Part shown: positions 1 through 58,177 of the stretch, in pieces | How positions within the stretch are numbered: the stretch's first letter is position 1 | How the letters are laid out: each line of letters starts with the position of its first letter | IMG/VR virus record: IMGVR_UViG_3300033987_000092 | Location: 1 to 58,177 of that record | Strand: one strand, 5' to 3' | DNA length: 58,177 nucleotides | Source: a virus | Lineage: Duplodnaviria > Caudoviricetes | Position numbers and translations under genes: made by a program | The notes under the pieces: generated by a model | What the model was told of the DNA's origin: nothing | Seen by the model: the letters and a program-made list of their open reading frames with translations, nothing else | Database searches by the model: none

Positions 1-7
1 TGGGAAT
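1..7 (+). repeat. Putative att core, left (TGGGAAT; may extend left of the window)
   Basis: Same 7-mer at 58052-58058; lies just past the integrase stop and terminator. Confidence 0.6.
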
Positions 8-14
8 GATGAAT

Positions 15-57
15 AAAAACCCCGAAAACCCCTATTCTTCAAGGGATTTCGGGGTTT
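15..57 (-). terminator. Intrinsic terminator of the integrase gene
   Basis: Inverted repeat AAACCCCGAAA(17-27)/TTTCGGGGTTT(47-57) overlapping the int stop; U-run on minus strand from A15-19. Confidence 0.6.
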
Positions 58-1150
58 CGTTTTCACTTGTGGCATTATTTTGGCATTGGGATTCTACATT
101 TCTTAATTTTTGTAATTCCTCAGCTAACTGGATTCCTTTATTAGGATAAAGATGTGCATATGTTTCCATAGTAGTCTGCACACTTTCATGTCCTAGGCGT
201 TCTGAAATAAGAAGTATTGGCTGGCCCATTTCTATCAGTAATGAAGCGTGAGAATGGCGCAAGTCATGAACCCTTATCCTTTTTACGCAGGCTATCTTTG
301 CAAAGCTATCTAAATTCTTGTTGAGAGTAGTTTTAGTAAAATAGAAAACTTTATCAGTATCTTTGATTTCATACAATGAATTAAGATACTCCTGAATTTC
401 ATTATAAAGGAAATCCGGTATCGGTACTTTACGGGCACTCTTTGTGGTTTTAGGATCATAAATGCGGTCCTCACCATTTTTGCGAGATGCAGTTTTATTC
501 ACATCTATAATCTTAGTATCCCAAATATCTTTAGGTGTGAGGGCTATTGTTTCTCCGACTCGCAATCCTGTCCAAAACATTATTTCGAAAGCTAGCTTTA
601 TGGCTGGTTTATCAACTACTTTAATAAATTGCTCAAATTCATTAACGGTCCAAATCTCCATTTCATCTGCTTTTTTCTTTCCTATACTGCCAGCTTTACG
701 AACAGGATTTTCGGGTAGCTTATAGTATTTTACTGCATAGTTAAAAATGGCACTTAATTGATTATTTATCGTTTTGAGATAAGTAGGTGAATAATCATTT
801 TCATTTGTTATAAGCTTGTTTTGCCATTTTCTAACATGAGTTGCCTCAATCTTATTCAAAGGCAACTTTTTGAAAAAGGGGAGGATATGGGTATCAATAA
901 TATTTTTCTTTGTATCCATAGTGCTTCCTTTTAAACGGGCAGATACATCTTCTAAATAAAGTTGCACAAGGCTTTCAAATGACATATCGCAGCTTTGTTT
1001 GGATTTATTAAGGAATTCTCGCTCATAATCCTTAGCATCTTTTTGCTTGGTAAATCCTCTTTTCTTTTTAAGTTTACGTGTACCGGTCCAGTCTGTATAA
1101 TAAAAACTTGCATACCAAGTGCCACGTTTTTCATCTTTATATACAGGCAT
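32..1150 (-). CDS. int: Tyrosine integrase with N-terminal arm-DNA-binding domain
   Basis: Catalytic motifs TGLRVGE, HDLRHSHAS, RLGHES..T..TYAH; N-terminal 'WYASFYYTDWTG..KKKRGF..QKDA' arm-binding type domain. Confidence 0.97.
   Translation of the reverse strand: MPVYKDEKRGTWYASFYYTDWTGTRKLKKKRGFTKQKDAKDYEREFLNKSKQSCDMSFESLVQLYLEDVSARLKGSTMDTKKNIIDTHILPFFKKLPLNKIEATHVRKWQNKLITNENDYSPTYLKTINNQLSAIFNYAVKYYKLPENPVRKAGSIGKKKADEMEIWTVNEFEQFIKVVDKPAIKLAFEIMFWTGLRVGETIALTPKDIWDTKIIDVNKTASRKNGEDRIYDPKTTKSARKVPIPDFLYNEIQEYLNSLYEIKDTDKVFYFTKTTLNKNLDSFAKIACVKRIRVHDLRHSHASLLIEMGQPILLISERLGHESVQTTMETYAHLYPNKGIQLAEELQKLRNVESQCQNNATSENETPKSLEE
67..87 (+). repeat. Integrase arm-type site (left)
   Basis: TTGTGGCATTATTTTGGCATT, 20/21 identical to 57925-57945; internal tandem TGGCATT at 11-bp spacing. 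Confidence 0.7.
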
Positions 1151-1204
1151 AATAACACCCCATTTTGCAGAATAACCCCACCCCTATATAGGGCGGGGTT
1201 TTGG

Positions 1205-1783
1205 TTATTTATCATTCTGACTTCTACGTAAATACATATCAAGTCGAGCGAATATTGATTCAATCCTTTCTTGTAGTTCAGTATCAGAAAGTCTGTCCTG
1301 CTGGTGACGCTTCAAATGTTCTACATTTTTTCCATTAAGCCATTTATTAAATTTCCTTTTGATGATTTCATATCTATGGCTTACTGCATAAAGGAAATGA
1401 ACATACTTATACCTTTCATCTTCATAGACAACATATTTGTTGAAATCAGGATCGTTTCTGCTTTTGTCATATGTAAGCAGGTAATTCTTTGTTGAGAGAA
1501 TATTTTCATAGTATGATATGTATTCTCCCCAACGGTTAAGGTAGTCGAGCATAGAAAGCCTTAATGTTATTAAAAGTTTGTCAAATTGCTCAAATTCTTT
1601 ATCGGTAAGCTTGTCTTTGTTAATTTCTAAAATGCTATAGCAGTAATCAGCAAAATCTAATCCGGACTCATAATTTCTTGTGTAAGTAAAAAATTCATGG
1701 ACAAAATTACACAAAGGATAACTTAAAAGCTCTTTAAGAGCGATTAAAGGATCTATATACTTTTTTAAGTACCCTTGAAGCAT
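1205..1783 (-). CDS. Hypothetical accessory protein (AT-rich, lysogeny operon)
   Basis: 192-aa ORF co-oriented and tightly packed between int and upstream genes; no family recognised. Confidence 0.7.
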   Translation of the reverse strand: MLQGYLKKYIDPLIALKELLSYPLCNFVHEFFTYTRNYESGLDFADYCYSILEINKDKLTDKEFEQFDKLLITLRLSMLDYLNRWGEYISYYENILSTKNYLLTYDKSRNDPDFNKYVVYEDERYKYVHFLYAVSHRYEIIKRKFNKWLNGKNVEHLKRHQQDRLSDTELQERIESIFARLDMYLRRSQNDK

Positions 1784-1786
1784 GGC

Positions 1787-2185
1787 TTATCTTGTTATTG
1801 TTGGGTAGGCTGTCCCTTTTCTCTCGACCATTGCCACATCATATACTCCATTTTCTATAGACGATTTGCTCTTATAAAACCATATTGTAACTTCTTCATA
1901 TTTACTATTATTTAACTGAGAATATACCCAGAGAAGTTGTTCATCTGTAGCTTTTTCATCAACAATTACCCTAAAAGAATGATTTTTTAATCCTACACCA
2001 TAATCTTCGCTGGTGACCACTTCGTAAGCAATGGTGTTATCCGATGGTTCATCTATTTGTGTAGTTAAAATTTCTTTAACGGGTGTGCCTTTGTCATACA
2101 AACCTAAAATATTTCCCAATGCTGCAAAAACAACTACAACAAGAACTACCCAAAACCACTTGTTTTTTGTAATAGATGTTTTCAT
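1787..2185 (-). CDS. N-terminally membrane-anchored protein (superinfection-exclusion-like position)
   Basis: KNKWFWVVLVVVVFAALG anchor then soluble domain; AGGAGG RBS; located between immA and int. Confidence 0.7.
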   Translation of the reverse strand: MKTSITKNKWFWVVLVVVVFAALGNILGLYDKGTPVKEILTTQIDEPSDNTIAYEVVTSEDYGVGLKNHSFRVIVDEKATDEQLLWVYSQLNNSKYEEVTIWFYKSKSSIENGVYDVAMVERKGTAYPTITR

Positions 2186-2187
2186 TT

Positions 2188-2634
2188 TTAACCCTCCTTA
2201 TCAAGCAAATATTTCACCTTATATTCCATCATTTTTTCAGATACCTCCAAACACGAGGCTACCTGGCTAAGGCAATATCCTTCATAGTGTTTAGGATCAA
2301 TATCACCTATAAGTAACTCAGCGGCAAATATATTGGCTTCTATTTCGACTTTTTCTACTGGCAAATATGTAAAGGCATCAAGGAATACGGTATTGGTTTT
2401 TCGATGTAATACGGCATGGCCTAATTCGTGGGCACACACTTGGCGTTTAAGGTATGAGTCAAGATTGCAGTTTATATGGATCATTCGTTTTTTATATTTA
2501 TACTGATATATTCCGCGTATACTTCCAAGGTCGCTGTATAATACCGTGATTCCCATTAAACTGCACAACTCAAAAGGCTCAGATGTTTTATATTTCCTTT
2601 TAATCTTTTCAACAACACTTTTAATATCCTGCAT
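2188..2634 (-). CDS. ImmA/IrrE-family metallopeptidase (anti-repressor protease)
   Basis: CAHELGH (HExxH) plus 'EIEANIFAAELL' motif; adjacent to XRE repressor. Confidence 0.92.
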   Translation of the reverse strand: MQDIKSVVEKIKRKYKTSEPFELCSLMGITVLYSDLGSIRGIYQYKYKKRMIHINCNLDSYLKRQVCAHELGHAVLHRKTNTVFLDAFTYLPVEKVEIEANIFAAELLIGDIDPKHYEGYCLSQVASCLEVSEKMMEYKVKYLLDKEG

Positions 2635-2648
2635 AGTGGAAATAGCTC

Positions 2649-3071
2649 CTATTTCCTATGTTTTTTTGGAGTGTATTTTTCCTTTGCTTCTTTTTTTGCC
2701 AACATCATACCCTCCTCTAGTGCAGCCATAACCTTCGCCAAGGTTTCCTCATCATCGATTTCGCCATCAAAAGCCATCCCTAAGGATGTCAACATAAGGG
2801 CTTTAATTCGGTTAGATTCCTCTTTTATCTTTGCAATATCTTTTTCAGTGAGTTTTGCCGTATATTTCTTATCCTTTCTGACATTACTAAGACCAAGTAT
2901 ATAGTCGGCACTCTCATCAAATATTTCTACAAGTTTCTTTATAGTCTCATCTGTTAAAGGAACTCTACCTGTTTCATATTTTGACACTGCTGATTTTTGA
3001 ACCTTTAATCTATGACCTAAATCCTCTTGTGTCCAACCTTTTTCCTCTCTTAATTGCTTAATTCTATTCAT
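2649..3071 (-). CDS. XRE-family prophage repressor (CI/ImmR-like)
   Basis: RIKQLREEKGWTQEDLG..SAVSKYETG HTH; start moved to ATG 3071 behind GAGGTGGTG RBS. Confidence 0.92.
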   Translation of the reverse strand: MNRIKQLREEKGWTQEDLGHRLKVQKSAVSKYETGRVPLTDETIKKLVEIFDESADYILGLSNVRKDKKYTAKLTEKDIAKIKEESNRIKALMLTSLGMAFDGEIDDEETLAKVMAALEEGMMLAKKEAKEKYTPKKHRK

Positions 3072-3097
3072 ATTCACCACCTCAAGCAGAATTATAT

Positions 3098-3209
3098 AGT
3101 ATCTGATTAGGAAATTATACAATTGTGTCCTAATCAGATACTATTTATAAAAAAACTATTGACATATTCCTAATAGGATACTATAATTAAAGTATCCCAA
3201 TAAGACACT
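3098..3209. promoter_or_regulatory. Lysis/lysogeny switch: four 19-bp operators
   Basis: AGTATCTGATTAGGAAATT (3098), TGTGTCCTAATCAGATACT (3124, inverted), ATATTCCTAATAGGATACT (3164, inverted), AGTATCCCAATAAGACACT (3191). Confidence 0.8.
3159..3187 (+). promoter_or_regulatory. Early lytic promoter (perfect sigmaA consensus)
   Basis: TTGACA-17 bp-TATAAT upstream of cro; operator 3164-3182 fills the spacer. Confidence 0.9.
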
Positions 3210-3227
3210 GTTAAAGGAGGCTATGTA

Positions 3228-3434
3228 ATGTTTGAAAAGCTAAGAAACCTCAGAAACCAAAAAGGTATATCTGCAGAAACAATGGCTGAAATTCTTGGCC
3301 TAGAAACAAAAGCTGCATACTACAAAAAAGAAGTAGGGAGCGTAAAGTTTACATTAGCTGAAGCAAAGAAAATAGCTGATTACTTTAAGCTTCCTATTGA
3401 AGAAATTTTTTTTGCAGATGAAGTATCTCAATAG
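3228..3434 (+). CDS. Cro-like XRE HTH regulator
   Basis: 68-aa HTH (LRNLRNQKGISAETMAEILGL..YYKKEVG..FTL.EAKKIA) divergent from repressor; AGGAGG RBS. Confidence 0.9.
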   Translation: MFEKLRNLRNQKGISAETMAEILGLETKAAYYKKEVGSVKFTLAEAKKIADYFKLPIEEIFFADEVSQ

Positions 3435-3440
3435 GAATAT
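3422..3440 (+). promoter_or_regulatory. Fifth operator copy at the end of cro
   Basis: AGTATCTCAATAGGAATAT matches the switch operators. Confidence 0.65.
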
Positions 3441-3481
3441 GTTCTTGTGAAATATTCTAAATCAAAAGGCAGGTGAGATAA

Positions 3482-3964
3482 ATGGGAACCAACCCTACAA
3501 AAGCATTGGATAATATCTACTGTCGCTGTAGAAAAGAGGCAGCAAAATATAATGACAAGCTAAACAGCAGAGAAGGTGCGGCAGAACTACTTGGAGTATC
3601 GGTTTCTTCACTTGCAGATTATGAGCTTGGGAACACAAAGGTTGTACCTGTGGATAAGGTAGTTTTAATGGCAGATCTCTATAATGCACCGGAGATAAAA
3701 AACCATTATTGTACCAATGAATGTCCGATCGGAAAAGACACAGTTCCCAAACTAGAGATTGCAGAACTCGACCGATTGACCATAAAAGTTTTATCAGCAT
3801 TTCGCTCTATTGATGAAATAAAGAACAAGCTTATTGATATAGCTGCTGATGGGGTTATATCAGAACATGAGAAACCTGAGCTTGAAGAGGTACTTCAGGC
3901 ATTGGAACAAATAACTGTGTATAGTCAAGAACTGCGATTATGGGCAGAAAAAAATCTGAAGTAA
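3482..3964 (+). CDS. XRE HTH phage regulatory protein (CII-like position)
   Basis: SREGAAELLGVSVSSLADYELG HTH with helical C-terminus. Confidence 0.8.
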   Translation: MGTNPTKALDNIYCRCRKEAAKYNDKLNSREGAAELLGVSVSSLADYELGNTKVVPVDKVVLMADLYNAPEIKNHYCTNECPIGKDTVPKLEIAELDRLTIKVLSAFRSIDEIKNKLIDIAADGVISEHEKPELEEVLQALEQITVYSQELRLWAEKNLK

Positions 3965-3977
3965 GGAGGCGAAGAAC

Positions 3978-4190
3978 ATGGCATTTTACCGGGTTGAAGA
4001 TATTATGGCACTGCTTGGCGTGTCTAAATCAAAAGCTTATAAAATCATTCAGGACCTCAACAAGGAGCTTAGCAAAAAGGGATATATCACAGTAGCCGGG
4101 AAAGTGCCCAAAAAGTACTTTTGCGAGAAGTTCTATTGCGACATGAATGAGATTAACGCTCATGAGCAAGCAATGGCTGTTTCTAAATAG
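3978..4190 (+). CDS. xis: Excisionase (ICEBs1 Xis-like)
   Basis: FYRVEDIMALLGVSKSKAYKIIQDLNKEL..KGYITVAGKVPKKYF pattern typical of this family. Confidence 0.8.
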   Translation: MAFYRVEDIMALLGVSKSKAYKIIQDLNKELSKKGYITVAGKVPKKYFCEKFYCDMNEINAHEQAMAVSK

Positions 4191-4221
4191 GACAGGCCTT
4201 TATATAGGGGAGGTGAAATAA

Positions 4222-4383
4222 ATGCAATGTGGCAGGTGCGGTAGAACATTGAAAAACCCGAAGTATCAGAAATTAGGCTTTGGAAGAGTTTGTTATAGTA
4301 AGCACCTTCAAGAAGCTTCCAAGGATAAAGAGAAAGGAGCTGAAACTGATGCTAAGGAGACTCAATGCAAAGATCGAGCTTGA
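4222..4383 (+). CDS. Small Zn-ribbon protein (DUF6011-like), 53 aa, missing from ORF track
   Basis: Hand translation MQCGRCGRTLKNPKYQKLGFGRVC...; GGAGGTG RBS. Confidence 0.75.
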   Translation: MQCGRCGRTLKNPKYQKLGFGRVCYSKHLQEASKDKEKGAETDAKETQCKDRA

Positions 4384-4636
4384 CATCGACGTGGATCCTG
4401 AGTTTTATGACTACATTTTTGAAAACACACAAACAGAACTTGAACTTTGTGAAAACCGGGGTAAGTTGGTCCTTTATGTAGAGTATGAAATGGATCTTCC
4501 ACATATCCAAAAGGATATAGAGAAAATTTTGAATGTAGTTGATAGGATTAACCAGGTTTACAAGACAGTAGGCTACCCATGGGAGGCACTGGAGATTTTA
4601 GAAAAGGAAAAAGAGAGGGGGCTAAAAGTTGGATAA
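4349..4636 (+). CDS. Hypothetical protein
   Basis: ORF-track frame; start moved to ATG 4349 behind AAAGGAG. Confidence 0.65.
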   Translation: MLRRLNAKIELDIDVDPEFYDYIFENTQTELELCENRGKLVLYVEYEMDLPHIQKDIEKILNVVDRINQVYKTVGYPWEALEILEKEKERGLKVG

Positions 4637-4790
4637 CAATACGGCCATTAACTATGCAGTTATTGCATACAGGAAAGCAATTAATCAAGGACTTGATGAA
4701 AATGAATTTGCAGCTCTTATTTATGCACTGATGGATGAGTATACAGAAGAAGAAATACGCCAAATGGCATCAAAGGGGGAGAGAAAATGA
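4629..4790 (+). CDS. Hypothetical 53-aa protein, missing from ORF track
   Basis: TTG start after GAGGGG; MDNNTAINYAVIAYRKAINQGLDENEF...; fills the gap and overlaps the next start (ATGA). Confidence 0.55.
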   Translation: MDNNTAINYAVIAYRKAINQGLDENEFAALIYALMDEYTEEEIRQMASKGERK

Positions 4791-5164
4791 ATGGTTGCAA
4801 GGTGTATCAAATGCCAACGGACATGGCAAGTCAGTATTCAAAAAGTAATTCCAAAGGAAGGTTACATATGCCCAAGGTGTACTCCACGAAAATACATCAA
4901 CTCAAGAAAGCAGTTGCCAGGACAGCGGCATTTCTTGTCACAGTATCAATCAAGATAGGTATATCAATATTTTCAGCGTGGCTTGTGTCATTGTGGGCAT
5001 TACCTGCAGCTTATGCCCAAAGAGGATACTTTGCTGTAGGAGGTGAGTGGATTCTGATTATAGCCGCTTTTGGGGCTACATATTGGGCAATTACAGTTCA
5101 GTTTAGGAAGTTAAAAAGCAAAGGAGGTGTGAAATACATTGACAAAATGCAGTATATGCGGTAG
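4787..5164 (+). CDS. Hypothetical membrane protein
   Basis: Two hydrophobic segments around 'AYAQRGYFAVGGEW'. Confidence 0.65.
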   Translation: MNGCKVYQMPTDMASQYSKSNSKGRLHMPKVYSTKIHQLKKAVARTAAFLVTVSIKIGISIFSAWLVSLWALPAAYAQRGYFAVGGEWILIIAAFGATYWAITVQFRKLKSKGGVKYIDKMQYMR

Positions 5165-5342
5165 AGCAATACGCTTCGTTAAAAGAAAAGGGAAAAAGGC
5201 TCTGATAGTAAATGTTCATCCGGTATTTTTTATCCCTGATAACACCAGTGATAAGGAGTATGTCCTGACAAATGGAGATATCCGCAGAGGAAGGACTGCT
5301 GAAGATGGGTTAAGAGGATTTATATTACACAGGTGCTCATGA
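5139..5342 (+). CDS. Small Zn-finger-like protein
   Basis: CSIC...HRC; GGAGGTG RBS. Confidence 0.65.
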   Translation: MTKCSICGRAIRFVKRKGKKALIVNVHPVFFIPDNTSDKEYVLTNGDIRRGRTAEDGLRGFILHRCS

Positions 5343-5358
5343 GAGGAGGGCATAACAG

Positions 5359-5592
5359 TTGCCGGAACAGATGGATATACATTGGAGTGAAGTAATGAAG
5401 CTGGCGGAAAAATACGGATTTATTATTCAAGCTTATGGTGGCACTGCTATTTTAGCAACACATGAAAACCAGCTAAAACATTATGGAGAAGATAAGTACA
5501 AATCAATTCAGAAGATGAACGGAAAATGCTTAAAAGAGTTGGGATATCCTGAATGCGAATCAGGGTGTCAAAGATGCTATTTAACCAAATAA
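5359..5592 (+). CDS. Hypothetical protein, Cys-rich C-terminus
   Basis: GAGGAGG RBS; C-x7-C-x3-C-x2-C. Confidence 0.6.
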   Translation: MPEQMDIHWSEVMKLAEKYGFIIQAYGGTAILATHENQLKHYGEDKYKSIQKMNGKCLKELGYPECESGCQRCYLTK

Positions 5593-5608
5593 GGAAGGGG
5601 GAACCAGA

Positions 5609-5860
5609 ATGGATTTAATTAAGGGAAAACATCTCGGGGCATTTGCTCTCATGCCGGCAGCTCCAGGAACTTGTCCTGAATGTGCAGTTGCACATGAACC
5701 AGAGCAGCCTCACAACCAGCAAAGTCTGTTTTATCAGTATAAATTCTTTAATGACCATGGCAGATGGCCCACATGGAAAGATGCCATGTCGCACTGCTCA
5801 GACGAAATTAAGGCTTTTTGGATTGATGAGCTGAAGAAAAGGGGTGTTAAGATTGAGTAA
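5609..5860 (+). CDS. Hypothetical phage protein
   Basis: RBS present; CPEC..H..H motif. Confidence 0.65.
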   Translation: MDLIKGKHLGAFALMPAAPGTCPECAVAHEPEQPHNQQSLFYQYKFFNDHGRWPTWKDAMSHCSDEIKAFWIDELKKRGVKIE

Positions 5861-6110
5861 CCTGAAAGCACTTGCTGAAATTGAACTTGGCGACAGTATT
5901 TCTGATGATGAAATGAAAAAAGCCGAGCAATACGCAAGGCGCAAACTCGACTGGATAATCAGCAGGGAAGGTGATGCACAAGGGGAAAGGCGTCAGCCAT
6001 GGTATCTGGCAATGCTTATATCGGAAACAGTTTATCAGAACCGATTTTCTGAGGCTTGCAGGATCCACAATGAGCTTATGAACATAGAAAAAGATTGCGC
6101 CGCCCGCTAA
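5844..6110 (+). CDS. Hypothetical phage protein
   Basis: Co-oriented ORF in the early operon; start uncertain. Confidence 0.6.
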   Translation: MLRLSNLKALAEIELGDSISDDEMKKAEQYARRKLDWIISREGDAQGERRQPWYLAMLISETVYQNRFSEACRIHNELMNIEKDCAAR

Positions 6111-6183
6111 GCTAACGCAATCGCCCTATGTTCATATTGTAGCATGATTTAATACTTAAATCAACAATATGGAGGTATGAAAA

Positions 6184-7335
6184 ATGGCAAATACAAGTAA
6201 TTCTTTAGTTGAAATTCAAAAAAAATATAGTGGCCAGAATGTAAACTTACTGATGCCGGTATCTAATGAGGCACAGATTAATCCATTCTATAAATTCACC
6301 GTTATGGAAGTACAGGCTGATATATCTGAGAATTCCGGAGACATATTTAAGGTTGGAAGCGTGAAAACAGGAACTGATCCCAAGACTGGGAAAGACATCT
6401 ATTCCGATGTATATTCCCCTGCTAAACCGCTACTTATGAAACTTGCAGCTGCAGCTGGCATCCAATTTGATCCGAACAACACATATGGCGCCTATATCTC
6501 AAAAAACTGTTATAAGGCAAAGGCATACGGTGCTATGAGGCTTCCGGATGGTACCGGCAAAACACACTGTGATGAAAAAGTAATAAACCTGGATGATGAA
6601 GAGGATCGTTTCAGACTTGAATTTATGGATAAATCCCTGCATGGAATTACTGACAAGAAGGCAGCAGAGGAAGCAGCAAAACTGTTTAAAGGTGAGTGGA
6701 TTAACACCACTGACAAATGGGGGAAACCCTGCAAAGCTTACAAAATAGCTGATGAAGATAGGCAGAAATATATCGAAAGGGCTGTGCTTGTTAATATGAC
6801 ATTGCTCAGAAAGACTTTCGCAGAAAAGGCTATGACCGGAGCAATTCTGAGAGTTATCAGAGCACTTATCGGCATAAAAGGCACTTATACACTTGATGAA
6901 TTGAAAAAGCCTTTTGTGGTTCCTAGAGTTACATTTAGCCCTGACTACAGTAATCCGGAAGTAAGAAGAGCAATGCTTGAACAAGGGATGTCTTCTATGA
7001 GTAATATGTTTGGAACAAGCAAGGTACTGACTGCAGCTCCCTCATATATAGAACAGTCAAGCCAAGATGACTTTAATCCGGAAGAATTTGTAGATAATTC
7101 CGCATTTACTTCTGATCTACCTCAAGATGATAGTCCTTTTGATGAATCACAAGAGCAAGAGGATGAACAATCTCCGTTCCCTCCAGATGAGGAACCGATG
7201 GAACCTGACGAAGATTTTGACCCCAATATATGTACAGTCTGTAGTGCAACAATCAGCGATAAGGTGTCTGCCTATGCAGTAAGGAATTTTGGTAGACCTC
7301 TCTGCATGAAGTGCCAGAAAGGCGGTGCCAACTGA
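6184..7335 (+). CDS. Hypothetical protein, possibly recombination/annealing, with acidic linker and C-terminal Zn finger
   Basis: 383 aa, GGAGG RBS, D/E/P-rich tail then CTVC..CMKC; function inferred from position only. Confidence 0.6.
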   Translation: MANTSNSLVEIQKKYSGQNVNLLMPVSNEAQINPFYKFTVMEVQADISENSGDIFKVGSVKTGTDPKTGKDIYSDVYSPAKPLLMKLAAAAGIQFDPNNTYGAYISKNCYKAKAYGAMRLPDGTGKTHCDEKVINLDDEEDRFRLEFMDKSLHGITDKKAAEEAAKLFKGEWINTTDKWGKPCKAYKIADEDRQKYIERAVLVNMTLLRKTFAEKAMTGAILRVIRALIGIKGTYTLDELKKPFVVPRVTFSPDYSNPEVRRAMLEQGMSSMSNMFGTSKVLTAAPSYIEQSSQDDFNPEEFVDNSAFTSDLPQDDSPFDESQEQEDEQSPFPPDEEPMEPDEDFDPNICTVCSATISDKVSAYAVRNFGRPLCMKCQKGGAN

Positions 7336-7724
7336 TGTTAGCCTTAAAAATTACCACTAATTCTGAGGTTGAAACAATAGATGTTAAGGAACCTTTACAC
7401 AAAACAATCCGAGAAGCTCTCGGCGGTTACTTGGAAGTAGTGCATCCCAAGAGGCTTCCCAAGCCTTACTGCATGATAGTCGATGAGGAAGGCCTCCTCA
7501 AGGAATTAGAACTTAATCCGTTAGGATGCTACTTGTATGAAACTGATATTCATAGACAACCGATAGTAGGGGACATCATCATAATGCGTGAGAAATTTAC
7601 CCTTGATGGCATAGCTCTTGATGGACTTCATGAGTCTGACATCGATTCAATTATGAGAGAAATTGGTGGCATTTTAGAACGATTTAAGCAGTATTACAAA
7701 TGCATGAAAGAAGGTGCAAACTGA
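7335..7724 (+). CDS. DUF3846-like protein
   Basis: 'LGGYLEVV..MIVDEEGLLKEL.LN..IVGDIII' pattern; start ATG 7335 overlaps previous TGA. Confidence 0.75.
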   Translation: MLALKITTNSEVETIDVKEPLHKTIREALGGYLEVVHPKRLPKPYCMIVDEEGLLKELELNPLGCYLYETDIHRQPIVGDIIIMREKFTLDGIALDGLHESDIDSIMREIGGILERFKQYYKCMKEGAN

Positions 7725-10700
7725 TGAAAATTCTTCATACATCCGACTGGCATATAGGGAATTATCCAGGACCCGAAGAAAACGGAGTCAACCTTCGAGG
7801 CAAGGATATATACGATTGCTTGCGTTTCATGACTGAAAAGGCTAAAGATGAACAACCAGATTTAATTGTTGTATCAGGTGATATATTCCATGCAGCTAAG
7901 GTATGGGCAGACAGAGGCCTGAATGAAACCTATAATGCCATCAACATTATAAAAGGCCTATCGGAAATTGCTCCTGTATGTGTGCTTCGTGGCACACCTA
8001 ACCATGATGGAGAGGAACAGTTCAAGATGTTGCAGGAGGTTTTTAAAGAGGAGCCAGCTATTACTATTTTCGATACCCCCCGAGCCGAGGTAATAAGTAC
8101 AAAAAGCGGTAACATTAATGTTGCCGCTCTCCCCGGCTTTGATAGAGGTGTATTCAGAGCTAAATTCCCGGGACTGTCAAAGGAAGAAGAAAACCAGGTA
8201 TTCACCGAGGAACTCGGAAAAATCGTACTTAGCCTAAAGGCAATGTGTCACCCAGCTTATAATTCAATCCTCTTGACACATTATACAGTACCTGGTTGCA
8301 ATACAGAAAGCGGACAGACACAATTCCTTGCACAGTTTGAACCCGTACTTCTTCCAGAGGCGTTGGATGCGGCTGGCTTTGATTTGGTAGCATTAGGCCA
8401 TATTCATAGACCACAGCAGGTAACCAGCTGTCTTAATACTTACTATGCTGGAGCTATAAATGCTTTGAATTTCAACGATGAAGGACAGGAACGCGGATTC
8501 TGGATACATGACTTTGAATATGGAACCCATGATTTCATAAAAACACCGCATAGAGAATTCAAAACCATCCGCATGTCCAACGAAGATATTGCTGCATTCA
8601 ACCTTGGCAGTATAGATGATGTTGCCACTAAATTATGGCGAGGTGAAATTGAAGGCAAAATTGTAAGGGTTCTTTATAACTGCACTGATGAATTAAATAA
8701 AGCCTTAAATAAAGCAATCCTTGAAAAAGAGTTATATTCAGACGGTGCATTTTGGGTACAGGAAATCACTCCTGAAAAAATCTTAATTACTGCAAACAGG
8801 AATGACCTTTCTGAAAGGAATTCCCCGGAGAACAATCTGAGAGAGTACCTGATAGAGAAGGCAATACCTGATGATAAGATAGTTGACATCATAGAAGCTG
8901 CACGGCCTATTATCGCCGAAGCTTCAGCAAACAGTATTACTGCATCTCTTACCGGTTTATTCGTACCGGTTGAAATTGAAGTGAAAAATTACAGAAATTA
9001 TCCGGAAGAGACCTTCAACTTTGATGATATTACTTTCTGTACCATAAACGGTCCTAATGGCGTAGGTAAAAGCTCACTGTTTATGGATGCCATCCTTGAC
9101 TGCCTCTATGAGGAACCAAGAGAAGGGGACATCACCGGGTGGATCAGCAACAACGAGAAAGCCCGTTCCGGAAGTATAAAATTTACCTTTAAGATAGGTG
9201 AAAGGACTTTCCGGGTTACAAGAACCAGGGCAAAAAGCGGTAAAGCAACGCTTAACCTGTCTGAGCTCGTAGACGGTGAATGGATAAACAGATCCAAGGA
9301 ACGCATGAACGATACCCAGGCTGAAATTATTAACATTCTCGGCATGGACAGCCTTACCCTGAGGAGCTGCGCCCTCATCATGCAGGACCAATACGGTTTA
9401 TTCCTCCAGGCTGATAAGGAAAGCAGAATGAGCATCCTCGGCAATATTCTTGGCCTTGGGATTTATGAAGACATGGAAAACATAGCAAGGGATAAGGTGA
9501 CAGAGCTTAACCGCCAGATTAGGCAAAACAACGATCAGATAGACAAACTCTCATTAACTCTTCCTGATGAGGAAGAAATTCATAGGAATATTGAAGCAGC
9601 TGAAATATCTATTGAGGCAAATAACCAAAAGATTAAGACATTCACTGATGAAGCTGACAAGCTTAAGCTTCGGTTAAATTCAAAGCTGGAGGCTGCTACA
9701 CGGGCCTTAAAGCTTAGCGAAGGTATTAACACCTTAAATAAGAAAAAGGCTGATGTAGAAGCCAACAGGAGCGCTCAGGTTGATATCCTGAACAACTCCA
9801 ACATCATTCTTTCACAGGAAAGTACCATTGTTGCCGGAGTTGCCAAGTATAATTCCTTACTGGCTCAGGAAAAGGAACTCATTACCGGCAAGGCTTTATA
9901 TGATGCGAAGAAAGCCGAATATCAAAAGCTTGTTGCCGATATTGAGGCTACCCAGGCAGAGATTGCAAGGCTGAACACTGAAAAGACCTCACTGGTAAGT
10001 AAGAAAAAGCCTTATGAAGATAAGGTTTCTATGGAAAGCCAGCTCAAGGCAAAGCATGAGCAATATACCACCGAAAAAGCAGCTCTCTCCATTCTCGAGG
10101 AGAAAGCAGGGGAATATATACGGGTCAGTAATGAGATATCTGCAGCTGAAAGACAGAAAGCCGTACTGCAGTCCCAATATGATACTGAGTACACCAGGCG
10201 CATTACTGAATATAGAAGCCTTAAGGAAAAGGCAGCTTTACTTGATAACAGCGGTTGTATTGATAAAGCAAATGCCAGATGCCGTTTCCTTGCGGATGCT
10301 CAGGATGCTAAATCAAAGCTGCTCCCATATAAAGATGACTGCCAAAAGTGGCAGGCAGAACAAAAGGTAAAGCTGGAAGAGGCTCAGAAGTACATTGATA
10401 CTCTTATTGATAGGCGTAACGCTTTAGGCTACAACCAGGAGACCATCAACAGCAAACGTGCTCTCATTTCAAGCCTTGAAAAAGCCTCAAAAGAGTATGA
10501 AGCAATACTGGGATACAAGGAGCAAATAAAGCTTATAAATGAACGCATACAAGCCATTGACAGTAAGGTTAACGAGCTGCAGGACAAGCTTAATGGTTAC
10601 ATCAAAGAAAAAAAGGTTGCCGGACAACAGCTAACAGAAATGAAAGTTGCAGCTGACAAGTATAACTCCCTTGTATTGGAGATTGAAGCTGCTAAGTCAT

Positions 10701-11557
10701 GGTTGGATAAAGAGAAGCTCCTTCCGGTAGCAAGGGAGAAAAAAGCTATAGCTGAAAACCGTATTGCTGAGCTGGATAAAGAGCTTACGGAAATTGTGGC
10801 AGAGATAATGACTAAGCAGCAGGATCTTGAAGCCGAGAACCAGACAGCATCCGGAAGTGATGAACTCAAATCACAGCTTACAGTACTGGAAACATCCATA
10901 TCCGACCTCCAGACCGAAATACAAAGGTTGTCAATGGATATCGGAGCTTACAACAAGCAGCTTGAAAATCTTCAGGAAGCAAAGGATGAAATATCAAGTC
11001 TTCAGCAGCTTGTAAAGGATTTAGCTGATAAAGTAACCATTTATGAGGAATTAAAAAAAGCATTCAGTCAAGATGGTGTTCCTCATAATATCATCCGGTC
11101 CATTGTACCAATGCTTGAAGCTACAGCAAATAACATACTCGGCCAAATGAGTGGCGGGAAAATGAGCGTAGAGTTTGTTACTGAAAAGCTGCTTAAAAGC
11201 AATAACAAAAAGGAAGTCGTTACTCTGGACATCTTTATTAACGACAATGGCAGGCTCCCGTACTTATCGAAGTCCGGCGGTGAGAGAGTGAAGTCTTCAC
11301 TATCAGTAATATTAGCTCTGGCAGAAATCAAGAGCAGCAGAGCCGGAATACAGCTTGGAATGCTGTTTATAGATGAACCTCCTTTCTTAGACAGTGATGG
11401 AATACAGGCTTACTGTGATGCCCTGGAGACAATCCAGAACAGGTATTCAGGATTAAAGATAATGGCCATCACGCATGATCCGACAATGAAGGCACGGTTC
11501 CCTCAGAGTATAGATATAGAGAAAACTGAGGAAGGAAGCAGGGTTATTTATGGGTAG
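7724..11557 (+). CDS. Fused SbcD/Mre11 nuclease - SbcC/Rad50 SMC-like ATPase
   Basis: Metallophosphoesterase motifs DWH, GDIFH, NHD, GHIH; then Walker A GPNGVGKS, long coiled coil, signature KSGGE, Walker B LFIDE, H-loop ITH in one frame. Confidence 0.92.
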   Translation: MKILHTSDWHIGNYPGPEENGVNLRGKDIYDCLRFMTEKAKDEQPDLIVVSGDIFHAAKVWADRGLNETYNAINIIKGLSEIAPVCVLRGTPNHDGEEQFKMLQEVFKEEPAITIFDTPRAEVISTKSGNINVAALPGFDRGVFRAKFPGLSKEEENQVFTEELGKIVLSLKAMCHPAYNSILLTHYTVPGCNTESGQTQFLAQFEPVLLPEALDAAGFDLVALGHIHRPQQVTSCLNTYYAGAINALNFNDEGQERGFWIHDFEYGTHDFIKTPHREFKTIRMSNEDIAAFNLGSIDDVATKLWRGEIEGKIVRVLYNCTDELNKALNKAILEKELYSDGAFWVQEITPEKILITANRNDLSERNSPENNLREYLIEKAIPDDKIVDIIEAARPIIAEASANSITASLTGLFVPVEIEVKNYRNYPEETFNFDDITFCTINGPNGVGKSSLFMDAILDCLYEEPREGDITGWISNNEKARSGSIKFTFKIGERTFRVTRTRAKSGKATLNLSELVDGEWINRSKERMNDTQAEIINILGMDSLTLRSCALIMQDQYGLFLQADKESRMSILGNILGLGIYEDMENIARDKVTELNRQIRQNNDQIDKLSLTLPDEEEIHRNIEAAEISIEANNQKIKTFTDEADKLKLRLNSKLEAATRALKLSEGINTLNKKKADVEANRSAQVDILNNSNIILSQESTIVAGVAKYNSLLAQEKELITGKALYDAKKAEYQKLVADIEATQAEIARLNTEKTSLVSKKKPYEDKVSMESQLKAKHEQYTTEKAALSILEEKAGEYIRVSNEISAAERQKAVLQSQYDTEYTRRITEYRSLKEKAALLDNSGCIDKANARCRFLADAQDAKSKLLPYKDDCQKWQAEQKVKLEEAQKYIDTLIDRRNALGYNQETINSKRALISSLEKASKEYEAILGYKEQIKLINERIQAIDSKVNELQDKLNGYIKEKKVAGQQLTEMKVAADKYNSLVLEIEAAKSWLDKEKLLPVAREKKAIAENRIAELDKELTEIVAEIMTKQQDLEAENQTASGSDELKSQLTVLETSISDLQTEIQRLSMDIGAYNKQLENLQEAKDEISSLQQLVKDLADKVTIYEELKKAFSQDGVPHNIIRSIVPMLEATANNILGQMSGGKMSVEFVTEKLLKSNNKKEVVTLDIFINDNGRLPYLSKSGGERVKSSLSVILALAEIKSSRAGIQLGMLFIDEPPFLDSDGIQAYCDALETIQNRYSGLKIMAITHDPTMKARFPQSIDIEKTEEGSRVIYG

Positions 11558-11607
11558 GCAGGGGTCTAAACTCCCCTGCAAATCCCTTTGAGATGGGAGG
11601 TGGTATT

Positions 11608-12537
11608 TTGGCGAGGCCTACAAAGCAAACAGTAGATTATTTTCCCCACTTCGTTACTGAAAGCAAGACGAAGTTTATGCTGGAAAATCGATACGGAAAT
11701 GATGGCTATGCATTCTGGTTTAAGCTTCTGGAGCTTCTTTGTAGAAGTGATGGACATTTTTATGATTGCAGCAGTGTTTCAGACTGGGAATATCTACTGG
11801 CATTAACTAAAGTTCCAGAAGAAACCGCTTTAGAGATATTAGAGAAATTGTCAGACATGGGGAAGATTGATAGCAGTTTATGGAGCAAACATAAAGTAAT
11901 TTGGTGTGAATCTTTGGTGAACAATTTAGCACCAGTTTACTCAAAAAGGACAGTTTCTGCACCGAAAAAACCAGAATATGATGAGTTTCCGAACCGAAAA
12001 CCCCACGAAAACGATGTTACTGGCACCGATAATCCACAAAGTAAAGTAGAGGAAAGTATAGGAGATAAAAGTATAACTCCCCCTATATCCCCCTCAAGGG
12101 GGAATGAAAAAGCGAAGGATAACTCCGGCGAGAGCCTATTGGTTGAAACGGCCACAGGTGATCCATCTCAGGTTAGCCCCTCCAAGACCCGGAAATCTCG
12201 TAAAAAAGCTGAGTTAACAGCAAGCCAAAGAGCATCGTTTGATAGATTTTGGGAGTTGTGGCCAAACAAAGTGAGCAAGGGTCAGGCAGAAATTACATGG
12301 GCCAAAATGGATCCGGATGAAGAATTGTTTAAGGCGATTTTAGCAGGTGTAGAAAGAGCAAAAAAATACGATAAGCGATTTCTGGACGGATACATGCCTC
12401 ATGCTTCAACCTGGTTAAATGCTAAAGGATGGCTTGATGAGTTTAACAATGAAGGGGGTGTGGCAATTGGAACAAATAAGCAAATTACTGTACAGTCCGG
12501 TTTTAGACCAAGCACAGGATTCAGAAAAAAGGTCTAA
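11608..12537 (+). CDS. Phage replication initiator (DUF4373/Lin1244-like N-terminus)
   Basis: MARPTKQTVDYFPH..LENRYGNDGYAFWFKLLE; C-terminal FDRFWELWP..HASTWLN domain; TTG start after GGAGGTGG. Confidence 0.82.
   Translation: MARPTKQTVDYFPHFVTESKTKFMLENRYGNDGYAFWFKLLELLCRSDGHFYDCSSVSDWEYLLALTKVPEETALEILEKLSDMGKIDSSLWSKHKVIWCESLVNNLAPVYSKRTVSAPKKPEYDEFPNRKPHENDVTGTDNPQSKVEESIGDKSITPPISPSRGNEKAKDNSGESLLVETATGDPSQVSPSKTRKSRKKAELTASQRASFDRFWELWPNKVSKGQAEITWAKMDPDEELFKAILAGVERAKKYDKRFLDGYMPHASTWLNAKGWLDEFNNEGGVAIGTNKQITVQSGFRPSTGFRKKV
11952..12075. other. Candidate replication origin inside the initiator gene
   Basis: Three imperfect ~21-bp repeats at 11952, 11984, 12015 followed by a purine-rich tract. 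Confidence 0.4.
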
Positions 12538-13405
12538 TGTGGTTACATCTTTGGAAGCAGAGCAATATGGCATAAAATGCAAAAAGAAACCACCAGAACC
12601 AAAGGAGTGCGAGTTTTGCGGAAAGACATTATACCATGAGGGGGTTATCCTGTTTGATCAGGTAGCTTTCTGGTCACCAGCTCCCCAGCGTTGCACCTGT
12701 GAGGCAGCGGTAAAGTATTGGACTGATTATGAGGGAAAACAGCGTCAAGCCAAGGAGCAGGAGGAATTAGCAAGAAAAAGGGCAGCAATGCAGGAAAAGA
12801 TAAAGAAGTTGCTTGGACAAAGCGGCCTCAAAAAAAGGTTTCTTAACAGGACATTTGGAAACTACAGAGCAAGAACACCGGAGCAGAGAAAGGCTTACGC
12901 TGTGGCAAAGGCATATGCTGACAGGTTTTCGGAGTTTTATGAGAGAGGGGAAGGCCTATACATAGAGGGGACAAATGGCACCGGGAAAACTCATTTAGCA
13001 GCTGCTATAGCACTGCAGCTCATTCATCAGGGCATACCGGTAATTTGCAAGACATCAATAGATCTGCTGGATGATATCAAGAAAGCTTTTGATGATAACC
13101 AGGTGAGCGAATATGAAGTGCTAAAAGTCTACAAGCAAGTGGATTTGCTGATAATTGATGACCTGGGCAAGGAGCAATGTACTGATTGGTCCATGTCAAC
13201 CCTTTATTCCATCCTCAATGACCGGTACGAGGATATGAAGCCGACAATCATAACCACTAATTTCAATGAGGATGACCTCATAAGGAACCTAACTCCAAAA
13301 GGTTATGAAAATAAAAAAATTGTGGCAATTATAAGCCGCCTGCGTGAGGTATCAACGGTTATTACCATGGCCTGGGAGGATTATAGGAGTGGTGGCTATG
13401 AGTAA
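12467..13405 (+). CDS. DnaC/IstB-like AAA+ helicase loader
   Basis: Zn-binding CEFC..CTC, Walker A GTNGTGKT, Walker B LLIIDDLG, 'TIITTN'. Confidence 0.9.
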   Translation: MEQISKLLYSPVLDQAQDSEKRSNVVTSLEAEQYGIKCKKKPPEPKECEFCGKTLYHEGVILFDQVAFWSPAPQRCTCEAAVKYWTDYEGKQRQAKEQEELARKRAAMQEKIKKLLGQSGLKKRFLNRTFGNYRARTPEQRKAYAVAKAYADRFSEFYERGEGLYIEGTNGTGKTHLAAAIALQLIHQGIPVICKTSIDLLDDIKKAFDDNQVSEYEVLKVYKQVDLLIIDDLGKEQCTDWSMSTLYSILNDRYEDMKPTIITTNFNEDDLIRNLTPKGYENKKIVAIISRLREVSTVITMAWEDYRSGGYE

Positions 13406-14387
13406 AAATCAAGCTATTTCAGATTACCGGAAAGAGATTGTAAAGACAATAAGCGATTTGGGTTATAGGCACTCAACCTGGCAGGTGCCTTCGGACTTCG
13501 TTGAAATGTCAGCTATAGCACTGAGTAATACGGTTGACTGGATCCACAGAGAAGAAAGGGAGAAACGGTACCTTGAAATTATAAATACTTACAGCAAGAG
13601 TGAGCAGGAAAGGTTCCCTGAAATGCTTGCATACCTGACAAACGCCATGGAAGATAGCTTGGTTCTTAATGGAGGACCTACTGATATTCTCGGTCAGGTA
13701 TTCCACGAGTTAGAACTCCACAACAAGTGGAAAGGGCAATTTTTTACACCAGTGCATATTTGTGAAGCTATGGGAATGATTACAGTTTCCGATAAAGCAC
13801 AAATGGTTAAAGAAAAAGGTTTTATAACAGTATGTGAGCCATGTGTCGGAAGTGGTGCTATGGTATTGGGCTTTGCAAAAGCTATGAAAGCAAATGGGAT
13901 GAATTATTGCTCACAAATGGTGGTTACTGCTCAGGATATAGATTTGAAATGTGTTCATATGGCATATCTGCAGCTTTCATTGTATGGAATACCGGCAGTG
14001 GTTATCCATGGTAACACCTTAACTGTAGAAGAATGGTCCAGGTGGTACACCCCGGTATACATGCTTGATGGCTGGATATGGAGGCAGCAATGCGGGATGA
14101 CAGATGCCAGAAATGCTGAAGATGAAGTTATCAAAAGAAGCATGGATCCCATGTATGATAAGCTCCGCAGAGTACTCGGGTATGAGAAAAATGTTACCGA
14201 AACTGCAGAAAACGCTATTGAAGAGCCTGAAATTGTTGCTGAACCTACTCAAATTGTTATTGAAAGCGCTGTACCTGTGAAAGGTATCAGTGAAATTTCT
14301 GGCCAGTCAAGACAGATTAAAGGCAAGAAGAAAGGGCGGGTAAAGGAAGAGTTTGACCAGTTGTCACTCTTTGATATAGCCAAATGA
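13398..14387 (+). CDS. N6-adenine methyltransferase-like protein (SAM-binding half, no NPPY)
   Basis: GQFFTP and EPCVGSG motifs, QDID, HGNTL; ends in QLSLF. Confidence 0.75.
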   Translation: MSKNQAISDYRKEIVKTISDLGYRHSTWQVPSDFVEMSAIALSNTVDWIHREEREKRYLEIINTYSKSEQERFPEMLAYLTNAMEDSLVLNGGPTDILGQVFHELELHNKWKGQFFTPVHICEAMGMITVSDKAQMVKEKGFITVCEPCVGSGAMVLGFAKAMKANGMNYCSQMVVTAQDIDLKCVHMAYLQLSLYGIPAVVIHGNTLTVEEWSRWYTPVYMLDGWIWRQQCGMTDARNAEDEVIKRSMDPMYDKLRRVLGYEKNVTETAENAIEEPEIVAEPTQIVIESAVPVKGISEISGQSRQIKGKKKGRVKEEFDQLSLFDIAK

Positions 14388-14400
14388 AAGGAGAGTATAC

Positions 14401-15222
14401 ATGAGTAAGATATTCGGAGATTTTAATAATCTATATGACCTTAATGAAACAGCAAGAAATTTAAGGGGAGCAGGGGAGTATGATGATCTGCTGGTTTTAG
14501 GCTTGGAGAACGGGCTGGATGAGGACACAGTAAAAAAGTTTTATGAAGGAGATAGCCAGTTCCTTATTGAGGAGCAGGAGAAAGTTCAGAAGTGCCGTGT
14601 ATGTGGCTGCAGCTGGAATAATCCTTGTGAAGGTGGTTGTTATTGGGTAGAGCCGGATCTGTGCAGCAAATGTGCGGAGGAAATGAAAAAAGCAACTACT
14701 TACACTGAAGAAAAACAGGAACCGCAAACAGAAACAGCTGAAGAAAAGCTCAAAAATGAAGCTGGTACGGCCAAGAATGATACGGTACCTACTCAGCCTA
14801 TATCGAAGCATCTTATAGCAAAGTGCAAAGAGGATGCCGAGTTTGCAAAGCTGGTACTCCAGCCTCATAAGACGCTTGAAAAATGCTTTAATCATGTGGA
14901 AAGTGAAGCTCGGAAGAAACTGAATAACCGCACCGGGTGGATTAATGATAATGAAGTCTATGCTTGGGCAGAGGATTATTACAGGTTGGATGACGCCGAA
15001 CTGGAGCGGATTAAAGCTGAAAATAAAAAGAAAGAGGAAGAGAAGAGGAAAAAGGAAGCTGAAAAGGCAAAGAGCGCTCCAGCAGTGGAAAAGTCAACCC
15101 CGACCAAAGAGGCACCAAAGAAGGTTGAAGCTGCACCTTCAAGAGATAAAGCGAAGAAATCTAAGCATGAACCGGAAGGACAGTTATCATTGTTTGATTT
15201 TGGGGGTGCAGGTGTTGAATAA
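14401..15222 (+). CDS. PcfK-like protein with Cys-rich insert
   Basis: 'CKEDAEFAKLVLQPHKTLEKCF..EARK..DNEVYAWAEDYY' and C-terminal GQLSLFDF; precedes PcfJ-like gene. Confidence 0.7.
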   Translation: MSKIFGDFNNLYDLNETARNLRGAGEYDDLLVLGLENGLDEDTVKKFYEGDSQFLIEEQEKVQKCRVCGCSWNNPCEGGCYWVEPDLCSKCAEEMKKATTYTEEKQEPQTETAEEKLKNEAGTAKNDTVPTQPISKHLIAKCKEDAEFAKLVLQPHKTLEKCFNHVESEARKKLNNRTGWINDNEVYAWAEDYYRLDDAELERIKAENKKKEEEKRKKEAEKAKSAPAVEKSTPTKEAPKKVEAAPSRDKAKKSKHEPEGQLSLFDFGGAGVE

Positions 15223-17212
15223 AAGAGCACTAGCAAAATTGCCGGAAAAGGCGGCAAAAGAGGAATATATAAGTCTTGCAAAGAGAGTTGAAAATGCTAA
15301 ATACTTTGTTGCTGCAATAATTACAGAGGTTGAGAATGAAAAAATACTGCTCTTGAATTTCTATTCCCAATGCGACCTGAGAGAAGAAAAAACAAGAGCA
15401 GCCTTCAGGGTATTCCTGAATCAAGATGATTATATCACACAGGACCTAAGAACTGTCAAATCAAAGTGGAAAACAGCTTCATTAAAAAGCTTGGTAGACG
15501 CATGGCAATGGCCGAAATGGTGTGTCTGTGTGGATGATCAATCTGAAAAAGCAATTAGAAGCTTTATTAAATGCGGTAAAACTGTATTTGCAGGGCTTGA
15601 GGATTTTCAAGAAGCCATTATGAAGAAACGCCTTGCCCAAAAGCACAAAAAAATTACTGACAAGATTGATAAACAGATGGAGATGGTACCGGAGCTCCCG
15701 GGGGATTTTAACAAATGGATAGAGGAAACGGTCTTGTTTAAGAGCAGATATATTTATTATGAGTATAAATCCTCCAGGAAGCTCATGAAAGGCTACTGCA
15801 CCTACTGTAAAACGGATGTTTTGGTAGAAAAGCCAAGGCATAACCAGGAGGGGATATGTCCCAACTGCAAGAGCCCAATAACATATAAGGCACTTGGAAA
15901 ATCAAAAAAAGTGCATGATTATGCTGAAGCTGCTCTGTTTCAGAAATTTGATAAAGGCTTTATCATCAGGTATTTCAAAGTGGGCAGAGAATTTAATGAG
16001 CATTACAGAAAGCCTAAAACTCATTGGTTTGAAGCAACAAGAGATTTCTACTATATAAGTAGCGATAGAATAAAGTCTTATGAATGGGCTAATTTTAAAC
16101 AGACAGGAAATGTAAGGTGGTGTGATTATAGAGGTAAATGGTATTTTCATAATACAGCTGTGTATGATGCCAACCTTGATGATGTTTTGAAAGATACAAA
16201 GTGGAAGTATTCAGCGCTTAAAGAGTTTGCTACTCATAAGCCAGGGATAGGATTTAATGTTGACAGATATCTATCAGCTTATAAGGACTATCCGTTTATT
16301 GAGTATTTTGTTAAGTTAAAGCTCTACAGGCTTACCTATGAGGTAGTGCAAGGGCATATGGTAACAAACTGGATTAACGCAAAAGGTAAAAACATGCAGG
16401 AAATATTAAAGATTTCTAAAAAATCATTGCCTTTGCTACAGAAGATAGATGCTTCCTTAGAAGAATTAAGGCTTGTCCAAGTGATGGAGAGAGAAGGGCT
16501 GAACTTGTCACCGGAGCAGATAAGGTATATATGTGATAATCTTGGCTGTGCAACCGGACTCCTTGAACTGTCAAGATATACCACTGTGAATAAGGCTCTT
16601 AATTATCTTTCTGTTCAAGCTGAAAAAATCAAGAAAAATCAAGATCAGCGGAATTATATGCATTTAGAAAGGGATACCAAGCTATCAATTGCTTATCGTG
16701 ACTGGATGGACTATATAGGGTTTTGCAAGGAACTGAGATATGACCTAAAAAATGAATTTATACTTTACCCCAAAAACCTAAAACAGGAACACGATAGAGC
16801 TGCCAAGTTGGTACAGGCCAAACGTGATAAGGAAGAAGCCCGAAGGCAGAGAAAGATGAAAAATAAAATAAAGGTCATGGCCAAAGAACTCACTGAAAAG
16901 TATGGGATGGAATATAAGGGACTTGTAGTAAGAGCTCCTCAAAATGCAGATGAGTTGATTAAAGAAGGACAAATTCTACACCATTGCGTTGGTACCTATA
17001 TAAAACAAATTGCAGAGGGCATAACAGTAGTTTTATTTATCCGAAAGGTTGAAACTCTGGATGAGCCGTACTGCACTATGGAAGTTAAAGATGGAAAGAT
17101 AGTCCAATGCAGAGGTAAGAACAATACAGATATGACAGATAAACTTAAAAGCTTCTTAAATAAATTTGAGAAAACAAAGCTGGTTCCGCAATTACAAAAA
17201 AAGGCAATGTAG
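15215..17212 (+). CDS. PcfJ-like protein
   Basis: CTYC..CPNC Zn ribbon; C-terminal 'DWMDY..PKNLKQEHD..EGQILHHCVGTY..QCRGKNN'. Confidence 0.85.
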   Translation: MNKRALAKLPEKAAKEEYISLAKRVENAKYFVAAIITEVENEKILLLNFYSQCDLREEKTRAAFRVFLNQDDYITQDLRTVKSKWKTASLKSLVDAWQWPKWCVCVDDQSEKAIRSFIKCGKTVFAGLEDFQEAIMKKRLAQKHKKITDKIDKQMEMVPELPGDFNKWIEETVLFKSRYIYYEYKSSRKLMKGYCTYCKTDVLVEKPRHNQEGICPNCKSPITYKALGKSKKVHDYAEAALFQKFDKGFIIRYFKVGREFNEHYRKPKTHWFEATRDFYYISSDRIKSYEWANFKQTGNVRWCDYRGKWYFHNTAVYDANLDDVLKDTKWKYSALKEFATHKPGIGFNVDRYLSAYKDYPFIEYFVKLKLYRLTYEVVQGHMVTNWINAKGKNMQEILKISKKSLPLLQKIDASLEELRLVQVMEREGLNLSPEQIRYICDNLGCATGLLELSRYTTVNKALNYLSVQAEKIKKNQDQRNYMHLERDTKLSIAYRDWMDYIGFCKELRYDLKNEFILYPKNLKQEHDRAAKLVQAKRDKEEARRQRKMKNKIKVMAKELTEKYGMEYKGLVVRAPQNADELIKEGQILHHCVGTYIKQIAEGITVVLFIRKVETLDEPYCTMEVKDGKIVQCRGKNNTDMTDKLKSFLNKFEKTKLVPQLQKKAM

Positions 17213-17227
17213 ACAGGGGGTTATATT

Positions 17228-17455
17228 ATGTGGATAAGAAGCCAGGATAGACGTTCATTTGGTGATTACAAAGAAGTTTATATTGTTGAAGCCTCAATAA
17301 TGGGAGTTTCAGGAGCTGCAGATGATACTAAGCTGGGAGACTATGATACACCAGAAAGAGCTTTGGAAGTGATAGATAAATTAGAGAACCATATTCGTGA
17401 CAATAGAACGATTTTTTATATGCCCAAGGAGAAGGGGGGAAGTAATAATGAATAA
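17228..17455 (+). CDS. Hypothetical phage protein
   Basis: MWIRSQD...LGDYDTPERALEV; AGGGGG RBS. Confidence 0.7.
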   Translation: MWIRSQDRRSFGDYKEVYIVEASIMGVSGAADDTKLGDYDTPERALEVIDKLENHIRDNRTIFYMPKEKGGSNNE

Positions 17456-18461
17456 GAGCAAAATAGACTGGACTGACTACTCATGGAATCCCATAACCGG
17501 GTGCAAACACGATTGCCCATACTGCTATGCAAGGAAGCAGTCCGCAAGATTCTCAGGAGACATCAGGTTAAATAAGGCATCTAATGACTGCCAGTATGAT
17601 AATGAAAGAGGATTATATGTGTTAGATAAGCCATTTATTACCCGGGAGAACAGGGCATTGAATTATCCTTATGGATTTGAACCTACGCTGCACATGTACC
17701 GCATGGATTGGCCCGGGAAAGTGAAAAATGGCAGAAATATATTTGTTGGGTCGATGGCTGATGTTTTTGGAGATTGGATACCTGATGAATGGATCTCTAT
17801 GATATTTGAAGCCTGTAAGAAATACCCGCAGCACAATTATATGTTTCTTACAAAAAATCCAAAGCGTTATGAAGAACTGCTTAAAAGAGATATTCTCCCT
17901 ACAGCTGATAATTTTTGGTATGGCACAACTGTACCTACTCCGGATATGGAATTTTTCTGGAATGAAAAAGTGAATGTATTTATAAGCATTGAACCTATTC
18001 TTGCACCATGGTCCGATGAAGCAGCTGATGAATTAGTTGAAAAAGTGGATTGGGTAATTATCGGAGCTGAAACAGGAAATCGGCGGGATAAAGTTATTCC
18101 GGAGAGGGATTGGATTCTTAGACTTATTAAGAAGTGCAAAGAGAAAATTGTCCCGGTATTTTTGAAAGATAATCTGCTAGATATTATGGGCAAAGGTATC
18201 GATTTAAAAGCATTGCAGGAGTTTCCGGAGATCCTTAAACGGCAAGTAAGTGTGGAACAGCAAACAGAGAGTGCCTGGTATAAAAAGATGTACGGTCAAT
18301 GTGCTTTATGTAAAGAGGAAAAGCTGAAGAAGGAAATGATTGCATTGCTGGCCAGAGCTAAACGGGGAACCGGTGCAAAGCAATTAGCATATGTCTGCAG
18401 AGGTTGTTACGAAAAGCTTTGTGATAATTTGGGGGTTACTCCCCCTGAACTGGACGTTTAG
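17448..18461 (+). CDS. Phage Gp37/Gp68 (DUF5131) radical-SAM-like protein
   Basis: SKIDWTDYSWNPITGCKHDCPYCYA (CxxxCxxC), FVGSMADVF, FLTKNP, SIEPIL, WVIIGAETG. Confidence 0.88.
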   Translation: MNKSKIDWTDYSWNPITGCKHDCPYCYARKQSARFSGDIRLNKASNDCQYDNERGLYVLDKPFITRENRALNYPYGFEPTLHMYRMDWPGKVKNGRNIFVGSMADVFGDWIPDEWISMIFEACKKYPQHNYMFLTKNPKRYEELLKRDILPTADNFWYGTTVPTPDMEFFWNEKVNVFISIEPILAPWSDEAADELVEKVDWVIIGAETGNRRDKVIPERDWILRLIKKCKEKIVPVFLKDNLLDIMGKGIDLKALQEFPEILKRQVSVEQQTESAWYKKMYGQCALCKEEKLKKEMIALLARAKRGTGAKQLAYVCRGCYEKLCDNLGVTPPELDV

Positions 18462-18473
18462 GAGGGATCACAG

Positions 18474-18818
18474 ATGAAATCATTAGATGAAATAAAACAA
18501 GATAAAAGGATTATTATTCAGGAAATAGGAGCTGATGGTGGATGGGCAATTGGTTATCTCCGGGGCAGCAGAAAACCAGTTATGATTATCTTCAGTTGGG
18601 GTGGTGGCTGGGATCATGTATCAGTCAGTTATAAAAATCATTGCTGTTCATGGGAAGAAATGTGTGAGGTAAAAGATATATTTTTCAGGGAAGATGAATG
18701 TGTTGTCCAGTACCATCCGCCAAAATCTGAATATGTCAATGTGCATCCATTCTGTTTGCATTTATGGAAACCACAAGGGCAGATTATACCGATGCCACCT
18801 AAATCATTTGTTGGATAG
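18474..18818 (+). CDS. Conserved hypothetical phage protein
   Basis: WDHVSVS..WEEMCEVK..QYHP..YVNVHPFCLHLW motif. Confidence 0.75.
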   Translation: MKSLDEIKQDKRIIIQEIGADGGWAIGYLRGSRKPVMIIFSWGGGWDHVSVSYKNHCCSWEEMCEVKDIFFREDECVVQYHPPKSEYVNVHPFCLHLWKPQGQIIPMPPKSFVG

Positions 18819-18830
18819 GAGGGGTTATTT

Positions 18831-19145
18831 GTGAAAAAACGCAACTGCAGAAAGAATGAAGAGGAAAAAAGAATGCATGAAAGAGCGGTTAAAATACGCA
18901 AAATGACCGATTATCAGCTTTGTATGTACATAAATGCCCTAAAGGATGATGCCTACGAAGAGGGCTTTAGAGATGGAAAAAACCAGGCAGAACCTACTAC
19001 AGGGAATAAAGTTTCGGAGTTTATACAGCACCTTGATGTTATGAGCGGAACTGGGAACGGTATCGGAAAATCTACGGTGTATAAGCTCCGCAAATTTGCT
19101 GAAAAGGAGGGATACCTTGAGTCAAGGAAAGAAGTTGGAGCTTAA
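18831..19145 (+). CDS. Hypothetical phage protein
   Basis: GGAGG RBS, GTG start, co-oriented. Confidence 0.65.
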   Translation: MKKRNCRKNEEEKRMHERAVKIRKMTDYQLCMYINALKDDAYEEGFRDGKNQAEPTTGNKVSEFIQHLDVMSGTGNGIGKSTVYKLRKFAEKEGYLESRKEVGA

Positions 19146-19746
19146 AGGCCAAAAGTTTGGAAGATGGACTGTTGTTGAAGAAGTTTCGGATGAAAGAAAA
19201 GGTACCTATTGGAAATGCCAATGTGAGTGTGGTAATACATCTGTGGTATCAGGAAGCATGCTACGATTTGGCAAATCTCAAAGCTGTGGATGTTTAACTG
19301 ATGAAAACAAGATAAAAGCAAGAAAAACACATGGAGAAACAAAAAGCAGATTATATCGCATTTGGCGAGGAATGAGAGGTCGTTGCCAATATGAGAAAAA
19401 AGACAATTATCATAATTATGGCGGCAGAGGAATTAAGGTTTGTGATGAGTGGAATAGCAGCTTTGAAAAGTTTAGAGATTGGGCTTTAGCCAATGGGTAT
19501 AGAGATGAACTTACAATAGACAGAATTAATCCTGATGGAGATTATGAGCCTTCAAACTGCAGGTGGATAAGCCAAAAGGATCAACAGAATAATAAACGAA
19601 GCAATCAATTGTTTACAGTAAAAGGTGTTACCAGAACTATTAAAGAATGGTCTGAGATTACAGGAATAGGCTTGCATGCTCTTTATAAAAGAGTGAAGAA
19701 TGGATGTACTGAAGAAGAATTCCTGAGACCGTCCAAAAGGGGGTAG
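19117..19746 (+). CDS. HNH-type (homing) endonuclease-like protein
   Basis: GQKFGRWTV..CQCECG..SCGC..YGGRGIKVC..TIDRINPDGDYEPSNCRW. Confidence 0.8.
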   Translation: MSQGKKLELKGQKFGRWTVVEEVSDERKGTYWKCQCECGNTSVVSGSMLRFGKSQSCGCLTDENKIKARKTHGETKSRLYRIWRGMRGRCQYEKKDNYHNYGGRGIKVCDEWNSSFEKFRDWALANGYRDELTIDRINPDGDYEPSNCRWISQKDQQNNKRSNQLFTVKGVTRTIKEWSEITGIGLHALYKRVKNGCTEEEFLRPSKRG

Positions 19747-19751
19747 AAAAG

Positions 19752-20300
19752 TTGAGGGTAAATACTGCTACAAGCCAAAAAAAGCATAAAAGATATATGG
19801 GGAACCTCGGTCAAGCATTTGAGCAAGAGGTTATATATGCAAATGAGGCTTATAGACGTAGGGGCATAGCCTTAGTACAAAAAATAAGCACTCCATGGAA
19901 AGTAGTTAGGAGAGGCAACCAGATCGTATCAGCATTCCCAGAAGGAAAGAGTACATTAGACTTTCGGGGAACTGTTAAAAATGGGATATCAATATCATTT
20001 GATTGCAAGGAATCAGAAGACAAAAGAGGGCTGCCTCTTAAGTATATTGAGCCTCATCAAATAGACTATATACGGGAAGCTTTGGACATAGGAGAAATTT
20101 CATTTATTTTGTGCTATATGAAGATTTTTAACAAAAGGTATCTTATACCAGGCAATAAGGTGATAGATAGTTGGGATTATTGGCAGAAAAACAAGGGAAA
20201 GAGAAACTGCAATTACATTGCAGTAGAAGACATGATTGAGGTCAGTTCCAGAGATGGTATTATCCTGGACTACCTTTCAGGATTGGAGGCGTTAAAATGA
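19752..20300 (+). CDS. recU: RecU-family Holliday junction resolvase
   Basis: GQAFE..N..Y..IALVQKISTP..KSTLDF.G..FDCKE..HQ motifs. Confidence 0.85.
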   Translation: MRVNTATSQKKHKRYMGNLGQAFEQEVIYANEAYRRRGIALVQKISTPWKVVRRGNQIVSAFPEGKSTLDFRGTVKNGISISFDCKESEDKRGLPLKYIEPHQIDYIREALDIGEISFILCYMKIFNKRYLIPGNKVIDSWDYWQKNKGKRNCNYIAVEDMIEVSSRDGIILDYLSGLEALK

Positions 20301-20974
20301 GTAAGATTATCAAAGTATTTGACACTTACACTGGAGAGGTCATTCTTGATAGGGAAATTGATGGCGAATTTCAGCTTCAATTTACACAGAACAGCGACAG
20401 TGGCCGGATACATAGGGTTGGAATGATTGATAATGGCAAGTTTGGGGACAAGCACTGGATAAAGAACTACTACTTCAGACCGATAGCGCAGAAACTCATT
20501 GATAAATTTGATGAGATTAGCCATATTCATCCGCAGCGGATCCTGTTCCTTGAAAATACAGCCTGGTCACCTGGAAAGGGAACTTCAAAGAAAACATGGA
20601 TAGCGAGAATATGTAAGGCTAATCAATGGCTGGAGGAAACCTGGGGTTATCATTACGTTATGGAACTCAAAAGCTTCTTTATGGAGAAGATGAGCAAGGA
20701 ACAGGTTATTGCAACAGTATACCATGAGCTTAGACACATAGATGTTGATGGGGAAATCAAGCCACATGATATTGAAGATTGGGATAACATGGTGGCTACA
20801 CTCGGCAAAAATTGGGCTGAGACCAAATCTTCCATAATCAATCTGCTTGATGATGAGTTCCCAGGCTGGAATGAGCTTCGGAAAGCTGGGCAGCAGATTA
20901 ATATATTTGAAACTGCTGAGAATGTTATATCAATAAATAGAGCAAGTAAAGTTGTGAATGGAGAGGTGAGATAA
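20297..20974 (+). CDS. Putative phage metallopeptidase
   Basis: YHELRHI (HExxH) followed by HDIEDW. Confidence 0.75.
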   Translation: MSKIIKVFDTYTGEVILDREIDGEFQLQFTQNSDSGRIHRVGMIDNGKFGDKHWIKNYYFRPIAQKLIDKFDEISHIHPQRILFLENTAWSPGKGTSKKTWIARICKANQWLEETWGYHYVMELKSFFMEKMSKEQVIATVYHELRHIDVDGEIKPHDIEDWDNMVATLGKNWAETKSSIINLLDDEFPGWNELRKAGQQINIFETAENVISINRASKVVNGEVR

Positions 20975-22026
20975 TGATTATTGAAAAATCTGTCATAGCA
21001 CCCAAATTAGCAAAGTTGAAAATGGTGCTTCCGAGCAAATTACAGGAAAATGCCATCCAAGGAGTGTTGTTTAAAGAGAATAGCCTGTCAGCTACAAACC
21101 TTGAAATGGGAGTAAAAACTCCGTTGGATGTAAATACAGATGAAGTATTCATTATTCCGGCCAGAGCGATTGAACTAATTGATAGCCTGCCTGATGGCTC
21201 TATAGAGATTATTCCGGAGGATAATCATTCAATTACAATTAAAGCACAAAATATAAAGAACAAGTTTCAGAGTTTCGATCCGGAGGTTTTTCCGGAAGTA
21301 AATACTCTCATATCAGATGTTAATGTTTGCAGTATCAGCAGTGTTAACTTTGAAAGAGCAGTTAAATCTGTTATCTATGCAGTTGATGCTAACAATACAA
21401 GAACTATTATGACCGGTATATACTTCGATTCTTCAGGAGGCAATCTCAATATTATAGGTTGTGACGGATATAGAATAGCCTGGTATAAGATGCCCTATAA
21501 TAAAGACTTTACTTTTGTAATACCAAAGATGGCTATTCAAAAACTATTGAGCATTGGCCTTCAGGGAGACATAGAAATATCGTATGGTATTAAAAGTGCA
21601 ATATTCAAAACGGATGAATACACCGTATATACAAGGCTGCTGGATGGCTCATATATCGAATATAAAAGGATGTTCACCAAACAGGACAACTCAGCGATAA
21701 TAAATCGTATGGCCTTTATAGAAGGTTTAAGGCGCTGTATGATATGCATGGATGAAAAGAACAGAGGGGTTGTGAAGCTGCAGTTTGAAGATGAAACATT
21801 AAATATTACTTTAAACTCTGCTATATCTGAATATTCGGAACAGATAAAGCTTGAAGCTCCTGTAGATAAGCCTATTACCATTGGATTTAATGGAACTTAT
21901 ATCATAGAATGCCTGAAATCTTTTGACTGTGAGAATGTGGAGCTGTCTTTCGGGTCCTCCGTTAATCCAATGATTGTTGATGATGGTGAGCAGTCGGCAC
22001 TGGTTCTGCCGGTGAGGTTGAATTGA
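20974..22026 (+). CDS. dnaN: Phage-encoded DNA polymerase III beta sliding clamp
   Basis: ATNLEMG, 'TRTIMTGIYF', 'GCDGYRIA', 'TRLLDGSYIEYKRM', 'IGFNGTYI', C-terminal LVLPVR. Confidence 0.88.
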   Translation: MIIEKSVIAPKLAKLKMVLPSKLQENAIQGVLFKENSLSATNLEMGVKTPLDVNTDEVFIIPARAIELIDSLPDGSIEIIPEDNHSITIKAQNIKNKFQSFDPEVFPEVNTLISDVNVCSISSVNFERAVKSVIYAVDANNTRTIMTGIYFDSSGGNLNIIGCDGYRIAWYKMPYNKDFTFVIPKMAIQKLLSIGLQGDIEISYGIKSAIFKTDEYTVYTRLLDGSYIEYKRMFTKQDNSAIINRMAFIEGLRRCMICMDEKNRGVVKLQFEDETLNITLNSAISEYSEQIKLEAPVDKPITIGFNGTYIIECLKSFDCENVELSFGSSVNPMIVDDGEQSALVLPVRLN

Positions 22027-22211
22027 TGATGGCCAAAGATATACCGACACATTTCATTTGCAAAATATGCGGCAATGAATGGTATTATGCACCCAAAAAA
22101 CGAGAGCTTTATAAATGCAAATGTGGGCAAGTTTATGAATTAGTTAAAACAAGATATGGTTGGTGCCAAGTGATAGTGGGAGGGAAACGGAGTAAAAAGG
22201 AGGGTGTTTAA
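22026..22211 (+). CDS. Small Zn-ribbon protein
   Basis: CKIC..CKC. Confidence 0.55.
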   Translation: MMAKDIPTHFICKICGNEWYYAPKKRELYKCKCGQVYELVKTRYGWCQVIVGGKRSKKEGV

Positions 22212-22832
22212 ATGGAGAAACCGATATTATTTTCTACTCAAATGATACAGGCAATCATTGATGGGAGAAAGACTCAAACGAGAAGAATTATGAAGCCGCA
22301 ACCTGTTTTGAACAATGGTTTTTGGCAATGGCATGGAGCAGGATGGTGTGACAATATAAAAAGGGTTACGCCGATGCCCTGCCATTCAATGTATAACAAT
22401 GCACCTTATCAACCTGGAGATATTCTCTGGGTTAGGGAAACTGTTTGGCAAAGGTTATATCGTTATCCTGAATCTGAAGAAACGTTCTATTGGGGTTCTG
22501 AATTTAAGTATGCGGCTACAGATGAAGAACCAAAAGTAGGTAACTGGGTTAAACGGCCATCTATACATATGCCACATAAAGCCGCAAGAATATTCCTGAT
22601 GGTAAAAGCTATTAGGGCCGAGAAGTTACAGGATATCTCGGAAACGGATGCTATTGCTGAAGGCGTAAAGCATCAATGGGGGATTAATCATAATGGAGAA
22701 AAGACCCTTGAAAAAGTCTGCACAACAGTATTTAAAGAATTATGGGACAGCATAAATGCCAAGCGTGGCTATGCATGGGATGTTAACCCATGGGTATGGG
22801 TAATTGAGTTTGAGAGGGTGAATAATATATGA
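22212..22832 (+). CDS. ASCH-like phage protein
   Basis: PILFS..AIIDGRKTQTRR..GDILWVRET..PSIHMP..LQDISE.DAIAEG..NPWVWVIEF. Confidence 0.8.
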   Translation: MEKPILFSTQMIQAIIDGRKTQTRRIMKPQPVLNNGFWQWHGAGWCDNIKRVTPMPCHSMYNNAPYQPGDILWVRETVWQRLYRYPESEETFYWGSEFKYAATDEEPKVGNWVKRPSIHMPHKAARIFLMVKAIRAEKLQDISETDAIAEGVKHQWGINHNGEKTLEKVCTTVFKELWDSINAKRGYAWDVNPWVWVIEFERVNNI

Positions 22833-23014
22833 TAATTAGGATTTTTGATAAGAACATCAATAAGCTTCAGAGAAGCGCAGATAAAAACCCTATCGTTTGG
22901 AGATGTGTAATATTTATACTCGAAGCAATAGCTTTTGTAGGAAAAGTTTATCTTTCATTATTAACTATTAAGATAATAGCAATAGTTTTTAAGAATATAG
23001 TCTCAGTGAGATGA
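22829..23014 (+). CDS. Small hydrophobic hypothetical protein
   Basis: ATGA overlap with previous gene; hydrophobic C-terminal half. Confidence 0.45.
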   Translation: MIIRIFDKNINKLQRSADKNPIVWRCVIFILEAIAFVGKVYLSLLTIKIIAIVFKNIVSVR

Positions 23015-23022
23015 TATGACAT

Positions 23023-23436
23023 ATGAGAAAATTGAAATTTAAAGTGTGGGATAAAAAGAATAAAAAGTGGGTTGAGAATGATAAATCTTTACTATGTCAG
23101 TTAGTAATATGGAAAACAGCTACAACCTTTGAATTGTCATCTGGAGAGGATTTTGAAATAGTACAATTTACTGGTATAGAGGATAAAAAAGGTAATGATG
23201 TGTACGAGAGAGATATTATAAGGGTAAAGTATCGTAATCCAGATAGTGAAGATGGTCTTCCTATATGGTATGAAAATCATGAAGTAGGACCATTAGAAGT
23301 GCTAATATTTTTTGAAGATTTTATCAGAGAAGGGGAAGTAATAGGCAATGTATTCGAAACTCCAGAATTATTAAAAAAAGTAAGCGATCTTAAATGGAAC
23401 AGTAAAATATTTCACAAAAAAATGAGGAGGAAATGA
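23023..23436 (+). CDS. YopX-family protein
   Basis: RKLKFKVWDK..QFTGIEDKKGNDVYERDI..EVIGNVFETPELL. Confidence 0.88.
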   Translation: MRKLKFKVWDKKNKKWVENDKSLLCQLVIWKTATTFELSSGEDFEIVQFTGIEDKKGNDVYERDIIRVKYRNPDSEDGLPIWYENHEVGPLEVLIFFEDFIREGEVIGNVFETPELLKKVSDLKWNSKIFHKKMRRK

Positions 23437-23439
23437 GAC

Positions 23440-23571
23440 ATGAATCCTGTTACTGCAATAGTGATATTTTTAATTGTAATTTTAATAATTTTAGGATTTA
23501 TTATTTGGGCTTGGTTTTTTCCTGATTACCCAAAGACTGATAATAGTTGGAGGACAAGGACTGGAAGATAG
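23440..23571 (+). CDS. 43-aa single-pass membrane peptide, missing from ORF track
   Basis: GAGGAGG RBS; MNPVTAIVIFLIVILIILGFIIWAWFFPDYPKTDNSWRTRTGR. Confidence 0.55.
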   Translation: MNPVTAIVIFLIVILIILGFIIWAWFFPDYPKTDNSWRTRTGR

Positions 23572-23669
23572 ATAAAAAAGAGAGAGCTTTCGCTCCCCTA
23601 CAATACCCTAATACCATTATATAAGAAATGGTATTTATTATCAATACAATACAAGGAGGGGCGCAAGCT

Positions 23670-24227
23670 ATGGGAAAAAGCACATTGGCACAAGCTGAAA
23701 TCATTAAATTGGCAGCTGAAGCAGGAGCCAAGGCCGCACTTGAAGCCTTGGAAAAGGAGAAAAAGAAGGCCCATAAGTCCCGGCATGACCGAAGACTTAG
23801 AAACACGAAGCTATTACTGAGGAATTTCCGCATGTTTAAAGAGCATACCGAAAATGCAGTATTTGAAGTTTCTCAGTTGGATGAGAATGCGATAGATATA
23901 CTTGATATGATGTGGGAATACTCAAACGACAGTGAATTGTTCGTTGAAAGTATCAAAAAGAGTGTAGCCAGGACTAAAATTATCATGACCCATGTAATAG
24001 ACATGCTTGCATTGTATGAGGCCTATTGCATGAAATCTACTAAACCAGAGGACAGCAGGCGTTATCGGGTTATAAATAAACTCTACATATCGGAGCAGCC
24101 TATGACAGTAAGGGAAATTGCAACTATGGAGGGGATAGATGAACGGACAGTCTACAAGGATGTAGATGCAGCATGTGAGAGGTTATCGGCACTTATATTT
24201 GGCATTGACGGATTGAAGAAAGATTGA
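23670..24227 (+). CDS. Late-gene transcriptional regulator (ArpU/RinA-like, sigma region-4-type HTH)
   Basis: 'RRLRNTKLLLRN' N-terminus; C-terminal HTH 'TVREIATMEGIDERTVYKD'; last early gene before late promoter. Confidence 0.75.
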   Translation: MGKSTLAQAEIIKLAAEAGAKAALEALEKEKKKAHKSRHDRRLRNTKLLLRNFRMFKEHTENAVFEVSQLDENAIDILDMMWEYSNDSELFVESIKKSVARTKIIMTHVIDMLALYEAYCMKSTKPEDSRRYRVINKLYISEQPMTVREIATMEGIDERTVYKDVDAACERLSALIFGIDGLKKD

Positions 24228-24235
24228 AAACCGAA

Positions 24236-24280
24236 GGCAAAAAGAGGGCATTGACTGGGCAGTTTATCATATGCTACGAT
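24236..24280 (+). promoter_or_regulatory. Putative late promoter with phased GGCA boxes
   Basis: TTGACT(24251)-18 bp-TACGAT with extended -10 TG; GGCA at 24236, 24247, 24258 (11-bp period). Confidence 0.6.
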
Positions 24281-24314
24281 GTAGGTGTAAAATTCTATAA
24301 TCGCAAAACGCCTT

Positions 24315-24348
24315 AAACCGTCATTCAAGGAAGAGTGGCGGTTTTTTT
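24315..24348 (+). terminator. Intrinsic terminator/attenuator just after the late promoter
   Basis: AAACCGTCATTC-AAGGAA-GAGTGGCGGTTT hairpin (G-U pairs) followed by T7. Confidence 0.7.
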
Positions 24349-24363
24349 ATTGGAGATGATTCT

Positions 24364-24534
24364 ATGAAGGAGGGAAATTGCAAAAAGTGCGTTTGGAAAA
24401 CAACGCCCGGTGGAAACATTGTGGTCTGCTCCTTTCCTCAATGTTTTTACCGCTCCGAAAACAAAGCTAAATCGCCAATTAGCAGAGTTTCCGGGGATAA
24501 TCGGGGAGAAAACCCAAAGAAAAAGGAGGATTGA
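24364..24534 (+). CDS. 56-aa four-Cys protein, missing from ORF track
   Basis: GGAG RBS; MKEGNCKKCVWKTTPGGNIVVCSFPQCFYRSEN...; stop 4 nt before symporter ATG. Confidence 0.55.
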   Translation: MKEGNCKKCVWKTTPGGNIVVCSFPQCFYRSENKAKSPISRVSGDNRGENPKKKED

Positions 24535-24538
24535 AAAA

Positions 24539-25918
24539 ATGTATGGGATGATCGTACTACTTGCCTATTTTCTATTGATGATAGGCGCAACAGTAATTTT
24601 GACAAAAAGAGAGTGCAGCATTGAAGGGTTTTATGTCGGCAACAGGAACATGGGAACTGTAAGCTCCGCAATGAGTATAGCAGCAACATGGATATGGGCG
24701 CCGGCATTATTTGTGTCGGCAGAGAAAGCATATGTGAACGGGATACCGGGACTATTTTGGTTTTTAATACCTAATATAGCCTGCTTATTAATATTTATCC
24801 CGTTCGCAAAGAAAATCCGGAAGGTGATGCCAAGAGGAATTACCTTATCCGGATTTATGGAGGAGAGATACAACTCCACAAAAGTAAAGAAAGTCTATTT
24901 GTTTCAGCTTGCAAGCTTAACAATACTGTCTACAGGTGTACAGCTGCTTGCAGGTGGAAAAATCCTGAGCAATATTACAAACCTACCATTCAGTATAATT
25001 ACCATCATACTGGCTGTAATAGCTTATTCATACTCGCAGTTTTCCGGTATAAAGGCTTCAGTAATAACGGATGCGATTCAAATGGTTCTTATACTGGCAG
25101 CATGTCTGATATTTGTACCTTGGGCAATCAATATGGATGATGGAATAACTCATCTGATAAAAGGATTGTCCGGAGTATCGGGACAGTATACAGGATTATT
25201 CAACGCCAAAGGTATTGAGATATTCTTTGGTTTTGGCTTGCCTACTGCAATAGGTTTGATAGCTGGACCATTCGGGGACCAATGCTTTTGGCAAAGGGCT
25301 TTTTCGATTAAAGAAAGCAAAATCGGGAAGGCGTTTTTTATAGGCACATTATTATTTGCAGTTGTTCCACTTTCTATGGGAATACTCGGTTTTATTGCGG
25401 CCGGCTCAGGATTTATTGCAGCTGACAAAGGGGTAGTCAACTTCGAATTGATTACACATCTGTTCCCTGAATGGGTTATGCTGCCGTTCCTGTTCATGGT
25501 TATATCCGGGTTAATTTCTACTGTAGACAGCAACCTTTGCGCTGCAGCTTCCCTTACAACAGACTTTGTTAAAGATGAGAGCCTAAAAGTTTCAAAAGGT
25601 GCTATGATACTGCTACTTGCCTTTGGTATAGGTATAGCAAATATCCCAGGATTAAGCATTACTCATCTATTTCTGATTTACGGGACTGTAAGAGCATCTA
25701 CGCTTTTACCGACTGTAATGACACTGAAAAACATTAAACTTTCAGCAAAAGGAGTTTATACAGGAGTAATAACTGCATTGCTTCTGGGGCTTCCTGTGTT
25801 TGCCTACGGCACTATTTATAACCTGTCACTATATAAAACCATTGGGAGTTTAACAACGGTGCTGACAGCGGGAATAATTGCCATCTTGATGGCTAAACGG
25901 GAGGTGTACAAAGCATGA
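24539..25918 (+). CDS. Sodium:solute symporter (SSS) family transporter
   Basis: Many TM segments; 'GFYVGNR', 'SIAATWIWAPAL', 'TLSGFMEERY', 'GIKASVITDAIQ', 'DQCFWQRAFS', 'ISTVDSNL'; start moved to ATG 24539 after AGGAGG. Confidence 0.9.
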   Translation: MYGMIVLLAYFLLMIGATVILTKRECSIEGFYVGNRNMGTVSSAMSIAATWIWAPALFVSAEKAYVNGIPGLFWFLIPNIACLLIFIPFAKKIRKVMPRGITLSGFMEERYNSTKVKKVYLFQLASLTILSTGVQLLAGGKILSNITNLPFSIITIILAVIAYSYSQFSGIKASVITDAIQMVLILAACLIFVPWAINMDDGITHLIKGLSGVSGQYTGLFNAKGIEIFFGFGLPTAIGLIAGPFGDQCFWQRAFSIKESKIGKAFFIGTLLFAVVPLSMGILGFIAAGSGFIAADKGVVNFELITHLFPEWVMLPFLFMVISGLISTVDSNLCAAASLTTDFVKDESLKVSKGAMILLLAFGIGIANIPGLSITHLFLIYGTVRASTLLPTVMTLKNIKLSAKGVYTGVITALLLGLPVFAYGTIYNLSLYKTIGSLTTVLTAGIIAILMAKREVYKA

Positions 25919-26703
25919 AAACGGTTCTTAGCAAAAAACAAAGTATAAGTAATGAAGACTGGATCCAGGCCATGAGTCATATTGAAGAATATGTGACAAA
26001 GGAAGAGCTGGATCTTCTGACAGCCATTACCGTAGATGAAATAAAAAAAACCGTTGCCGGCAAAAAGGCAGCCTATGCATGGAGCGCAGGAAAGGATAGC
26101 TTAGTCCTCGGTCATATATGCGAAAAGGCAGGAATTAAGGATTGCATGCTTGGTATATGTAACCTTGAATATCCTGCTTTTTTAGATTGGATAGAAAAGA
26201 ACAAACCGGATAAGCTTGAAATTATCAACACAGGACAAGATCTGGACTGGTTAGCCAAGCATCAGGATATGTTATTCCCTCAGGACAGCTCAAAGGCCGC
26301 AAGGTGGTTTTCAATCGTGCAGCATGCAGCGCAAAGGAAGTATTACAAAGAGCATGGGCTTGATATACTCATCCTCGGAAGGCGCAGAGCTGACGGAAAT
26401 TATGTGGGCAGAGGCGGTAATATTTACATTGATGGGAAAGGGGTAACCAGGTACAGTCCTTTAGCAAACTGGAAGCATGAGTGCATACTTGCATATATCC
26501 ATTATCACAAATTGCCTGTTCCGCCTATATACAATTGGCCTAACGGTTATAAATGCGGCACTCATCCCTGGCCTGCAAGACAATGGACCAAAGATGTAAT
26601 GCATGGATGGGAAGAGATATACACAATCGATCCAAGTATTGTGGATAAAGCTGCTGAAAAAATTGAGAGTGCCAGAAGATTTAAGGAGGGGATGGGCAAA
26701 TGA
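25915..26703 (+). CDS. PP-loop / PAPS-reductase-fold adenine nucleotide alpha-hydrolase
   Basis: WSAGKDS PP-loop, GRRRADG, SPLANW..ILAYI..PIY. Confidence 0.85.
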   Translation: MKTVLSKKQSISNEDWIQAMSHIEEYVTKEELDLLTAITVDEIKKTVAGKKAAYAWSAGKDSLVLGHICEKAGIKDCMLGICNLEYPAFLDWIEKNKPDKLEIINTGQDLDWLAKHQDMLFPQDSSKAARWFSIVQHAAQRKYYKEHGLDILILGRRRADGNYVGRGGNIYIDGKGVTRYSPLANWKHECILAYIHYHKLPVPPIYNWPNGYKCGTHPWPARQWTKDVMHGWEEIYTIDPSIVDKAAEKIESARRFKEGMGK

Positions 26704-27305
26704 AAATAACAAAGATGAACATTGAGGACCTTCGTACCCCTGAGCGGAATATACGTATTCATACAGAAAAACAGATTGAGGAATTTGTAAGAAGTATTAA
26801 AATGTTTGGACAGATCCGGCCAGTAGTTATTGATGAGAACAATACGATACTGGCGGGAAATGGCTTGGTTATGGCACTGAAAAAGGCAGGACTAAAACAG
26901 GTTGATGTTTACCAGATGGATGGGCTGACAGAGAACCAGAAGAAAAAACTTATGATTGCGGATAATAAAATATTCAGCTTGGGGATTGAAAACCTTGATA
27001 CACTAAATGCTTTTTTAGAAGAGCTCGGAAACGATTTGGATATTCCCGGCTTTGATGAGGAAATCTTAAAATCAATGGTAGCGGAGGCAGAGGAAGTAAC
27101 AGAGAAGCTTTCTCAATACGGTACCCTTGATGAAAAAGAGATTGAAAGCATAAGGAGTAATTCAGCTAAAAAAGAAGCTCTTATTGAAAATGCCGGCAAC
27201 ACGGACAATAATTCTATATCAGATATACAGGAGGATGAGGTAGAAACGGCAGATATAAAAAGGTATGTTATCTGTCCAAAGTGTGGTGAGCAGATTTGGC
27301 TATAA
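26700..27305 (+). CDS. ParB/Srx N-terminal domain protein with C-terminal Zn-ribbon motif
   Basis: NIRIH..QIEEFVRSIKMFGQIRPVVIDE..ILAGNG..IADNK; CPKCG. Confidence 0.85.
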   Translation: MKITKMNIEDLRTPERNIRIHTEKQIEEFVRSIKMFGQIRPVVIDENNTILAGNGLVMALKKAGLKQVDVYQMDGLTENQKKKLMIADNKIFSLGIENLDTLNAFLEELGNDLDIPGFDEEILKSMVAEAEEVTEKLSQYGTLDEKEIESIRSNSAKKEALIENAGNTDNNSISDIQEDEVETADIKRYVICPKCGEQIWL

Positions 27306-28450
27306 AAAGATGTGAAGCCAGCATTAACGTAGTAAAGGCAGCCGAAATCCGGATTAAAAATGTATTCGGAAATGGGCTGCCTGTTTATATGTCATTCTCC
27401 GGAGGGAAAGACAGCCTGTGCATGGGACAACTGGTGCTTAACCTGATCCAGCAGGGGCAGATAGATCCAAAGCAGCTGACCGTACAGTATATAGATGAGG
27501 AAGCTATATTCCCCTGCATTGAAAAAACAGTGATGAACTGGAGAAAGAAGTTTATGCTCGTGGGAGCCAAGTTTGAATGGTTCTGCTTAGAGGTAAAACA
27601 TTTCAACTGCTTTAATGAACTGTCCAATGATGAAACCTTTATATGCTGGGATAGTGAAAAGCAGGATGTATGGGTAAGGCAGCCACCTTCTTTTGCCATT
27701 AGAAGCCACCCGCTATTATTCCCCAGAAAAGACGCATACCAAGACTTCCTGCCGCGTGTATGCTCTGATGGCATTACAATAACCGGTATCAGGACAGCAG
27801 AATCAGTGCAAAGACTTCAAAACATTGCATCCATGACAAAAGCGGGCAGAAACATTACAAACAAGAAGCAGATATTCCCGATTTATGACTGGACCAATAA
27901 TGATGTGTGGCTATACCTTAAAGAGCAGCAGGTAGATATCCCGGACATTTACCTTTACCTATGGCAATCAGGAACACCGAAAGGACAATTACGGGTATCA
28001 CAGTTCTTTTCTGTAGATACTGCAAAAAGCCTGGTTAAGATGAATGAGTATTACCCGGACCTCATGGAAAGGGTTATACGCCGGGAGCCGAATGCATACC
28101 TTGCAGCTTTATATTGGGATAGTGAAATGTTTGGCCGGAGAACAAAAAAGAGGAAGCAGCTGGAGAAGGATGAGAAAACCAGGGATTATAAAGCAGAGCT
28201 TCTTAAGCTTTTTGGCAACATGGAAGAGTATTTTACCACAAAGCACAAACTGTATGTTGCAACCAGGTATCGCAACTTCTTTCTGCAGGTTCACACCATA
28301 GTCAATCAAAATGACTGCCGGGAGATATATGAAGGCTTAATATCAGGGGATCCCAAATTGCGTACATTCAGAGCACTTTATCAGCGTATTTTCGGTAGAT
28401 ACATTACCGAAGCAAAGAAAGCAGAGAAGGGAGGAATGGCTGTTGATTAA
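27296..28450 (+). CDS. IbrA-like PP-loop (PAPS-reductase-fold) protein
   Basis: SFSGGKDS, IDEEA, GIRTAESVQR, PIYDW..DVW, LRVSQ. Confidence 0.88.
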   Translation: MAIKRCEASINVVKAAEIRIKNVFGNGLPVYMSFSGGKDSLCMGQLVLNLIQQGQIDPKQLTVQYIDEEAIFPCIEKTVMNWRKKFMLVGAKFEWFCLEVKHFNCFNELSNDETFICWDSEKQDVWVRQPPSFAIRSHPLLFPRKDAYQDFLPRVCSDGITITGIRTAESVQRLQNIASMTKAGRNITNKKQIFPIYDWTNNDVWLYLKEQQVDIPDIYLYLWQSGTPKGQLRVSQFFSVDTAKSLVKMNEYYPDLMERVIRREPNAYLAALYWDSEMFGRRTKKRKQLEKDEKTRDYKAELLKLFGNMEEYFTTKHKLYVATRYRNFFLQVHTIVNQNDCREIYEGLISGDPKLRTFRALYQRIFGRYITEAKKAEKGGMAVD

Positions 28451-28967
28451 CGAAAGATTGTTTTCTCCGCTTAAGACCCTGCAGTGGGTAGATCGGAATA
28501 AAATAAAGCCTAATGATTACAACCCGAACAAGGTATCCAAGGAAAACTTGAAGCTTCTTACCCAGTCTATACTTGTAAACGGATGGACACTGCCGATAGT
28601 GGTAAGGCCTGACATGACAATTATTGACGGATATCATCGGTGGACGGTAGCAGGGGAAGAGCCTCTCCTTTCTGCCCTCGGAGGTAAAGTCCCAATTGTC
28701 ATTGTTGAGCATGAGGATGAGAGCGGCAATATTTACGGTACTGTAACCCATAACAGGGCAAGAGGTACTCACCTGCTGGAGCCTATGAAGGCAATAGTGC
28801 AGCGGTTATTAGCGTCAGGCAAGTCCATTCAGGAAGTAGGGAAGCAGCTCGGCATGAAGCCAGAGGAGATATTCAGGTTATCAAACTTCTCCAAAGAAGA
28901 TTTTTTGCAGATGATGACAAAAAATGTAAAATCCTATAGCAACGCAGAGTTCATCACAAAGATGTAA
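28443..28967 (+). CDS. IbrB-like ParB/Srx protein
   Basis: PNDYNPNKV..GWTLPIVV..IIDGYHR..HNRARGTH plus C-terminal HTH. Confidence 0.88.
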   Translation: MINERLFSPLKTLQWVDRNKIKPNDYNPNKVSKENLKLLTQSILVNGWTLPIVVRPDMTIIDGYHRWTVAGEEPLLSALGGKVPIVIVEHEDESGNIYGTVTHNRARGTHLLEPMKAIVQRLLASGKSIQEVGKQLGMKPEEIFRLSNFSKEDFLQMMTKNVKSYSNAEFITKM

Positions 28968-29015
28968 GCGTTTTTTCAGATTCAAGCGAATATTGAAGTG
29001 AGATGAGGTGGTGAT

Positions 29016-29762
29016 GTGCCAAGAGCAAGAAGTCCTAACAGAGAAAAAGCTCGTGAGCTGTGGCTTGCCTCGGGGAAAAAACGCTTGCTCAAGGACATAG
29101 CCTCAGAACTCGGAGTATCAGAAACACAAGTACGGAAATGGAAAAGTCAGGACGGGTGGGAAAAGGTAACGTTACCAAAAGAGGAAGAAAAAAAGAAAAG
29201 TAACGTTACCAAAAGAAAGCGTGGTGGACAACCGGGTAATAAAAACGGTGTCGGCCACGGAGCTCCTAAAGGAAATAAGAACAATTACAAGCATGGCCTG
29301 TATGAAAGAATCTATTGGGATACTCTTGATGAGGAAGAACAACAGATGATACAGGCCATGAATTATGAAGAGGAGAAACTGCTTCAGGAGCAGATAGCTT
29401 TGTTAACAGTCAGGGAGCGCCGATTACTTAAGACTATAGCAGAGTATAAAGAGAAGAAAGGCGGTCTGGCTTTAGAGAGCGTTATCCAGAGAAAGCTTGA
29501 AATTGACGGTAATATCATTCAGGATGATTACCAGACTCAGACCGAAACTACCACCCGTACCATTTCCACATTTGAGGTTATACAAAAACTTGAAGCGGAG
29601 CTGACACGAGTACAGGCCAAGAAGACCAGGTGTATTGAGGCTTTAAATAAGCTGAGGATTGAAAGACAGAGAATAGATGACGAACAAAAGGGTAATGACC
29701 TGGTTAACGACTGGATACACGGCGTAATGGATGGTGATGATTATGAAGAAGAAGAGGAATAA
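29016..29762 (+). CDS. terS: Terminase small subunit
   Basis: MPRARSPNR..LKDIA.ELGVS..VRKWKS.D.W HTH; GGQPGNKN..GAPKGNKN.KHGLY; precedes TerL. Confidence 0.88.
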   Translation: MPRARSPNREKARELWLASGKKRLLKDIASELGVSETQVRKWKSQDGWEKVTLPKEEEKKKSNVTKRKRGGQPGNKNGVGHGAPKGNKNNYKHGLYERIYWDTLDEEEQQMIQAMNYEEEKLLQEQIALLTVRERRLLKTIAEYKEKKGGLALESVIQRKLEIDGNIIQDDYQTQTETTTRTISTFEVIQKLEAELTRVQAKKTRCIEALNKLRIERQRIDDEQKGNDLVNDWIHGVMDGDDYEEEEE

Positions 29763-31179
29763 GCCAACATCACGCCGGGAATTCTTCAAGATGCGCATTC
29801 CTGAATACCGCAAAGACATTGAGTTGTTTGCAAAAGAGGTTTTGGATTTTACTCCTGATGACTGGCAGAGGGCGGTGTTCAAAGATGTAGTTGAGCATAA
29901 CCGTATAACCGTAAAGTCTGGCCAAGGTGTAGGAAAGACCAGTGCTGAAGCGGTTATTTTATTATGGTTTTTGTGCTGCTTCCCATTTCCAAGAGTAGTA
30001 GCAACTGCACCTACTAAGCAGCAGCTCCATGATGTGCTTTGGTCGGAGGTTGCAAAGTGGCAATCGAAAAGCCCGCTGCTCACTCATATACTCAAATGGA
30101 CCAAGACATATATCTATATGATTGGGTATGAAAAAAGGTGGTTTGCAGTAGCAAGGACAGCAACCAAACCCGAAAACATGCAGGGATTTCATGAAGACAA
30201 TATGCTTTTTATCGTGGATGAGGCCTCCGGTGTTGCTGATCCAATCCTGGAAGCAATACTTGGTACTCTTTCTGGTAAAAATAATAAGCTTCTGATGTGC
30301 GGAAATCCCACTAAAACATCAGGTATTTTTTATGACAGCCATACTGTAGACCGGGCAATATACCGTTGCCATACTGTTTCATCTGCAGACAGTCCAAGGA
30401 CAAATAAAGAGAATATTGAAGCGCTGATCCGCAAGTATGGAGCCGAAAGCAATGTAGTAAGGGTGAGGGTATACGGAGAGTTTCCCCTTCAGGAGGATGA
30501 TGTATATATTCCTCTATCTCTCATCGAAGCCAGTATAATGAGTGAGCCTGAAGAAAAACCTGTAGAATCCATTGACATTGGGTGCGATGTTGCCAGGTTT
30601 GGAGATGACAAGACTGTTATAGGCTTCAAGGTGAATGAAAAGGTTGAGTTTTATAAAAAGCTCAATGGACAGGACACAATGCGGACAGCTGCAGATATTG
30701 TATTACTCGGGCAGATACTAATTGATAAGCATAAGTATAAATACAAGATTCCTATAAAGGTTGATGATGGCGGTGTTGGAGGTGGAGTGGTAGACAGGCT
30801 GAGACAGATAAAACGGAGCAATCCTGCACAGTATTGGTGGATGGAAATAGTTCCGGTCAAATTTGGTGTCAGAATAAAGCACAAATATTTCTATGATTCT
30901 ACTACCTACATGATGAATGTGGTTAAGAGCTTGCTGAGCAAAAAGGATGATGAAGGGAATCCAAAGCCGGTGGAGCTTATATTACCCAACGATAACGATC
31001 TGGTCGGACAGCTGTCATGTCGTAAATACACTATGACAGATAACAGTAAAATCAAGATAGAAAGCAAGGAAGATATGAAAAAACGCGGTTTATCCAGTCC
31101 TGATGAGGCTGACTGCGTTCTTTTATTGTGCTTGCCTGTATCTATGAAAGACCGAAAGAAAGGAGATGATAAGGCTTGA
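29743..31179 (+). CDS. terL: Terminase large subunit
   Basis: Walker A GQGVGKT, Walker B IVDEA, GNPT, nuclease DVARFGDD, SPDEAD. Confidence 0.95.
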   Translation: MKKKRNKPTSRREFFKMRIPEYRKDIELFAKEVLDFTPDDWQRAVFKDVVEHNRITVKSGQGVGKTSAEAVILLWFLCCFPFPRVVATAPTKQQLHDVLWSEVAKWQSKSPLLTHILKWTKTYIYMIGYEKRWFAVARTATKPENMQGFHEDNMLFIVDEASGVADPILEAILGTLSGKNNKLLMCGNPTKTSGIFYDSHTVDRAIYRCHTVSSADSPRTNKENIEALIRKYGAESNVVRVRVYGEFPLQEDDVYIPLSLIEASIMSEPEEKPVESIDIGCDVARFGDDKTVIGFKVNEKVEFYKKLNGQDTMRTAADIVLLGQILIDKHKYKYKIPIKVDDGGVGGGVVDRLRQIKRSNPAQYWWMEIVPVKFGVRIKHKYFYDSTTYMMNVVKSLLSKKDDEGNPKPVELILPNDNDLVGQLSCRKYTMTDNSKIKIESKEDMKKRGLSSPDEADCVLLLCLPVSMKDRKKGDDKA

Positions 31180-32747
31180 GTGATACGAAACATAGACATA
31201 CTATTTCAGCAAAAATTATAAAGGCTGCAGAGCCAGATAAACCTATTGAGAAAGCTGAGGGATCCAATGTCATAAATGATAATAATGCATTGATATGGCT
31301 CCAACCTTCAGTTGACTTACAGGGATTAAAAGAGATGGTGGATCATTCAACTATCCTGCCGCAATGTATCAGAGCTTATAAGGATAACATTGCCGGCTTC
31401 GGTATTGGAATAAAATACAAGGATGATATCGAAGAAACAGAAGAAATGGCAGCTGAATATGTCAAAGCTGAAAGTATTGTAGACCTACTTAATATGGACA
31501 TGGATACCAAGGAAGTTTTTGAGGATGTCATAGAGGCAAGAGAAACATATGGAATAGCTTATCTTGAGGTAATGCGGAATATTAAAGGTGAAGTTAATCA
31601 GATAGAATTTATCAAAGATACTCCATCTATACGCAAGACCGCAGCTTTGGATCCTGCCATTGAGATTGAATACTTTTATAAAGGCATGACAATAAAGCGT
31701 TTAAAGAAGTTCTGCAAATATAAGCAGGAGAAAGGCGGCAAGGTTGTTTATTTCAAGGAAATTGGTGATCCCCGGATAATGGATAAGCGTAATGGTGAGT
31801 ATGTTGATGAGCTTGAGATTGAATACCAGGCAAATGAAATTCTTGAGTTTACTATAGGCACCAGCGATTATGGTACAGTCCGTTGGATAGGACAAGTACT
31901 CAGCGTAGATGGAGCAAGAAAAGCTGAAAACCTGAATAACAATTACTTCACTGAGGGCAGGCATACTCCTTTAATGATTATTGTTAAGGGAGGCACTTTG
32001 TCAGATGAAAGCTTCACAAAACTTCAGCAATACATGAATGGCATAAAAGGTGAAGCTGGACAGCATGCTTTTCTGGTATTGGAAGTTGAAGAGGAAGAAA
32101 ACAGGGTGGACTTCGAAACAGAAAAGACACCTACAGTAGAAGTGAAAGATATGGCTTCCATACTGCAAAAAGATGAGTTGTTCCAGGACTACCTTGAAAA
32201 CTCCCGTAAGAAAGTTCAATCTGCATTTCGGCTGCCGGACCTTTATACAGGTTACACCACAGATTTCAACAGAGCGACAGCACAAACGGCAATGGAAGTG
32301 ACGGAAAAACAGGTGTTCATTCCTGAGCGTAAAAGCCTTGCATGGACTATTAATAACAAGCTCCTTAACTGTTACCAGTTTAAGTATGTAGAGGTTTACT
32401 TCAAGGATCCTGACATTACAAATCCGGATGACATCTTCAAAATCTTAAATGTAACAGAGCGTGCCGGCGGTTTGACTCCAAATACAGCAAAGGAAATAAC
32501 CCTTGAAACCCTCGGAAAGGTTGCAGAGCCATATGATGAAGAATGGGGAGAAATTCCGCTTGCTGTTTCCAGAACTCAAATGTATGGTTTAGCTTCAGGT
32601 ACTACTGGTAATAGCCAGAGTATAGGTGAGCAGATAGACAAGGCTATTAAAAAGGCTATGGATGCCAAGGATGATGATATTGTAGTAATCATGAAAGAGG
32701 TAAAGAAGCTGCTCCAAAAGATGAGCCGGGAGAAGGTGTCAGGATGA
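31176..32747 (+). CDS. Portal protein (PBSX XkdE-like)
   Basis: Follows TerL; 'NNNYF.EGRHTP', 'SAFRLP..G..DFNRATA'. Confidence 0.9.
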   Translation: MSDTKHRHTISAKIIKAAEPDKPIEKAEGSNVINDNNALIWLQPSVDLQGLKEMVDHSTILPQCIRAYKDNIAGFGIGIKYKDDIEETEEMAAEYVKAESIVDLLNMDMDTKEVFEDVIEARETYGIAYLEVMRNIKGEVNQIEFIKDTPSIRKTAALDPAIEIEYFYKGMTIKRLKKFCKYKQEKGGKVVYFKEIGDPRIMDKRNGEYVDELEIEYQANEILEFTIGTSDYGTVRWIGQVLSVDGARKAENLNNNYFTEGRHTPLMIIVKGGTLSDESFTKLQQYMNGIKGEAGQHAFLVLEVEEEENRVDFETEKTPTVEVKDMASILQKDELFQDYLENSRKKVQSAFRLPDLYTGYTTDFNRATAQTAMEVTEKQVFIPERKSLAWTINNKLLNCYQFKYVEVYFKDPDITNPDDIFKILNVTERAGGLTPNTAKEITLETLGKVAEPYDEEWGEIPLAVSRTQMYGLASGTTGNSQSIGEQIDKAIKKAMDAKDDDIVVIMKEVKKLLQKMSREKVSG

Positions 32748-33697
32748 ATGAATTTGAGGATTTGATAAAAGCTCTTGACGCATATATAAGCAAAGCGGAT
32801 GATGATTTAACCGATAAGCTCAATGAAGAAGGTTACGCCAAAGCGGCTGAAACCGTGGAGAATATAAACGCCCTGGAGGATGCTATAGCAGAAATCCTTG
32901 AAGAGGAATTGGAGTATTACCTTGGGGAGTTGGAGGGAGTAGACCTCGAAAATGCAGTAAACAATATCTTGCCTAATCTTTTAGCAGGGGACATTACAGA
33001 TGAGAAGTTGGCTGAGGTATTTAAGGACATATTTGATAAAGCTCTCCGGAGCCTTACTGATGCATACATCAAGGACATAGATAAGGACCTGGCATTTTCC
33101 ATGTTCAGTGAAAGGACATCCGACTGGATAAAGAGCTGGAGCGAAGAACTTGGAAAGCTAATGAAGCTTGGCTCATATGAAGAACTGCAGCGTATTCTTT
33201 CTAAGGGCTTGGAAGATGGCGAGAGTGTTCAACAGGTAATGGAAAATCTCATGGATAGTTACGGCTTTAGCAGGAAGCGGGCAAGAGCTACTGCTATTAC
33301 AGAAATGCTGACAGCTCATAGTGTTTCTTCTCAAGAAGCATACCGTCAAAGTCCAGCTGTTGAAAAGAAAATGTGGCGTCATACAGGAGCCCATAAGAAT
33401 AAACCAAGACAGAATCATGTGAATATGGATGGTAAGAAAGTGGATAAGAATGAACCATTTGAACTACTTGGTGCCGATGGCGAAACCTATCATCCTGATT
33501 ATCCGCGCGATCCAATTTTGCCACCTTCAGAAAGAGTAAACTGCCATTGCATATCTCAGCCTATTGTTTCAGAGTCTATACTTGGTCTTTCTTTGGAAGA
33601 ACGCCGCAAGCTCCAGCAGCAGGCTATTGATGATGACAATGCACTGTGGGAAGCGGAACTTGATGCAAAGAATAAGGCGAAAGCCGGAATAGAATAG
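32744..33697 (+). CDS. Minor head protein (Mu F/SPP1 gp7-like)
   Basis: RARATAITE..KKMW..RQNH..DG..PRDP.LP..ERVNCHC. Confidence 0.88.
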   Translation: MNEFEDLIKALDAYISKADDDLTDKLNEEGYAKAAETVENINALEDAIAEILEEELEYYLGELEGVDLENAVNNILPNLLAGDITDEKLAEVFKDIFDKALRSLTDAYIKDIDKDLAFSMFSERTSDWIKSWSEELGKLMKLGSYEELQRILSKGLEDGESVQQVMENLMDSYGFSRKRARATAITEMLTAHSVSSQEAYRQSPAVEKKMWRHTGAHKNKPRQNHVNMDGKKVDKNEPFELLGADGETYHPDYPRDPILPPSERVNCHCISQPIVSESILGLSLEERRKLQQQAIDDDNALWEAELDAKNKAKAGIE

Positions 33698-33791
33698 GAG
33701 ATCCTGCTTCGCATTACTCGTTGAGAAATTGGTGTGTTTTATAGCATGCCATTTTTTATTGCCTATCGACCAATGAAAGGAGGTGAGAACT

Positions 33792-35138
33792 TTGGGGAAA
33801 GTGGTTAAGTCCTATGAAATTACGGATGCCAAAATCTCCTTCGTGTCGCTTGTAGATAAAGCGGCAAACAAGAAACAGTTCCTTATTACCAAAGCTGAAA
33901 AGGGTAAGGCAAACTTTACTACCTACGGCCGGATTCTGAAAGTGGACAGCGACCATCATTATGTCACAGGGATAGTATATGAACCCTTGGTAGAGGATGC
34001 TCACGGTAACTTTATGACCGAGGAGGAAATCATTAAGGCAGCTTATTGGTTCGCCAAAAACGGTGATAAGGTTGATATTCAGCACAGCTTTGAAGAGTTA
34101 TCCGATGCAGCTGTAGTTGAAAATTGGGTCACCAAGTCTGATACGACCATTGAGGGGCAAGAAATTAAAAAAGGTACCTGGTTGCTGACGGTTGAAATCT
34201 CTGATCCTGATATTTGGGATAAAATCCAAAAGGGTGAGATTACAGGCTTTTCAATGGGTGGTGTCGGGAAATACAGTGAGGAGGATGTGGACCTTGATAG
34301 CATACAAAAGGAATCCGGGAAAGGAGATGATAACAGCATGAATACCGACACTGAGAAGAAAGGTATTTTTAAAAAGCTTGCTGAAGCTCTCGGTTTCGAT
34401 GTAGTCGAGAAAGGGGCTATGACAGACAGATATAATGCAAGTATCAAGAGCACTCGCTTCTGGACAGCATTCTATACTTTAGAAGATTTGCTCTATAAGT
34501 ATAATTGGAATACTGACAAATGGGAGTATGAGACTGATGAAACCGCAATCAAGAATGCTCTGGAAGAATTTTCGGCCATCATTACTGAGGTATTGACTGA
34601 ACAAAGTGTAGTAAAAGCACTTCTTACCGATAAGCCTATTAAAAAGGCTGGCAAGAAAATGAGTACCTCAAACAAAGCGAAGCTGGATGAGATAGTTCAG
34701 TCGCTGAGTGAATTTGCTTCACAGTTTGAGGACAAAGAGGAAGAACCGGTTGCCAAAAATAATTCTGGTGAAGAAAAGGAGGATGATATCGTGAAGGCTG
34801 ATGATATCAGAAAAATGATTCAGGAAGAAATCAAAAAAGCCATGGGAGCAGGCACCGAAAAGAAGCAGGAAGTTGAAAAGTCTGAGTCAAAGGAAGAGGT
34901 TATAACCAAAGCCGACATCCAGGAAATCATTGCTTCAGAAATCAAAAAGGCTCTCGGCGAGGAAGAGGAAGAAGTAGTCGAGAAAGAGGAAGAGAAGCTG
35001 ACCAAGGATAGCATTGCTGAGGTTGTCAGGAAAGAACTTGCGGCAGTTTTGAAAGCCAAGGGTGTTGCTACGAACCTGAACGGTGAAACCGGCCAGATTA
35101 AAAAGAGCGAACCCCACTATCTTACTGGAATTCTTTAA
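33792..35138 (+). CDS. XkdF-like prohead protease/scaffold protein
   Basis: ISFVSLVDKAAN, 'VYEP..DAHG', 'DIQH', 'GFSMGG'; acidic C-terminal scaffold region. Confidence 0.85.
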   Translation: MGKVVKSYEITDAKISFVSLVDKAANKKQFLITKAEKGKANFTTYGRILKVDSDHHYVTGIVYEPLVEDAHGNFMTEEEIIKAAYWFAKNGDKVDIQHSFEELSDAAVVENWVTKSDTTIEGQEIKKGTWLLTVEISDPDIWDKIQKGEITGFSMGGVGKYSEEDVDLDSIQKESGKGDDNSMNTDTEKKGIFKKLAEALGFDVVEKGAMTDRYNASIKSTRFWTAFYTLEDLLYKYNWNTDKWEYETDETAIKNALEEFSAIITEVLTEQSVVKALLTDKPIKKAGKKMSTSNKAKLDEIVQSLSEFASQFEDKEEEPVAKNNSGEEKEDDIVKADDIRKMIQEEIKKAMGAGTEKKQEVEKSESKEEVITKADIQEIIASEIKKALGEEEEEVVEKEEEKLTKDSIAEVVRKELAAVLKAKGVATNLNGETGQIKKSEPHYLTGIL

Positions 35139-35159
35139 TTAAAGGGAGGATGAGAGAAC

Positions 35160-36092
35160 ATGAAAACTAACAGCAATATCATTGCTAAGGCAGCATTGAG
35201 TACCACTGATCTTACTGCTGGATTGCTTAGTCCTGAACAGTCCAGAACATTTTTAAGACAGACATTTGAAGCCACTCCGCTTGGAAATCTCATAAGACAT
35301 GAGATGAGAAGGGCAAATGCCGGTGAAATTGATAAAATCGGTATTGCATCCCGTATCTTGAGAAAGAAAACCGAGGATACAGATGACGGTTACAGAGCAA
35401 AACCTACCTTCGGGAAGGTTGAATACTCCTGTACTCCTGTCAGACTTCCTTGGGAAATCACTGAGGAAACACTGAGAGAAAACATTGAAGGACAGGGCCT
35501 GGAAGCAACCATAACCGACCTGATGACCAGACAGCTTGGCGTTGACCTTGAAGACCTTTATCTCAATGGTGATACTGCTACTCTCGAGACAGATCCTGAT
35601 TATGATTTCCTCAAAATCAATGACGGTTGGATTAAGCAGATTGAAGCAGGCGGCCATGTAGAGGATAGGTCAGCTATCAATGGCGGTGCTATGAGCGTTG
35701 ATGTTTATTATGACGCTTTGAACCAGATGCCCAATAAGTACAATAACGGAACTTTGAGATGGCTCATGAGCCCTCGCAGAAAGCAGGAATGGGAAAGATA
35801 CCTGATAGACAAGCTTATCACTGTTGGCGGCGGTATCACTGATAGCCTCATTAACAATCCTGCTGCTATTCCGGCTGTGCCGGTTCCTGCTCTACCTGAT
35901 GATAAGATTATCCTTACCAATCCTAAAAACCTTGTTGTGGTTAACAGCTACAATGTTATTATCAGAAAGACCACAGAAGGTAAGGAAGCTATCATGCAGG
36001 ATAAGCGCTTCTATGTAATTCACCTTGATTTTGACCCGATCATTGAGGAACTGGATGCTACAGTAATCGTAAAAGGCCTTGCTGCTATATAA
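35160..36092 (+). CDS. Major capsid protein (XkdG-like)
   Basis: GLLSPEQS..F, 'LRENIEG', 'DLEDLYLNGD', 'NDGWIK'; position after protease. Confidence 0.9.
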   Translation: MKTNSNIIAKAALSTTDLTAGLLSPEQSRTFLRQTFEATPLGNLIRHEMRRANAGEIDKIGIASRILRKKTEDTDDGYRAKPTFGKVEYSCTPVRLPWEITEETLRENIEGQGLEATITDLMTRQLGVDLEDLYLNGDTATLETDPDYDFLKINDGWIKQIEAGGHVEDRSAINGGAMSVDVYYDALNQMPNKYNNGTLRWLMSPRRKQEWERYLIDKLITVGGGITDSLINNPAAIPAVPVPALPDDKIILTNPKNLVVVNSYNVIIRKTTEGKEAIMQDKRFYVIHLDFDPIIEELDATVIVKGLAAI

Positions 36093-36106
36093 GGAGGTGC
36101 GGAATC

Positions 36107-36472
36107 GTGTCTGTAAAAATTAAATTGATAAAAGGCTTGTCTTATCGTGGAGGTAAGGATGGAACCCTGAGAGCCACAAAAGATAAGCCTTTTTGTATTG
36201 TTAAAACTATGGAAGAGGCCCGGGCAGCTATTGCCACGGGCCATTTCAAATTCGTTGAGGAAATAAAGGATAAAGAGCCGGAGAAAACCATTGGCAAAAT
36301 GACAAAGGATGAGCTTGAGGATTATGCAGCTGAATTAGGTGTCGATATTTCAGACTGCAAAAATAATGACGAAAGAAAAGAAGCAATAAAAAAGGCACTT
36401 GAAGAGGCTGGAAGCGCTAAGGAAGCTAATGGCAAGGGTGAAGAGTCAAAAATACCTTTCGAGGAAGAATAG
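36107..36472 (+). CDS. Head-associated protein (YqbF-like)
   Basis: Position after capsid; 'MTKDELEDYAAELGVD' HeH-like motif. Confidence 0.65.
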   Translation: MSVKIKLIKGLSYRGGKDGTLRATKDKPFCIVKTMEEARAAIATGHFKFVEEIKDKEPEKTIGKMTKDELEDYAAELGVDISDCKNNDERKEAIKKALEEAGSAKEANGKGEESKIPFEEE

Positions 36473-36484
36473 GAGGACGGCTTT

Positions 36485-36868
36485 ATGGCTACAAGACCTT
36501 GGATAACTCCAGCGGATGTCAAAGATTACACCGAGTTCCCAAAGGTTAAGGAAAGACCAGATCCAAAGCTGCAGCTCGATATCGTGAGGGCGGAGCAGTA
36601 CATCATCAGCAAGACGAATAATAAATTTGATGATGACGCTTACCCCACAATACCTGAGCCTGTTAAGCTTGCTACCATCCTTGTTGCTGAATTTTATGCC
36701 AATGCAGCTGCAGATGATGCTTCAAAGTTTGAGTCCGAAACCTTTGATGATTACTCATATACCAGGAGTGATATTAAGGTTGAGGACTTAGACTTGGAGC
36801 CACTTCTGAAAGACTATGTTATTGTTGCTTCAAAGAATCAGGTGTCAATGAATCTACGGAAGCTTTGA
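36485..36868 (+). CDS. Head-tail connector (YqbG-like)
   Basis: WITPADVKDYT..DIVRAE..SETFDDYSYT. Confidence 0.8.
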   Translation: MATRPWITPADVKDYTEFPKVKERPDPKLQLDIVRAEQYIISKTNNKFDDDAYPTIPEPVKLATILVAEFYANAAADDASKFESETFDDYSYTRSDIKVEDLDLEPLLKDYVIVASKNQVSMNLRKL

Positions 36869-36883
36869 GAGGCAGGTGACGGT

Positions 36884-37249
36884 ATGAGTATAGAAAACTT
36901 ATTAGATCATAAATGTGATATCTACCACGCAATCAAGAATACTGCTGCTGCCTCCTATGGCTTGCCAGGTGAAGTAACCTTTGAATATCCTGAAACTCCT
37001 GACACTGCAAATGTACCGTGCCATTTTAGCGTACAAACGAACAATGAAGGCGTAAGCCAGACGGATCCTAAAAACATTTTAACAAGCAATCCCATGCTGA
37101 CGTTCCCCATCGGTACTGATATCCGAATAAATGATAAGGTAATCGATAAGGGCAGCGGCCTTGAATACACTGCAGGAGTGCCACGGAACATAAGAAACCA
37201 TCATATCAAGGTTCAGTTATACAGGACCAGTGTTCAGGAGGCTTTATAA
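36884..37249 (+). CDS. Head closure protein (XkdH-like)
   Basis: LLDHKCDIYH..VPCHF..DIRINDKV..RNHHI. Confidence 0.8.
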   Translation: MSIENLLDHKCDIYHAIKNTAAASYGLPGEVTFEYPETPDTANVPCHFSVQTNNEGVSQTDPKNILTSNPMLTFPIGTDIRINDKVIDKGSGLEYTAGVPRNIRNHHIKVQLYRTSVQEAL

Positions 37250-37767
37250 TGAGCAAACCAGTAGAAGTAGATTTGAGGGATTTTCAAAAGTTCTTCGATA
37301 AGCTTAGCAGAGCTGCAAAGAAGGATTTCAAGAAGCAGATAGCCGTATGGTTTGAAGCCTGCGGCTTTGAGTTTTTACGCATTGTTCAGGATGAGATTAT
37401 CCGGAAACAGGTTGTAGATACTCGACTGCTTCTTAATAGCTTTGAGAAAGGCAGCAAGGATAATGTATGGGAAGTTTCAGATGGAGGCCTTACCCTGGAG
37501 GTAGGAACCAATGTCAGTTATGCCGAGTATGTAAATGATGGCCACTGGACCAATAAGAAGGGACAGAAAAGCAGGTTTGTTCCCGGACGTTGGCAAGGGG
37601 ATAGATTTGTTTATGAAAGAGGGGCCAAAACAGGCATGGTATTAAAGCAGAAATGGATTGAAGGTTCTCATTACTGGGAGAGTGCTATTCGGATATTTGA
37701 GAGGATATTTGAAAAATCGCTCGACCGTAAAATTCAGGAGTGGATGGATAGATATTTCAGAGTGTGA
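37249..37767 (+). CDS. HK97 gp10-family neck protein (XkdI-like)
   Basis: VDTRLLLNSF..EVGTNVSYAEYVNDGH. Confidence 0.85.
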   Translation: MSKPVEVDLRDFQKFFDKLSRAAKKDFKKQIAVWFEACGFEFLRIVQDEIIRKQVVDTRLLLNSFEKGSKDNVWEVSDGGLTLEVGTNVSYAEYVNDGHWTNKKGQKSRFVPGRWQGDRFVYERGAKTGMVLKQKWIEGSHYWESAIRIFERIFEKSLDRKIQEWMDRYFRV

Positions 37768-37776
37768 GGTGGTTAG

Positions 37777-38325
37777 ATGCTGGAGCAGGAACTGGCAAGT
37801 ATAGCAAGGTTTATTTTTGACAATACCGGCATCCAGGCTGTTTATTACAATGAAATGCCGGAGAGCTTTCAAACTCCTTCACTCTACTTTCCTGTGCCAG
37901 AAGTCATGACCCGCGGAGACACAATGAATAGCTATGCATTGGTGTACTCATGGTATGTGAAAGTGTTTGATAAAAGGAGCAATACAGCTTATAACAAGGC
38001 ATTTAATGCCTTAAATGCAATTAAGCGAAAGAGAAATCTTATACCGCTTATCAATCCGGATGGTACTCCTCAACAGAAAGGAATCCGAATAAGGGATCCT
38101 ATGCTTACTAAGCTGGATACTGGGGTTGTGCAACTGAAGATTGATTGGGATAGTGTGAGAGAGTTTGAAAAATCAACGGTTGAAAAGGTACAGTCGATTG
38201 TCATAGAAGGTTGGAGCAATCCTGATGTATATCTTACACGGGCGGTAGAAGTAGCCTTTGAAACAGCTATAAATAGTGCATTGTTCAATTATCCATTAGC
38301 CGGTACGAAAGTAACCGGGGAATAA
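37777..38325 (+). CDS. Tail terminator-like protein (XkdJ-like)
   Basis: Position before sheath; 'PESFQTPSLYFP'. Confidence 0.7.
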   Translation: MLEQELASIARFIFDNTGIQAVYYNEMPESFQTPSLYFPVPEVMTRGDTMNSYALVYSWYVKVFDKRSNTAYNKAFNALNAIKRKRNLIPLINPDGTPQQKGIRIRDPMLTKLDTGVVQLKIDWDSVREFEKSTVEKVQSIVIEGWSNPDVYLTRAVEVAFETAINSALFNYPLAGTKVTGE

Positions 38326-38338
38326 AGGAGGCGATTTA

Positions 38339-38527
38339 GTGGCTAAAAATGAGGCTGAAAAAGCAGCAAAATTTACAGTTGAGCGCTTGCGTATGGCTTG
38401 TACTTCACTGTTTGGAGTGAGCACAAGCACTTATGATGGCGCCACACATGGACTTAAAGGTGAATACACCGTAGAGGAAATGAAATCTATCATTCAGAAA
38501 TGGATGAAAAAGGAGGTTAAAGCGTAA
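38339..38527 (+). CDS. Small tail-region protein (YqzN/YkzM-like)
   Basis: FTVERLR..LFGVS..GA..YTVEE..I.KW.KKEV. Confidence 0.7.
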   Translation: MAKNEAEKAAKFTVERLRMACTSLFGVSTSTYDGATHGLKGEYTVEEMKSIIQKWMKKEVKA

Positions 38528-39849
38528 TGGCTGGAGGAACTTTTGACCCTTTGGTTGGAAAGGTTAGACCGGGAACCTATATCAACTTCCGGTCAATCAA
38601 GCAAGAAAGTAAACCCTTAAGTGAAAGAGGAATTGTCCTTATTCCGCTGCTCAATGCCGACTGGGGTCCACACAAGGAGTTTATTACGATTACTCAGGAT
38701 GCACCTGATGCGAATTTCGCAAAGTTGGGTCATTCTGTGTATGACATCAATGACAATATGCTCTTAATCAGAGAAGCTCTGAAAAGGGCAAGAATGGTAA
38801 TTGTGTACAGGCCTACTGACGGAGTGAAAGCTACAGCTACAGCTGCTCCACTGACCGTTACAGCAAAATACTCTGGTGAGAGAGGAAATGATCTTAGGTT
38901 TGTGATTGCTACAAACCCTGTATCGGGAAAAGATTTTGTGCTCTATCTTGGAACGGAAAAGTTGTTTGAGGTTAATGGGATCACCAATGTTGAAGATTTA
39001 CCTGCAAATGATTGGGTGACATTCTCCGGGACAGGAGCACTTGCGACAACGGCAGGAACAAACCTTGCCGGAGGTAGTAACGGAGTTCAGGTAAATGGTG
39101 ATATTACTGATTTTCTTGATGATTCCGAAATTGTGAAGTGGAATAGCCTTGCATTCCCTATTACTGATGCAACCCTACAGGCTGCTCTAAAAACCAAAAT
39201 AAAGTATTTCAGAGAGTCGGTAGGAAAGTATGTAAAGGCCGTTGCACCTGATTTCCCTGCAGACTATGAAGGAATTATCAATGTTACCAATTCGGTTAAG
39301 CTTGCAGACGGTACAGAATTGACTAAGGCCCAAGCGACTGCATATGTAGCTGCACTGGATGCAGCCGCACCGAATAATAAGTCAAATACCTATGAGAGAT
39401 ATGACGGAGCTGTGGATGTTATTGGCAAGAAGAATCATGAGCAGGCAGTTGCTGCTATTAACAACGGTGAATTCTTCTTCTCCATGAATGAGGACAAGGT
39501 TGTTGTTGAGTACGATATCAACTCCCTTGTAACCATAGTTGCTCCTAAGGGTAGCGATTACAAGAAGAATCGTGTCCTAAGGGTATTTGACACCTTCGCA
39601 GAGGCTCTGCAGAACAATTTCCCGCCGAATAAGTATGATAACAGTCCGGATGGATGGGACATCATGGAGGGAGTCGGTAAAATCCTGCTTCAGGAATTTG
39701 CAGATAACCATGCAATAAAGAATGTTGATATGGATAACGACTTCCTTGTGGACAGAGTTAAGTCTACCGGCGACAAGACTTTCTTTAAAGTCGGCCTTGA
39801 ACCTGTAGACAGTGCTGAGAAGTTGTATTTTGATATAAAAACAAGGTAA
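38527..39849 (+). CDS. Tail sheath protein (XkdK-like)
   Basis: MAGGTF..KVRPGTYINF; 'AKYSGERGND', 'KKNRVLRVFD', 'PVDSAEKLY'. Confidence 0.93.
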   Translation: MAGGTFDPLVGKVRPGTYINFRSIKQESKPLSERGIVLIPLLNADWGPHKEFITITQDAPDANFAKLGHSVYDINDNMLLIREALKRARMVIVYRPTDGVKATATAAPLTVTAKYSGERGNDLRFVIATNPVSGKDFVLYLGTEKLFEVNGITNVEDLPANDWVTFSGTGALATTAGTNLAGGSNGVQVNGDITDFLDDSEIVKWNSLAFPITDATLQAALKTKIKYFRESVGKYVKAVAPDFPADYEGIINVTNSVKLADGTELTKAQATAYVAALDAAAPNNKSNTYERYDGAVDVIGKKNHEQAVAAINNGEFFFSMNEDKVVVEYDINSLVTIVAPKGSDYKKNRVLRVFDTFAEALQNNFPPNKYDNSPDGWDIMEGVGKILLQEFADNHAIKNVDMDNDFLVDRVKSTGDKTFFKVGLEPVDSAEKLYFDIKTR

Positions 39850-39866
39850 AAAAGGAGGGATGACAG

Positions 39867-40292
39867 TTGGATAGAGATCGTATGAGCTTGAGAGAAGGGA
39901 AAGCCTTTATTGATGGTGTAGAGATATTGGACCTCATGAAACTGGAGCTCTACTTTACACCTGAGGTTGTAGAAAGCCGCTCTGTTGGCCAAAAAGGTGT
40001 GTCCAGGCGTTATATCGGCCACGATATTACTGGTAACATCACTGAATATAAGAGCACACCTTGGATCAAAGACATCATCAAGAGATACAAGGCCACAGGT
40101 GAGACACCGAAGCTCACCATACAGGGTATTCAGGACGATCCAAACTCTGACTATGGCAGAACCTATGGCAGAGATAAGGTAACTGTAGTCGGCGTAGTGC
40201 TGACGGGAGATTTGCCCCTTTTAATGCTGGACAGTGAAGGGGAACTCGTTCAAAACGAAGTGGAATTCGGAGCGTATGATGTAATGTTCTAA
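39867..40292 (+). CDS. Tail tube protein (XkdM-like)
   Basis: 141 aa after sheath; 'EGKAFIDG', 'DDPNS'. Confidence 0.85.
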   Translation: MDRDRMSLREGKAFIDGVEILDLMKLELYFTPEVVESRSVGQKGVSRRYIGHDITGNITEYKSTPWIKDIIKRYKATGETPKLTIQGIQDDPNSDYGRTYGRDKVTVVGVVLTGDLPLLMLDSEGELVQNEVEFGAYDVMF

Positions 40293-40349
40293 TAAGGTTG
40301 CTCCCTCTGGTATCAGGGGGAGCTTCACTTTTGATTGGAGGTATAAGAA

Positions 40350-40832
40350 ATGTCAAATCTCAGTTTGAAGTATTTCATGGTTGATAGCCTTAAGAAGGAT
40401 GAAATTGTTGAGGTGCCTGGTGTTGAAACATTCAAAGATGATGAGGGTAAGCCGGTACCTTTTCAGATCGTGAAGCTCGGTACCGCAAGGCTTAATGAAA
40501 TCAGAAAGGCCTTTACGGTTAAAAAGCTTGTTAAGGATGCAAAGGGTAAGCAGGTTTATTCAAAGACCGGGGAACCGTTGTTCCAGGTTGATTATGATAG
40601 CGCAAAGGCGACTAACAAAATCATTGTTGAGAGCCTAAAGTTCCCGAACCTTGCTGACCCGGAACTTATGAAGTTTTATGACTGCGTAGATGTGTTGGAA
40701 ATGCCAATGAAGCTGTTTAAGAATCCAAATGATTTTAAGTATGTCTCCCAGCAGGTGCTGATTGTTAACGGTATGGCTGACGGGGATGAAGAAGTGGATG
40801 AGGAGCTTATTGATGAAGTAAAAAACTCATAA
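40350..40832 (+). CDS. Tail assembly chaperone (XkdN-like)
   Basis: 'DEGKPVPF', 'FPNLADPEL..Y'; ends EVKNS with slippery A AAA AAC. Confidence 0.85.
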   Translation: MSNLSLKYFMVDSLKKDEIVEVPGVETFKDDEGKPVPFQIVKLGTARLNEIRKAFTVKKLVKDAKGKQVYSKTGEPLFQVDYDSAKATNKIIVESLKFPNLADPELMKFYDCVDVLEMPMKLFKNPNDFKYVSQQVLIVNGMADGDEEVDEELIDEVKNS

Positions 40833-41044
40833 GCGGTGGGGATGATCCAGAAGCTAAATGGGCCCACATCTTATGGCAGAGAAAAAGGCTAAGGCCTGAA
40901 GAATTTGAAAGTATGCCATATAAGAGAAAGCTATTTTATATCGGCTCAGAGCTCTTAGAAATGGAGAAACCCATCGACCCGCTTAACATAATCGTAAAAG
41001 CTCTATCTGAAGTAAAACGCAGAAAACATAGGGGAAGGAGGTAA
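40820..41044 (+). other. Programmed -1 frameshift site and extension of the tail chaperone (gpGT-like)
   Basis: Heptamer AAAAAAC 40820-40826; -1 frame open to TAA 41042-41044 (LISGGDDPEAKWAHILWQRKRLRPEEF...RGRR). Confidence 0.85.
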
Positions 41045-41047
41045 GTG

Positions 41048-43903
41048 ATGTCTGCTACATTATCAGCAATATTTAAAGCCCAGGACAATGTAAGCCGTGC
41101 TCTCAGCAATATGGACAAGCAGGGCAATGTCGTTATGGGCACTTTTAAGAAGCTTGCAGGGGTAATGAGCGGCGTGTTTGCCGGGTACAAAGTGGCTGAG
41201 TTTGCAAAGGACAGCACCCAAGCTTTTGTAGATTTTGAAAACGGAATGAACGAAGTATTTACCCTGCTTCCTGATATCACAGAGCAGGCCATGGGAGAGA
41301 TGACAGCGCAAGTAAAGCAGTTTAGCAAGGCTGCCGGAGTGCTTCCTGAAAAGACGGTTCCTGCTCTTTATCAGGCACTATCTGCCGGAGTTCCAAATGA
41401 TAATGTTTTTGCATTTTTGGAAACAGCAAATAAAGCAGCTGTTGGTGGGGTAACGCAGCTTGAGACTGCAGTTGATGGCTTATCCTCAGTTGTTAACGCA
41501 TACGGCGCCGATGTAATAGACGTTAATAAGACATCTGATCTGATGTTTACAACTGTAAGGCTTGGTAAAACAAATTTCGAGCAATTGAGTCAATCACTAT
41601 TTAATGTTTTGCCTTCTGCATCAGCTGCTGGTGTGAAATTTGAAGATGTTTCTGCTTCCCTTGCTGCTTTGACTGCTCAAGGTGTGCCGACTTCAGTAGC
41701 CACAACGAGGGTTCGTGCTGCCATAGATGAACTTTCAAAGGCAGGTACGAAGACGGACCAGGTATTCCGGGAGGTAGCCGGTAAAAGCTTCAAAGACTTT
41801 ATTGCTCAAGGTGGGAACCTTCAGCAGGCCTTGCAGTTACTGGAGAAGGAGGCTAAGCGAAACAATTTAGGCATCAATGACCTGTTTAGCAGTATAGAGG
41901 CTGGTGGTGCAGCGCTTGCATTAACCGGCAAGGGTACGGAAACATTCACAAAAGCTATGGAAGAGATGTCTAAAGCGACCGGAGCCACTGATGCTGCATT
42001 TGACAAGATGGAAAAGGGCTTAAAAAGAAAAATAGACAAGATGAAAGCAAACTTTGAAGTCTTTAAGTTAGAAGTAGGTGGCCGTTTAGCAGGAGCCTTT
42101 AACATTGCTTTTGATGCCGGTACAAAGTTTATTGGTTTCCTGAATAGTAAATTCGGAGCAACCTTAAACAAAGTATCGTCAAAACTCAAATCATTTTCCG
42201 ACCTTGCAAGCGAGCTGGGAAGCTCATTTGTAGAAGGTGTCAAAGAGGCATTCTCAGGCGGCGATATCATGAGTATATTTGACCGCACCTTTGGCAGCGT
42301 AGAGAAACTTCTTAAAGCTGTATTCGGTGAAAAGGCCGGCGGGACAATCAGCTCATGGGTTGCAAAAGTAATAAGCATTATAGAGAAGCTGCAGCCTACA
42401 TTCACAAGCATTAGAAACTGGGTAATAGATGCAATCCCGACTGTTCAATTTATCTTTGAAGATGTGTTTGGGACCGTTGGAAAGGTAGTGCAGGATGCGT
42501 ATGATATATTCACTGATACCCTTTTACCGGTAATCGATTCGATCAGAAAAAAGATAGATGAGAATATGCCGGCAATCAGACAGGTTACCCAGGAAGCGTT
42601 CGACAAGATTACGGATGTGGTTGAGTTTGCGTCAGGGAAAATAAAAGACTTTACCAACTGGGTATCTGAATGGCTTCCTCTTGAACCTATAATAATCGGG
42701 ATAGGAGCTACCTTTGCAGCGTGGAAAGTAGGTAGCATTGTTTATGATGCCACCAGGGCAGTAGTTTTGTTTGGAATCGAATTGGTTAAGCTGCCAGGTA
42801 AACTTATTGCGGCCACAGTTGCTCAATGGAACCTGGTTACAGCAAAAATCGCAGACAAGGTTGAAACACTGGCAATCATAGGTCTTTATGCAAAAGATTT
42901 CGTGGTGGCTCTGTGGAATACCGTATCTGCAATCGGTGCTCAAACAGCTGCATGGATAGCAAACAAGGTTCAGGTAGCAGCTCAGGCAGTAGGCCTTTTG
43001 GCATTGAAAGCTGCACAGATAGTAAATACCGGTATAACCTGGGCAATGACAGCTGCTCAGTGGGCTTTAAATGCAGCCTTTATCGCAAGTCCTATCGGTT
43101 GGGTTGTGCTCAGTATAGGTGCATTGATAGCTGCAGGTGTATTGCTCTACAAGAACTGGGATGTCATCAAGGCTAAAGCTGTTGAGCTGTGGAATAAACT
43201 GATGGAAGTCTTTAGACCTATAGTTGACTATATAAAGAATACATTCATTACTGCCTTTGAAGGTTTGAAAACAGTGTTTAACGGTATAATCCAGTTTATT
43301 ACCGGAGTGTTCACGGGGAATTGGCAAAAAGCCTGGGAAGGAGTAAGGAACATATTCTCCGGCATATTCCAGTATCTTGGAGCAATATTCAAGACGCCAA
43401 TCAATGCAGTGATAACCTTGATAAACAAAGCTATCCAGGGGATTAACAAGCTTGATATAAAAATACCTGACTGGGTACCGTTACTTGGTGGTAAGGGGTT
43501 TGAGATAAATATTCCTGAAATACCGATGTTGGCCAAAGGTTCTATAGATGCACCTGATATGTTTATAGCTGGTGAAAAGGGGCCTGAGCTGATTGTCGGT
43601 GCAGCTGGCAGTACTGTTTTTCCTGAACGAGAGACCAATAAAATCCTTGAAGGCCTTAGCAGACCAGTAAATGTAGCTGTTCCAAAGTCTGAGGTTCTTA
43701 ACCCAATAGAACAGCAAGAAAGTACCATAGTTGAAGAAAAGCATATTACACTGGATATCAACGGTAGCGGCGAACTCAGGTTTGACATTGCTGCTTCAAA
43801 GGAATCTATCCTGGAGCTGCTCCTTGAATACCTGAAGCCAATACTCATGAAAATCCTGAAGGAAGAAATCTTTGAGGAAGGGGAGATGAGCTATGAGTTC
43901 TAA
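41048..43903 (+). CDS. Tape measure protein (TP901-family core)
   Basis: 'FENGMNEVFTL', 'ALYQALSAG', 'TVRLGKTNF', Trp-periodic amphipathic repeats. Confidence 0.92.
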   Translation: MSATLSAIFKAQDNVSRALSNMDKQGNVVMGTFKKLAGVMSGVFAGYKVAEFAKDSTQAFVDFENGMNEVFTLLPDITEQAMGEMTAQVKQFSKAAGVLPEKTVPALYQALSAGVPNDNVFAFLETANKAAVGGVTQLETAVDGLSSVVNAYGADVIDVNKTSDLMFTTVRLGKTNFEQLSQSLFNVLPSASAAGVKFEDVSASLAALTAQGVPTSVATTRVRAAIDELSKAGTKTDQVFREVAGKSFKDFIAQGGNLQQALQLLEKEAKRNNLGINDLFSSIEAGGAALALTGKGTETFTKAMEEMSKATGATDAAFDKMEKGLKRKIDKMKANFEVFKLEVGGRLAGAFNIAFDAGTKFIGFLNSKFGATLNKVSSKLKSFSDLASELGSSFVEGVKEAFSGGDIMSIFDRTFGSVEKLLKAVFGEKAGGTISSWVAKVISIIEKLQPTFTSIRNWVIDAIPTVQFIFEDVFGTVGKVVQDAYDIFTDTLLPVIDSIRKKIDENMPAIRQVTQEAFDKITDVVEFASGKIKDFTNWVSEWLPLEPIIIGIGATFAAWKVGSIVYDATRAVVLFGIELVKLPGKLIAATVAQWNLVTAKIADKVETLAIIGLYAKDFVVALWNTVSAIGAQTAAWIANKVQVAAQAVGLLALKAAQIVNTGITWAMTAAQWALNAAFIASPIGWVVLSIGALIAAGVLLYKNWDVIKAKAVELWNKLMEVFRPIVDYIKNTFITAFEGLKTVFNGIIQFITGVFTGNWQKAWEGVRNIFSGIFQYLGAIFKTPINAVITLINKAIQGINKLDIKIPDWVPLLGGKGFEINIPEIPMLAKGSIDAPDMFIAGEKGPELIVGAAGSTVFPERETNKILEGLSRPVNVAVPKSEVLNPIEQQESTIVEEKHITLDINGSGELRFDIAASKESILELLLEYLKPILMKILKEEIFEEGEMSYEF

Positions 43904-44546
43904 ATATCAGTACTGGCTGACATTCAATAACGAAAAAGAACGGCTTAGGCTCCCCGTTCTTCCGGAAAGTTTTAAAGTAGTGAATGGCAGCAAGAATGAG
44001 AGCGTTGATATCTCTGGACTTGGAGAGATAACTGTTAAGCAGGACAGGCCTGCCATGGTGTTCTCTTTCAGTTCTTTCTTTCCAAGTGCGAGTTTTCCGG
44101 GAATTGAATATTCCAATTTTCCTAATCCTGAAACCTGCAGAGCTACAATTGAGCAGTGGAAAGAAGCGGACCAGCCTATTCACTTTATCATCACAGGATC
44201 CAGAATAAATATATTCGCCACAATTGAAAATTTCGAGTATGAGGAAAGAGGCGGAGATATTGGAACCTTGCATTATTCAATCACATTGAAAGAATTCAGA
44301 CCGGTTCAGATAAGACAGGTAAAGGTGAATGTCAGTACAGGAGCTGCCAGCATCAGCAAGGAAAAGCAAAGGCTTGACAACCGTGTACAGCCTTCCGTTT
44401 ATATAGTAAAGGCAGGAGATTACCTATATAAGATTTCAAAGAATGTGCTTGGAAATGCTAACAGGTGGAAAGAGATTGCCCAAATGAACAGCATAAATGC
44501 TCCTTATACCATATACCCAAACCAGAAGTTGAAAATGCCGGGGTGA
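43893..44546 (+). CDS. LysM-domain baseplate/tail protein (XkdP-like)
   Basis: RLPVLPE N-terminus; C-terminal LysM YIVKAGDYLYKIS..IYPNQKLKMP. Confidence 0.9.
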   Translation: MSSKYQYWLTFNNEKERLRLPVLPESFKVVNGSKNESVDISGLGEITVKQDRPAMVFSFSSFFPSASFPGIEYSNFPNPETCRATIEQWKEADQPIHFIITGSRINIFATIENFEYEERGGDIGTLHYSITLKEFRPVQIRQVKVNVSTGAASISKEKQRLDNRVQPSVYIVKAGDYLYKISKNVLGNANRWKEIAQMNSINAPYTIYPNQKLKMPG

Positions 44547-44550
44547 TTGA

Positions 44551-45519
44551 ATGATTGGATTGATACTCTTAAAGAATGGCAAGGCATTCGACATAAGCAA
44601 CCTTGTTGAAACAGTAACATGGAGCGGTAGGAAAGGAGCTGCAGGGCGTTCTATTTCAGTAACGCTTATTGATAGCGGGGATTACGGATATAAGCGATCA
44701 GGGATAGATGTCGAAGATGGAGACCATTGTCTGTTTACATGGAAGAATGAAGAGTTGTTTCAGGGGTTAATTGTGGATCAGGGACAAAACAAGAGCAAGA
44801 AGTTGACCTTCAAAGCCAGGGATAACCTGATTTACTTCGCAAACAATTCTGATACCTTCAATTACAAGGATAAAAAGGCAAGTGAAATCTTCGTTGATTG
44901 CTGCCAGAGATTTAAAATATCCTACGGTGAAGTGGCCGATACCGAACATAGAATCCCAACGCTGCCTAAGCCTGATGCTACTATTTTTGATGTGATATGT
45001 GACGCTCTAAGCATTACTTATAAGGCTACAGGGGTTAGATATTACCCTGAATCAAAAAAGGGCAAGGCGAGGCTAATAAGGCGAAGGGACAATGTAAAGC
45101 AGTGGGTGATTGAAACCGGGCAGAACCTTATCGATTATGATTTTTCAAAGTCCATTGAAGACATAGCAACAAGAATAAAGCTTATGAGTGATAAAGGTAC
45201 TGTCATAGCTGAAAGTGTTAATGATGCCCTGGAGAAGAAAATCGGAATATTCCAAAAGACAGAAAAACCAGACGACAAAATGAATACTGCCCAGCTCCAG
45301 CAGATGGTAGATAGCATGCTGAAAGAAAAAGGTGCGGTTAAGACCAGTTTAAGTATTTCAGGCCTGGGAATACCGGATGTAATCAGCGGGGTTGGCGTAT
45401 ATGTAATCATCAAGGAACTGGGAATAAAGCGCAGCTTCTATGTGGATGAGGACAGTCATACTTTTAAAGGCAACTACCATTCCATGAATCTGCAGCTTAA
45501 TATGACAAATGAGTTTTAG
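44551..45519 (+). CDS. Baseplate hub protein (XkdQ-like)
   Basis: 'VTWSG..AGRS', 'KKASEIF', 'FYVDEDSHTF'. Confidence 0.85.
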   Translation: MIGLILLKNGKAFDISNLVETVTWSGRKGAAGRSISVTLIDSGDYGYKRSGIDVEDGDHCLFTWKNEELFQGLIVDQGQNKSKKLTFKARDNLIYFANNSDTFNYKDKKASEIFVDCCQRFKISYGEVADTEHRIPTLPKPDATIFDVICDALSITYKATGVRYYPESKKGKARLIRRRDNVKQWVIETGQNLIDYDFSKSIEDIATRIKLMSDKGTVIAESVNDALEKKIGIFQKTEKPDDKMNTAQLQQMVDSMLKEKGAVKTSLSISGLGIPDVISGVGVYVIIKELGIKRSFYVDEDSHTFKGNYHSMNLQLNMTNEF

Positions 45520-45533
45520 GAGGTGGTGGGACC

Positions 45534-45959
45534 ATGGCAGAGGCAACAAGCATTAAACAGTTAATACAGGGAATGCAGGTTAAGGACATGGATATTGTTG
45601 AAGGTGAGGTTATTTCGGCAGATCCTTTGAAGATTAAGCTTGTAAACAATGAAAAGATGGTTCTTGACAAGGACATCATGGTAATTCCGAAGCACCTTAC
45701 GGACTACACTGCCAGCGTTGATATTGCCCTTTCTGCTGAAGCTATTTTAACTTCTAAGACGAAAGAAGCCGGTGACCATTCTCATACCACTTCGGAAGGA
45801 TCCACAAGTACAGACGGAAACCATACACATGACCTTGATACTTTTAGTATTCAAGGAGCACAGATGACGGTACACAACAGCCTGAAAAAAGGCGAGCGTG
45901 TATATATATTAAGTTTTAACCGAGGTAAGCAATATTACGTTATGGATAGGGTGATGTAA
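45534..45959 (+). CDS. Baseplate spike-like protein (XkdR/DUF2577)
   Basis: GEVISADPLKI..LKKGERV..QYYVMDR; HSH/HTH metal-tip-like motifs. Confidence 0.8.
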   Translation: MAEATSIKQLIQGMQVKDMDIVEGEVISADPLKIKLVNNEKMVLDKDIMVIPKHLTDYTASVDIALSAEAILTSKTKEAGDHSHTTSEGSTSTDGNHTHDLDTFSIQGAQMTVHNSLKKGERVYILSFNRGKQYYVMDRVM

Positions 45960-45960
45960 A

Positions 45961-46362
45961 ATGCCTCTTGATATACCTATTGGAATTACTCAAGTGATAG
46001 ATGAGCCGTATCTGCCGAGTAAAACATATAAGCTGGACCTTGATAACGGACGGATTATCGGCAAAGTGGATGAGCTGGAGGCCATGAATCAATTCATCAG
46101 GAAAGCACTCATCACTCCCCGGTTTAAATGCCTGATTTACGATTCTCAATACGGCAGTGAAATCAGAGAGATTACCACTACAGATGCTACAAGAGAGTTC
46201 ATTGAAAGTGAAATGCCAAGGCTTGTTGAAGATGCACTGACATATGATCCAAGGATACTCAAGGTTTATGATTTTTCATTCAGCTTTAAGGATGACAGTG
46301 TTTTCTTAAAATTCAGCGTTGATACCATATTCGGGACTACCGAGTTTGAGGGGGTGATATAG
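45961..46362 (+). CDS. Baseplate wedge protein (XkdS/DUF2634)
   Basis: ALITPRF..IYDSQYGSE..EDAL.YDPRI..TIFG. Confidence 0.85.
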   Translation: MPLDIPIGITQVIDEPYLPSKTYKLDLDNGRIIGKVDELEAMNQFIRKALITPRFKCLIYDSQYGSEIREITTTDATREFIESEMPRLVEDALTYDPRILKVYDFSFSFKDDSVFLKFSVDTIFGTTEFEGVI

Positions 46363-46364
46363 AG

Positions 46365-47429
46365 ATGTTTGAGGATAGAACCTATGAAAATATACTTGCA
46401 GAAATGTTGGCTATGGCACCTGTCGGCATAGATACAAGGCAAGGCAGTATATTCTATGATGCAGTAGCTCCACAGGCTTTTAAGCTGTCGAAGTTTTATC
46501 AGGACCTAAATATGGTGTTTGAACTTATCTTTATTGACACAGCTACAAATGAATACCTGGATAAAAAGGCAAGTGAACATGGTGTTACGAGGCTTGCTGC
46601 TAAGGCCTGTAAAAGGCAATTCTCATATGTTGGCACAACACCTTCCTCAGGAGAGCGGTTTTTTGCCGGTGGCATTTATTTTGTACTTAAGCTGGATGAG
46701 AACGGTGAGCTGTTTGTAGAAGCTGAAGAACCCGGGGAAAATGCAAACAATATTCCCTCAGGCGAAAGGCTGGTTCCGCTCAACAATATCCTTGGCCTTG
46801 ATGAAGCTACCCTTGGAGATATCATAGAGCCTGGTACAGAAAAGGAATCTGATGAAGACCTTAGGCGAAGAATACGGGAGAAGATTGCCGGGCCTGCAGA
46901 GAATGGAAACAAGCAGCATTATAAAACATGGTGTGAAGAGGTTGCCGGTGTTGGCAGGGCAAGGATATTTCCTTTATGGAATGGCCCGAATACTGTCAAG
47001 GGAGTTTTAATTGACACAGAGGGACAGCCTGCATCTGGAGCAGTTGTAGCAAATGTCCAGGAATATATAGACCCGGGAGGACTTGGACTTGGTGAAGGAG
47101 TGGCCAATCTCGGAGCAAAATTCACAGCTGCAGCTGCCAACCCCATAGTAATTGACATATCGTATACAGCGGTGCTGAAAGCAGGCTCAACCGCTCAGAT
47201 GGCGCAGGAACAGACACAGACAGCTTTGACTGATTATCTAAAGGATATTGCGTTAAATACTCCTGAAGGTGAGGATATAGTAATTAGGCTTACCTCTATT
47301 GGTGCTATCATCAATGGGCTGGATGCAATTCTGGACTACTCTAACCTGACTTTAAACGGCGGTACTGCCAATATACCTATTGATATCGAATCAGTTGCTG
47401 TCCTGGGGGTGGTGACGGTGAATGTATAA
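46365..47429 (+). CDS. Baseplate J-like protein (XkdT)
   Basis: DTRQGSIFYDA, 'ESDEDLRRR', 'GNKQHYKTW..V.GVG', 'PLWNGPNTVK'. Confidence 0.92.
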   Translation: MFEDRTYENILAEMLAMAPVGIDTRQGSIFYDAVAPQAFKLSKFYQDLNMVFELIFIDTATNEYLDKKASEHGVTRLAAKACKRQFSYVGTTPSSGERFFAGGIYFVLKLDENGELFVEAEEPGENANNIPSGERLVPLNNILGLDEATLGDIIEPGTEKESDEDLRRRIREKIAGPAENGNKQHYKTWCEEVAGVGRARIFPLWNGPNTVKGVLIDTEGQPASGAVVANVQEYIDPGGLGLGEGVANLGAKFTAAAANPIVIDISYTAVLKAGSTAQMAQEQTQTALTDYLKDIALNTPEGEDIVIRLTSIGAIINGLDAILDYSNLTLNGGTANIPIDIESVAVLGVVTVNV

Positions 47430-48183
47430 CAACAATTATGAAGAACTGAAGACCTTCCTTCCAGTGTTTTATGATAATGTCCTGGAGATGCAGGCTATAT
47501 TGCAAGTGAGCGGAGATAAACTTGACCAGGCGGAGAACGGACTTAACCAGGTACTTCTGAATAACTTCATTATGGATGCCGATGAACCGACAATAGCACG
47601 GATTGAGCGGTTTTTATATCTGCAGGTTGACAAGACAAGGTCATTGGATGAGAGGAAACGTTTAGTAGCCTCTTTTTTTATTGGCTTTGGAAAGATGAGT
47701 GCAAGCAAAATAAAAGAAATGGTGTACGCATTTACTAATGCAACTTCTGATGTGTTTTTCAATGATAGTACTATTTCCATTGAAATTGAAAGAGGTACTT
47801 CACCGAGCTTATACCTGATTGACCTTGACACCATTCTTTCCAGGAGAATACCGGCACACCTTCCGTTTGTATTGGTTATCAAGTACACCATAGAAACTAC
47901 AGTAAGTGTAAAGAAAAAGACATATATGTTTGAATACACACTTACAAACATGCTGAAGTGCGGAACTCATCCTGATAGTGCTACGCTCGGTAAGGTGGAA
48001 AATGCAGAAGTTAATGTATTGGCAAATGTTAATGAGTATATGTTTGATTACAAACTATGCGGTACTACGCCGGACATTGCCACTCTTGGACAAATATCCG
48101 GCAGTGATATAAATACTGGACTTGAATTGGAACAGTACACATTTAATTATGTGCTGTGCGGCACAAGACGGTGTGGTGAATAA
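47422..48183 (+). CDS. XkdU/DUF2313-like baseplate protein with C-terminal repeat extension
   Basis: LPVFY..EMQAI..FIMDADE..LDERKR..IPAHL; three CGT repeats. Confidence 0.8.
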   Translation: MYNNNYEELKTFLPVFYDNVLEMQAILQVSGDKLDQAENGLNQVLLNNFIMDADEPTIARIERFLYLQVDKTRSLDERKRLVASFFIGFGKMSASKIKEMVYAFTNATSDVFFNDSTISIEIERGTSPSLYLIDLDTILSRRIPAHLPFVLVIKYTIETTVSVKKKTYMFEYTLTNMLKCGTHPDSATLGKVENAEVNVLANVNEYMFDYKLCGTTPDIATLGQISGSDINTGLELEQYTFNYVLCGTRRCGE

Positions 48184-48194
48184 AAAAAGGGGTG

Positions 48195-48509
48195 ATGTAT
48201 TTGGCAAACTTTTGGACTGCAAATTATCTACAAAAAAGGAGGAATGAATGGTTAAAGAGCTTAGTTAAGGCTCAGTACCGTATTGGTAGCACCTTTTATG
48301 ATGCTGTGATTACGGAAAAAAAGATTGAAGGTGATACCCTGATTGTTTACATGGTGATTGATCATACTGTCAGCGGTACAGCGACAATCAACTATGTAAG
48401 GCTTATTGATGAGGGCGGGGAGGTCGCCGGTGAAAGAGCGGAAAACATCACAAAGAGCGGTACGCAGGGTGTACTCATGAAATTCGAATTTCCTTTGAAG
48501 GAGGTGTAA
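48195..48509 (+). CDS. Hypothetical tail/baseplate protein
   Basis: Co-oriented beta-rich ORF between baseplate and fibre genes. Confidence 0.65.
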   Translation: MYLANFWTANYLQKRRNEWLKSLVKAQYRIGSTFYDAVITEKKIEGDTLIVYMVIDHTVSGTATINYVRLIDEGGEVAGERAENITKSGTQGVLMKFEFPLKEV

Positions 48510-48515
48510 CAGCGT

Positions 48516-48962
48516 ATGAAACCATATAACCGTACCACATGGAAGGACCATGTTGTGGATCCTGGAACCGGTGCAGTCATCCAGCAGGGTACCCCACAGT
48601 CGGCTACAAACTTCAACAATATGGAAGAAGGCATATTTGCCGGAGATGCTGGAATGTCGGTATTATCACAGCAGGTTCTGCAGCATAAACGTGTTCTGTC
48701 AGATCTGGAGGGGGAAACGGGGCAGGCGTCAATGACAAACAGCCAGTCGTACCCTTTTAATAATTCCAGCGTGACAGTTAACCTGCAGAAATCAAGGGAT
48801 ACATTGAACTACAGGGTATTGGTTGAAGTCGTTTCTTCTAATGGCCCAGTAGGAGAGGTTGTTGTATATGACAAGCAGCTCAACGGCTTCAAGATTAAGT
48901 TTACAGGCAGCGCAACTGCTGTGACTGTAAAATATTACGTTACAGGAGGTATGTATCAATGA
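48516..48962 (+). CDS. Tail-fibre-related protein
   Basis: 'WKDHVVD..QQGTPQSATNFNNMEEG' N-terminus typical of fibre attachment proteins. Confidence 0.65.
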   Translation: MKPYNRTTWKDHVVDPGTGAVIQQGTPQSATNFNNMEEGIFAGDAGMSVLSQQVLQHKRVLSDLEGETGQASMTNSQSYPFNNSSVTVNLQKSRDTLNYRVLVEVVSSNGPVGEVVVYDKQLNGFKIKFTGSATAVTVKYYVTGGMYQ

Positions 48963-49294
48963 TAGTCATTGAAAAGAATGTAGGACCAAAGATTGATTAC
49001 ACCGTTACAGGTACAAAAATCAACTTTGCTGGTGAAATCACATTGGATTTGAGCAAGTATGAGCGTGATTTTGCAGTGCATCTTGACATATGCCAGGATA
49101 AGTTTGGCTTTTTTACTATGGGGCTTTCAGACAGATATGTTGCTCAGATAGATATTCCGGAAAGGCAGTACAATATGGAGGAAAATGGAACTGATGAAGA
49201 GGGAAATCCAGTTATGCAGCCTGTTCCGATTCCTTTTAACATGGATAATGTAACGCTCACACTTTGGAGAATGGAGGGGTTGAATAATGCCTAA
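48959..49294 (+). CDS. Hypothetical tail protein upstream of DGR target
   Basis: ATGA overlap, GGAGG RBS. Confidence 0.65.
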   Translation: MIVIEKNVGPKIDYTVTGTKINFAGEITLDLSKYERDFAVHLDICQDKFGFFTMGLSDRYVAQIDIPERQYNMEENGTDEEGNPVMQPVPIPFNMDNVTLTLWRMEGLNNA

Positions 49295-50390
49295 TTTTGA
49301 TGATTTGAAACTTACTGTTGAGGCTCTTTCAGGCGGCAAAAATACTGTGCTGCTTGATGACCTTGGGATGCCTTCTATCATGGTGAAAATCCCTAAATTT
49401 AAAATATCTGATGTTATCACAGGCGGACCTGATACAACGCATCCTGCCTTTATTGTTAATGGAGTTGAAAAAGATGCAATATACATTAGCAAATATCAGA
49501 ATATAGTTATGAATGGCAGAGCCTACAGTCTCCCTCATAAAGACCCTGCAGTCTATACGAACTTTGATCAGGCTAAATCTTATTGTGAGGCAAAAGGCTT
49601 AGGGTGGCATCTTATGACCAATGCAGAATGGGCAGCTATCGCTTTGTGGTGTAAGAAGAATGGATTCATGCCTCGTGGGAATAACAACTATGGCGCAGAT
49701 ACATCTGCTGCTCATGAAAAGGGTGTAATGACATGGATGTATGATGCAACGAGGATAGGGCGTGTTGCAACTGGTTCCGGACCTGCGTCATGGGCGCACG
49801 ACAATACCAATGACGGGATATTTGATATGAACGGCAATGTGTGGGAATGGGTTGGAGGATTGAGATTGAAAAACGGAGAAATCCAAATCATTCCGAATAA
49901 TGATGCAGCTCAGGCTATTAACCAGAGCGACACAAGTACTTACTGGAAAGCAATGCTTCAGGATGGTAGTCTTGTCGATCTAGGTACGGCAAACACACTC
50001 AAAATAGATAATACTACAGCCGGAAGTTCTGCTCAGGATGGTAACGATGTTGGTGGAGATCCTATACTGAATACAACAAGAGATAATCCGATGTATACCG
50101 GCGGTGATGTTAATGATAATTACAGGTATAGCGCTTGTAGCTTTGAAACGTTTGCAGCAAAATCAGGGGTAACCGCTCCTACATTGTTAAAGGCTTTGGG
50201 GCTTTTCCCTATTGATGCAAGCCATGGTGGAGATGTTTTATATGTTAGAAACTATGGAGAGAGACTCCCGCTGCGCGGCGGCAATTTCGCTGATGGTGGT
50301 TCCGCCGGGGTTTTCGCCCTCTTTTTGATCAATGATCGTACTTCTAGCGACAACTCTGTCGGGTTCCGCTCCGCTTTTGTAAATCTGTAA
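49287..50390 (+). CDS. DGR target protein, C-type-lectin/FGE-sulfatase fold (Mtd-like putative receptor-binding protein)
   Basis: 'ISKYQ', 'WHLMTNAEW', 'DMNGNVWEW', C-terminal RGGNF...VGFRSA; 3' end is the VR. Confidence 0.93.
   Translation: MPNFDDLKLTVEALSGGKNTVLLDDLGMPSIMVKIPKFKISDVITGGPDTTHPAFIVNGVEKDAIYISKYQNIVMNGRAYSLPHKDPAVYTNFDQAKSYCEAKGLGWHLMTNAEWAAIALWCKKNGFMPRGNNNYGADTSAAHEKGVMTWMYDATRIGRVATGSGPASWAHDNTNDGIFDMNGNVWEWVGGLRLKNGEIQIIPNNDAAQAINQSDTSTYWKAMLQDGSLVDLGTANTLKIDNTTAGSSAQDGNDVGGDPILNTTRDNPMYTGGDVNDNYRYSACSFETFAAKSGVTAPTLLKALGLFPIDASHGGDVLYVRNYGERLPLRGGNFADGGSAGVFALFLINDRTSSDNSVGFRSAFVNL
50269..50375 (+). repeat. DGR variable repeat (VR)
   Basis: 107 bp, 95/107 identical to 50896-51002; all 12 differences are at TR adenines. 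Confidence 0.97.
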
Positions 50391-50409
50391 TCTGGTGCAC
50401 TGTAATCTG

Positions 50410-50435
50410 TTTCTCCCGCCGATAGGCGGGAGAAA
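50410..50435 (+). other. DGR target-recognition hairpin downstream of VR/IMH
   Basis: TTTCTCCCGCC-GATA-GGCGGGAGAAA perfect 11-bp stem, 4-nt loop, about 20 nt after the target stop. Confidence 0.8.
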
Positions 50436-50531
50436 AATTTTTAAATCTAAAATAACGCATTGGGTTATAATTTAACAATTATCCAAAAATGAAATATTTC
50501 CTGCTAAAATTTATGAGATGGGGGGAGATGC

Positions 50532-50870
50532 GTGGGTGAAGAATTAAAAATACTTCAAAAAGTATACGATATGATAAAGTATGGATATCAAGCTCTTGCA
50601 CAATTTCCCAAAAGTGAAAAGTTTGCATTAGCAGCAGATATAAAAAGATGCATGCATTTGATCCTTGAAAGGGTTATTGAAGCGAATAAAAAATACTATA
50701 AAAAAACAACTCTTCAGGAATTAGATGTAGAAATTATGAAACTCAAAGCATATCTGCGGTTATCTCAGGAGTTAGGTTTTTTGCCATTTAAAAAGTATGA
50801 GATATGGTCAGAAAAAGTAGTAGAGATAGGTAAGATGCTTGGAGGATGGATTAAGTCAACAAATAAATAA
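50532..50870 (+). CDS. avd: DGR accessory variability determinant
   Basis: 112-aa basic four-helix protein 'FPKSEKFAL..I..LQELDVE..LRLS..L..KKYE..EIGKMLGGW' between target and TR. Confidence 0.93.
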   Translation: MGEELKILQKVYDMIKYGYQALAQFPKSEKFALAADIKRCMHLILERVIEANKKYYKKTTLQELDVEIMKLKAYLRLSQELGFLPFKKYEIWSEKVVEIGKMLGGWIKSTNK

Positions 50871-50895
50871 TAAAATATTGGGAACAGGATGTCAG

Positions 50896-51002
50896 CGCTG
50901 CGCGGCGGCAATTTCACTAATGGTGGTTCCGCCGGGGTTTTCGCCCTCAATTTGAACAATGAACGAACTAATAGCAACAACAATGTCGGGTTCCGCTCCG
51001 CT
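50896..51002 (+). ncRNA. DGR template repeat (TR), part of the DGR RNA
   Basis: Adenine-bearing copy of VR (24 A, 9 AAY codons) between avd and RT. Confidence 0.95.
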
Positions 51003-51168
51003 CTACTCTCGCAGTCAGATGTAGTATACTCATGGGTATACTTCCAGTACGGAGAGATTAAAGGATCCTGTTTCCATGCCGAAAGGCAAAAAACTGAAAT
51101 GTTATGAATGCCGAAAGTAGCCATAGTGCAAAATCCGCAACGCATAACATTTTTTTACGGGAGGAAAT

Positions 51169-52281
51169 ATGAAATACATAAAGAATCTCTACGATGATAT
51201 ATGTACCTTTGAAAACCTATATTTAGCATATAAAAACGCAAGAAAAAATAAGAGGTTTAGGGATGAAGTACTGGAATTTTCATCAAATGTGGAAGAATAT
51301 TTAATGGATATACGCAAAGAACTTATCGAACAGACTTATAAAGTTGGTAAATACCGAGAATTCTTTGTATATGAGCCTAAAAAAAGGCTGATAATGGCTT
51401 TGCCTTTTAAAGACCGGGTTGTTCAATGGGCAATATATCAAAAACTTAATCCATACTTTACAAAAGGTTATATATCTGACAGTTTTGCTTGTATAGAAGG
51501 CAGAGGAGCTCATCAAGCTGTCCAAAGATTGCATTACTGGCTAAGGCAGATAGGTAGAAAACCAGGTAAATATTATTATCTAAAGCTTGATATTTCAAAA
51601 TATTATTACAGAATTGACCATGACGTTTTAGTAGAAATTCTCTCAAGAAAGATAAAAGACACCAAATTGATGAAGCTTCTTGAGGGAATTATCCGGTGTG
51701 AAGATCATAGCTTTGGCCTCCCTCTCGATGCAAGCCTTGAGGAAACAGATGTTAGGATAAACAATAAAGGAATGCCTATCGGTAACTTAACCTCACAGAT
51801 GTTTGCCAATATCTATTTAAATGAACTGGACCAGTATGTAAAAAGAAAACTCAGGATTCATTATTATGTTCGATACATGGATGATGTAATTATTCTGCAT
51901 GAGAGCAAACAGGAACTACACAAAATAAAGAAAGTGATTGAGACTTTCCTTGATGAGAAGCTGAAGCTTAATCTCAACAACAAAACTGCCATAAGACCGG
52001 TTACCCTGGGGATTGAATTCGTCGGATACAAGGTATGGAATACCCATATAAAGCTGCGAAAAAGCACAGCTCTTAAGATGAAACGAAGGTTAAAACATCT
52101 TAAGAAACAGTATGAACGGGGAGAAATTGAGATTGAGGATGTAAGAGCAACAATGGCAAGTTATAATGGACTGATGAAGCATTGCAATAGCTTCAGGCTC
52201 CGAAGTAAACTGTATGACACATTGGTTTTTACAAGAAAAAGTGAACCAGATAATGATGATGAGAATGGTGGATGTGAATAA
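51169..52281 (+). CDS. DGR reverse transcriptase
   Basis: EPKKRLI, FKDRVVQ, KLDISKYY..IDH, GMPIGNLTSQ, YVRYMDD, FVGY; no maturase or endonuclease domain. Confidence 0.96.
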   Translation: MKYIKNLYDDICTFENLYLAYKNARKNKRFRDEVLEFSSNVEEYLMDIRKELIEQTYKVGKYREFFVYEPKKRLIMALPFKDRVVQWAIYQKLNPYFTKGYISDSFACIEGRGAHQAVQRLHYWLRQIGRKPGKYYYLKLDISKYYYRIDHDVLVEILSRKIKDTKLMKLLEGIIRCEDHSFGLPLDASLEETDVRINNKGMPIGNLTSQMFANIYLNELDQYVKRKLRIHYYVRYMDDVIILHESKQELHKIKKVIETFLDEKLKLNLNNKTAIRPVTLGIEFVGYKVWNTHIKLRKSTALKMKRRLKHLKKQYERGEIEIEDVRATMASYNGLMKHCNSFRLRSKLYDTLVFTRKSEPDNDDENGGCE

Positions 52282-52297
52282 CGACATCCACTTTTTT
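52268..52297 (+). terminator. Intrinsic terminator after RT
   Basis: GTGGATGT/ACATCCAC stem plus T6. Confidence 0.65.
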
Positions 52298-52321
52298 ATG
52301 TAAAAGAAAGAGGGTGGTATA

Positions 52322-52627
52322 TTGGACAACAGCACAATTTTTGCCTTGATCGGGGCAGCAGGCACTGTATGCGCTATTATATTCGGGTATCTTGGCTATC
52401 AGAAAGGGTTAAGACAAGACAGTTACAAAGAGGGGAGTGATGATAGTGAACTAAAGGCTGATACCCAGTATATCAAACGCAGAATTGATGATGTCCTTCT
52501 GGAGCAAAAGGAAACAAACAAGTCAATCAATGCTCTATCTGAAAGAGTAACCAGGCTGGAAGAATCGCTTAAGTCAGCTTGGAAAAGGATTGAGTCCATA
52601 GAAAAAGGTGTAAAGAAGGAGGAATGA
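52322..52627 (+). CDS. Holin-associated membrane/coiled-coil lysis protein
   Basis: N-terminal TM then coiled coil 'ERVTRLEESLKSAWKRIE'; precedes endolysin. Confidence 0.7.
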   Translation: MDNSTIFALIGAAGTVCAIIFGYLGYQKGLRQDSYKEGSDDSELKADTQYIKRRIDDVLLEQKETNKSINALSERVTRLEESLKSAWKRIESIEKGVKKEE

Positions 52628-52633
52628 TAAAAC

Positions 52634-54076
52634 ATGAAAAAGGTAACTATTGACCCGGGTCATGCACCTGGTAATGCCAATAGAGGTCCTACCGGTTATT
52701 ATGAATACGCCGGCATGTGGAAACTTTCAAATTACCTCAAAAATGCACTTACTCGGTGCGGCATTGAAGCTGTACTCACAAGGACAGAGAATGAAGACCC
52801 CGAACTTGATGTGAGAGGGAAAAGAGCAAAAGGAAGCGATGTCTTTATCAGTGAGCACTCTAACGCAGCTAACGGAAATGCCCGTGGCGTAGAGTGCTTT
52901 TATTCTGTCCGTATACCTGGAGATAAGGCATGGGCTGGAAAGATATCTGCAGCTGGCTCAAAACTTATGGGTAATAATGACCGGGGAGCAAAGACAAGGG
53001 AGTCAGAGACAACTGAAGGGTATGACTATTACGGTGTTATCCGTTCTGCTGTAGCTACAGGTGTTCCTCATGTCTTTTTGGTTGAGAATGGATTTCACGA
53101 CAATGCATCGGATGAAGCATTTTTGAAGGCAGATGCCAACCTTGAAAGTTTAGCAGAGTCTCAAGCAGAGGTCCTGTGTGAGCTGCTTGGTGTAAAGTAT
53201 ATTGCAAAGGGTGAAGCAGTCTCACAGCCAAGCATAGCCTTGTACAGGGTAAGAAAATCATGGAGTGATGCAAAATCACAGGTAGGAGCATACAGAGTTC
53301 TTGATAATGCCAAGGCAGAGTGTGACAAGCATCCTGGATACTCTGTATATGATGAAGAAGGAAACGCCGTTTATGGTGCGGCAATCCCTAAGCCAGAACC
53401 CCCAAAGCAGGAAGAACCTGCAGGTACTCCAATTATATATACTGCCAGGGCGACAGTTGACCAAGCAAAAGCATGGGCCAAAAATAAAGGCACCACTGAA
53501 TTATTCTTAAGTCTTGCCGATATTTTCTGGAAGCTGGCACCTATTATCGGCGTGGATCCTGTCGTAGCATATTGCCAGTCAGCAAAGGAAACCGGGTATG
53601 GCAATTTCAGAGGTGTACTGGATGAAAGCTTCAGGAATCCGTGTGGTATGAAGAAAAAAGAGGGCGGCGGTGACTATGACAAGGAAGCTCACCAAAGGTT
53701 TGCATCATGGGAGGAAGGTATTCAAGCTCAGCTGGATCACCTGGCACTATATGCCGGTGCTTTCGGGTATCCGAAAGCGAATACACCTGACCCAAGGCAT
53801 TTTAGTTTCATCAAAGGTACTGCACCGACTGTTGAATTGCTTGGCGGCAAGTGGGCTCCATCGGCCACCTATGGCAATGACATTGTAAAGATGATGAATG
53901 AGCTTATCGCTACTCCGGAACCGGCTGCTCCAGAAACTGAGCACTGGGCAGAGAAGTATTATCGCTTTTTAACAGAAGAAAAAGGCATGGTTATCCATGA
54001 GAAGAGGTTTGATGATACGGTAACCAGGGGCGAAATATTCTGCCTCATGGCCCGCTTGTTGGGTTATAAAGAATAA
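52634..54076 (+). CDS. Modular endolysin: Amidase_3 + binding module + GH73 glucosaminidase-like + SLH-like tail
   Basis: IDPGH..E..SEHSNA..VENGFHDN; 'QSAKETGYG..NPCGMK..F.SWEEG..KWA..YG'; 'HWA..TRGE'. Confidence 0.9.
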   Translation: MKKVTIDPGHAPGNANRGPTGYYEYAGMWKLSNYLKNALTRCGIEAVLTRTENEDPELDVRGKRAKGSDVFISEHSNAANGNARGVECFYSVRIPGDKAWAGKISAAGSKLMGNNDRGAKTRESETTEGYDYYGVIRSAVATGVPHVFLVENGFHDNASDEAFLKADANLESLAESQAEVLCELLGVKYIAKGEAVSQPSIALYRVRKSWSDAKSQVGAYRVLDNAKAECDKHPGYSVYDEEGNAVYGAAIPKPEPPKQEEPAGTPIIYTARATVDQAKAWAKNKGTTELFLSLADIFWKLAPIIGVDPVVAYCQSAKETGYGNFRGVLDESFRNPCGMKKKEGGGDYDKEAHQRFASWEEGIQAQLDHLALYAGAFGYPKANTPDPRHFSFIKGTAPTVELLGGKWAPSATYGNDIVKMMNELIATPEPAAPETEHWAEKYYRFLTEEKGMVIHEKRFDDTVTRGEIFCLMARLLGYKE

Positions 54077-54102
54077 AAATTAAATGAAAGGATGATGAAA
54101 CA

Positions 54103-54522
54103 ATGAATAACATTTCTTTGGTTTCTCTCATTATTGGACTTGCCGTTGGAGTGATAGCTGCCAGCGGTATTTTATTGCCTGCATTGAAGAAAAAAGGTAT
54201 AGATGCAGGAACCGTATTGGAACAGGCTTCAAACACCATTGGTGTGATTAACAACACCTTTGATTCCTTAAAAGCCATCTTGCCTGATAATCCGGCAGTC
54301 AATATGATTGATAAGATTCTGGACTGGGCCTCTATAGGAGTTGACCAGGCCGAACAGCTCTATTTAGTTGGTAAGATAAAAGGTGATGAAAGAAAGGCTG
54401 CTGCAATAGACTTTATCCATGAGTCACTTAATTTAGCCGGCATAGAAATCACACCATCTATCGAAAAGATAATTGATGGAGCTGTAGAAGCTTCAGTGCT
54501 TGCTTTAGGACATAAACAATAA
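54103..54522 (+). CDS. Holin (LL-H-like)
   Basis: N-terminal TM; 'GVDQAEQL..GDERKAAA..IDGAVEASV'. Confidence 0.75.
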   Translation: MNNISLVSLIIGLAVGVIAASGILLPALKKKGIDAGTVLEQASNTIGVINNTFDSLKAILPDNPAVNMIDKILDWASIGVDQAEQLYLVGKIKGDERKAAAIDFIHESLNLAGIEITPSIEKIIDGAVEASVLALGHKQ

Positions 54523-54533
54523 AGATATATTCA

Positions 54534-54589
54534 AAAAAATCCCCCATTCTGAGTATGTTATGTCTCAGGGTGGGGGATTTTTTATTTTT
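54534..54589. terminator. Bidirectional terminator ending the late operon
   Basis: AAAAAATCCCCCATTCTGAG...CTCAGGGTGGGGGATTTTTT. Confidence 0.8.
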
Positions 54590-54682
54590 CTGCTCCTTGA
54601 ATAACGGAATACGTGATAATCTAACAAATCGCAGTTTTATGTAACGCTTAGTGTTAAAATATCACGAAAGGAGCAGAGGCGT

Positions 54683-54946
54683 ATGGCGATTAGAATTTTA
54701 CTGTCCAAGAAACTTGGCGAGCTTCGATGGACACAAGCCGATCTTGCACGAAAGACGGGAATACGCCCTACCACAATCAATGAGATGTACCACGAAATCA
54801 TTGAGCGTGTTAACCTTGAACACTTAGACTTGATTTGTGAAGCACTTGATTGTGATCTTTCTGAAATATTGGTGCGTATCCCCAACGAAGTACCCAAACT
54901 GGGTAATCGCTCTCGTGCGGGGGAAACAAAAACTGAAGATGAATGA
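54683..54946 (+). CDS. Cro/C1-type HTH regulator (HTH_26-like)
   Basis: WTQADLARKTGIRPTTINEMY..LDLICEALDC. Confidence 0.88.
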   Translation: MAIRILLSKKLGELRWTQADLARKTGIRPTTINEMYHEIIERVNLEHLDLICEALDCDLSEILVRIPNEVPKLGNRSRAGETKTEDE

Positions 54947-54962
54947 AAAGGTGTTGCAGCGC

Positions 54963-55178
54963 CTATTCATCTACCACTGGCGCCTCTCGTGGGGCGCCTT
55001 TCCCTTGCCATAAAAAAGTACCTTCATTGTCAGCCACTCCAAAGTTTATTCCGGGATATTTCTCTGTGAGGCTCTTACCGGTCTGAATAAGGCTCTGGCT
55101 TTCATAGCTTTTTGTTACCTGGAGCCACTTGCCATTTTTGCCTTGCTTCAGTAGGTAGAACTCCTGCAGCTCCGACAT
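54963..55178 (-). CDS. Hypothetical protein
   Basis: GGGAGGTG RBS before ATG 55178. Confidence 0.6.
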   Translation of the reverse strand: MSELQEFYLLKQGKNGKWLQVTKSYESQSLIQTGKSLTEKYPGINFGVADNEGTFLWQGKGAPREAPVVDE

Positions 55179-55311
55179 CCATATCACCTCCCTTCAAGTG
55201 AAGTGGGAGGACCTTTTTATGACTGTTTAAAATGATACCGTTAAACTCAAAATAATTCAATTGTCAACGAACAATCTATGTTAAAGGGGCGCCATCTTTT
55301 CCCCTGTAGCG

Positions 55312-55376
55312 ACGGGTGTCCCGCTATCCCCTTTCGGGGATTTCGGCCGGTACCCATCCGGCCATCATCAGGCGGG
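55312..55376 (-). ncRNA. Type I hammerhead ribozyme with loop II-3' tail pseudoknot
   Basis: Minus strand: CCCGC CUGAUGA U GGCCGG AUGGGUA CCGGCC GAAA UCCCC GAAA GGGGA UA GCGGG AC ACCCGU; full core and three perfect stems. Confidence 0.9.
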
Positions 55377-55389
55377 TTGGTATTTAAAA

Positions 55390-55734
55390 TTATTCTATAT
55401 ACTCAACTTTTGTTGCCAATGTTTTAGAATCTTCATATAGACCGAGTTGAAATACTTTTCCGATATAATATTCGCTTGCTTCAGTCATAGTACCATTAAA
55501 TTTTGTGACTAAATAATCTCCATTTTCAAAATGAACCTTAATAATGATTGGCTTCGGGGATTTCAAATATTCCTCTAGTTTTTTTATACAGTCACGAAAG
55601 CTGTATGCAGACCAGTACCACCCTGTCTTGACATCTATGACATGTTCTATTTCTCCGCTCATTGTTTGCCAGCGTTTAATTTCTCTTTTTTCTCCGTTGC
55701 TTAAAGTAATAATTTCTCTGTATTCCTTTGCCAT
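55390..55734 (-). CDS. Hypothetical protein
   Basis: AAGGGTGG RBS before ATG 55734; stop 13 nt upstream of the ribozyme. Confidence 0.65.
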   Translation of the reverse strand: MAKEYREIITLSNGEKREIKRWQTMSGEIEHVIDVKTGWYWSAYSFRDCIKKLEEYLKSPKPIIIKVHFENGDYLVTKFNGTMTEASEYYIGKVFQLGLYEDSKTLATKVEYIE

Positions 55735-55780
55735 AATAACCACCCTTTCTGCCGGGGTTTTCCTCCCTGCTCGGTACTTG

Positions 55781-56062
55781 TTAAATTCTTGGAGTAAGTA
55801 ATTTTTTTATCTCAATTCCATCGATAAACCCCTGTTTATAGACCTCTCTTTCAATAATAATATGCATTTTATCATTTGCTATCACGTACTCATCAAAGAG
55901 TTTTAAAAACTGTTCTTTAATAGTATTTGGAATCATACATTTAATGGCATCGTAAGCCTGATCTACTTTGTTAAATTGTTCTCTGTACCCCTGGTCTTTT
56001 AAATATGACCGAGATTCAGATACCTCCTTTATTCTTTGGTCTATAATGGTAGATTTTAACAT
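55781..56062 (-). CDS. Hypothetical protein
   Basis: AGGAGGTG RBS; C-terminal 'YKQGFIDG' motif. Confidence 0.7.
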   Translation of the reverse strand: MLKSTIIDQRIKEVSESRSYLKDQGYREQFNKVDQAYDAIKCMIPNTIKEQFLKLFDEYVIANDKMHIIIEREVYKQGFIDGIEIKKLLTPRI

Positions 56063-56236
56063 AATAGCACACCTCCTAAAAAAAGATTATGATTGTATAT
56101 AATTTGATTACATTATACATTAAAATGATTACATAGTCAACAACAAAATGTTCTTATTTTGATTATGTTTATAATGTATATATTGATGTTTATAATCAAA
56201 TATGTTACTATAAATTTGTAGAGAGGATGTGTTATA

Positions 56237-56479
56237 ATGGCTATTTCAGATAAGATAAAAGCATTGTTAAGCCTTAAAGGTAAAAAAAGCTACGAGCTGG
56301 CAGAATACCTTGGAATTACACCTCAAGCTATGAGAAATAAGCTGAGCCGTAATAGTTTTTCTGCTTCTGATTTAATTAAGATAGCTAATTTTTTAAATTG
56401 TGATTTAGCATTTGAAATAAATGAAAATCAGAAAATTATATTGGATATGTCTGATATTAAGGGTAAAGATTCTGAGTAA
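56237..56479 (+). CDS. Small HTH regulator divergent from the leftward accessory operon
   Basis: ELAEYLGITPQAMRNKLSR..DLIKIA..L.C. Confidence 0.8.
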   Translation: MAISDKIKALLSLKGKKSYELAEYLGITPQAMRNKLSRNSFSASDLIKIANFLNCDLAFEINENQKIILDMSDIKGKDSE

Positions 56480-56563
56480 CAAAAAATATTATATTGGCAT
56501 TTACTTAATATATCATATATGGTATAATAAATATTGTTAAGGGAATACTATGAAAGATGAGTA

Positions 56564-56917
56564 ATGCTTATGAGTTGGACGATTGATTTTTACAAAACTG
56601 AAGATGGTAAAGAACCTGTATCTGATTTTCTTGACAGTTTGCCACGAAAGCATAAAGCCAAAGCATTTTGGGAGTTGGATTTATTAGCAGATAAGGGCAT
56701 AGAACTTAAAGAACCATATGCAAAGCATATTGAAGACGAACTTTGGGAGTTAAGGATAAAGTTTGCAAGCAATATTTCAAGAGTGTTTTACTTTATTCCA
56801 ACCGAAACAAAAATTGTTCTTTTGCATGGTTTTATTAAGAAAACAAATAAAGCCCCTGTAAATGAGATTGAAACAGCTAAGAAACGGTTAGAAGATTATA
56901 AAAAGAGGTGTTTGTAA
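56564..56917 (+). CDS. RelE/HigB (Gp49-like) toxin
   Basis: FYKTEDGKEPVSDFL..EPYAKHI..LWELRI..RVFY..LLHGFIKKTNK.P..EI.TA..R. Confidence 0.9.
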   Translation: MLMSWTIDFYKTEDGKEPVSDFLDSLPRKHKAKAFWELDLLADKGIELKEPYAKHIEDELWELRIKFASNISRVFYFIPTETKIVLLHGFIKKTNKAPVNEIETAKKRLEDYKKRCL

Positions 56918-57189
56918 TGACTTTTGAAGAGTATAAGAAAAAAGCATTTGCTGAGGACCCAGAGCTTTATAAAGAGTACAAAGCTCTAGAACCTGAATAT
57001 GAAATTATCAGACAAATAATTAAAGCTCGTAATGAGTTGAACCTTACTCAAAAAGAGCTTGCAGAAAAAATAGGCATAAAACAGAGTAATATCAGTAGGC
57101 TTGAGAGCGGAAATTATAACCCTTCACTTGATTTCTTGAAGAAGGTAGCTCAGGGTCTTGGCAAGGAGCTTCATATCGAGTTTAGGTAG
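56917..57189 (+). CDS. HigA-like XRE antitoxin
   Basis: EY.ALEPEYEI..IIKAR..LTQKELAEKIGIKQSNISRLESG..PSL; toxin-first order. Confidence 0.9.
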   Translation: MTFEEYKKKAFAEDPELYKEYKALEPEYEIIRQIIKARNELNLTQKELAEKIGIKQSNISRLESGNYNPSLDFLKKVAQGLGKELHIEFR

Positions 57190-57207
57190 TATTTAAGGTG
57201 ATAGAAA

Positions 57208-57375
57208 ATGATGAGGAATAGTGAACCAAGAGACATGAAGGAAGTCCATGATATCAGAAAGGCGATAGCAGAAGAAACAAAGAACCTTTCTCCAAAAGAA
57301 AGAGCGGAGCTCACGAATAGGGAAGGTAGAGAAATTGCAGAGAAATATGGACTAAAAATTGTACAGAGGGTATAA
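57208..57375 (+). CDS. 55-aa hypothetical protein, missing from ORF track
   Basis: AAGGTGA RBS; MMRNSEPRDMKEVHDIRKAIAEETKNLSPKERAEL... Confidence 0.55.
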   Translation: MMRNSEPRDMKEVHDIRKAIAEETKNLSPKERAELTNREGREIAEKYGLKIVQRV

Positions 57376-57382
57376 TTGTTTG

Positions 57383-57416
57383 GTAGGCTACCCTGGGTAG
57401 CCTACTGTTTACTTTT
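57383..57416 (+). terminator. Palindromic terminator-like element
   Basis: GTAGGCTACCC-T-GGGTAGCCTAC followed by TGTTTACTTTT. Confidence 0.55.
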
Positions 57417-57424
57417 GTAAAGGA

Positions 57425-57913
57425 ATGAGTAATATGGCAGCAAACAAGAGAAAATGTGACGATATTTATAAAAATCTCAATAATCTGACACAAGAAAAGA
57501 GTGAAGTGATAGACTCAAAGATTCAAGCTATCGGCGAGGCATTGATTAAGTTTACTTATTTAGCTGTATTTGAACCGTCAGAAAAAGGCTATCGTGTATA
57601 TTTTCCTGACCTTCCCGGATGTGTGAGTTATGGAGAGAATTTTGAAGAGGCACTGGGGAAAGCTGCAGAAGCTTTATATCTTCATATATCAGGCTTGGAC
57701 AAGGACGGGAATGATATACCGGCTCCATCAGAGAATCCAGAAGTGGATCCAGCTACATCTACAGGCTATATTATTGTTCCTGTGACAATTACTTTTGACT
57801 GGGACAGTGATTTTACAAAATTAACACCTGCTGAAAGGGAAAGCCTGGACAAAGCTAGAAAAGAAATAGAGAACGGTGAGATAGTGGATGATACTGAAAT
57901 AGACTGGAGTTAA
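57425..57913 (+). CDS. HicB-domain protein with N- and C-terminal extensions
   Basis: YLAVFE..GYRVYFPDLPGCVSYGENFEEAL..A.EAL core. Confidence 0.8.
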   Translation: MSNMAANKRKCDDIYKNLNNLTQEKSEVIDSKIQAIGEALIKFTYLAVFEPSEKGYRVYFPDLPGCVSYGENFEEALGKAAEALYLHISGLDKDGNDIPAPSENPEVDPATSTGYIIVPVTITFDWDSDFTKLTPAERESLDKARKEIENGEIVDDTEIDWS

Positions 57914-57924
57914 TCATAAATAAT

Positions 57925-57945
57925 TTGTGGTATTATTTTGGCATT
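57925..57945 (+). repeat. Integrase arm-type site (right)
   Basis: TTGTGGTATTATTTTGGCATT, 20/21 identical to 67-87. Confidence 0.7.
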
Positions 57946-58050
57946 AAAATCTTTTGAGAATAAAAATACAAACTCATTTTTAATGGAATATAGATAATAT
58001 ATACACAAAAAATCAAGGTGAAATATGATAAAGCAACCTTCTATAATAGA

Positions 58051-58177
58051 ATGGGAATTACGCTGATTGTTCAGCTTGCGGTCGGCCTGATTAAAGCCAT
58101 TCCTGAGCTTGTGAAGTCATTGCCTCAGATTGTTGCGGCTATCATTGAAGGCTTGGGTAAAGCGGTCGTTTCGGTAG
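58051..58177 (+). pseudogene. Flanking partial ORF resembling tape-measure/tail amphipathic repeats (interrupted target gene)
   Basis: Frame MGITLIVQLAVGLIKAIPELVKSLPQIVAAIIEGLGKAVVSV open to window end, with no RBS. Confidence 0.5.
58052..58058 (+). repeat. Putative att core, right (TGGGAAT)
   Basis: Matches window start; composition switches here from AT-rich intergenic DNA to coding-like DNA. Confidence 0.6.

Follow-up and report, generated by a model that had tools for sequence, protein, structure and literature searches.

The window, a stretch of 58,177 nucleotides from a Caudoviricetes phage of anaerobic Clostridia (IMG/VR record IMGVR_UViG_3300033987_000092), carries a cassette of five genes on the plus strand. 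These encode an SSS-family secondary transporter (24539..25918, 459 aa, in an ORF that opens at 24410), PP1, a small PP-loop ATP pyrophosphatase of the PAPS-reductase fold (25915..26703), ParB1, a protein with the kind of ParB-N domain that phage DNA methyltransferases carry as a fusion (26700..27305), an IbrA-type PP-loop protein (27296..28450) and an IbrB-type ParB/Srx protein (28443..28967). Consecutive stops and starts overlap by 4, 4, 10 and 8 nt, and directly downstream on the same strand follow terS (29016-29762) and terL (29731-31179), which together occupy 29016..31179. The ORF listing and the family profiles thus confirm the five overlapping genes upstream of terS that a preliminary description of this DNA had listed. 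The start that it gave, 24364, is that of a 56-aa ORF, of which 67 unique related regions show no conserved counterpart ahead of the transporter; the transporter itself begins at an ATG at 24539, preceded by GGAGG.

The leader of the cassette lies behind a phrog_1558 protein (23628..24227, plus strand; profile match 4.7e-57) that has a C-terminal HTH with a weak HTH_11/PF0610-like match, directly precedes the cassette at many related loci and is a candidate late regulator. Two promoter-like sites follow on the plus strand at 24251..24293, TTGACT-18-TACGAT (with TG) and TTATCA-18-TAAAAT, and then a terminator-like hairpin (24315-24344) with a T run (24315..24350), before the transporter. The genes had been placed between a late promoter and terS, and of this placement the terS side stands; the "late promoter" is a consensus match followed by a terminator-like hairpin, and by itself the match is not significant, since the region has 17 such sites where 15.4 are expected. 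A comparable hairpin with T5 is present in 36 of the 67 unique upstream regions, as opposed to 10/68 within SSS genes and 0/64 within IbrA genes. Contigs from three metatranscriptome libraries, in which DNA carry-over may be included, represent a relative that is 90-99% identical; they cover parts of the leader and transporter start, PP1, ParB1, IbrA, IbrB and terS, and span the IbrA-IbrB and IbrB-terS junctions.

The transporter scores 82 bits against PF00474 (cut-off 22.8) and matches phrog_20720 at 2e-187 in Pfam and PHROG profile searches. Its subfamily, which comprises 253 clusters at 50% identity (E<=1e-30), is marked by the invariant transmembrane motifs SIAATWIWAPALF, GPFGDQCFWQRAF and SGL(I/L)STVDSNLCA. 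In four host genomes the host SSS paralogues score 33-45 bits and the prophage copy 757-785 bits, so that the transporter is a phage-borne lineage distant from host paralogues and no metabolic gene taken from a host. Among solved structures the DUR3 urea symporters come closest (best PDB sequence match, E 9e-15), followed by the choline transporter CHT1, and the source database names one distant member of the phage family a urea-proton symporter. The likeness to DUR3 is distant, at about 25% identity over parts, but includes the Trp dyad of TM1 and the Asp and next Trp of TM6: AtDUR3 W93, W95, D312 and W316 align with W51, W53, D247 and W251, which are invariant across the phage family. In contrast, six urea-contacting or gating residues of AtDUR3 (T98, Y117, Q124, N305, Y315 and W338) correspond here to Ala, Phe, Cys or Leu (A56, F75, C82, L240, F250 and F273), E402 to Asn and H222 to Gln, and the phage protein, at about 460 aa, is devoid of the C-terminal domain of DUR3. 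Because the residues that contact urea are mostly changed, the substrate is probably not urea itself. The best non-phage relatives, in a sample of 401 genomes, adjoin urea-carboxylase/hydantoinase-like, amidohydrolase and ArgE/DapE deacylase genes. As SSS members also carry anions, and NIS and SMCT1 match the phage transporter in the PDB sequence search, the solute may alternatively be an anion.

Both PP-loop proteins belong to the PAPS_reduct family in the broad sense. PP1 scores 43.6 bits against PF01507 and displays SAGKDS at residue 57, GRRRADGN and CGTHPWPARQW, the CGTH of which (residue 214) is invariant. The IbrA-type protein scores 47.3 bits and matches phrog_2302 at 4e-94; it displays SGGKDS at residue 35, IDEEA, GIRxAES, PIYDW, REPNAYLAALYWDSEMFG and GDPKLR, followed by a helical C-terminal half. 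Both keep an invariant PP-loop, along with other invariant residues of the catalytic region. Neither is a true PAPS reductase, as the preliminary description had held: a motif scan finds no CG[LIV]H/ECGLH, CC or CxxC motif in either, and against the NCBIfam equivalogs they score 24.5 for cysH (cut-off 165) and 24-34 for CysD (cut-offs 195-413). Their folds are predicted with confidence (pLDDT 92.8 and 80.7) and match PAPS reductase, CysD, TtuA/NcsA, TilS, the ATPPase domain of GMP synthetase, LarE and FAD synthase; these model-based matches do not separate DNA, tRNA and small-molecule PP-loop enzymes. Four cysteines are conserved in the IbrA proteins linked to the transporter. They are not kept in the IbrA proteins of Taranis, Pipefish, an E. 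coli phage and an S. thermophilus phage, and since they are thus not family-wide, a DndC/TtuA-like Fe-S sulfur chemistry is unsupported.

The two ParB-fold proteins differ in character. The IbrB-type protein scores 28.9 bits against PF02195, matches phrog_2159 at 9e-69 and contains NDYNPN, DGYHRW and THNRARGTH. ParB1 matches phrog_620 (2.8e-51) and phrog_498 (2.8e-32), with a Pfam ParB_N score of 21.6 bits, under the 26.3 cut-off, and its positions 8-151 match the MTase_II model at 6.7e-17; it is a homologue of the domain found at the N-terminus of phage DNA methyltransferases. An acidic linker leads to a single C-terminal CPKC(G), whose C192 and C195 are invariant; of the "Zn motif" ascribed to ParB1 the CPKC is therefore real, but two ligands do not make a full zinc site. 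The P-motif position reads AGNG and the arginine is missing, so ParB1 may be a mere scaffold. A prediction of the IbrA-ParB1 complex scores 0.53, compared with 0.15 for the best of three controls, with at least 50% of contacts agreeing between runs and a partner pLDDT of at least 69. This weakly suggests a complex: 58 of 80 solved complexes attain the score mark, as do 2 of 110 mismatched pairs, and the range of 0.60 or under, called weak, holds 7 of those 80 solved complexes and both mismatches.

The proposal of an importer tied to ParB and PP-loop genes is borne out by their distribution. Co-occurrence in other genomes had been set beforehand as the test on which it could fail, and the transporter keeps its partners: ParB1, IbrA and IbrB come next on the same strand in 69/69 IMG/VR loci that extend 3.6 kb or more beyond the transporter on its downstream side (PP1 too in 57), and accompany it in 65 of 68 bacterial-genome loci, the other three being truncated remnants. 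Conversely, among the best 80 IbrA relatives, a set that overlaps the transporter-based one, 59 extend 3 kb or more upstream, and in 56 of these nearest-IbrA loci the transporter is there (the other three are truncated). In relatives of Faecalibacterium phage Taranis the transporter slot is taken by another SSS-like membrane protein, of 333 aa, which is very divergent and belongs to no Pfam or PHROG family, and the core follows in 70 of 72 such loci, in 14 with PP1. In Mycobacterium phage Pipefish the trio ParB-IbrA-ParB is present, but no transporter accompanies it. PP1 is absent from 12/69 viral, 6/65 genomic and 56/70 Taranis-type cassettes, and ParB1 remains with IbrA and IbrB where PP1 is missing. 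Because PP1 is optional, the gene set is not the "duplicated enzyme set" of the preliminary description; the conserved core is ParB1, IbrA and IbrB, with PP1 as an add-on. The position before terS holds as well, since in all five sampled loci that lack a window-like terS, IbrB is immediately followed by a terS and a terL assigned to other PHROG families, and the cassette thus precedes terminases of at least three unrelated families. These observations support a functional link between the transporter and the ParB/PP-loop genes, and the five genes are best explained as one functional unit that opens the late/packaging operon of the phage.

The cassette is a widespread gene set that joins a putative solute importer to PP-loop and ParB-like proteins at the head of a DNA-packaging operon, and literature searches found, in agreement with the preliminary description, no characterised system of this architecture. 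Its closest counterparts are the IbrA/IbrB-type pairs (phrog_2302 plus phrog_2159) that phages and prophage islands carry, such as those of an E. coli phage and the K-12 homologues YbdN/YbdM, in which a PP-loop gene of the PAPS_reduct fold with a helical C-terminal half is likewise followed by an overlapping ParB-fold gene. The IbrA of the window is 26% identical over 84% of its length to the annotated E. coli phage IbrA, and SGGKDS, PxYDW, NDYNPN, DGxHR and HNRARGxH are common to both pairs; the window pair differs by its extra ParB1, its dedicated transporter, its usual PP1 and its fixed place before terS. Pfam DUF3440 was not detected at E<=0.01. To our knowledge, the sole published role of IbrA/IbrB-type proteins is genetic, as in the database label "co-activator of prophage gene expression", and the searchable literature holds no measured modified base, substrate or activity for them. 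The available text of PMC9068703 has ybdNM repressed by YbdO and shows nothing further on it.

Related combinations are found in known DNA-modifying systems. Dnd phosphorothioation, as described in the accessible part of PMC12839542, employs the ParB-like regulator DndB and the PP-loop/[4Fe-4S] enzyme DndC with DndA, DndD and DndE, and like the BrxP system of type 4 BREX it combines a PAPS-reductase-family PP-loop enzyme with a ParB-fold protein. IbrA has weak profile matches to DndC (6e-9) and BrxP (2e-6) over about 55 residues. In contrast to Dnd, a transporter is present here, the window protein scores 28.3 bits against the DndC equivalog (cut-off 290.4), IbrA has no family-wide cysteine cluster, no cysteine desulfurase was found in the phage, and DndD and DndE were not among the 20 window proteins scanned in Pfam. 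Phage 7-deazaguanine modification, as far as PMC6884629 and PMC12839542 are accessible, is likewise a pathway able to use an imported precursor, with the transglycosylase DpdA, the PP-loop enzyme QueC, a ParB-like ATPase (DpdB of bacterial Dpd) and, in some phages with 7-deazaguanine DNA, the preQ0 importer YhhQ (PMC6884629). No TGT/DpdA homologue was found in the phage, its PP-loop proteins are of the PAPS_reduct and not the QueC type, and its transporter is SSS-type and near-obligate, whereas YhhQ, in the same part of PMC6884629, has no fixed linkage to any phage group. For the chemistry, TilS and other N-type ATP pyrophosphatases offer a working analogy, not a family assignment: the PP-loop folds match, but with TM-scores of only 0.3-0.5 and without sequence-level membership.

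The cassette is best read as a system that modifies DNA with a small solute taken up from outside, with a probability of roughly 0.45. Late in infection, the transporter would import a small polar solute, most likely a nitrogen-containing one (urea-, amide- or amine-like). The core would consist of the PP-loop ATP pyrophosphatase IbrA held by two ParB-fold proteins, with the dedicated transporter in front; the ParB-type partners would bring IbrA to DNA, where it would adenylate a position with ATP, and the solute, perhaps after processing or activation by PP1, would replace AMP in TilS/GuaA/DndC-type chemistry, the proposed steps being adenylation of a base carbonyl and subsequent attack by an amine. 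Such an exchange on phage DNA would mark the genome during replication and packaging, the probable purpose being protection from host nucleases.

A less likely reading has the enzymes act on a target other than DNA, be it tRNA/RNA of the host or phage, a nucleotide pool or a small molecule used in signalling (as in an anti-defence reaction), with the imported solute still a co-substrate and the ParB-fold proteins as NTP-binding or regulatory subunits, not DNA guides. The tRNA enzymes (NcsA, TtuA, TilS) and small-molecule enzymes (GMP synthetase, FAD synthase, LarE, CysD) among the best fold matches are consistent with this notion, as are the missing P-motif Arg of ParB1 and the ParB-fold domains for which the available text of PMC12704722 describes binding of ATP, CTP or GTP as well as fusions to RNA-related domains. 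Against it stand the methyltransferase-type ParB-N domain of ParB1 and the fixed place before terS, across three terminase families, which fits a DNA- or packaging-linked role; moreover, other IbrA/IbrB pairs adjoin SNF2 helicases, which are DNA translocases, in S. thermophilus phage CHPC1062 and in 3/5 other places in the 401 sampled genomes. Somewhat less likely again is an accessory role in regulation or packaging without any covalent modification, as a late-gene co-activator or as a helper of the pac site or the terminase, with a transporter that senses or exploits an external solute for timing. The co-activator name of the family points this way, together with the location of the cassette, which has a candidate late regulator, a promoter-like site and a terminator-like hairpin ahead of it and terS after it, and a 12-bp palindrome that occurs twice within terS. 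Enzymatic turnover is nevertheless favoured, because IbrA and PP1 keep an invariant PP-loop and other invariant residues in the catalytic region; furthermore, a regulator would need neither a strictly co-inherited transporter nor a second enzyme, and in CHPC1062 the IbrA/IbrB pair lies in the early region, away from terminases.

It is improbable that the PP-loop pair are viral CysH/CysD-like proteins that boost host sulfate assimilation, with a transporter for a sulfur compound. Both proteins do exceed the Pfam PAPS_reduct threshold and are classed by PHROGs as auxiliary metabolic genes, CysD is the second-best fold match of PP1, and virome papers label such PAPS-reductase-family proteins viral CysH/CysD-like; in the accessible part of one preprint (10.1101/2021.01.05.425418), cysH, including a DUF3440-bearing clade, is the most abundant viral organosulfur gene. 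The equivalog scores given above argue against this role, as do the absence of the ECGLH catalytic cysteine, of the CC...CxxC Fe-S motif and of a cysteine desulfurase, the constant company of ParB-fold partners before terS, and a transporter unrelated to known sulfate/thiosulfate carriers and distant from host paralogues. Least probable of all is that the transporter is an independent moron, for host-benefit nutrient uptake or superinfection exclusion, that adjoins IbrA/IbrB by chance. Morons are common at the ends of phage late operons, and in a close relative the transporter gene is far more diverged than its flanking sequence, as expected of an exchangeable module. Yet a sequence scan of the window region finds no promoter or terminator between the transporter and PP1, the linkage is near-obligate both ways with overlapping junctions, all loci without partners are truncated remnants, and in Taranis-like phages another divergent membrane protein takes the place of the transporter beside the same partners.

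The five-gene cassette ahead of the packaging genes is confirmed. Within the window, an entire IMG/VR record of 58,177 bases that is estimated to be 93% complete, ORF calls on the + strand place an SSS transporter (an ORF from 24410, with its real start at the ATG at 24539 and its end at 25918), a small PAPS-reductase-like PP-loop protein (PP1, 25915-26703), a ParB-N protein (ParB1, 26700-27305), an IbrA-like PP-loop protein (27296-28450) and an IbrB-like ParB protein (28443-28967) in a row in which every junction overlaps, followed downstream of IbrB by terS (29016-29762) and then terL and portal. The genes and families are those of the preliminary description, and Pfam, PHROG and NCBIfam searches agree on them; its start coordinate has to be moved, since the 56-aa ORF at 24364-24534 is not conserved and is not retained as a cassette member. 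The transporter matches PF00474 (SSF) with 82 bits against a threshold of 22.8, over residues 74-385 of the long ORF, and phrog_20720 end to end (2e-187), which places it in the family; its NCBIfam scores of 100.9, 68.6 and 55.2 bits fall short of the cut-offs for TIGR00813, PanF and PutP (184, 328 and 515.5). Because the PanF and PutP cut-offs are missed, the automatic Atlas name "pantothenate permease" is unsupported. Both PP-loop proteins pass the PAPS_reduct (PF01507) threshold and miss the NCBIfam equivalog cut-offs by a wide margin; their PP-loops, SAGKDS and SGGKDS, are invariant, in keeping with the PP-loop ATP pyrophosphatase fold. The overlapping IbrA-like and IbrB-like genes match the IbrA family phrog_2302 (3.7e-94) and the IbrB family phrog_2159 (8.9e-69), and annotated IbrA and IbrB proteins are homologous to the pair along most of their length; Pfam DUF3440 is not reported in the window's IbrA at E ≤ 0.01.

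The absence of the transporter from beside the enzyme genes in other genomes had been named beforehand as refuting an import-and-modify system, and such absence is not what is found. Starting from the transporter, an IMG/VR scan gave 141 relatives, of which the best 80 were kept and judged where at least 3.6 kb lay downstream (11 were too short); at all 69 loci with room, ParB1, IbrA and IbrB come next on the same strand, with PP1 between transporter and core in 57/69 and absent in 12/69. A search using one genome per species yielded 100 relatives, 80 kept and 68 loci with room, and the core is present in 65 of these 68, 59 of them with PP1, the three exceptions being internal deletions that cut ParB1, IbrA, or PP1 and IbrB. 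The hosts of the 80 kept genomic relatives are Clostridia or unclassified gut, rumen and digester MAGs, bar one MAG labelled Bacteroidales. The association also holds in reverse: motifs of the window's IbrA subclade occur in 539 IMG/VR stretches, and among the 80 nearest, the transporter is found in 56 of the 59 loci with at least 3 kb upstream, a set that overlaps the transporter-based IMG/VR set and is not independent of it. The three loci lacking an intact transporter are truncated, and one retains just its last 83 residues. We consider it very probable that importer and enzymes are functionally coupled. There is no evidence of true fusion proteins; among 10 longer-protein matches that might join transporter to PP1 or PP1 to ParB1, the three examined are read-through or deletion artefacts, with frameshift junk between the domains or the transporter cut after TM8. 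In a digester phage relative (58.9-kb contig), the flanks are 90-95% identical to the window on both sides and the transporter gene (24534-25912), of the same length, is too diverged to align at 90%, so that this allele seems to have been exchanged or to evolve faster than its neighbours.

The slot, and not just the gene, is conserved, because a different membrane protein occupies the same place with the same core in Faecalibacterium phage FP_Taranis, where the order is a RinA-like activator, gp35 ("transporter membrane protein"), ParB, IbrA, IbrB and terS. The gp35 protein (333 aa, multi-pass, 2157-3158 of the Taranis stretch examined) matches no Pfam or PHROG family and has 141 IMG/VR relatives, the 80 nearest of which form a narrow group (77-100% identical); among these 80, the core is present in 70 of the 72 loci with room, and PP1 in 14 of those. 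Its likeness to SSS transporters by BLASTP (E 0.01) and hhalign (probability 2%, E 0.022, colinear over 193 columns) is too faint for a clear homologue; in the ESM Atlas, 14 of its 30 nearest clusters are SSF-like (score 0.92), and gp35 is probably, short of proof, a very divergent SSS-like protein. PP1 may be present or absent with either membrane protein while ParB1 is constant, and Mycobacterium phage Pipefish carries a ParB gene, two small genes, a PAPS-reductase-like gene, a second ParB gene and terL, all without a transporter. The core is therefore ParB1-IbrA-IbrB, and what had been called a duplicated enzyme set is better read as this core with add-ons, PP1 being the variable part. Elsewhere PP1 is rare, matching 1 of 50,697 phage records versus 219 for IbrA.

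Genes of this kind are labelled cysH or PAPS reductase in virome papers (including 10.1101/2021.01.05.425418, which also gives CC...CxxC as the Fe-S motif of APS reductases), and a role in sulfur metabolism is one rival reading. On their confident AF2 models (pLDDT 92.8 for PP1 and 80.7 for IbrA), both proteins are generic PP-loop ATP pyrophosphatases: Foldseek matches at E 1e-8 to 1e-4 and TM-scores of 0.3-0.5 include PAPS/APS reductases, CysD, TtuA, NcsA and TilS, as well as the GMP synthetase ATPPase domain, FAD synthase and LarE. These fold searches do not separate PP-loop enzymes acting on DNA, tRNA or small molecules, and the matches therefore fix the chemistry class (ATP alpha-phosphate transfer through an AMP-activated intermediate) and not the substrate; a PDB sequence search with IbrA returned nothing below E 0.089. 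The hallmark of PAPS reductases is the catalytic cysteine of a C-terminal ECGLH motif. Neither PP1 nor IbrA contains this motif, or a CC or CxxC motif, and against cysH TIGR00434 they score 24.5 and 18.5 bits, far below 165.1, which upholds the original view that no true PAPS reductase is among them and makes the label of a sulfur-metabolism AMG unlikely.

Two kinds of system are the nearest that are understood, and the cassette lacks what defines either of them. In Dnd and BREX type 4 systems, a PP-loop DndC or BrxP works with a ParB-like DndB (PMC12839542), a pairing that resembles the core; the window's proteins reach only 28.3 bits against the DndC model TIGR03183 (290.4), and neither a DndA-type desulfurase nor any cysteine desulfurase (PF00266) is present in the phage record. 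The transporter-linked set conserves four IbrA cysteines (C74, C97, C105 and C117), which are absent from the IbrA proteins of Taranis, Pipefish, an E. coli phage and an S. thermophilus phage; there is therefore no family-wide Fe-S site, unlike in DndC or TtuA, and an Fe-S cluster is rejected as a feature of the IbrA family. The 7-deazaguanine systems share with the cassette a phage-borne importer, as some phages carry the preQ0 importer YhhQ (PMC6884629), and differ from it in the enzyme: a search for TGT/DpdA (PF01702) matched 14/14 control genomes and nothing in the 58-kb record. The nearest named system, the IbrA/IbrB (YbdN/YbdM) pair, is known by annotation and not by biochemistry: the family label "co-activators of prophage gene expression" stems from database annotation, and PMC9068703 describes repression of ybdNM by YbdO. 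In line with the preliminary description, full-text literature searches yielded no characterised system of this architecture and no published account of the cassette or of its transporter linkage, and term counts in a 2025 ParB-fold survey (PMC12704722) give no mention of PAPS, IbrB or terminase.

DNA is the favoured target of the core, by indirect evidence. IbrB passes the ParB cut-off of PF02195 (28.9 bits against 26.3) and keeps a conserved DGYHRW, as in the ParB/Srx fold, and the DGxHR and HNRARG motifs of the window protein are common to all IbrB homologues examined. ParB1 lies under the same cut-off (21.6 bits), matches phrog_620 (2.8e-51), the N-terminal part of the "DNA methyltransferase" family phrog_498 and positions 8-151 of a PADLOC type II methyltransferase model (6.7e-17), and is by these matches of the ParB-N type found fused to DNA methyltransferases in phages; its P-motif position reads AGNG, without the Arg, and of the Zn motif once attributed to it only a lone C-terminal CPKC is found. 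A complex prediction for IbrA and ParB1 gave 0.53, versus 0.15 for the best of three controls, which amounts to "weak support": the mark was reached by 58/80 solved complexes and 2/110 mismatches, with scores of 0.60 or less in only 7 of the 80 solved complexes and in both mismatches. The runs agree in at least 50% of contacts, with a partner pLDDT of at least 69. In S. thermophilus phage CHPC1062, an IbrA/IbrB pair adjoins an SNF2 helicase, as it does in 3 of 5 other places with phrog_2302 among 401 sampled genomes, and at one of these three a gene with weak likeness to N6/N4 methylases separates IbrB from IbrA; these pairs form a distinct subfamily, 22-27% identical to the window's IbrA and without ParB1 and transporter.

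The transporter is a phage-borne lineage. Against the family profile, the prophage protein in four host genomes reaches 757-785 bits, compared with 33-45 for the best paralogues of the host, a gap which shows that it is not a recent host gene. An exhaustive search found 1,755 representative clusters at E ≤ 1e-3, with 635 remaining at ≤ 1e-10 and 253 at ≤ 1e-30, so the subfamily is large and old. Among solved structures, DUR3 urea/H+ symporters come closest (E 9e-15), ahead of CHT1, NIS and SMCT1. For AtDUR3, PMC11840088 names W93, W95, T98, Y117, Q124, N305, Y315 and W338 as urea-site residues and D312, E402 and H222 as proton residues; these were mapped by HMMER alignment, the chain numbering matching that of the paper. 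The Trp dyad (W51, W53), the TM6 aspartate D247 and the following W251 (= W316) are retained, and T98, Y117, Q124, N305, Y315 and W338 are replaced by A56, F75, C82, L240, F250 and F273, E402 by N332 and H222 by Q181; kept and replaced residues alike are invariant in 31 family members. With most urea-site and proton residues replaced, the protein does not belong to the DUR3 urea symporters, and the alignment suggests a DUR3-like pocket that is more hydrophobic and aromatic, with an acidic residue, for a small non-urea solute, possibly cationic or amide-like. The best non-phage relatives in a profile search of 401 genomes (180-227 bits) adjoin urea-carboxylase-like and hydantoinase/caprolactamase-like genes, an amidohydrolase with an aminotransferase, or an ArgE/DapE deacylase, which hints faintly at small nitrogen compounds; single-sequence scans for the context of distant relatives found nothing. 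An anionic solute retains some probability.

Import of a solute and its attachment to phage DNA is the best mechanism at hand, as yet unproven, with a probability we would put at about 0.45. A more speculative and rather unlikely proposition is a new class of phage DNA hypermodification: during packaging, the PP-loop enzyme, guided by ParB, would adenylate phage DNA on a base or on the backbone, and a small solute from the phage-encoded importer would then replace AMP on the DNA in a TilS-like chemistry, with the importer or supply enzyme that is added to the common core differing between phage lineages. Few unexplained genes of tailed phages are as common as the ParB-plus-PP-loop genes beside terminases, which virome studies routinely count as sulfur metabolism; the transporter-locked version implies that the enzymes need a compound from outside the cell, and the obscure gene pair becomes a pathway open to testing, in which finding the solute would lead to the product. 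Should that product be a mark on DNA, phages of Clostridia from gut, rumen and digester would have an anti-restriction chemistry that is new, and site-directed derivatisation of DNA would gain a new class of enzyme; otherwise the sulfur-AMG label has to be corrected all the same. Cultured sources are FP_Taranis and prophages of type strains; the SSS version is carried by prophages of Anaerotruncus colihominis DSM 17241, Acetatifactor muris DSM 23669 and Agathobaculum desmolans ATCC 43058.

The position before the terminase would suit genes whose products must work while DNA is being packaged, or may simply mark where the late operon starts. In a sample of 5 of the 10 loci without a window-like terS, all five have terS and terL of other PHROG families after IbrB (57+15 four times, 6299+2 once), and the cassette therefore precedes at least three unrelated packaging modules. 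The late promoter of the preliminary description is a consensus match only; in the stretch 24251-24350, which precedes the first of the late genes, this match and a strong, terminator-like hairpin with a T run lie no more than about 40 nt from each other, the hairpin being the downstream element. A comparable hairpin with T5 is present in 36 of the 67 unique upstream regions of related loci, compared with 10/68 control windows inside transporter genes and 0/64 inside IbrA genes, and the leader resembles late leaders of the Q/antitermination type, with the phrog_1558 HTH protein encoded upstream of it; a riboswitch in the 311-nt leader is rejected, as Rfam matches at E ≤ 10 are at chance level (best E 0.35) and all far below gathering. 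Contigs from three metatranscriptome libraries, derived from a relative 90-99% identical to the window, cover parts of the leader and transporter start, PP1, the PP1-ParB1 junction, IbrA, IbrB and terS and bridge the IbrA-IbrB and IbrB-terS junctions, which is weak evidence that the cassette is transcribed there, because DNA can be present in such libraries. Their starts at 24317-24336 do not equal a mapped transcription start, and their absence from 23600-24220 and most of the transporter is uninformative, because the relative's transporter is more than 10% diverged and contigs drop rare sequence.

A scan for direct and inverted repeats in 23400-30000 found no parS-like array in or beside the cassette. 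The sole repeat to stand out lies inside terS (29162-29216), where there are two 21-nt copies, 95% identical and 34 nt apart; both include the perfect palindrome GGTAACGTTACC (12 bp), which may be a pac site or bind a protein. In the early region (13344-17212), PcfK-like and PcfJ-like genes come after one that resembles an N6 DNA methylase, so that the phage encodes, besides the cassette, one or more conventional DNA methylases. A DUF5131/radical-SAM-like protein at 17397-18461 matches the candidate defence-system components PDC-M41B (1e-39) and PDC-M30B (8e-39) of PADLOC, and a single 1285-aa ORF at 7700-11557 encodes both a calcineurin-like phosphoesterase (SbcD-like) and an SMC_N/SbcC-like ATPase.

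Follow-up and report, generated by a model that had tools for sequence, protein, structure and literature searches.

A type I hammerhead ribozyme with a loop II–tail pseudoknot, located behind a small leftward gene of a temperate phage or prophage

The window, by which we mean the whole analysed stretch of 58,177 nucleotides, carries on its minus strand a complete type I hammerhead motif, the loop II of which can pair with the tail that follows stem I. We are almost certain that this is a real hammerhead maintained by selection for its fold. The explanation proposed for the locus as a whole, i.e. a self-cleaving type I hammerhead held by a pseudoknot and acting in the way outlined below, is given with moderate confidence, while for the job itself the sequence data speak, on balance, for mRNA 3'-end formation or insulation. 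Besides the integrase listed in Table 1 the viral record encodes a portal gene, a diversity-generating retroelement and a lysis cassette, so that the label "temperate phage or prophage" is fair, and the prophage setting with a leftward block of small genes assumed in the earlier note is supported. The same note spoke of a GC-rich island in AT-rich DNA lying 13 nt past the stop of the upstream frame. Both descriptions are correct: G+C content is 66% in 55312–55376 compared with 35% in 55377–55800 and 45% in 54900–55282, and stem I begins 13 nt after the TAA.

Each base and coordinate of the stems, core, extra U, GAAA and AUA cut on the minus strand, as they had been drawn from inspection of the sequence, was reproduced in our analysis, and the 6-bp pseudoknot with one G–U pair between AUGGGU of loop II and the tail ACCCGU is present as proposed. 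According to the conserved-core criteria taken for the class test from the main text of Perreault 2011 (PMC3088659), all 13 positions (C3 U4 G5 A6 N7 G8 A9, G12 A13 A14 A15.1, U16.1 H17) are occupied as expected. The helices comprise 5 (stem I), 6 (stem II) and 6 (stem III) base pairs, and the topology is that of type I, in which stem I is the open one, stems II and III end in loops, and the sequence located 3' of stem I pairs with loop II. The core region is not free of insertions, as the extra U (55364) stands between A9 and G10.1. An additional nucleotide at this very place was found in 53 of the 56 relatives described below (U in 52 of them and G in one). In a viroid hammerhead an insertion at this position is tolerated. 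An extra nucleotide of this kind is the topic of De la Pena and Flores 2001. Stem III of the window has U15.2–A16.2 at the position where C–G is present in 26 of the 27 aligned sequences.

Table 1. Features of the ribozyme locus and of two cultured-phage hammerheads (positions refer to the window unless an accession is given)
Feature	Positions	Strand	Remarks
Viral record			58,177 bases; estimated 93% complete
Tyrosine integrase	32-1150		
Complete type I hammerhead with pseudoknot tail	55312-55376	minus	Read directly from the sequence
Stem I, 5' strand CCCGC	55372-55376	minus	Pairs with GCGGG 55324-55320
Core C3-A9 and extra U	55364-55371	minus	CUGAUGA 55371-55365; extra U 55364 before G10.1
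Stem II and loop II	55345-55363	minus	GGCCGG 55363-55358 / CCGGCC 55350-55345; loop AUGGGUA 55357-55351
GAAA	55344-55341	minus	G12 A13 A14 = 55344-55342
Stem III	55341-55326	minus	AUCCCC-GAAA-GGGGAU
Predicted cleavage site	55324-55325	minus	A17 (55325) / G1.1 (55324), triplet AUA; from hammerhead geometry
Stem I 3' strand, linker and tail	55312-55324	minus	GCGGG 55324-55320, linker AC, tail ACCCGU 55317-55312
Conserved core positions	55371-55365, 55344-55341, 55326, 55325	minus	
Downstream hairpin	55285-55305	minus	AGGGG-(11 nt)-CCCCU, then 2-3 U; 19 nt past the cut
Conserved box	55264-55281	minus	ACATAGATTGTTCGTTGA; single occurrence in the window
First ORF of the leftward unit	55781-56062	minus	93 aa; weak DUF6809 match below cut-off
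Upstream ORF	55390-55743	minus	117 aa from GTG 55743; 114 aa from ATG 55734; stop TAA 55392-55390
Downstream ORF	54963-55187	minus	74 aa from GTG 55187; ATG at 55178
Promoter-like site	56112-56140	minus	TTGACT-17-TATAAT; 11 of 12; consensus match only
Weaker promoter-like site	55232-55260	minus	TTGAAT-17-TATCAT; 9 of 12; between ribozyme and next ORF
Hammerhead of Faecalibacterium phage FP_Brigit	MG711465: 52972-53045		Cultured phage; fills the gap between two same-strand CDSs
Hammerhead of Flavonifractor phage Castelnaud	ON453903: 1216-1294		Cultured phage; strand opposite to all annotated CDSs

When the tail was omitted, the three-stem hammerhead came out as the structure of minimum free energy (−29.7 kcal/mol). 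Once the tail is added, a calculation that is free of pseudoknots marginally favours a non-hammerhead fold (−31.4 versus −30.8 kcal/mol), and the loop II/tail pseudoknot, which amounts to approximately −6.5 kcal/mol as a duplex, would outweigh this alternative. There is also another partner for the tail. At the very 5' end of the 3' cleavage product GCGGG/CCCGU can form a hairpin of 5 bp with a 3-nt loop, and RNAfold of this product draws exactly this hairpin. An alternative 5'-terminal hairpin of at least 4 bp is available in 32 out of 57 hammerheads of the family, a number that was reached by none of 2000 tail permutations, although kinship among the sequences lowers the weight of this result. 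Pairing of the tail with stem I may drive release of the product, cap the new 5' end or give rise to an inactive conformer.

Chance resemblance, or mere G+C-rich hairpins devoid of catalysis, can be effectively excluded as the origin of this motif. Our own type I descriptor, which requires stems of at least 4 bp and the canonical core and scans both strands, registered exactly one site in the window and none in 300 dinucleotide-preserving shuffles. The covariance model R1, trained on 40 relatives that included neither the window nor its two near-identical kin, gave a single match in 58 kb (55379–55308 of the minus strand, 66.6 bits, E = 8.9e-19) and no further matches in the window up to E = 10. 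Against chance also speaks the fact that the core nucleotides are all invariant and all helices covary. Two observations favour it, namely the extra U in the core region and the silence of Rfam. The hammerhead models of Rfam 15, an Infernal search with which had been suggested in the earlier note as a check, matched nothing in the window at the gathering score; in a search of 401 nt with E ≤ 10 no family of any kind appeared at the site, and RF00163 (Hammerhead_1, gathering score 34 bits) used alone did not match the window either. The claim that the element matches the type I consensus holds, therefore, by the descriptor and fails by the very model proposed to verify it. However, Rfam at the gathering score is equally blind to all descriptor-defined hammerheads in 17 related loci, and for this reason we take its miss to mean that the models do not see this subfamily, not that the sequence is at fault. 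A second ribozyme in the window was indicated neither by the descriptor nor by model R1 or Rfam. The sole Rfam match in the 17 loci is a twister-P5 ribozyme, which lies about 300 nt downstream of the hammerhead in locus L006.

The patterns by which relatives of the ribozyme were fetched came from the core, stem II or tail of the window itself, and independent tests of the fold are consequently limited to stems I and III, position 17 and the pseudoknot. A pattern containing nothing except the core and stem II retrieved 30 copies in 29 viral contigs, and all 31 copies, the window included, possess in addition 4 or more pairs in stem I, the A15.1–U16.1 closure of stem III and C or A as H17. Many of the relatives are close kin, and the counts given here and below are not numbers of independent events. 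When 27 distinct sequences were aligned, 96.8% of cells proved to be paired, and both sides had changed in 9 pairs; neither value was reached in 500 shuffles, and controls with slid partners were paired to 22–44%. Double changes were registered at all five pairs of stem I and at four of the five pairs of stem III, that is at 9 of the 10 variable pairs of these two helices. Covariation of stem II was seen in the set collected by the tail pattern, where it takes such forms as GGCCCG/CGGGCC, GAUCUA/UAGAUC and GGCCUG/CAGGCC.

The set used for family-wide counts consists of 57 distinct hammerheads, i.e. 56 relatives found by the descriptor in the fetched loci plus the window; one AT-rich descriptor match (L034) was left out as likely chance. 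A pseudoknot of at least 4 bp can be formed in 43 of the 57, and 37 different helix sequences are used for this purpose (GGG/CCC, UGGUU/AACCA, UAGCUA/UAGCUA, UUGAC/GUCAA and UUAUUU/AAAUAA among them). Loops II pair with their own tails over 4.25 bp on average compared with 3.54 ± 0.09 bp for permuted tails (0 of 2000 permutations as high), the 6-bp helix of the window being among the longest in the family. The same core and stem II are present in 17 contigs of bacterial genomes, mostly of Paenibacillus and Cohnella and in some Clostridia-type MAGs, and in locus L193, labelled as a Clostridiales MAG, both the ribozyme and the upstream sequence are identical to those of the window. The subfamily is found mostly in Bacillota phages and prophages. 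Blastn of the whole 901-nt region against GenBank phages returned no match. With a 98-nt query the weak matches to GenBank phages turned out to be real hammerheads in four phage groups; short matches of this query in Klebsiella phages were discarded as chance. Several contigs have two or three hammerhead copies on one strand.

Position relative to genes is another common property of these elements. In 53 of the 57 hammerheads the ribozyme is preceded, on its own strand, by an open frame of 45 codons or more, and in 40 of the 57 the stop codon ends no more than 10 nt before CUGAUGA (9.7% at random positions of the same loci), the UGA of the core itself being this stop codon in 8 cases out of the 40. 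In most members a ribosome-binding site and a start codon follow 20–55 nt past the cut. The window represents the loose end of this range, with 18 nt between the stop codon and the core and 137–146 nt between the predicted cut and the next start codon, and it lacks the close fit between a stop codon and a ribosome-binding site that is seen in most relatives. The three small leftward ORFs gave no above-cut-off families in Pfam, PHROGs, PADLOC and NCBIfam, and no relatives of the upstream protein were found among phages (tblastn) or viral contigs. The C-terminal part of this protein resembles small proteins encoded downstream of hammerheads in L164 and L155 (BLASTP E-values 2e-11 and 9.5e-7, respectively), and this resemblance points to a common pool of small accessory genes that would be reshuffled around the ribozymes.

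Behind the predicted cut there is a short hairpin, the helix of which (55305–55285) was predicted by RNAalifold on 17 sequences. Three of its five pairs are changed on both sides (none of 500 shuffles reached this score), and the compensatory forms AGGGG/CCCCU, CAGGG/CCCUG, AGAGG/CCUCU, CGUGG/CCACG and AUGGG/CCCAU were observed. Within the family a hairpin followed by U's is located at +17 to +24 from the cut, mostly at +17 to +19, in 17 of 56 members compared with 5.4% at random positions, and three unrelated types of hairpin sequence occupy the same slot; the hairpin of the window narrowly misses the U-count rule applied in this estimate. It does not look like an intrinsic terminator, having a stem of 5 bp and a loop of 11 nt and leaving the terminator scan silent. 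Since in many relatives the next gene starts just 35–45 nt past the hairpin, it must often be read through and can hardly be a strong terminator. A second helix, CGCU 55311–55308 with GGCG 55293–55290, which would convert the hairpin into a pseudoknot, was rejected: its support is one compensatory change, common to three close relatives, and with loops of 2, 7 and 0 nt the coexistence of both helices looks impossible on steric grounds.

The hairpin is followed by the conserved box, which also stands behind hammerhead-plus-hairpin units in L012, L014, L027, L089, L146, L151, L164 and L193. A search of viral contigs with the pattern TATAKATTGTTCKTTG gave 117 parsed matches, nearly all of them chance-like, and among these a hammerhead-plus-hairpin unit precedes only those in L089 and L146. 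Two more loci (L124 and L143) were flagged by a crude filter and discarded, as there is no hammerhead in them. The hexamer TTGACA at 55267–55262 was considered as a −35 box and dismissed: no consistent −10 element accompanies it in the window or in the relatives, and in many of the latter the next start codon is too close.

Comparison with closely related DNA revealed mosaic boundaries at the locus. Relative X5 is approximately 97% identical to the window, with 38 differences over 1301 nt; among the 37 listed none falls into 55283–55453, and the segment 55225–55282 is dense in changes. The stretch of the promoter-like site 55260–55232 has many substitutions in X5 and is replaced in L193. Homology with relative X6 starts at 55313, the last base but one of the ribozyme, and breaks again at 55224. 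Contigs of four sequencing runs were compared with the window. In those of the two RNA-library runs among them the downstream gene is found in other contexts, and they cover only 54902–55224 of the window, short of the ribozyme. The earlier idea of a leftward operon with two cistrons flanking the ribozyme is uncertain here. The leftward block of small genes is there; the downstream gene looks like a separate module, as indicated by the hairpin, the box, the promoter-like site, the gap of 137–146 nt and the breaks of homology at 55313 and 55224.

Based on placement between genes in the family and on the literature, it is plausible that the ribozyme separates the fates of flanking genes. In the window it probably marks the 3' end of a two-gene unit and insulates the next module, and does not split a tight bicistron. 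Leftward transcription would start, probably, from the promoter-like site 56140–56112 and give a message of two genes (56062–55781 and 55743–55390) with the ribozyme as its 3' untranslated end. Folding co-transcriptionally, the ribozyme would then cut between A55325 and G55324. The ribozyme fold, compact and finished by a 2',3'-cyclic phosphate, would form the end of the upstream message and leave it hardly any single-stranded tail, which should shield it from 3' exonucleases. The downstream RNA, which would begin with a 5'-hydroxyl and carry the hairpin, the box and, in the case of read-through, the next gene, would thereby be uncoupled from the upstream unit. In Bacillota such 5'-OH ends are known to let RNase J1 enter, and this one may do so too unless the RNA refolds into the GCGGG/CCCGU hairpin.

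The same set of data admits a more elaborate scheme, in which the ribozyme and the hairpin with its U-tract constitute a composite end-of-unit device, used for torpedo-like termination or for setting the level of read-through. We regard it as rather doubtful. A covarying hairpin at a narrow offset in 17 of 56 members, the sharing of this offset by three unrelated hairpin types and the backing of the helix by RNAalifold and pair counts are in line with such a device, as is the weakness of a 5-bp hairpin with an 11-nt loop as a lone terminator. The hosts, moreover, are mostly Bacillota, where RNase J1 degrades 5'-OH products of ribozymes; the torpedo version, for which our expectation is likewise low, would have the 5'-OH exposed on the nascent RNA and RNase J1 entering there and chasing RNA polymerase slowed at the weak hairpin. 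However, the hairpin is missing from two thirds of the family, a terminal hairpin that would hinder a 5' exonuclease can arise at the newly made 5' end, and the next gene located 35–45 nt past the hairpin in many relatives leaves no room for a promoter and forces read-through. Only tentatively can one speak of a module of Bacillota temperate phages in which a hammerhead, a covarying hairpin/U-tract and a box of about 18 nt tie cleavage to the end of the transcription unit. It could operate through entry of RNase J at the 5'-OH, or the tail could leave the pseudoknot and refold into a hairpin capping the 5' end of the downstream RNA. If true, this would be an undescribed ribozyme-based way of ending or insulating bacterial transcription units.

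Mosaicism of the locus invites a different interpretation, namely that the element is a conserved intergenic linker or a selfish passenger, the invariant stretches of which aid recombination of accessory genes, with little or no benefit from cleavage. Near-identical ribozyme cores do sit between unrelated gene pairs, the homology of one relative starts exactly at 55313 with another break at 55224, and a domain of the upstream protein of the window is found downstream of hammerheads in L164 and L155. Nevertheless, we consider it unlikely: all three stems and the pseudoknot have undergone compensatory changes, which means selection on the RNA fold rather than on DNA identity, and the strict rule that the element follows a stop codon on the same strand speaks for a function at the transcript level. 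Linker and transcript role are mutually compatible. Adjacency to stop codons can also be viewed as a sign of a translation-sensitive switch, where the terminating ribosome covers the 5' strand of stem I, so that its 3' strand pairs with the tail and cleavage is blocked; cutting would then report whether the upstream gene is translated. Such a switch would profit from the stop codon abutting or overlapping the ribozyme in 40 of 57 members and from the choice of the tail between loop II and the 3' strand of stem I, which is open to 32 of the 57 (none of 2000 permutations of the tails gave as many). But the stop codon of the window is 13 nt off, at the edge of the ribosome footprint, tight packing of phage genes could by itself explain the adjacency, the double complementarity may just reflect G-rich and C-rich strands in one related subfamily, and a single folding event suffices for an irreversible cut. 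Altogether this makes the switch, and its reporting function with it, very improbable, and we return to 3'-end formation or insulation as the preferred job of the ribozyme.

The role of hammerheads in prokaryotes is presented as an open question in the 2017 review PMC6155905, in passages that also stress the link with phages, and the locus of the window leaves the question of their role in bacteria and phages unanswered. It adds testable points: in most members the upstream stop codon coincides with, or includes, the start of the ribozyme, and in a third the hairpin and the box are present. Since Rfam 15 is blind to the whole Bacillota-phage subfamily, automated annotation undercounts these ribozymes. 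The subfamily extends to cultured phages of the gut bacteria Faecalibacterium and Flavonifractor, which offers a practical system for following the fates of cleavage products.

Thousands of hammerheads were reported by Perreault 2011 (PMC3088659). Its main text describes pseudoknots that connect stems I and II in approximately 40% of representatives, each of the three topologies among them, and disruption of which lowers the rate 20- to more than 100-fold, as well as prophage hammerheads that flank genes, often in several copies, cleave in vitro and in E. coli and have no known function. Pseudoknot-stabilised hammerheads of phages and prophages are, therefore, already known, and the window provides a new example, not a new type of element. 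It shares with those described there the canonical core, the three stems, the base-paired contact that holds stems I and II parallel, and the location between small prophage genes, sometimes with several copies per operon and with an unproven role. In contrast to that collection, the window is an individual new locus, and its subfamily has, relative to what the main text describes, the extra nucleotide between A9 and G10.1, a 6-bp stem II, a pseudoknot made with the 3' tail and, in a third of members, the conserved hairpin and box past the cut. The words "stop codon" and "terminator" are absent from that main text, and its supplementary alignments may already contain such sequences. With RF00163 (Hammerhead_1) the window has in common the open stem I topology and the core, but the model fails to score it at E ≤ 10.

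In the "PK hammerhead", the structure of which was solved by Zhan 2024 (PMC11300833), a pseudoknot made with an added stem-loop (helix IV) takes the place of helix II, and the resulting fold is pistol-like. A hammerhead core and a 6-bp pseudoknot as the tertiary element are common to both, whereas the ribozyme of the window keeps an ordinary 6-bp stem II hairpin and only the loop of this hairpin pairs with the tail. Membership in this pistol-like, RAGATH-1 type of ribozymes was ruled out by the regular 6-bp stem II, and no Rfam family was found at the site. A comparable case is that of B. subtilis, where, according to the summary of Collins 2007 given in PMC3328962, RNase J1 degrades the 5'-OH fragment released by the glmS ribozyme. 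Common to both is that self-cleavage of a Bacillota mRNA, predicted here from the sequence, yields a 2',3'-cyclic phosphate and a 5'-OH, the latter deciding, for glmS in that summary, the fate of the downstream RNA. Unlike the window's hammerhead, glmS belongs to another ribozyme class, depends on a metabolite and acts in a 5' leader; neither a ligand nor regulation is indicated in the window. Close counterparts are the hammerheads of the cultured phages FP_Brigit and Castelnaud, both unannotated in their records (MG711465 and ON453903). In Castelnaud the UGA of the core doubles as the stop of an ORF that the annotation lacks, and the ribozyme is followed by the same kind of hairpin. Both ribozymes belong to the subfamily of the window and share with it CUGAUGAU, a GC-rich stem II and the CCCG tail, while the genes that flank them are different.

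The stretch between the hairpin that follows the ribozyme and the downstream gene (window 55225-55282) was registered as a hotspot of change. It accommodates 17 of the 37 listed differences between the window and its close DNA relative X5, and in three loci (L193, which carries a Clostridiales MAG label, and two further relatives, X6 and X15) it is substituted by other sequence. Among the relatives with readable sequence at the ribozyme, namely the near-identical X5 and L193, the ribozyme itself was found unaltered.

In the locus 1000-1320 of Flavonifractor phage Castelnaud (ON453903) all annotated CDSs lie on one strand. The opposite strand contains a hammerhead and a hairpin, together with one or more ORFs; one of these is preceded by a ribosome-binding site and has the UGA of the ribozyme core as its stop codon. 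The deposited annotation of this locus is probably wrong.

A second, atypical hammerhead-like unit is present in L014 (2860-2990, plus strand), where a small extra hairpin GCGCGCAAGCGC is inserted between CUGACGA and a stem II-like hairpin; on the 3' side of this unit lie the hairpin and box that also occur in L012, another hammerhead-bearing locus. Our type I descriptor, which requires stems of at least 4 bp and the canonical core, did not detect it. In L157 a further CUGAUGAG core starts directly after the box, approximately 40 nt past the hairpin and box (locus ~8020-8060, minus strand), and this locus may represent a tandem of the type hammerhead - hairpin - box - hammerhead.

Two other groups of genes were observed in the window: a diversity-generating retroelement (DGR) at 49287-52281 and a set of toxin-antitoxin-like genes that occupies 56564-57913, towards the phage's right-hand end. 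Weinberg 2017 catalogues the RT motifs near reverse transcriptase genes with no role assigned to them. The RT-14 RNA of the window has a clear DGR context.

Coordinates of the DGR components and of the toxin-antitoxin-like genes in the window
Feature	Position	Remark
Target-like protein with FGE-sulfatase/C-type-lectin-like domain	49287-50390	DGR component
bAvd	50532-50870	DGR component
RT-14 RNA	51006-51147	Rfam, 80.3 bits; immediately upstream of reverse transcriptase
Reverse transcriptase	51169-52281	DGR component, directly after RT-14 RNA
RelE/ParE-like or phage Gp49-like ORF	56564-56917	
XRE-type HTH ORF	56908-57189	
HicB-like ORF	57425-57913	

A ribozyme of another class was registered in the viral contig L006, where the hammerhead at position 1100 is accompanied, about 300 nt downstream on the same strand, by a twister-P5 ribozyme (1404-1456, plus strand; Rfam, 56.8 bits). 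Hammerhead and twister-P5 are a known pairing of ribozyme classes.
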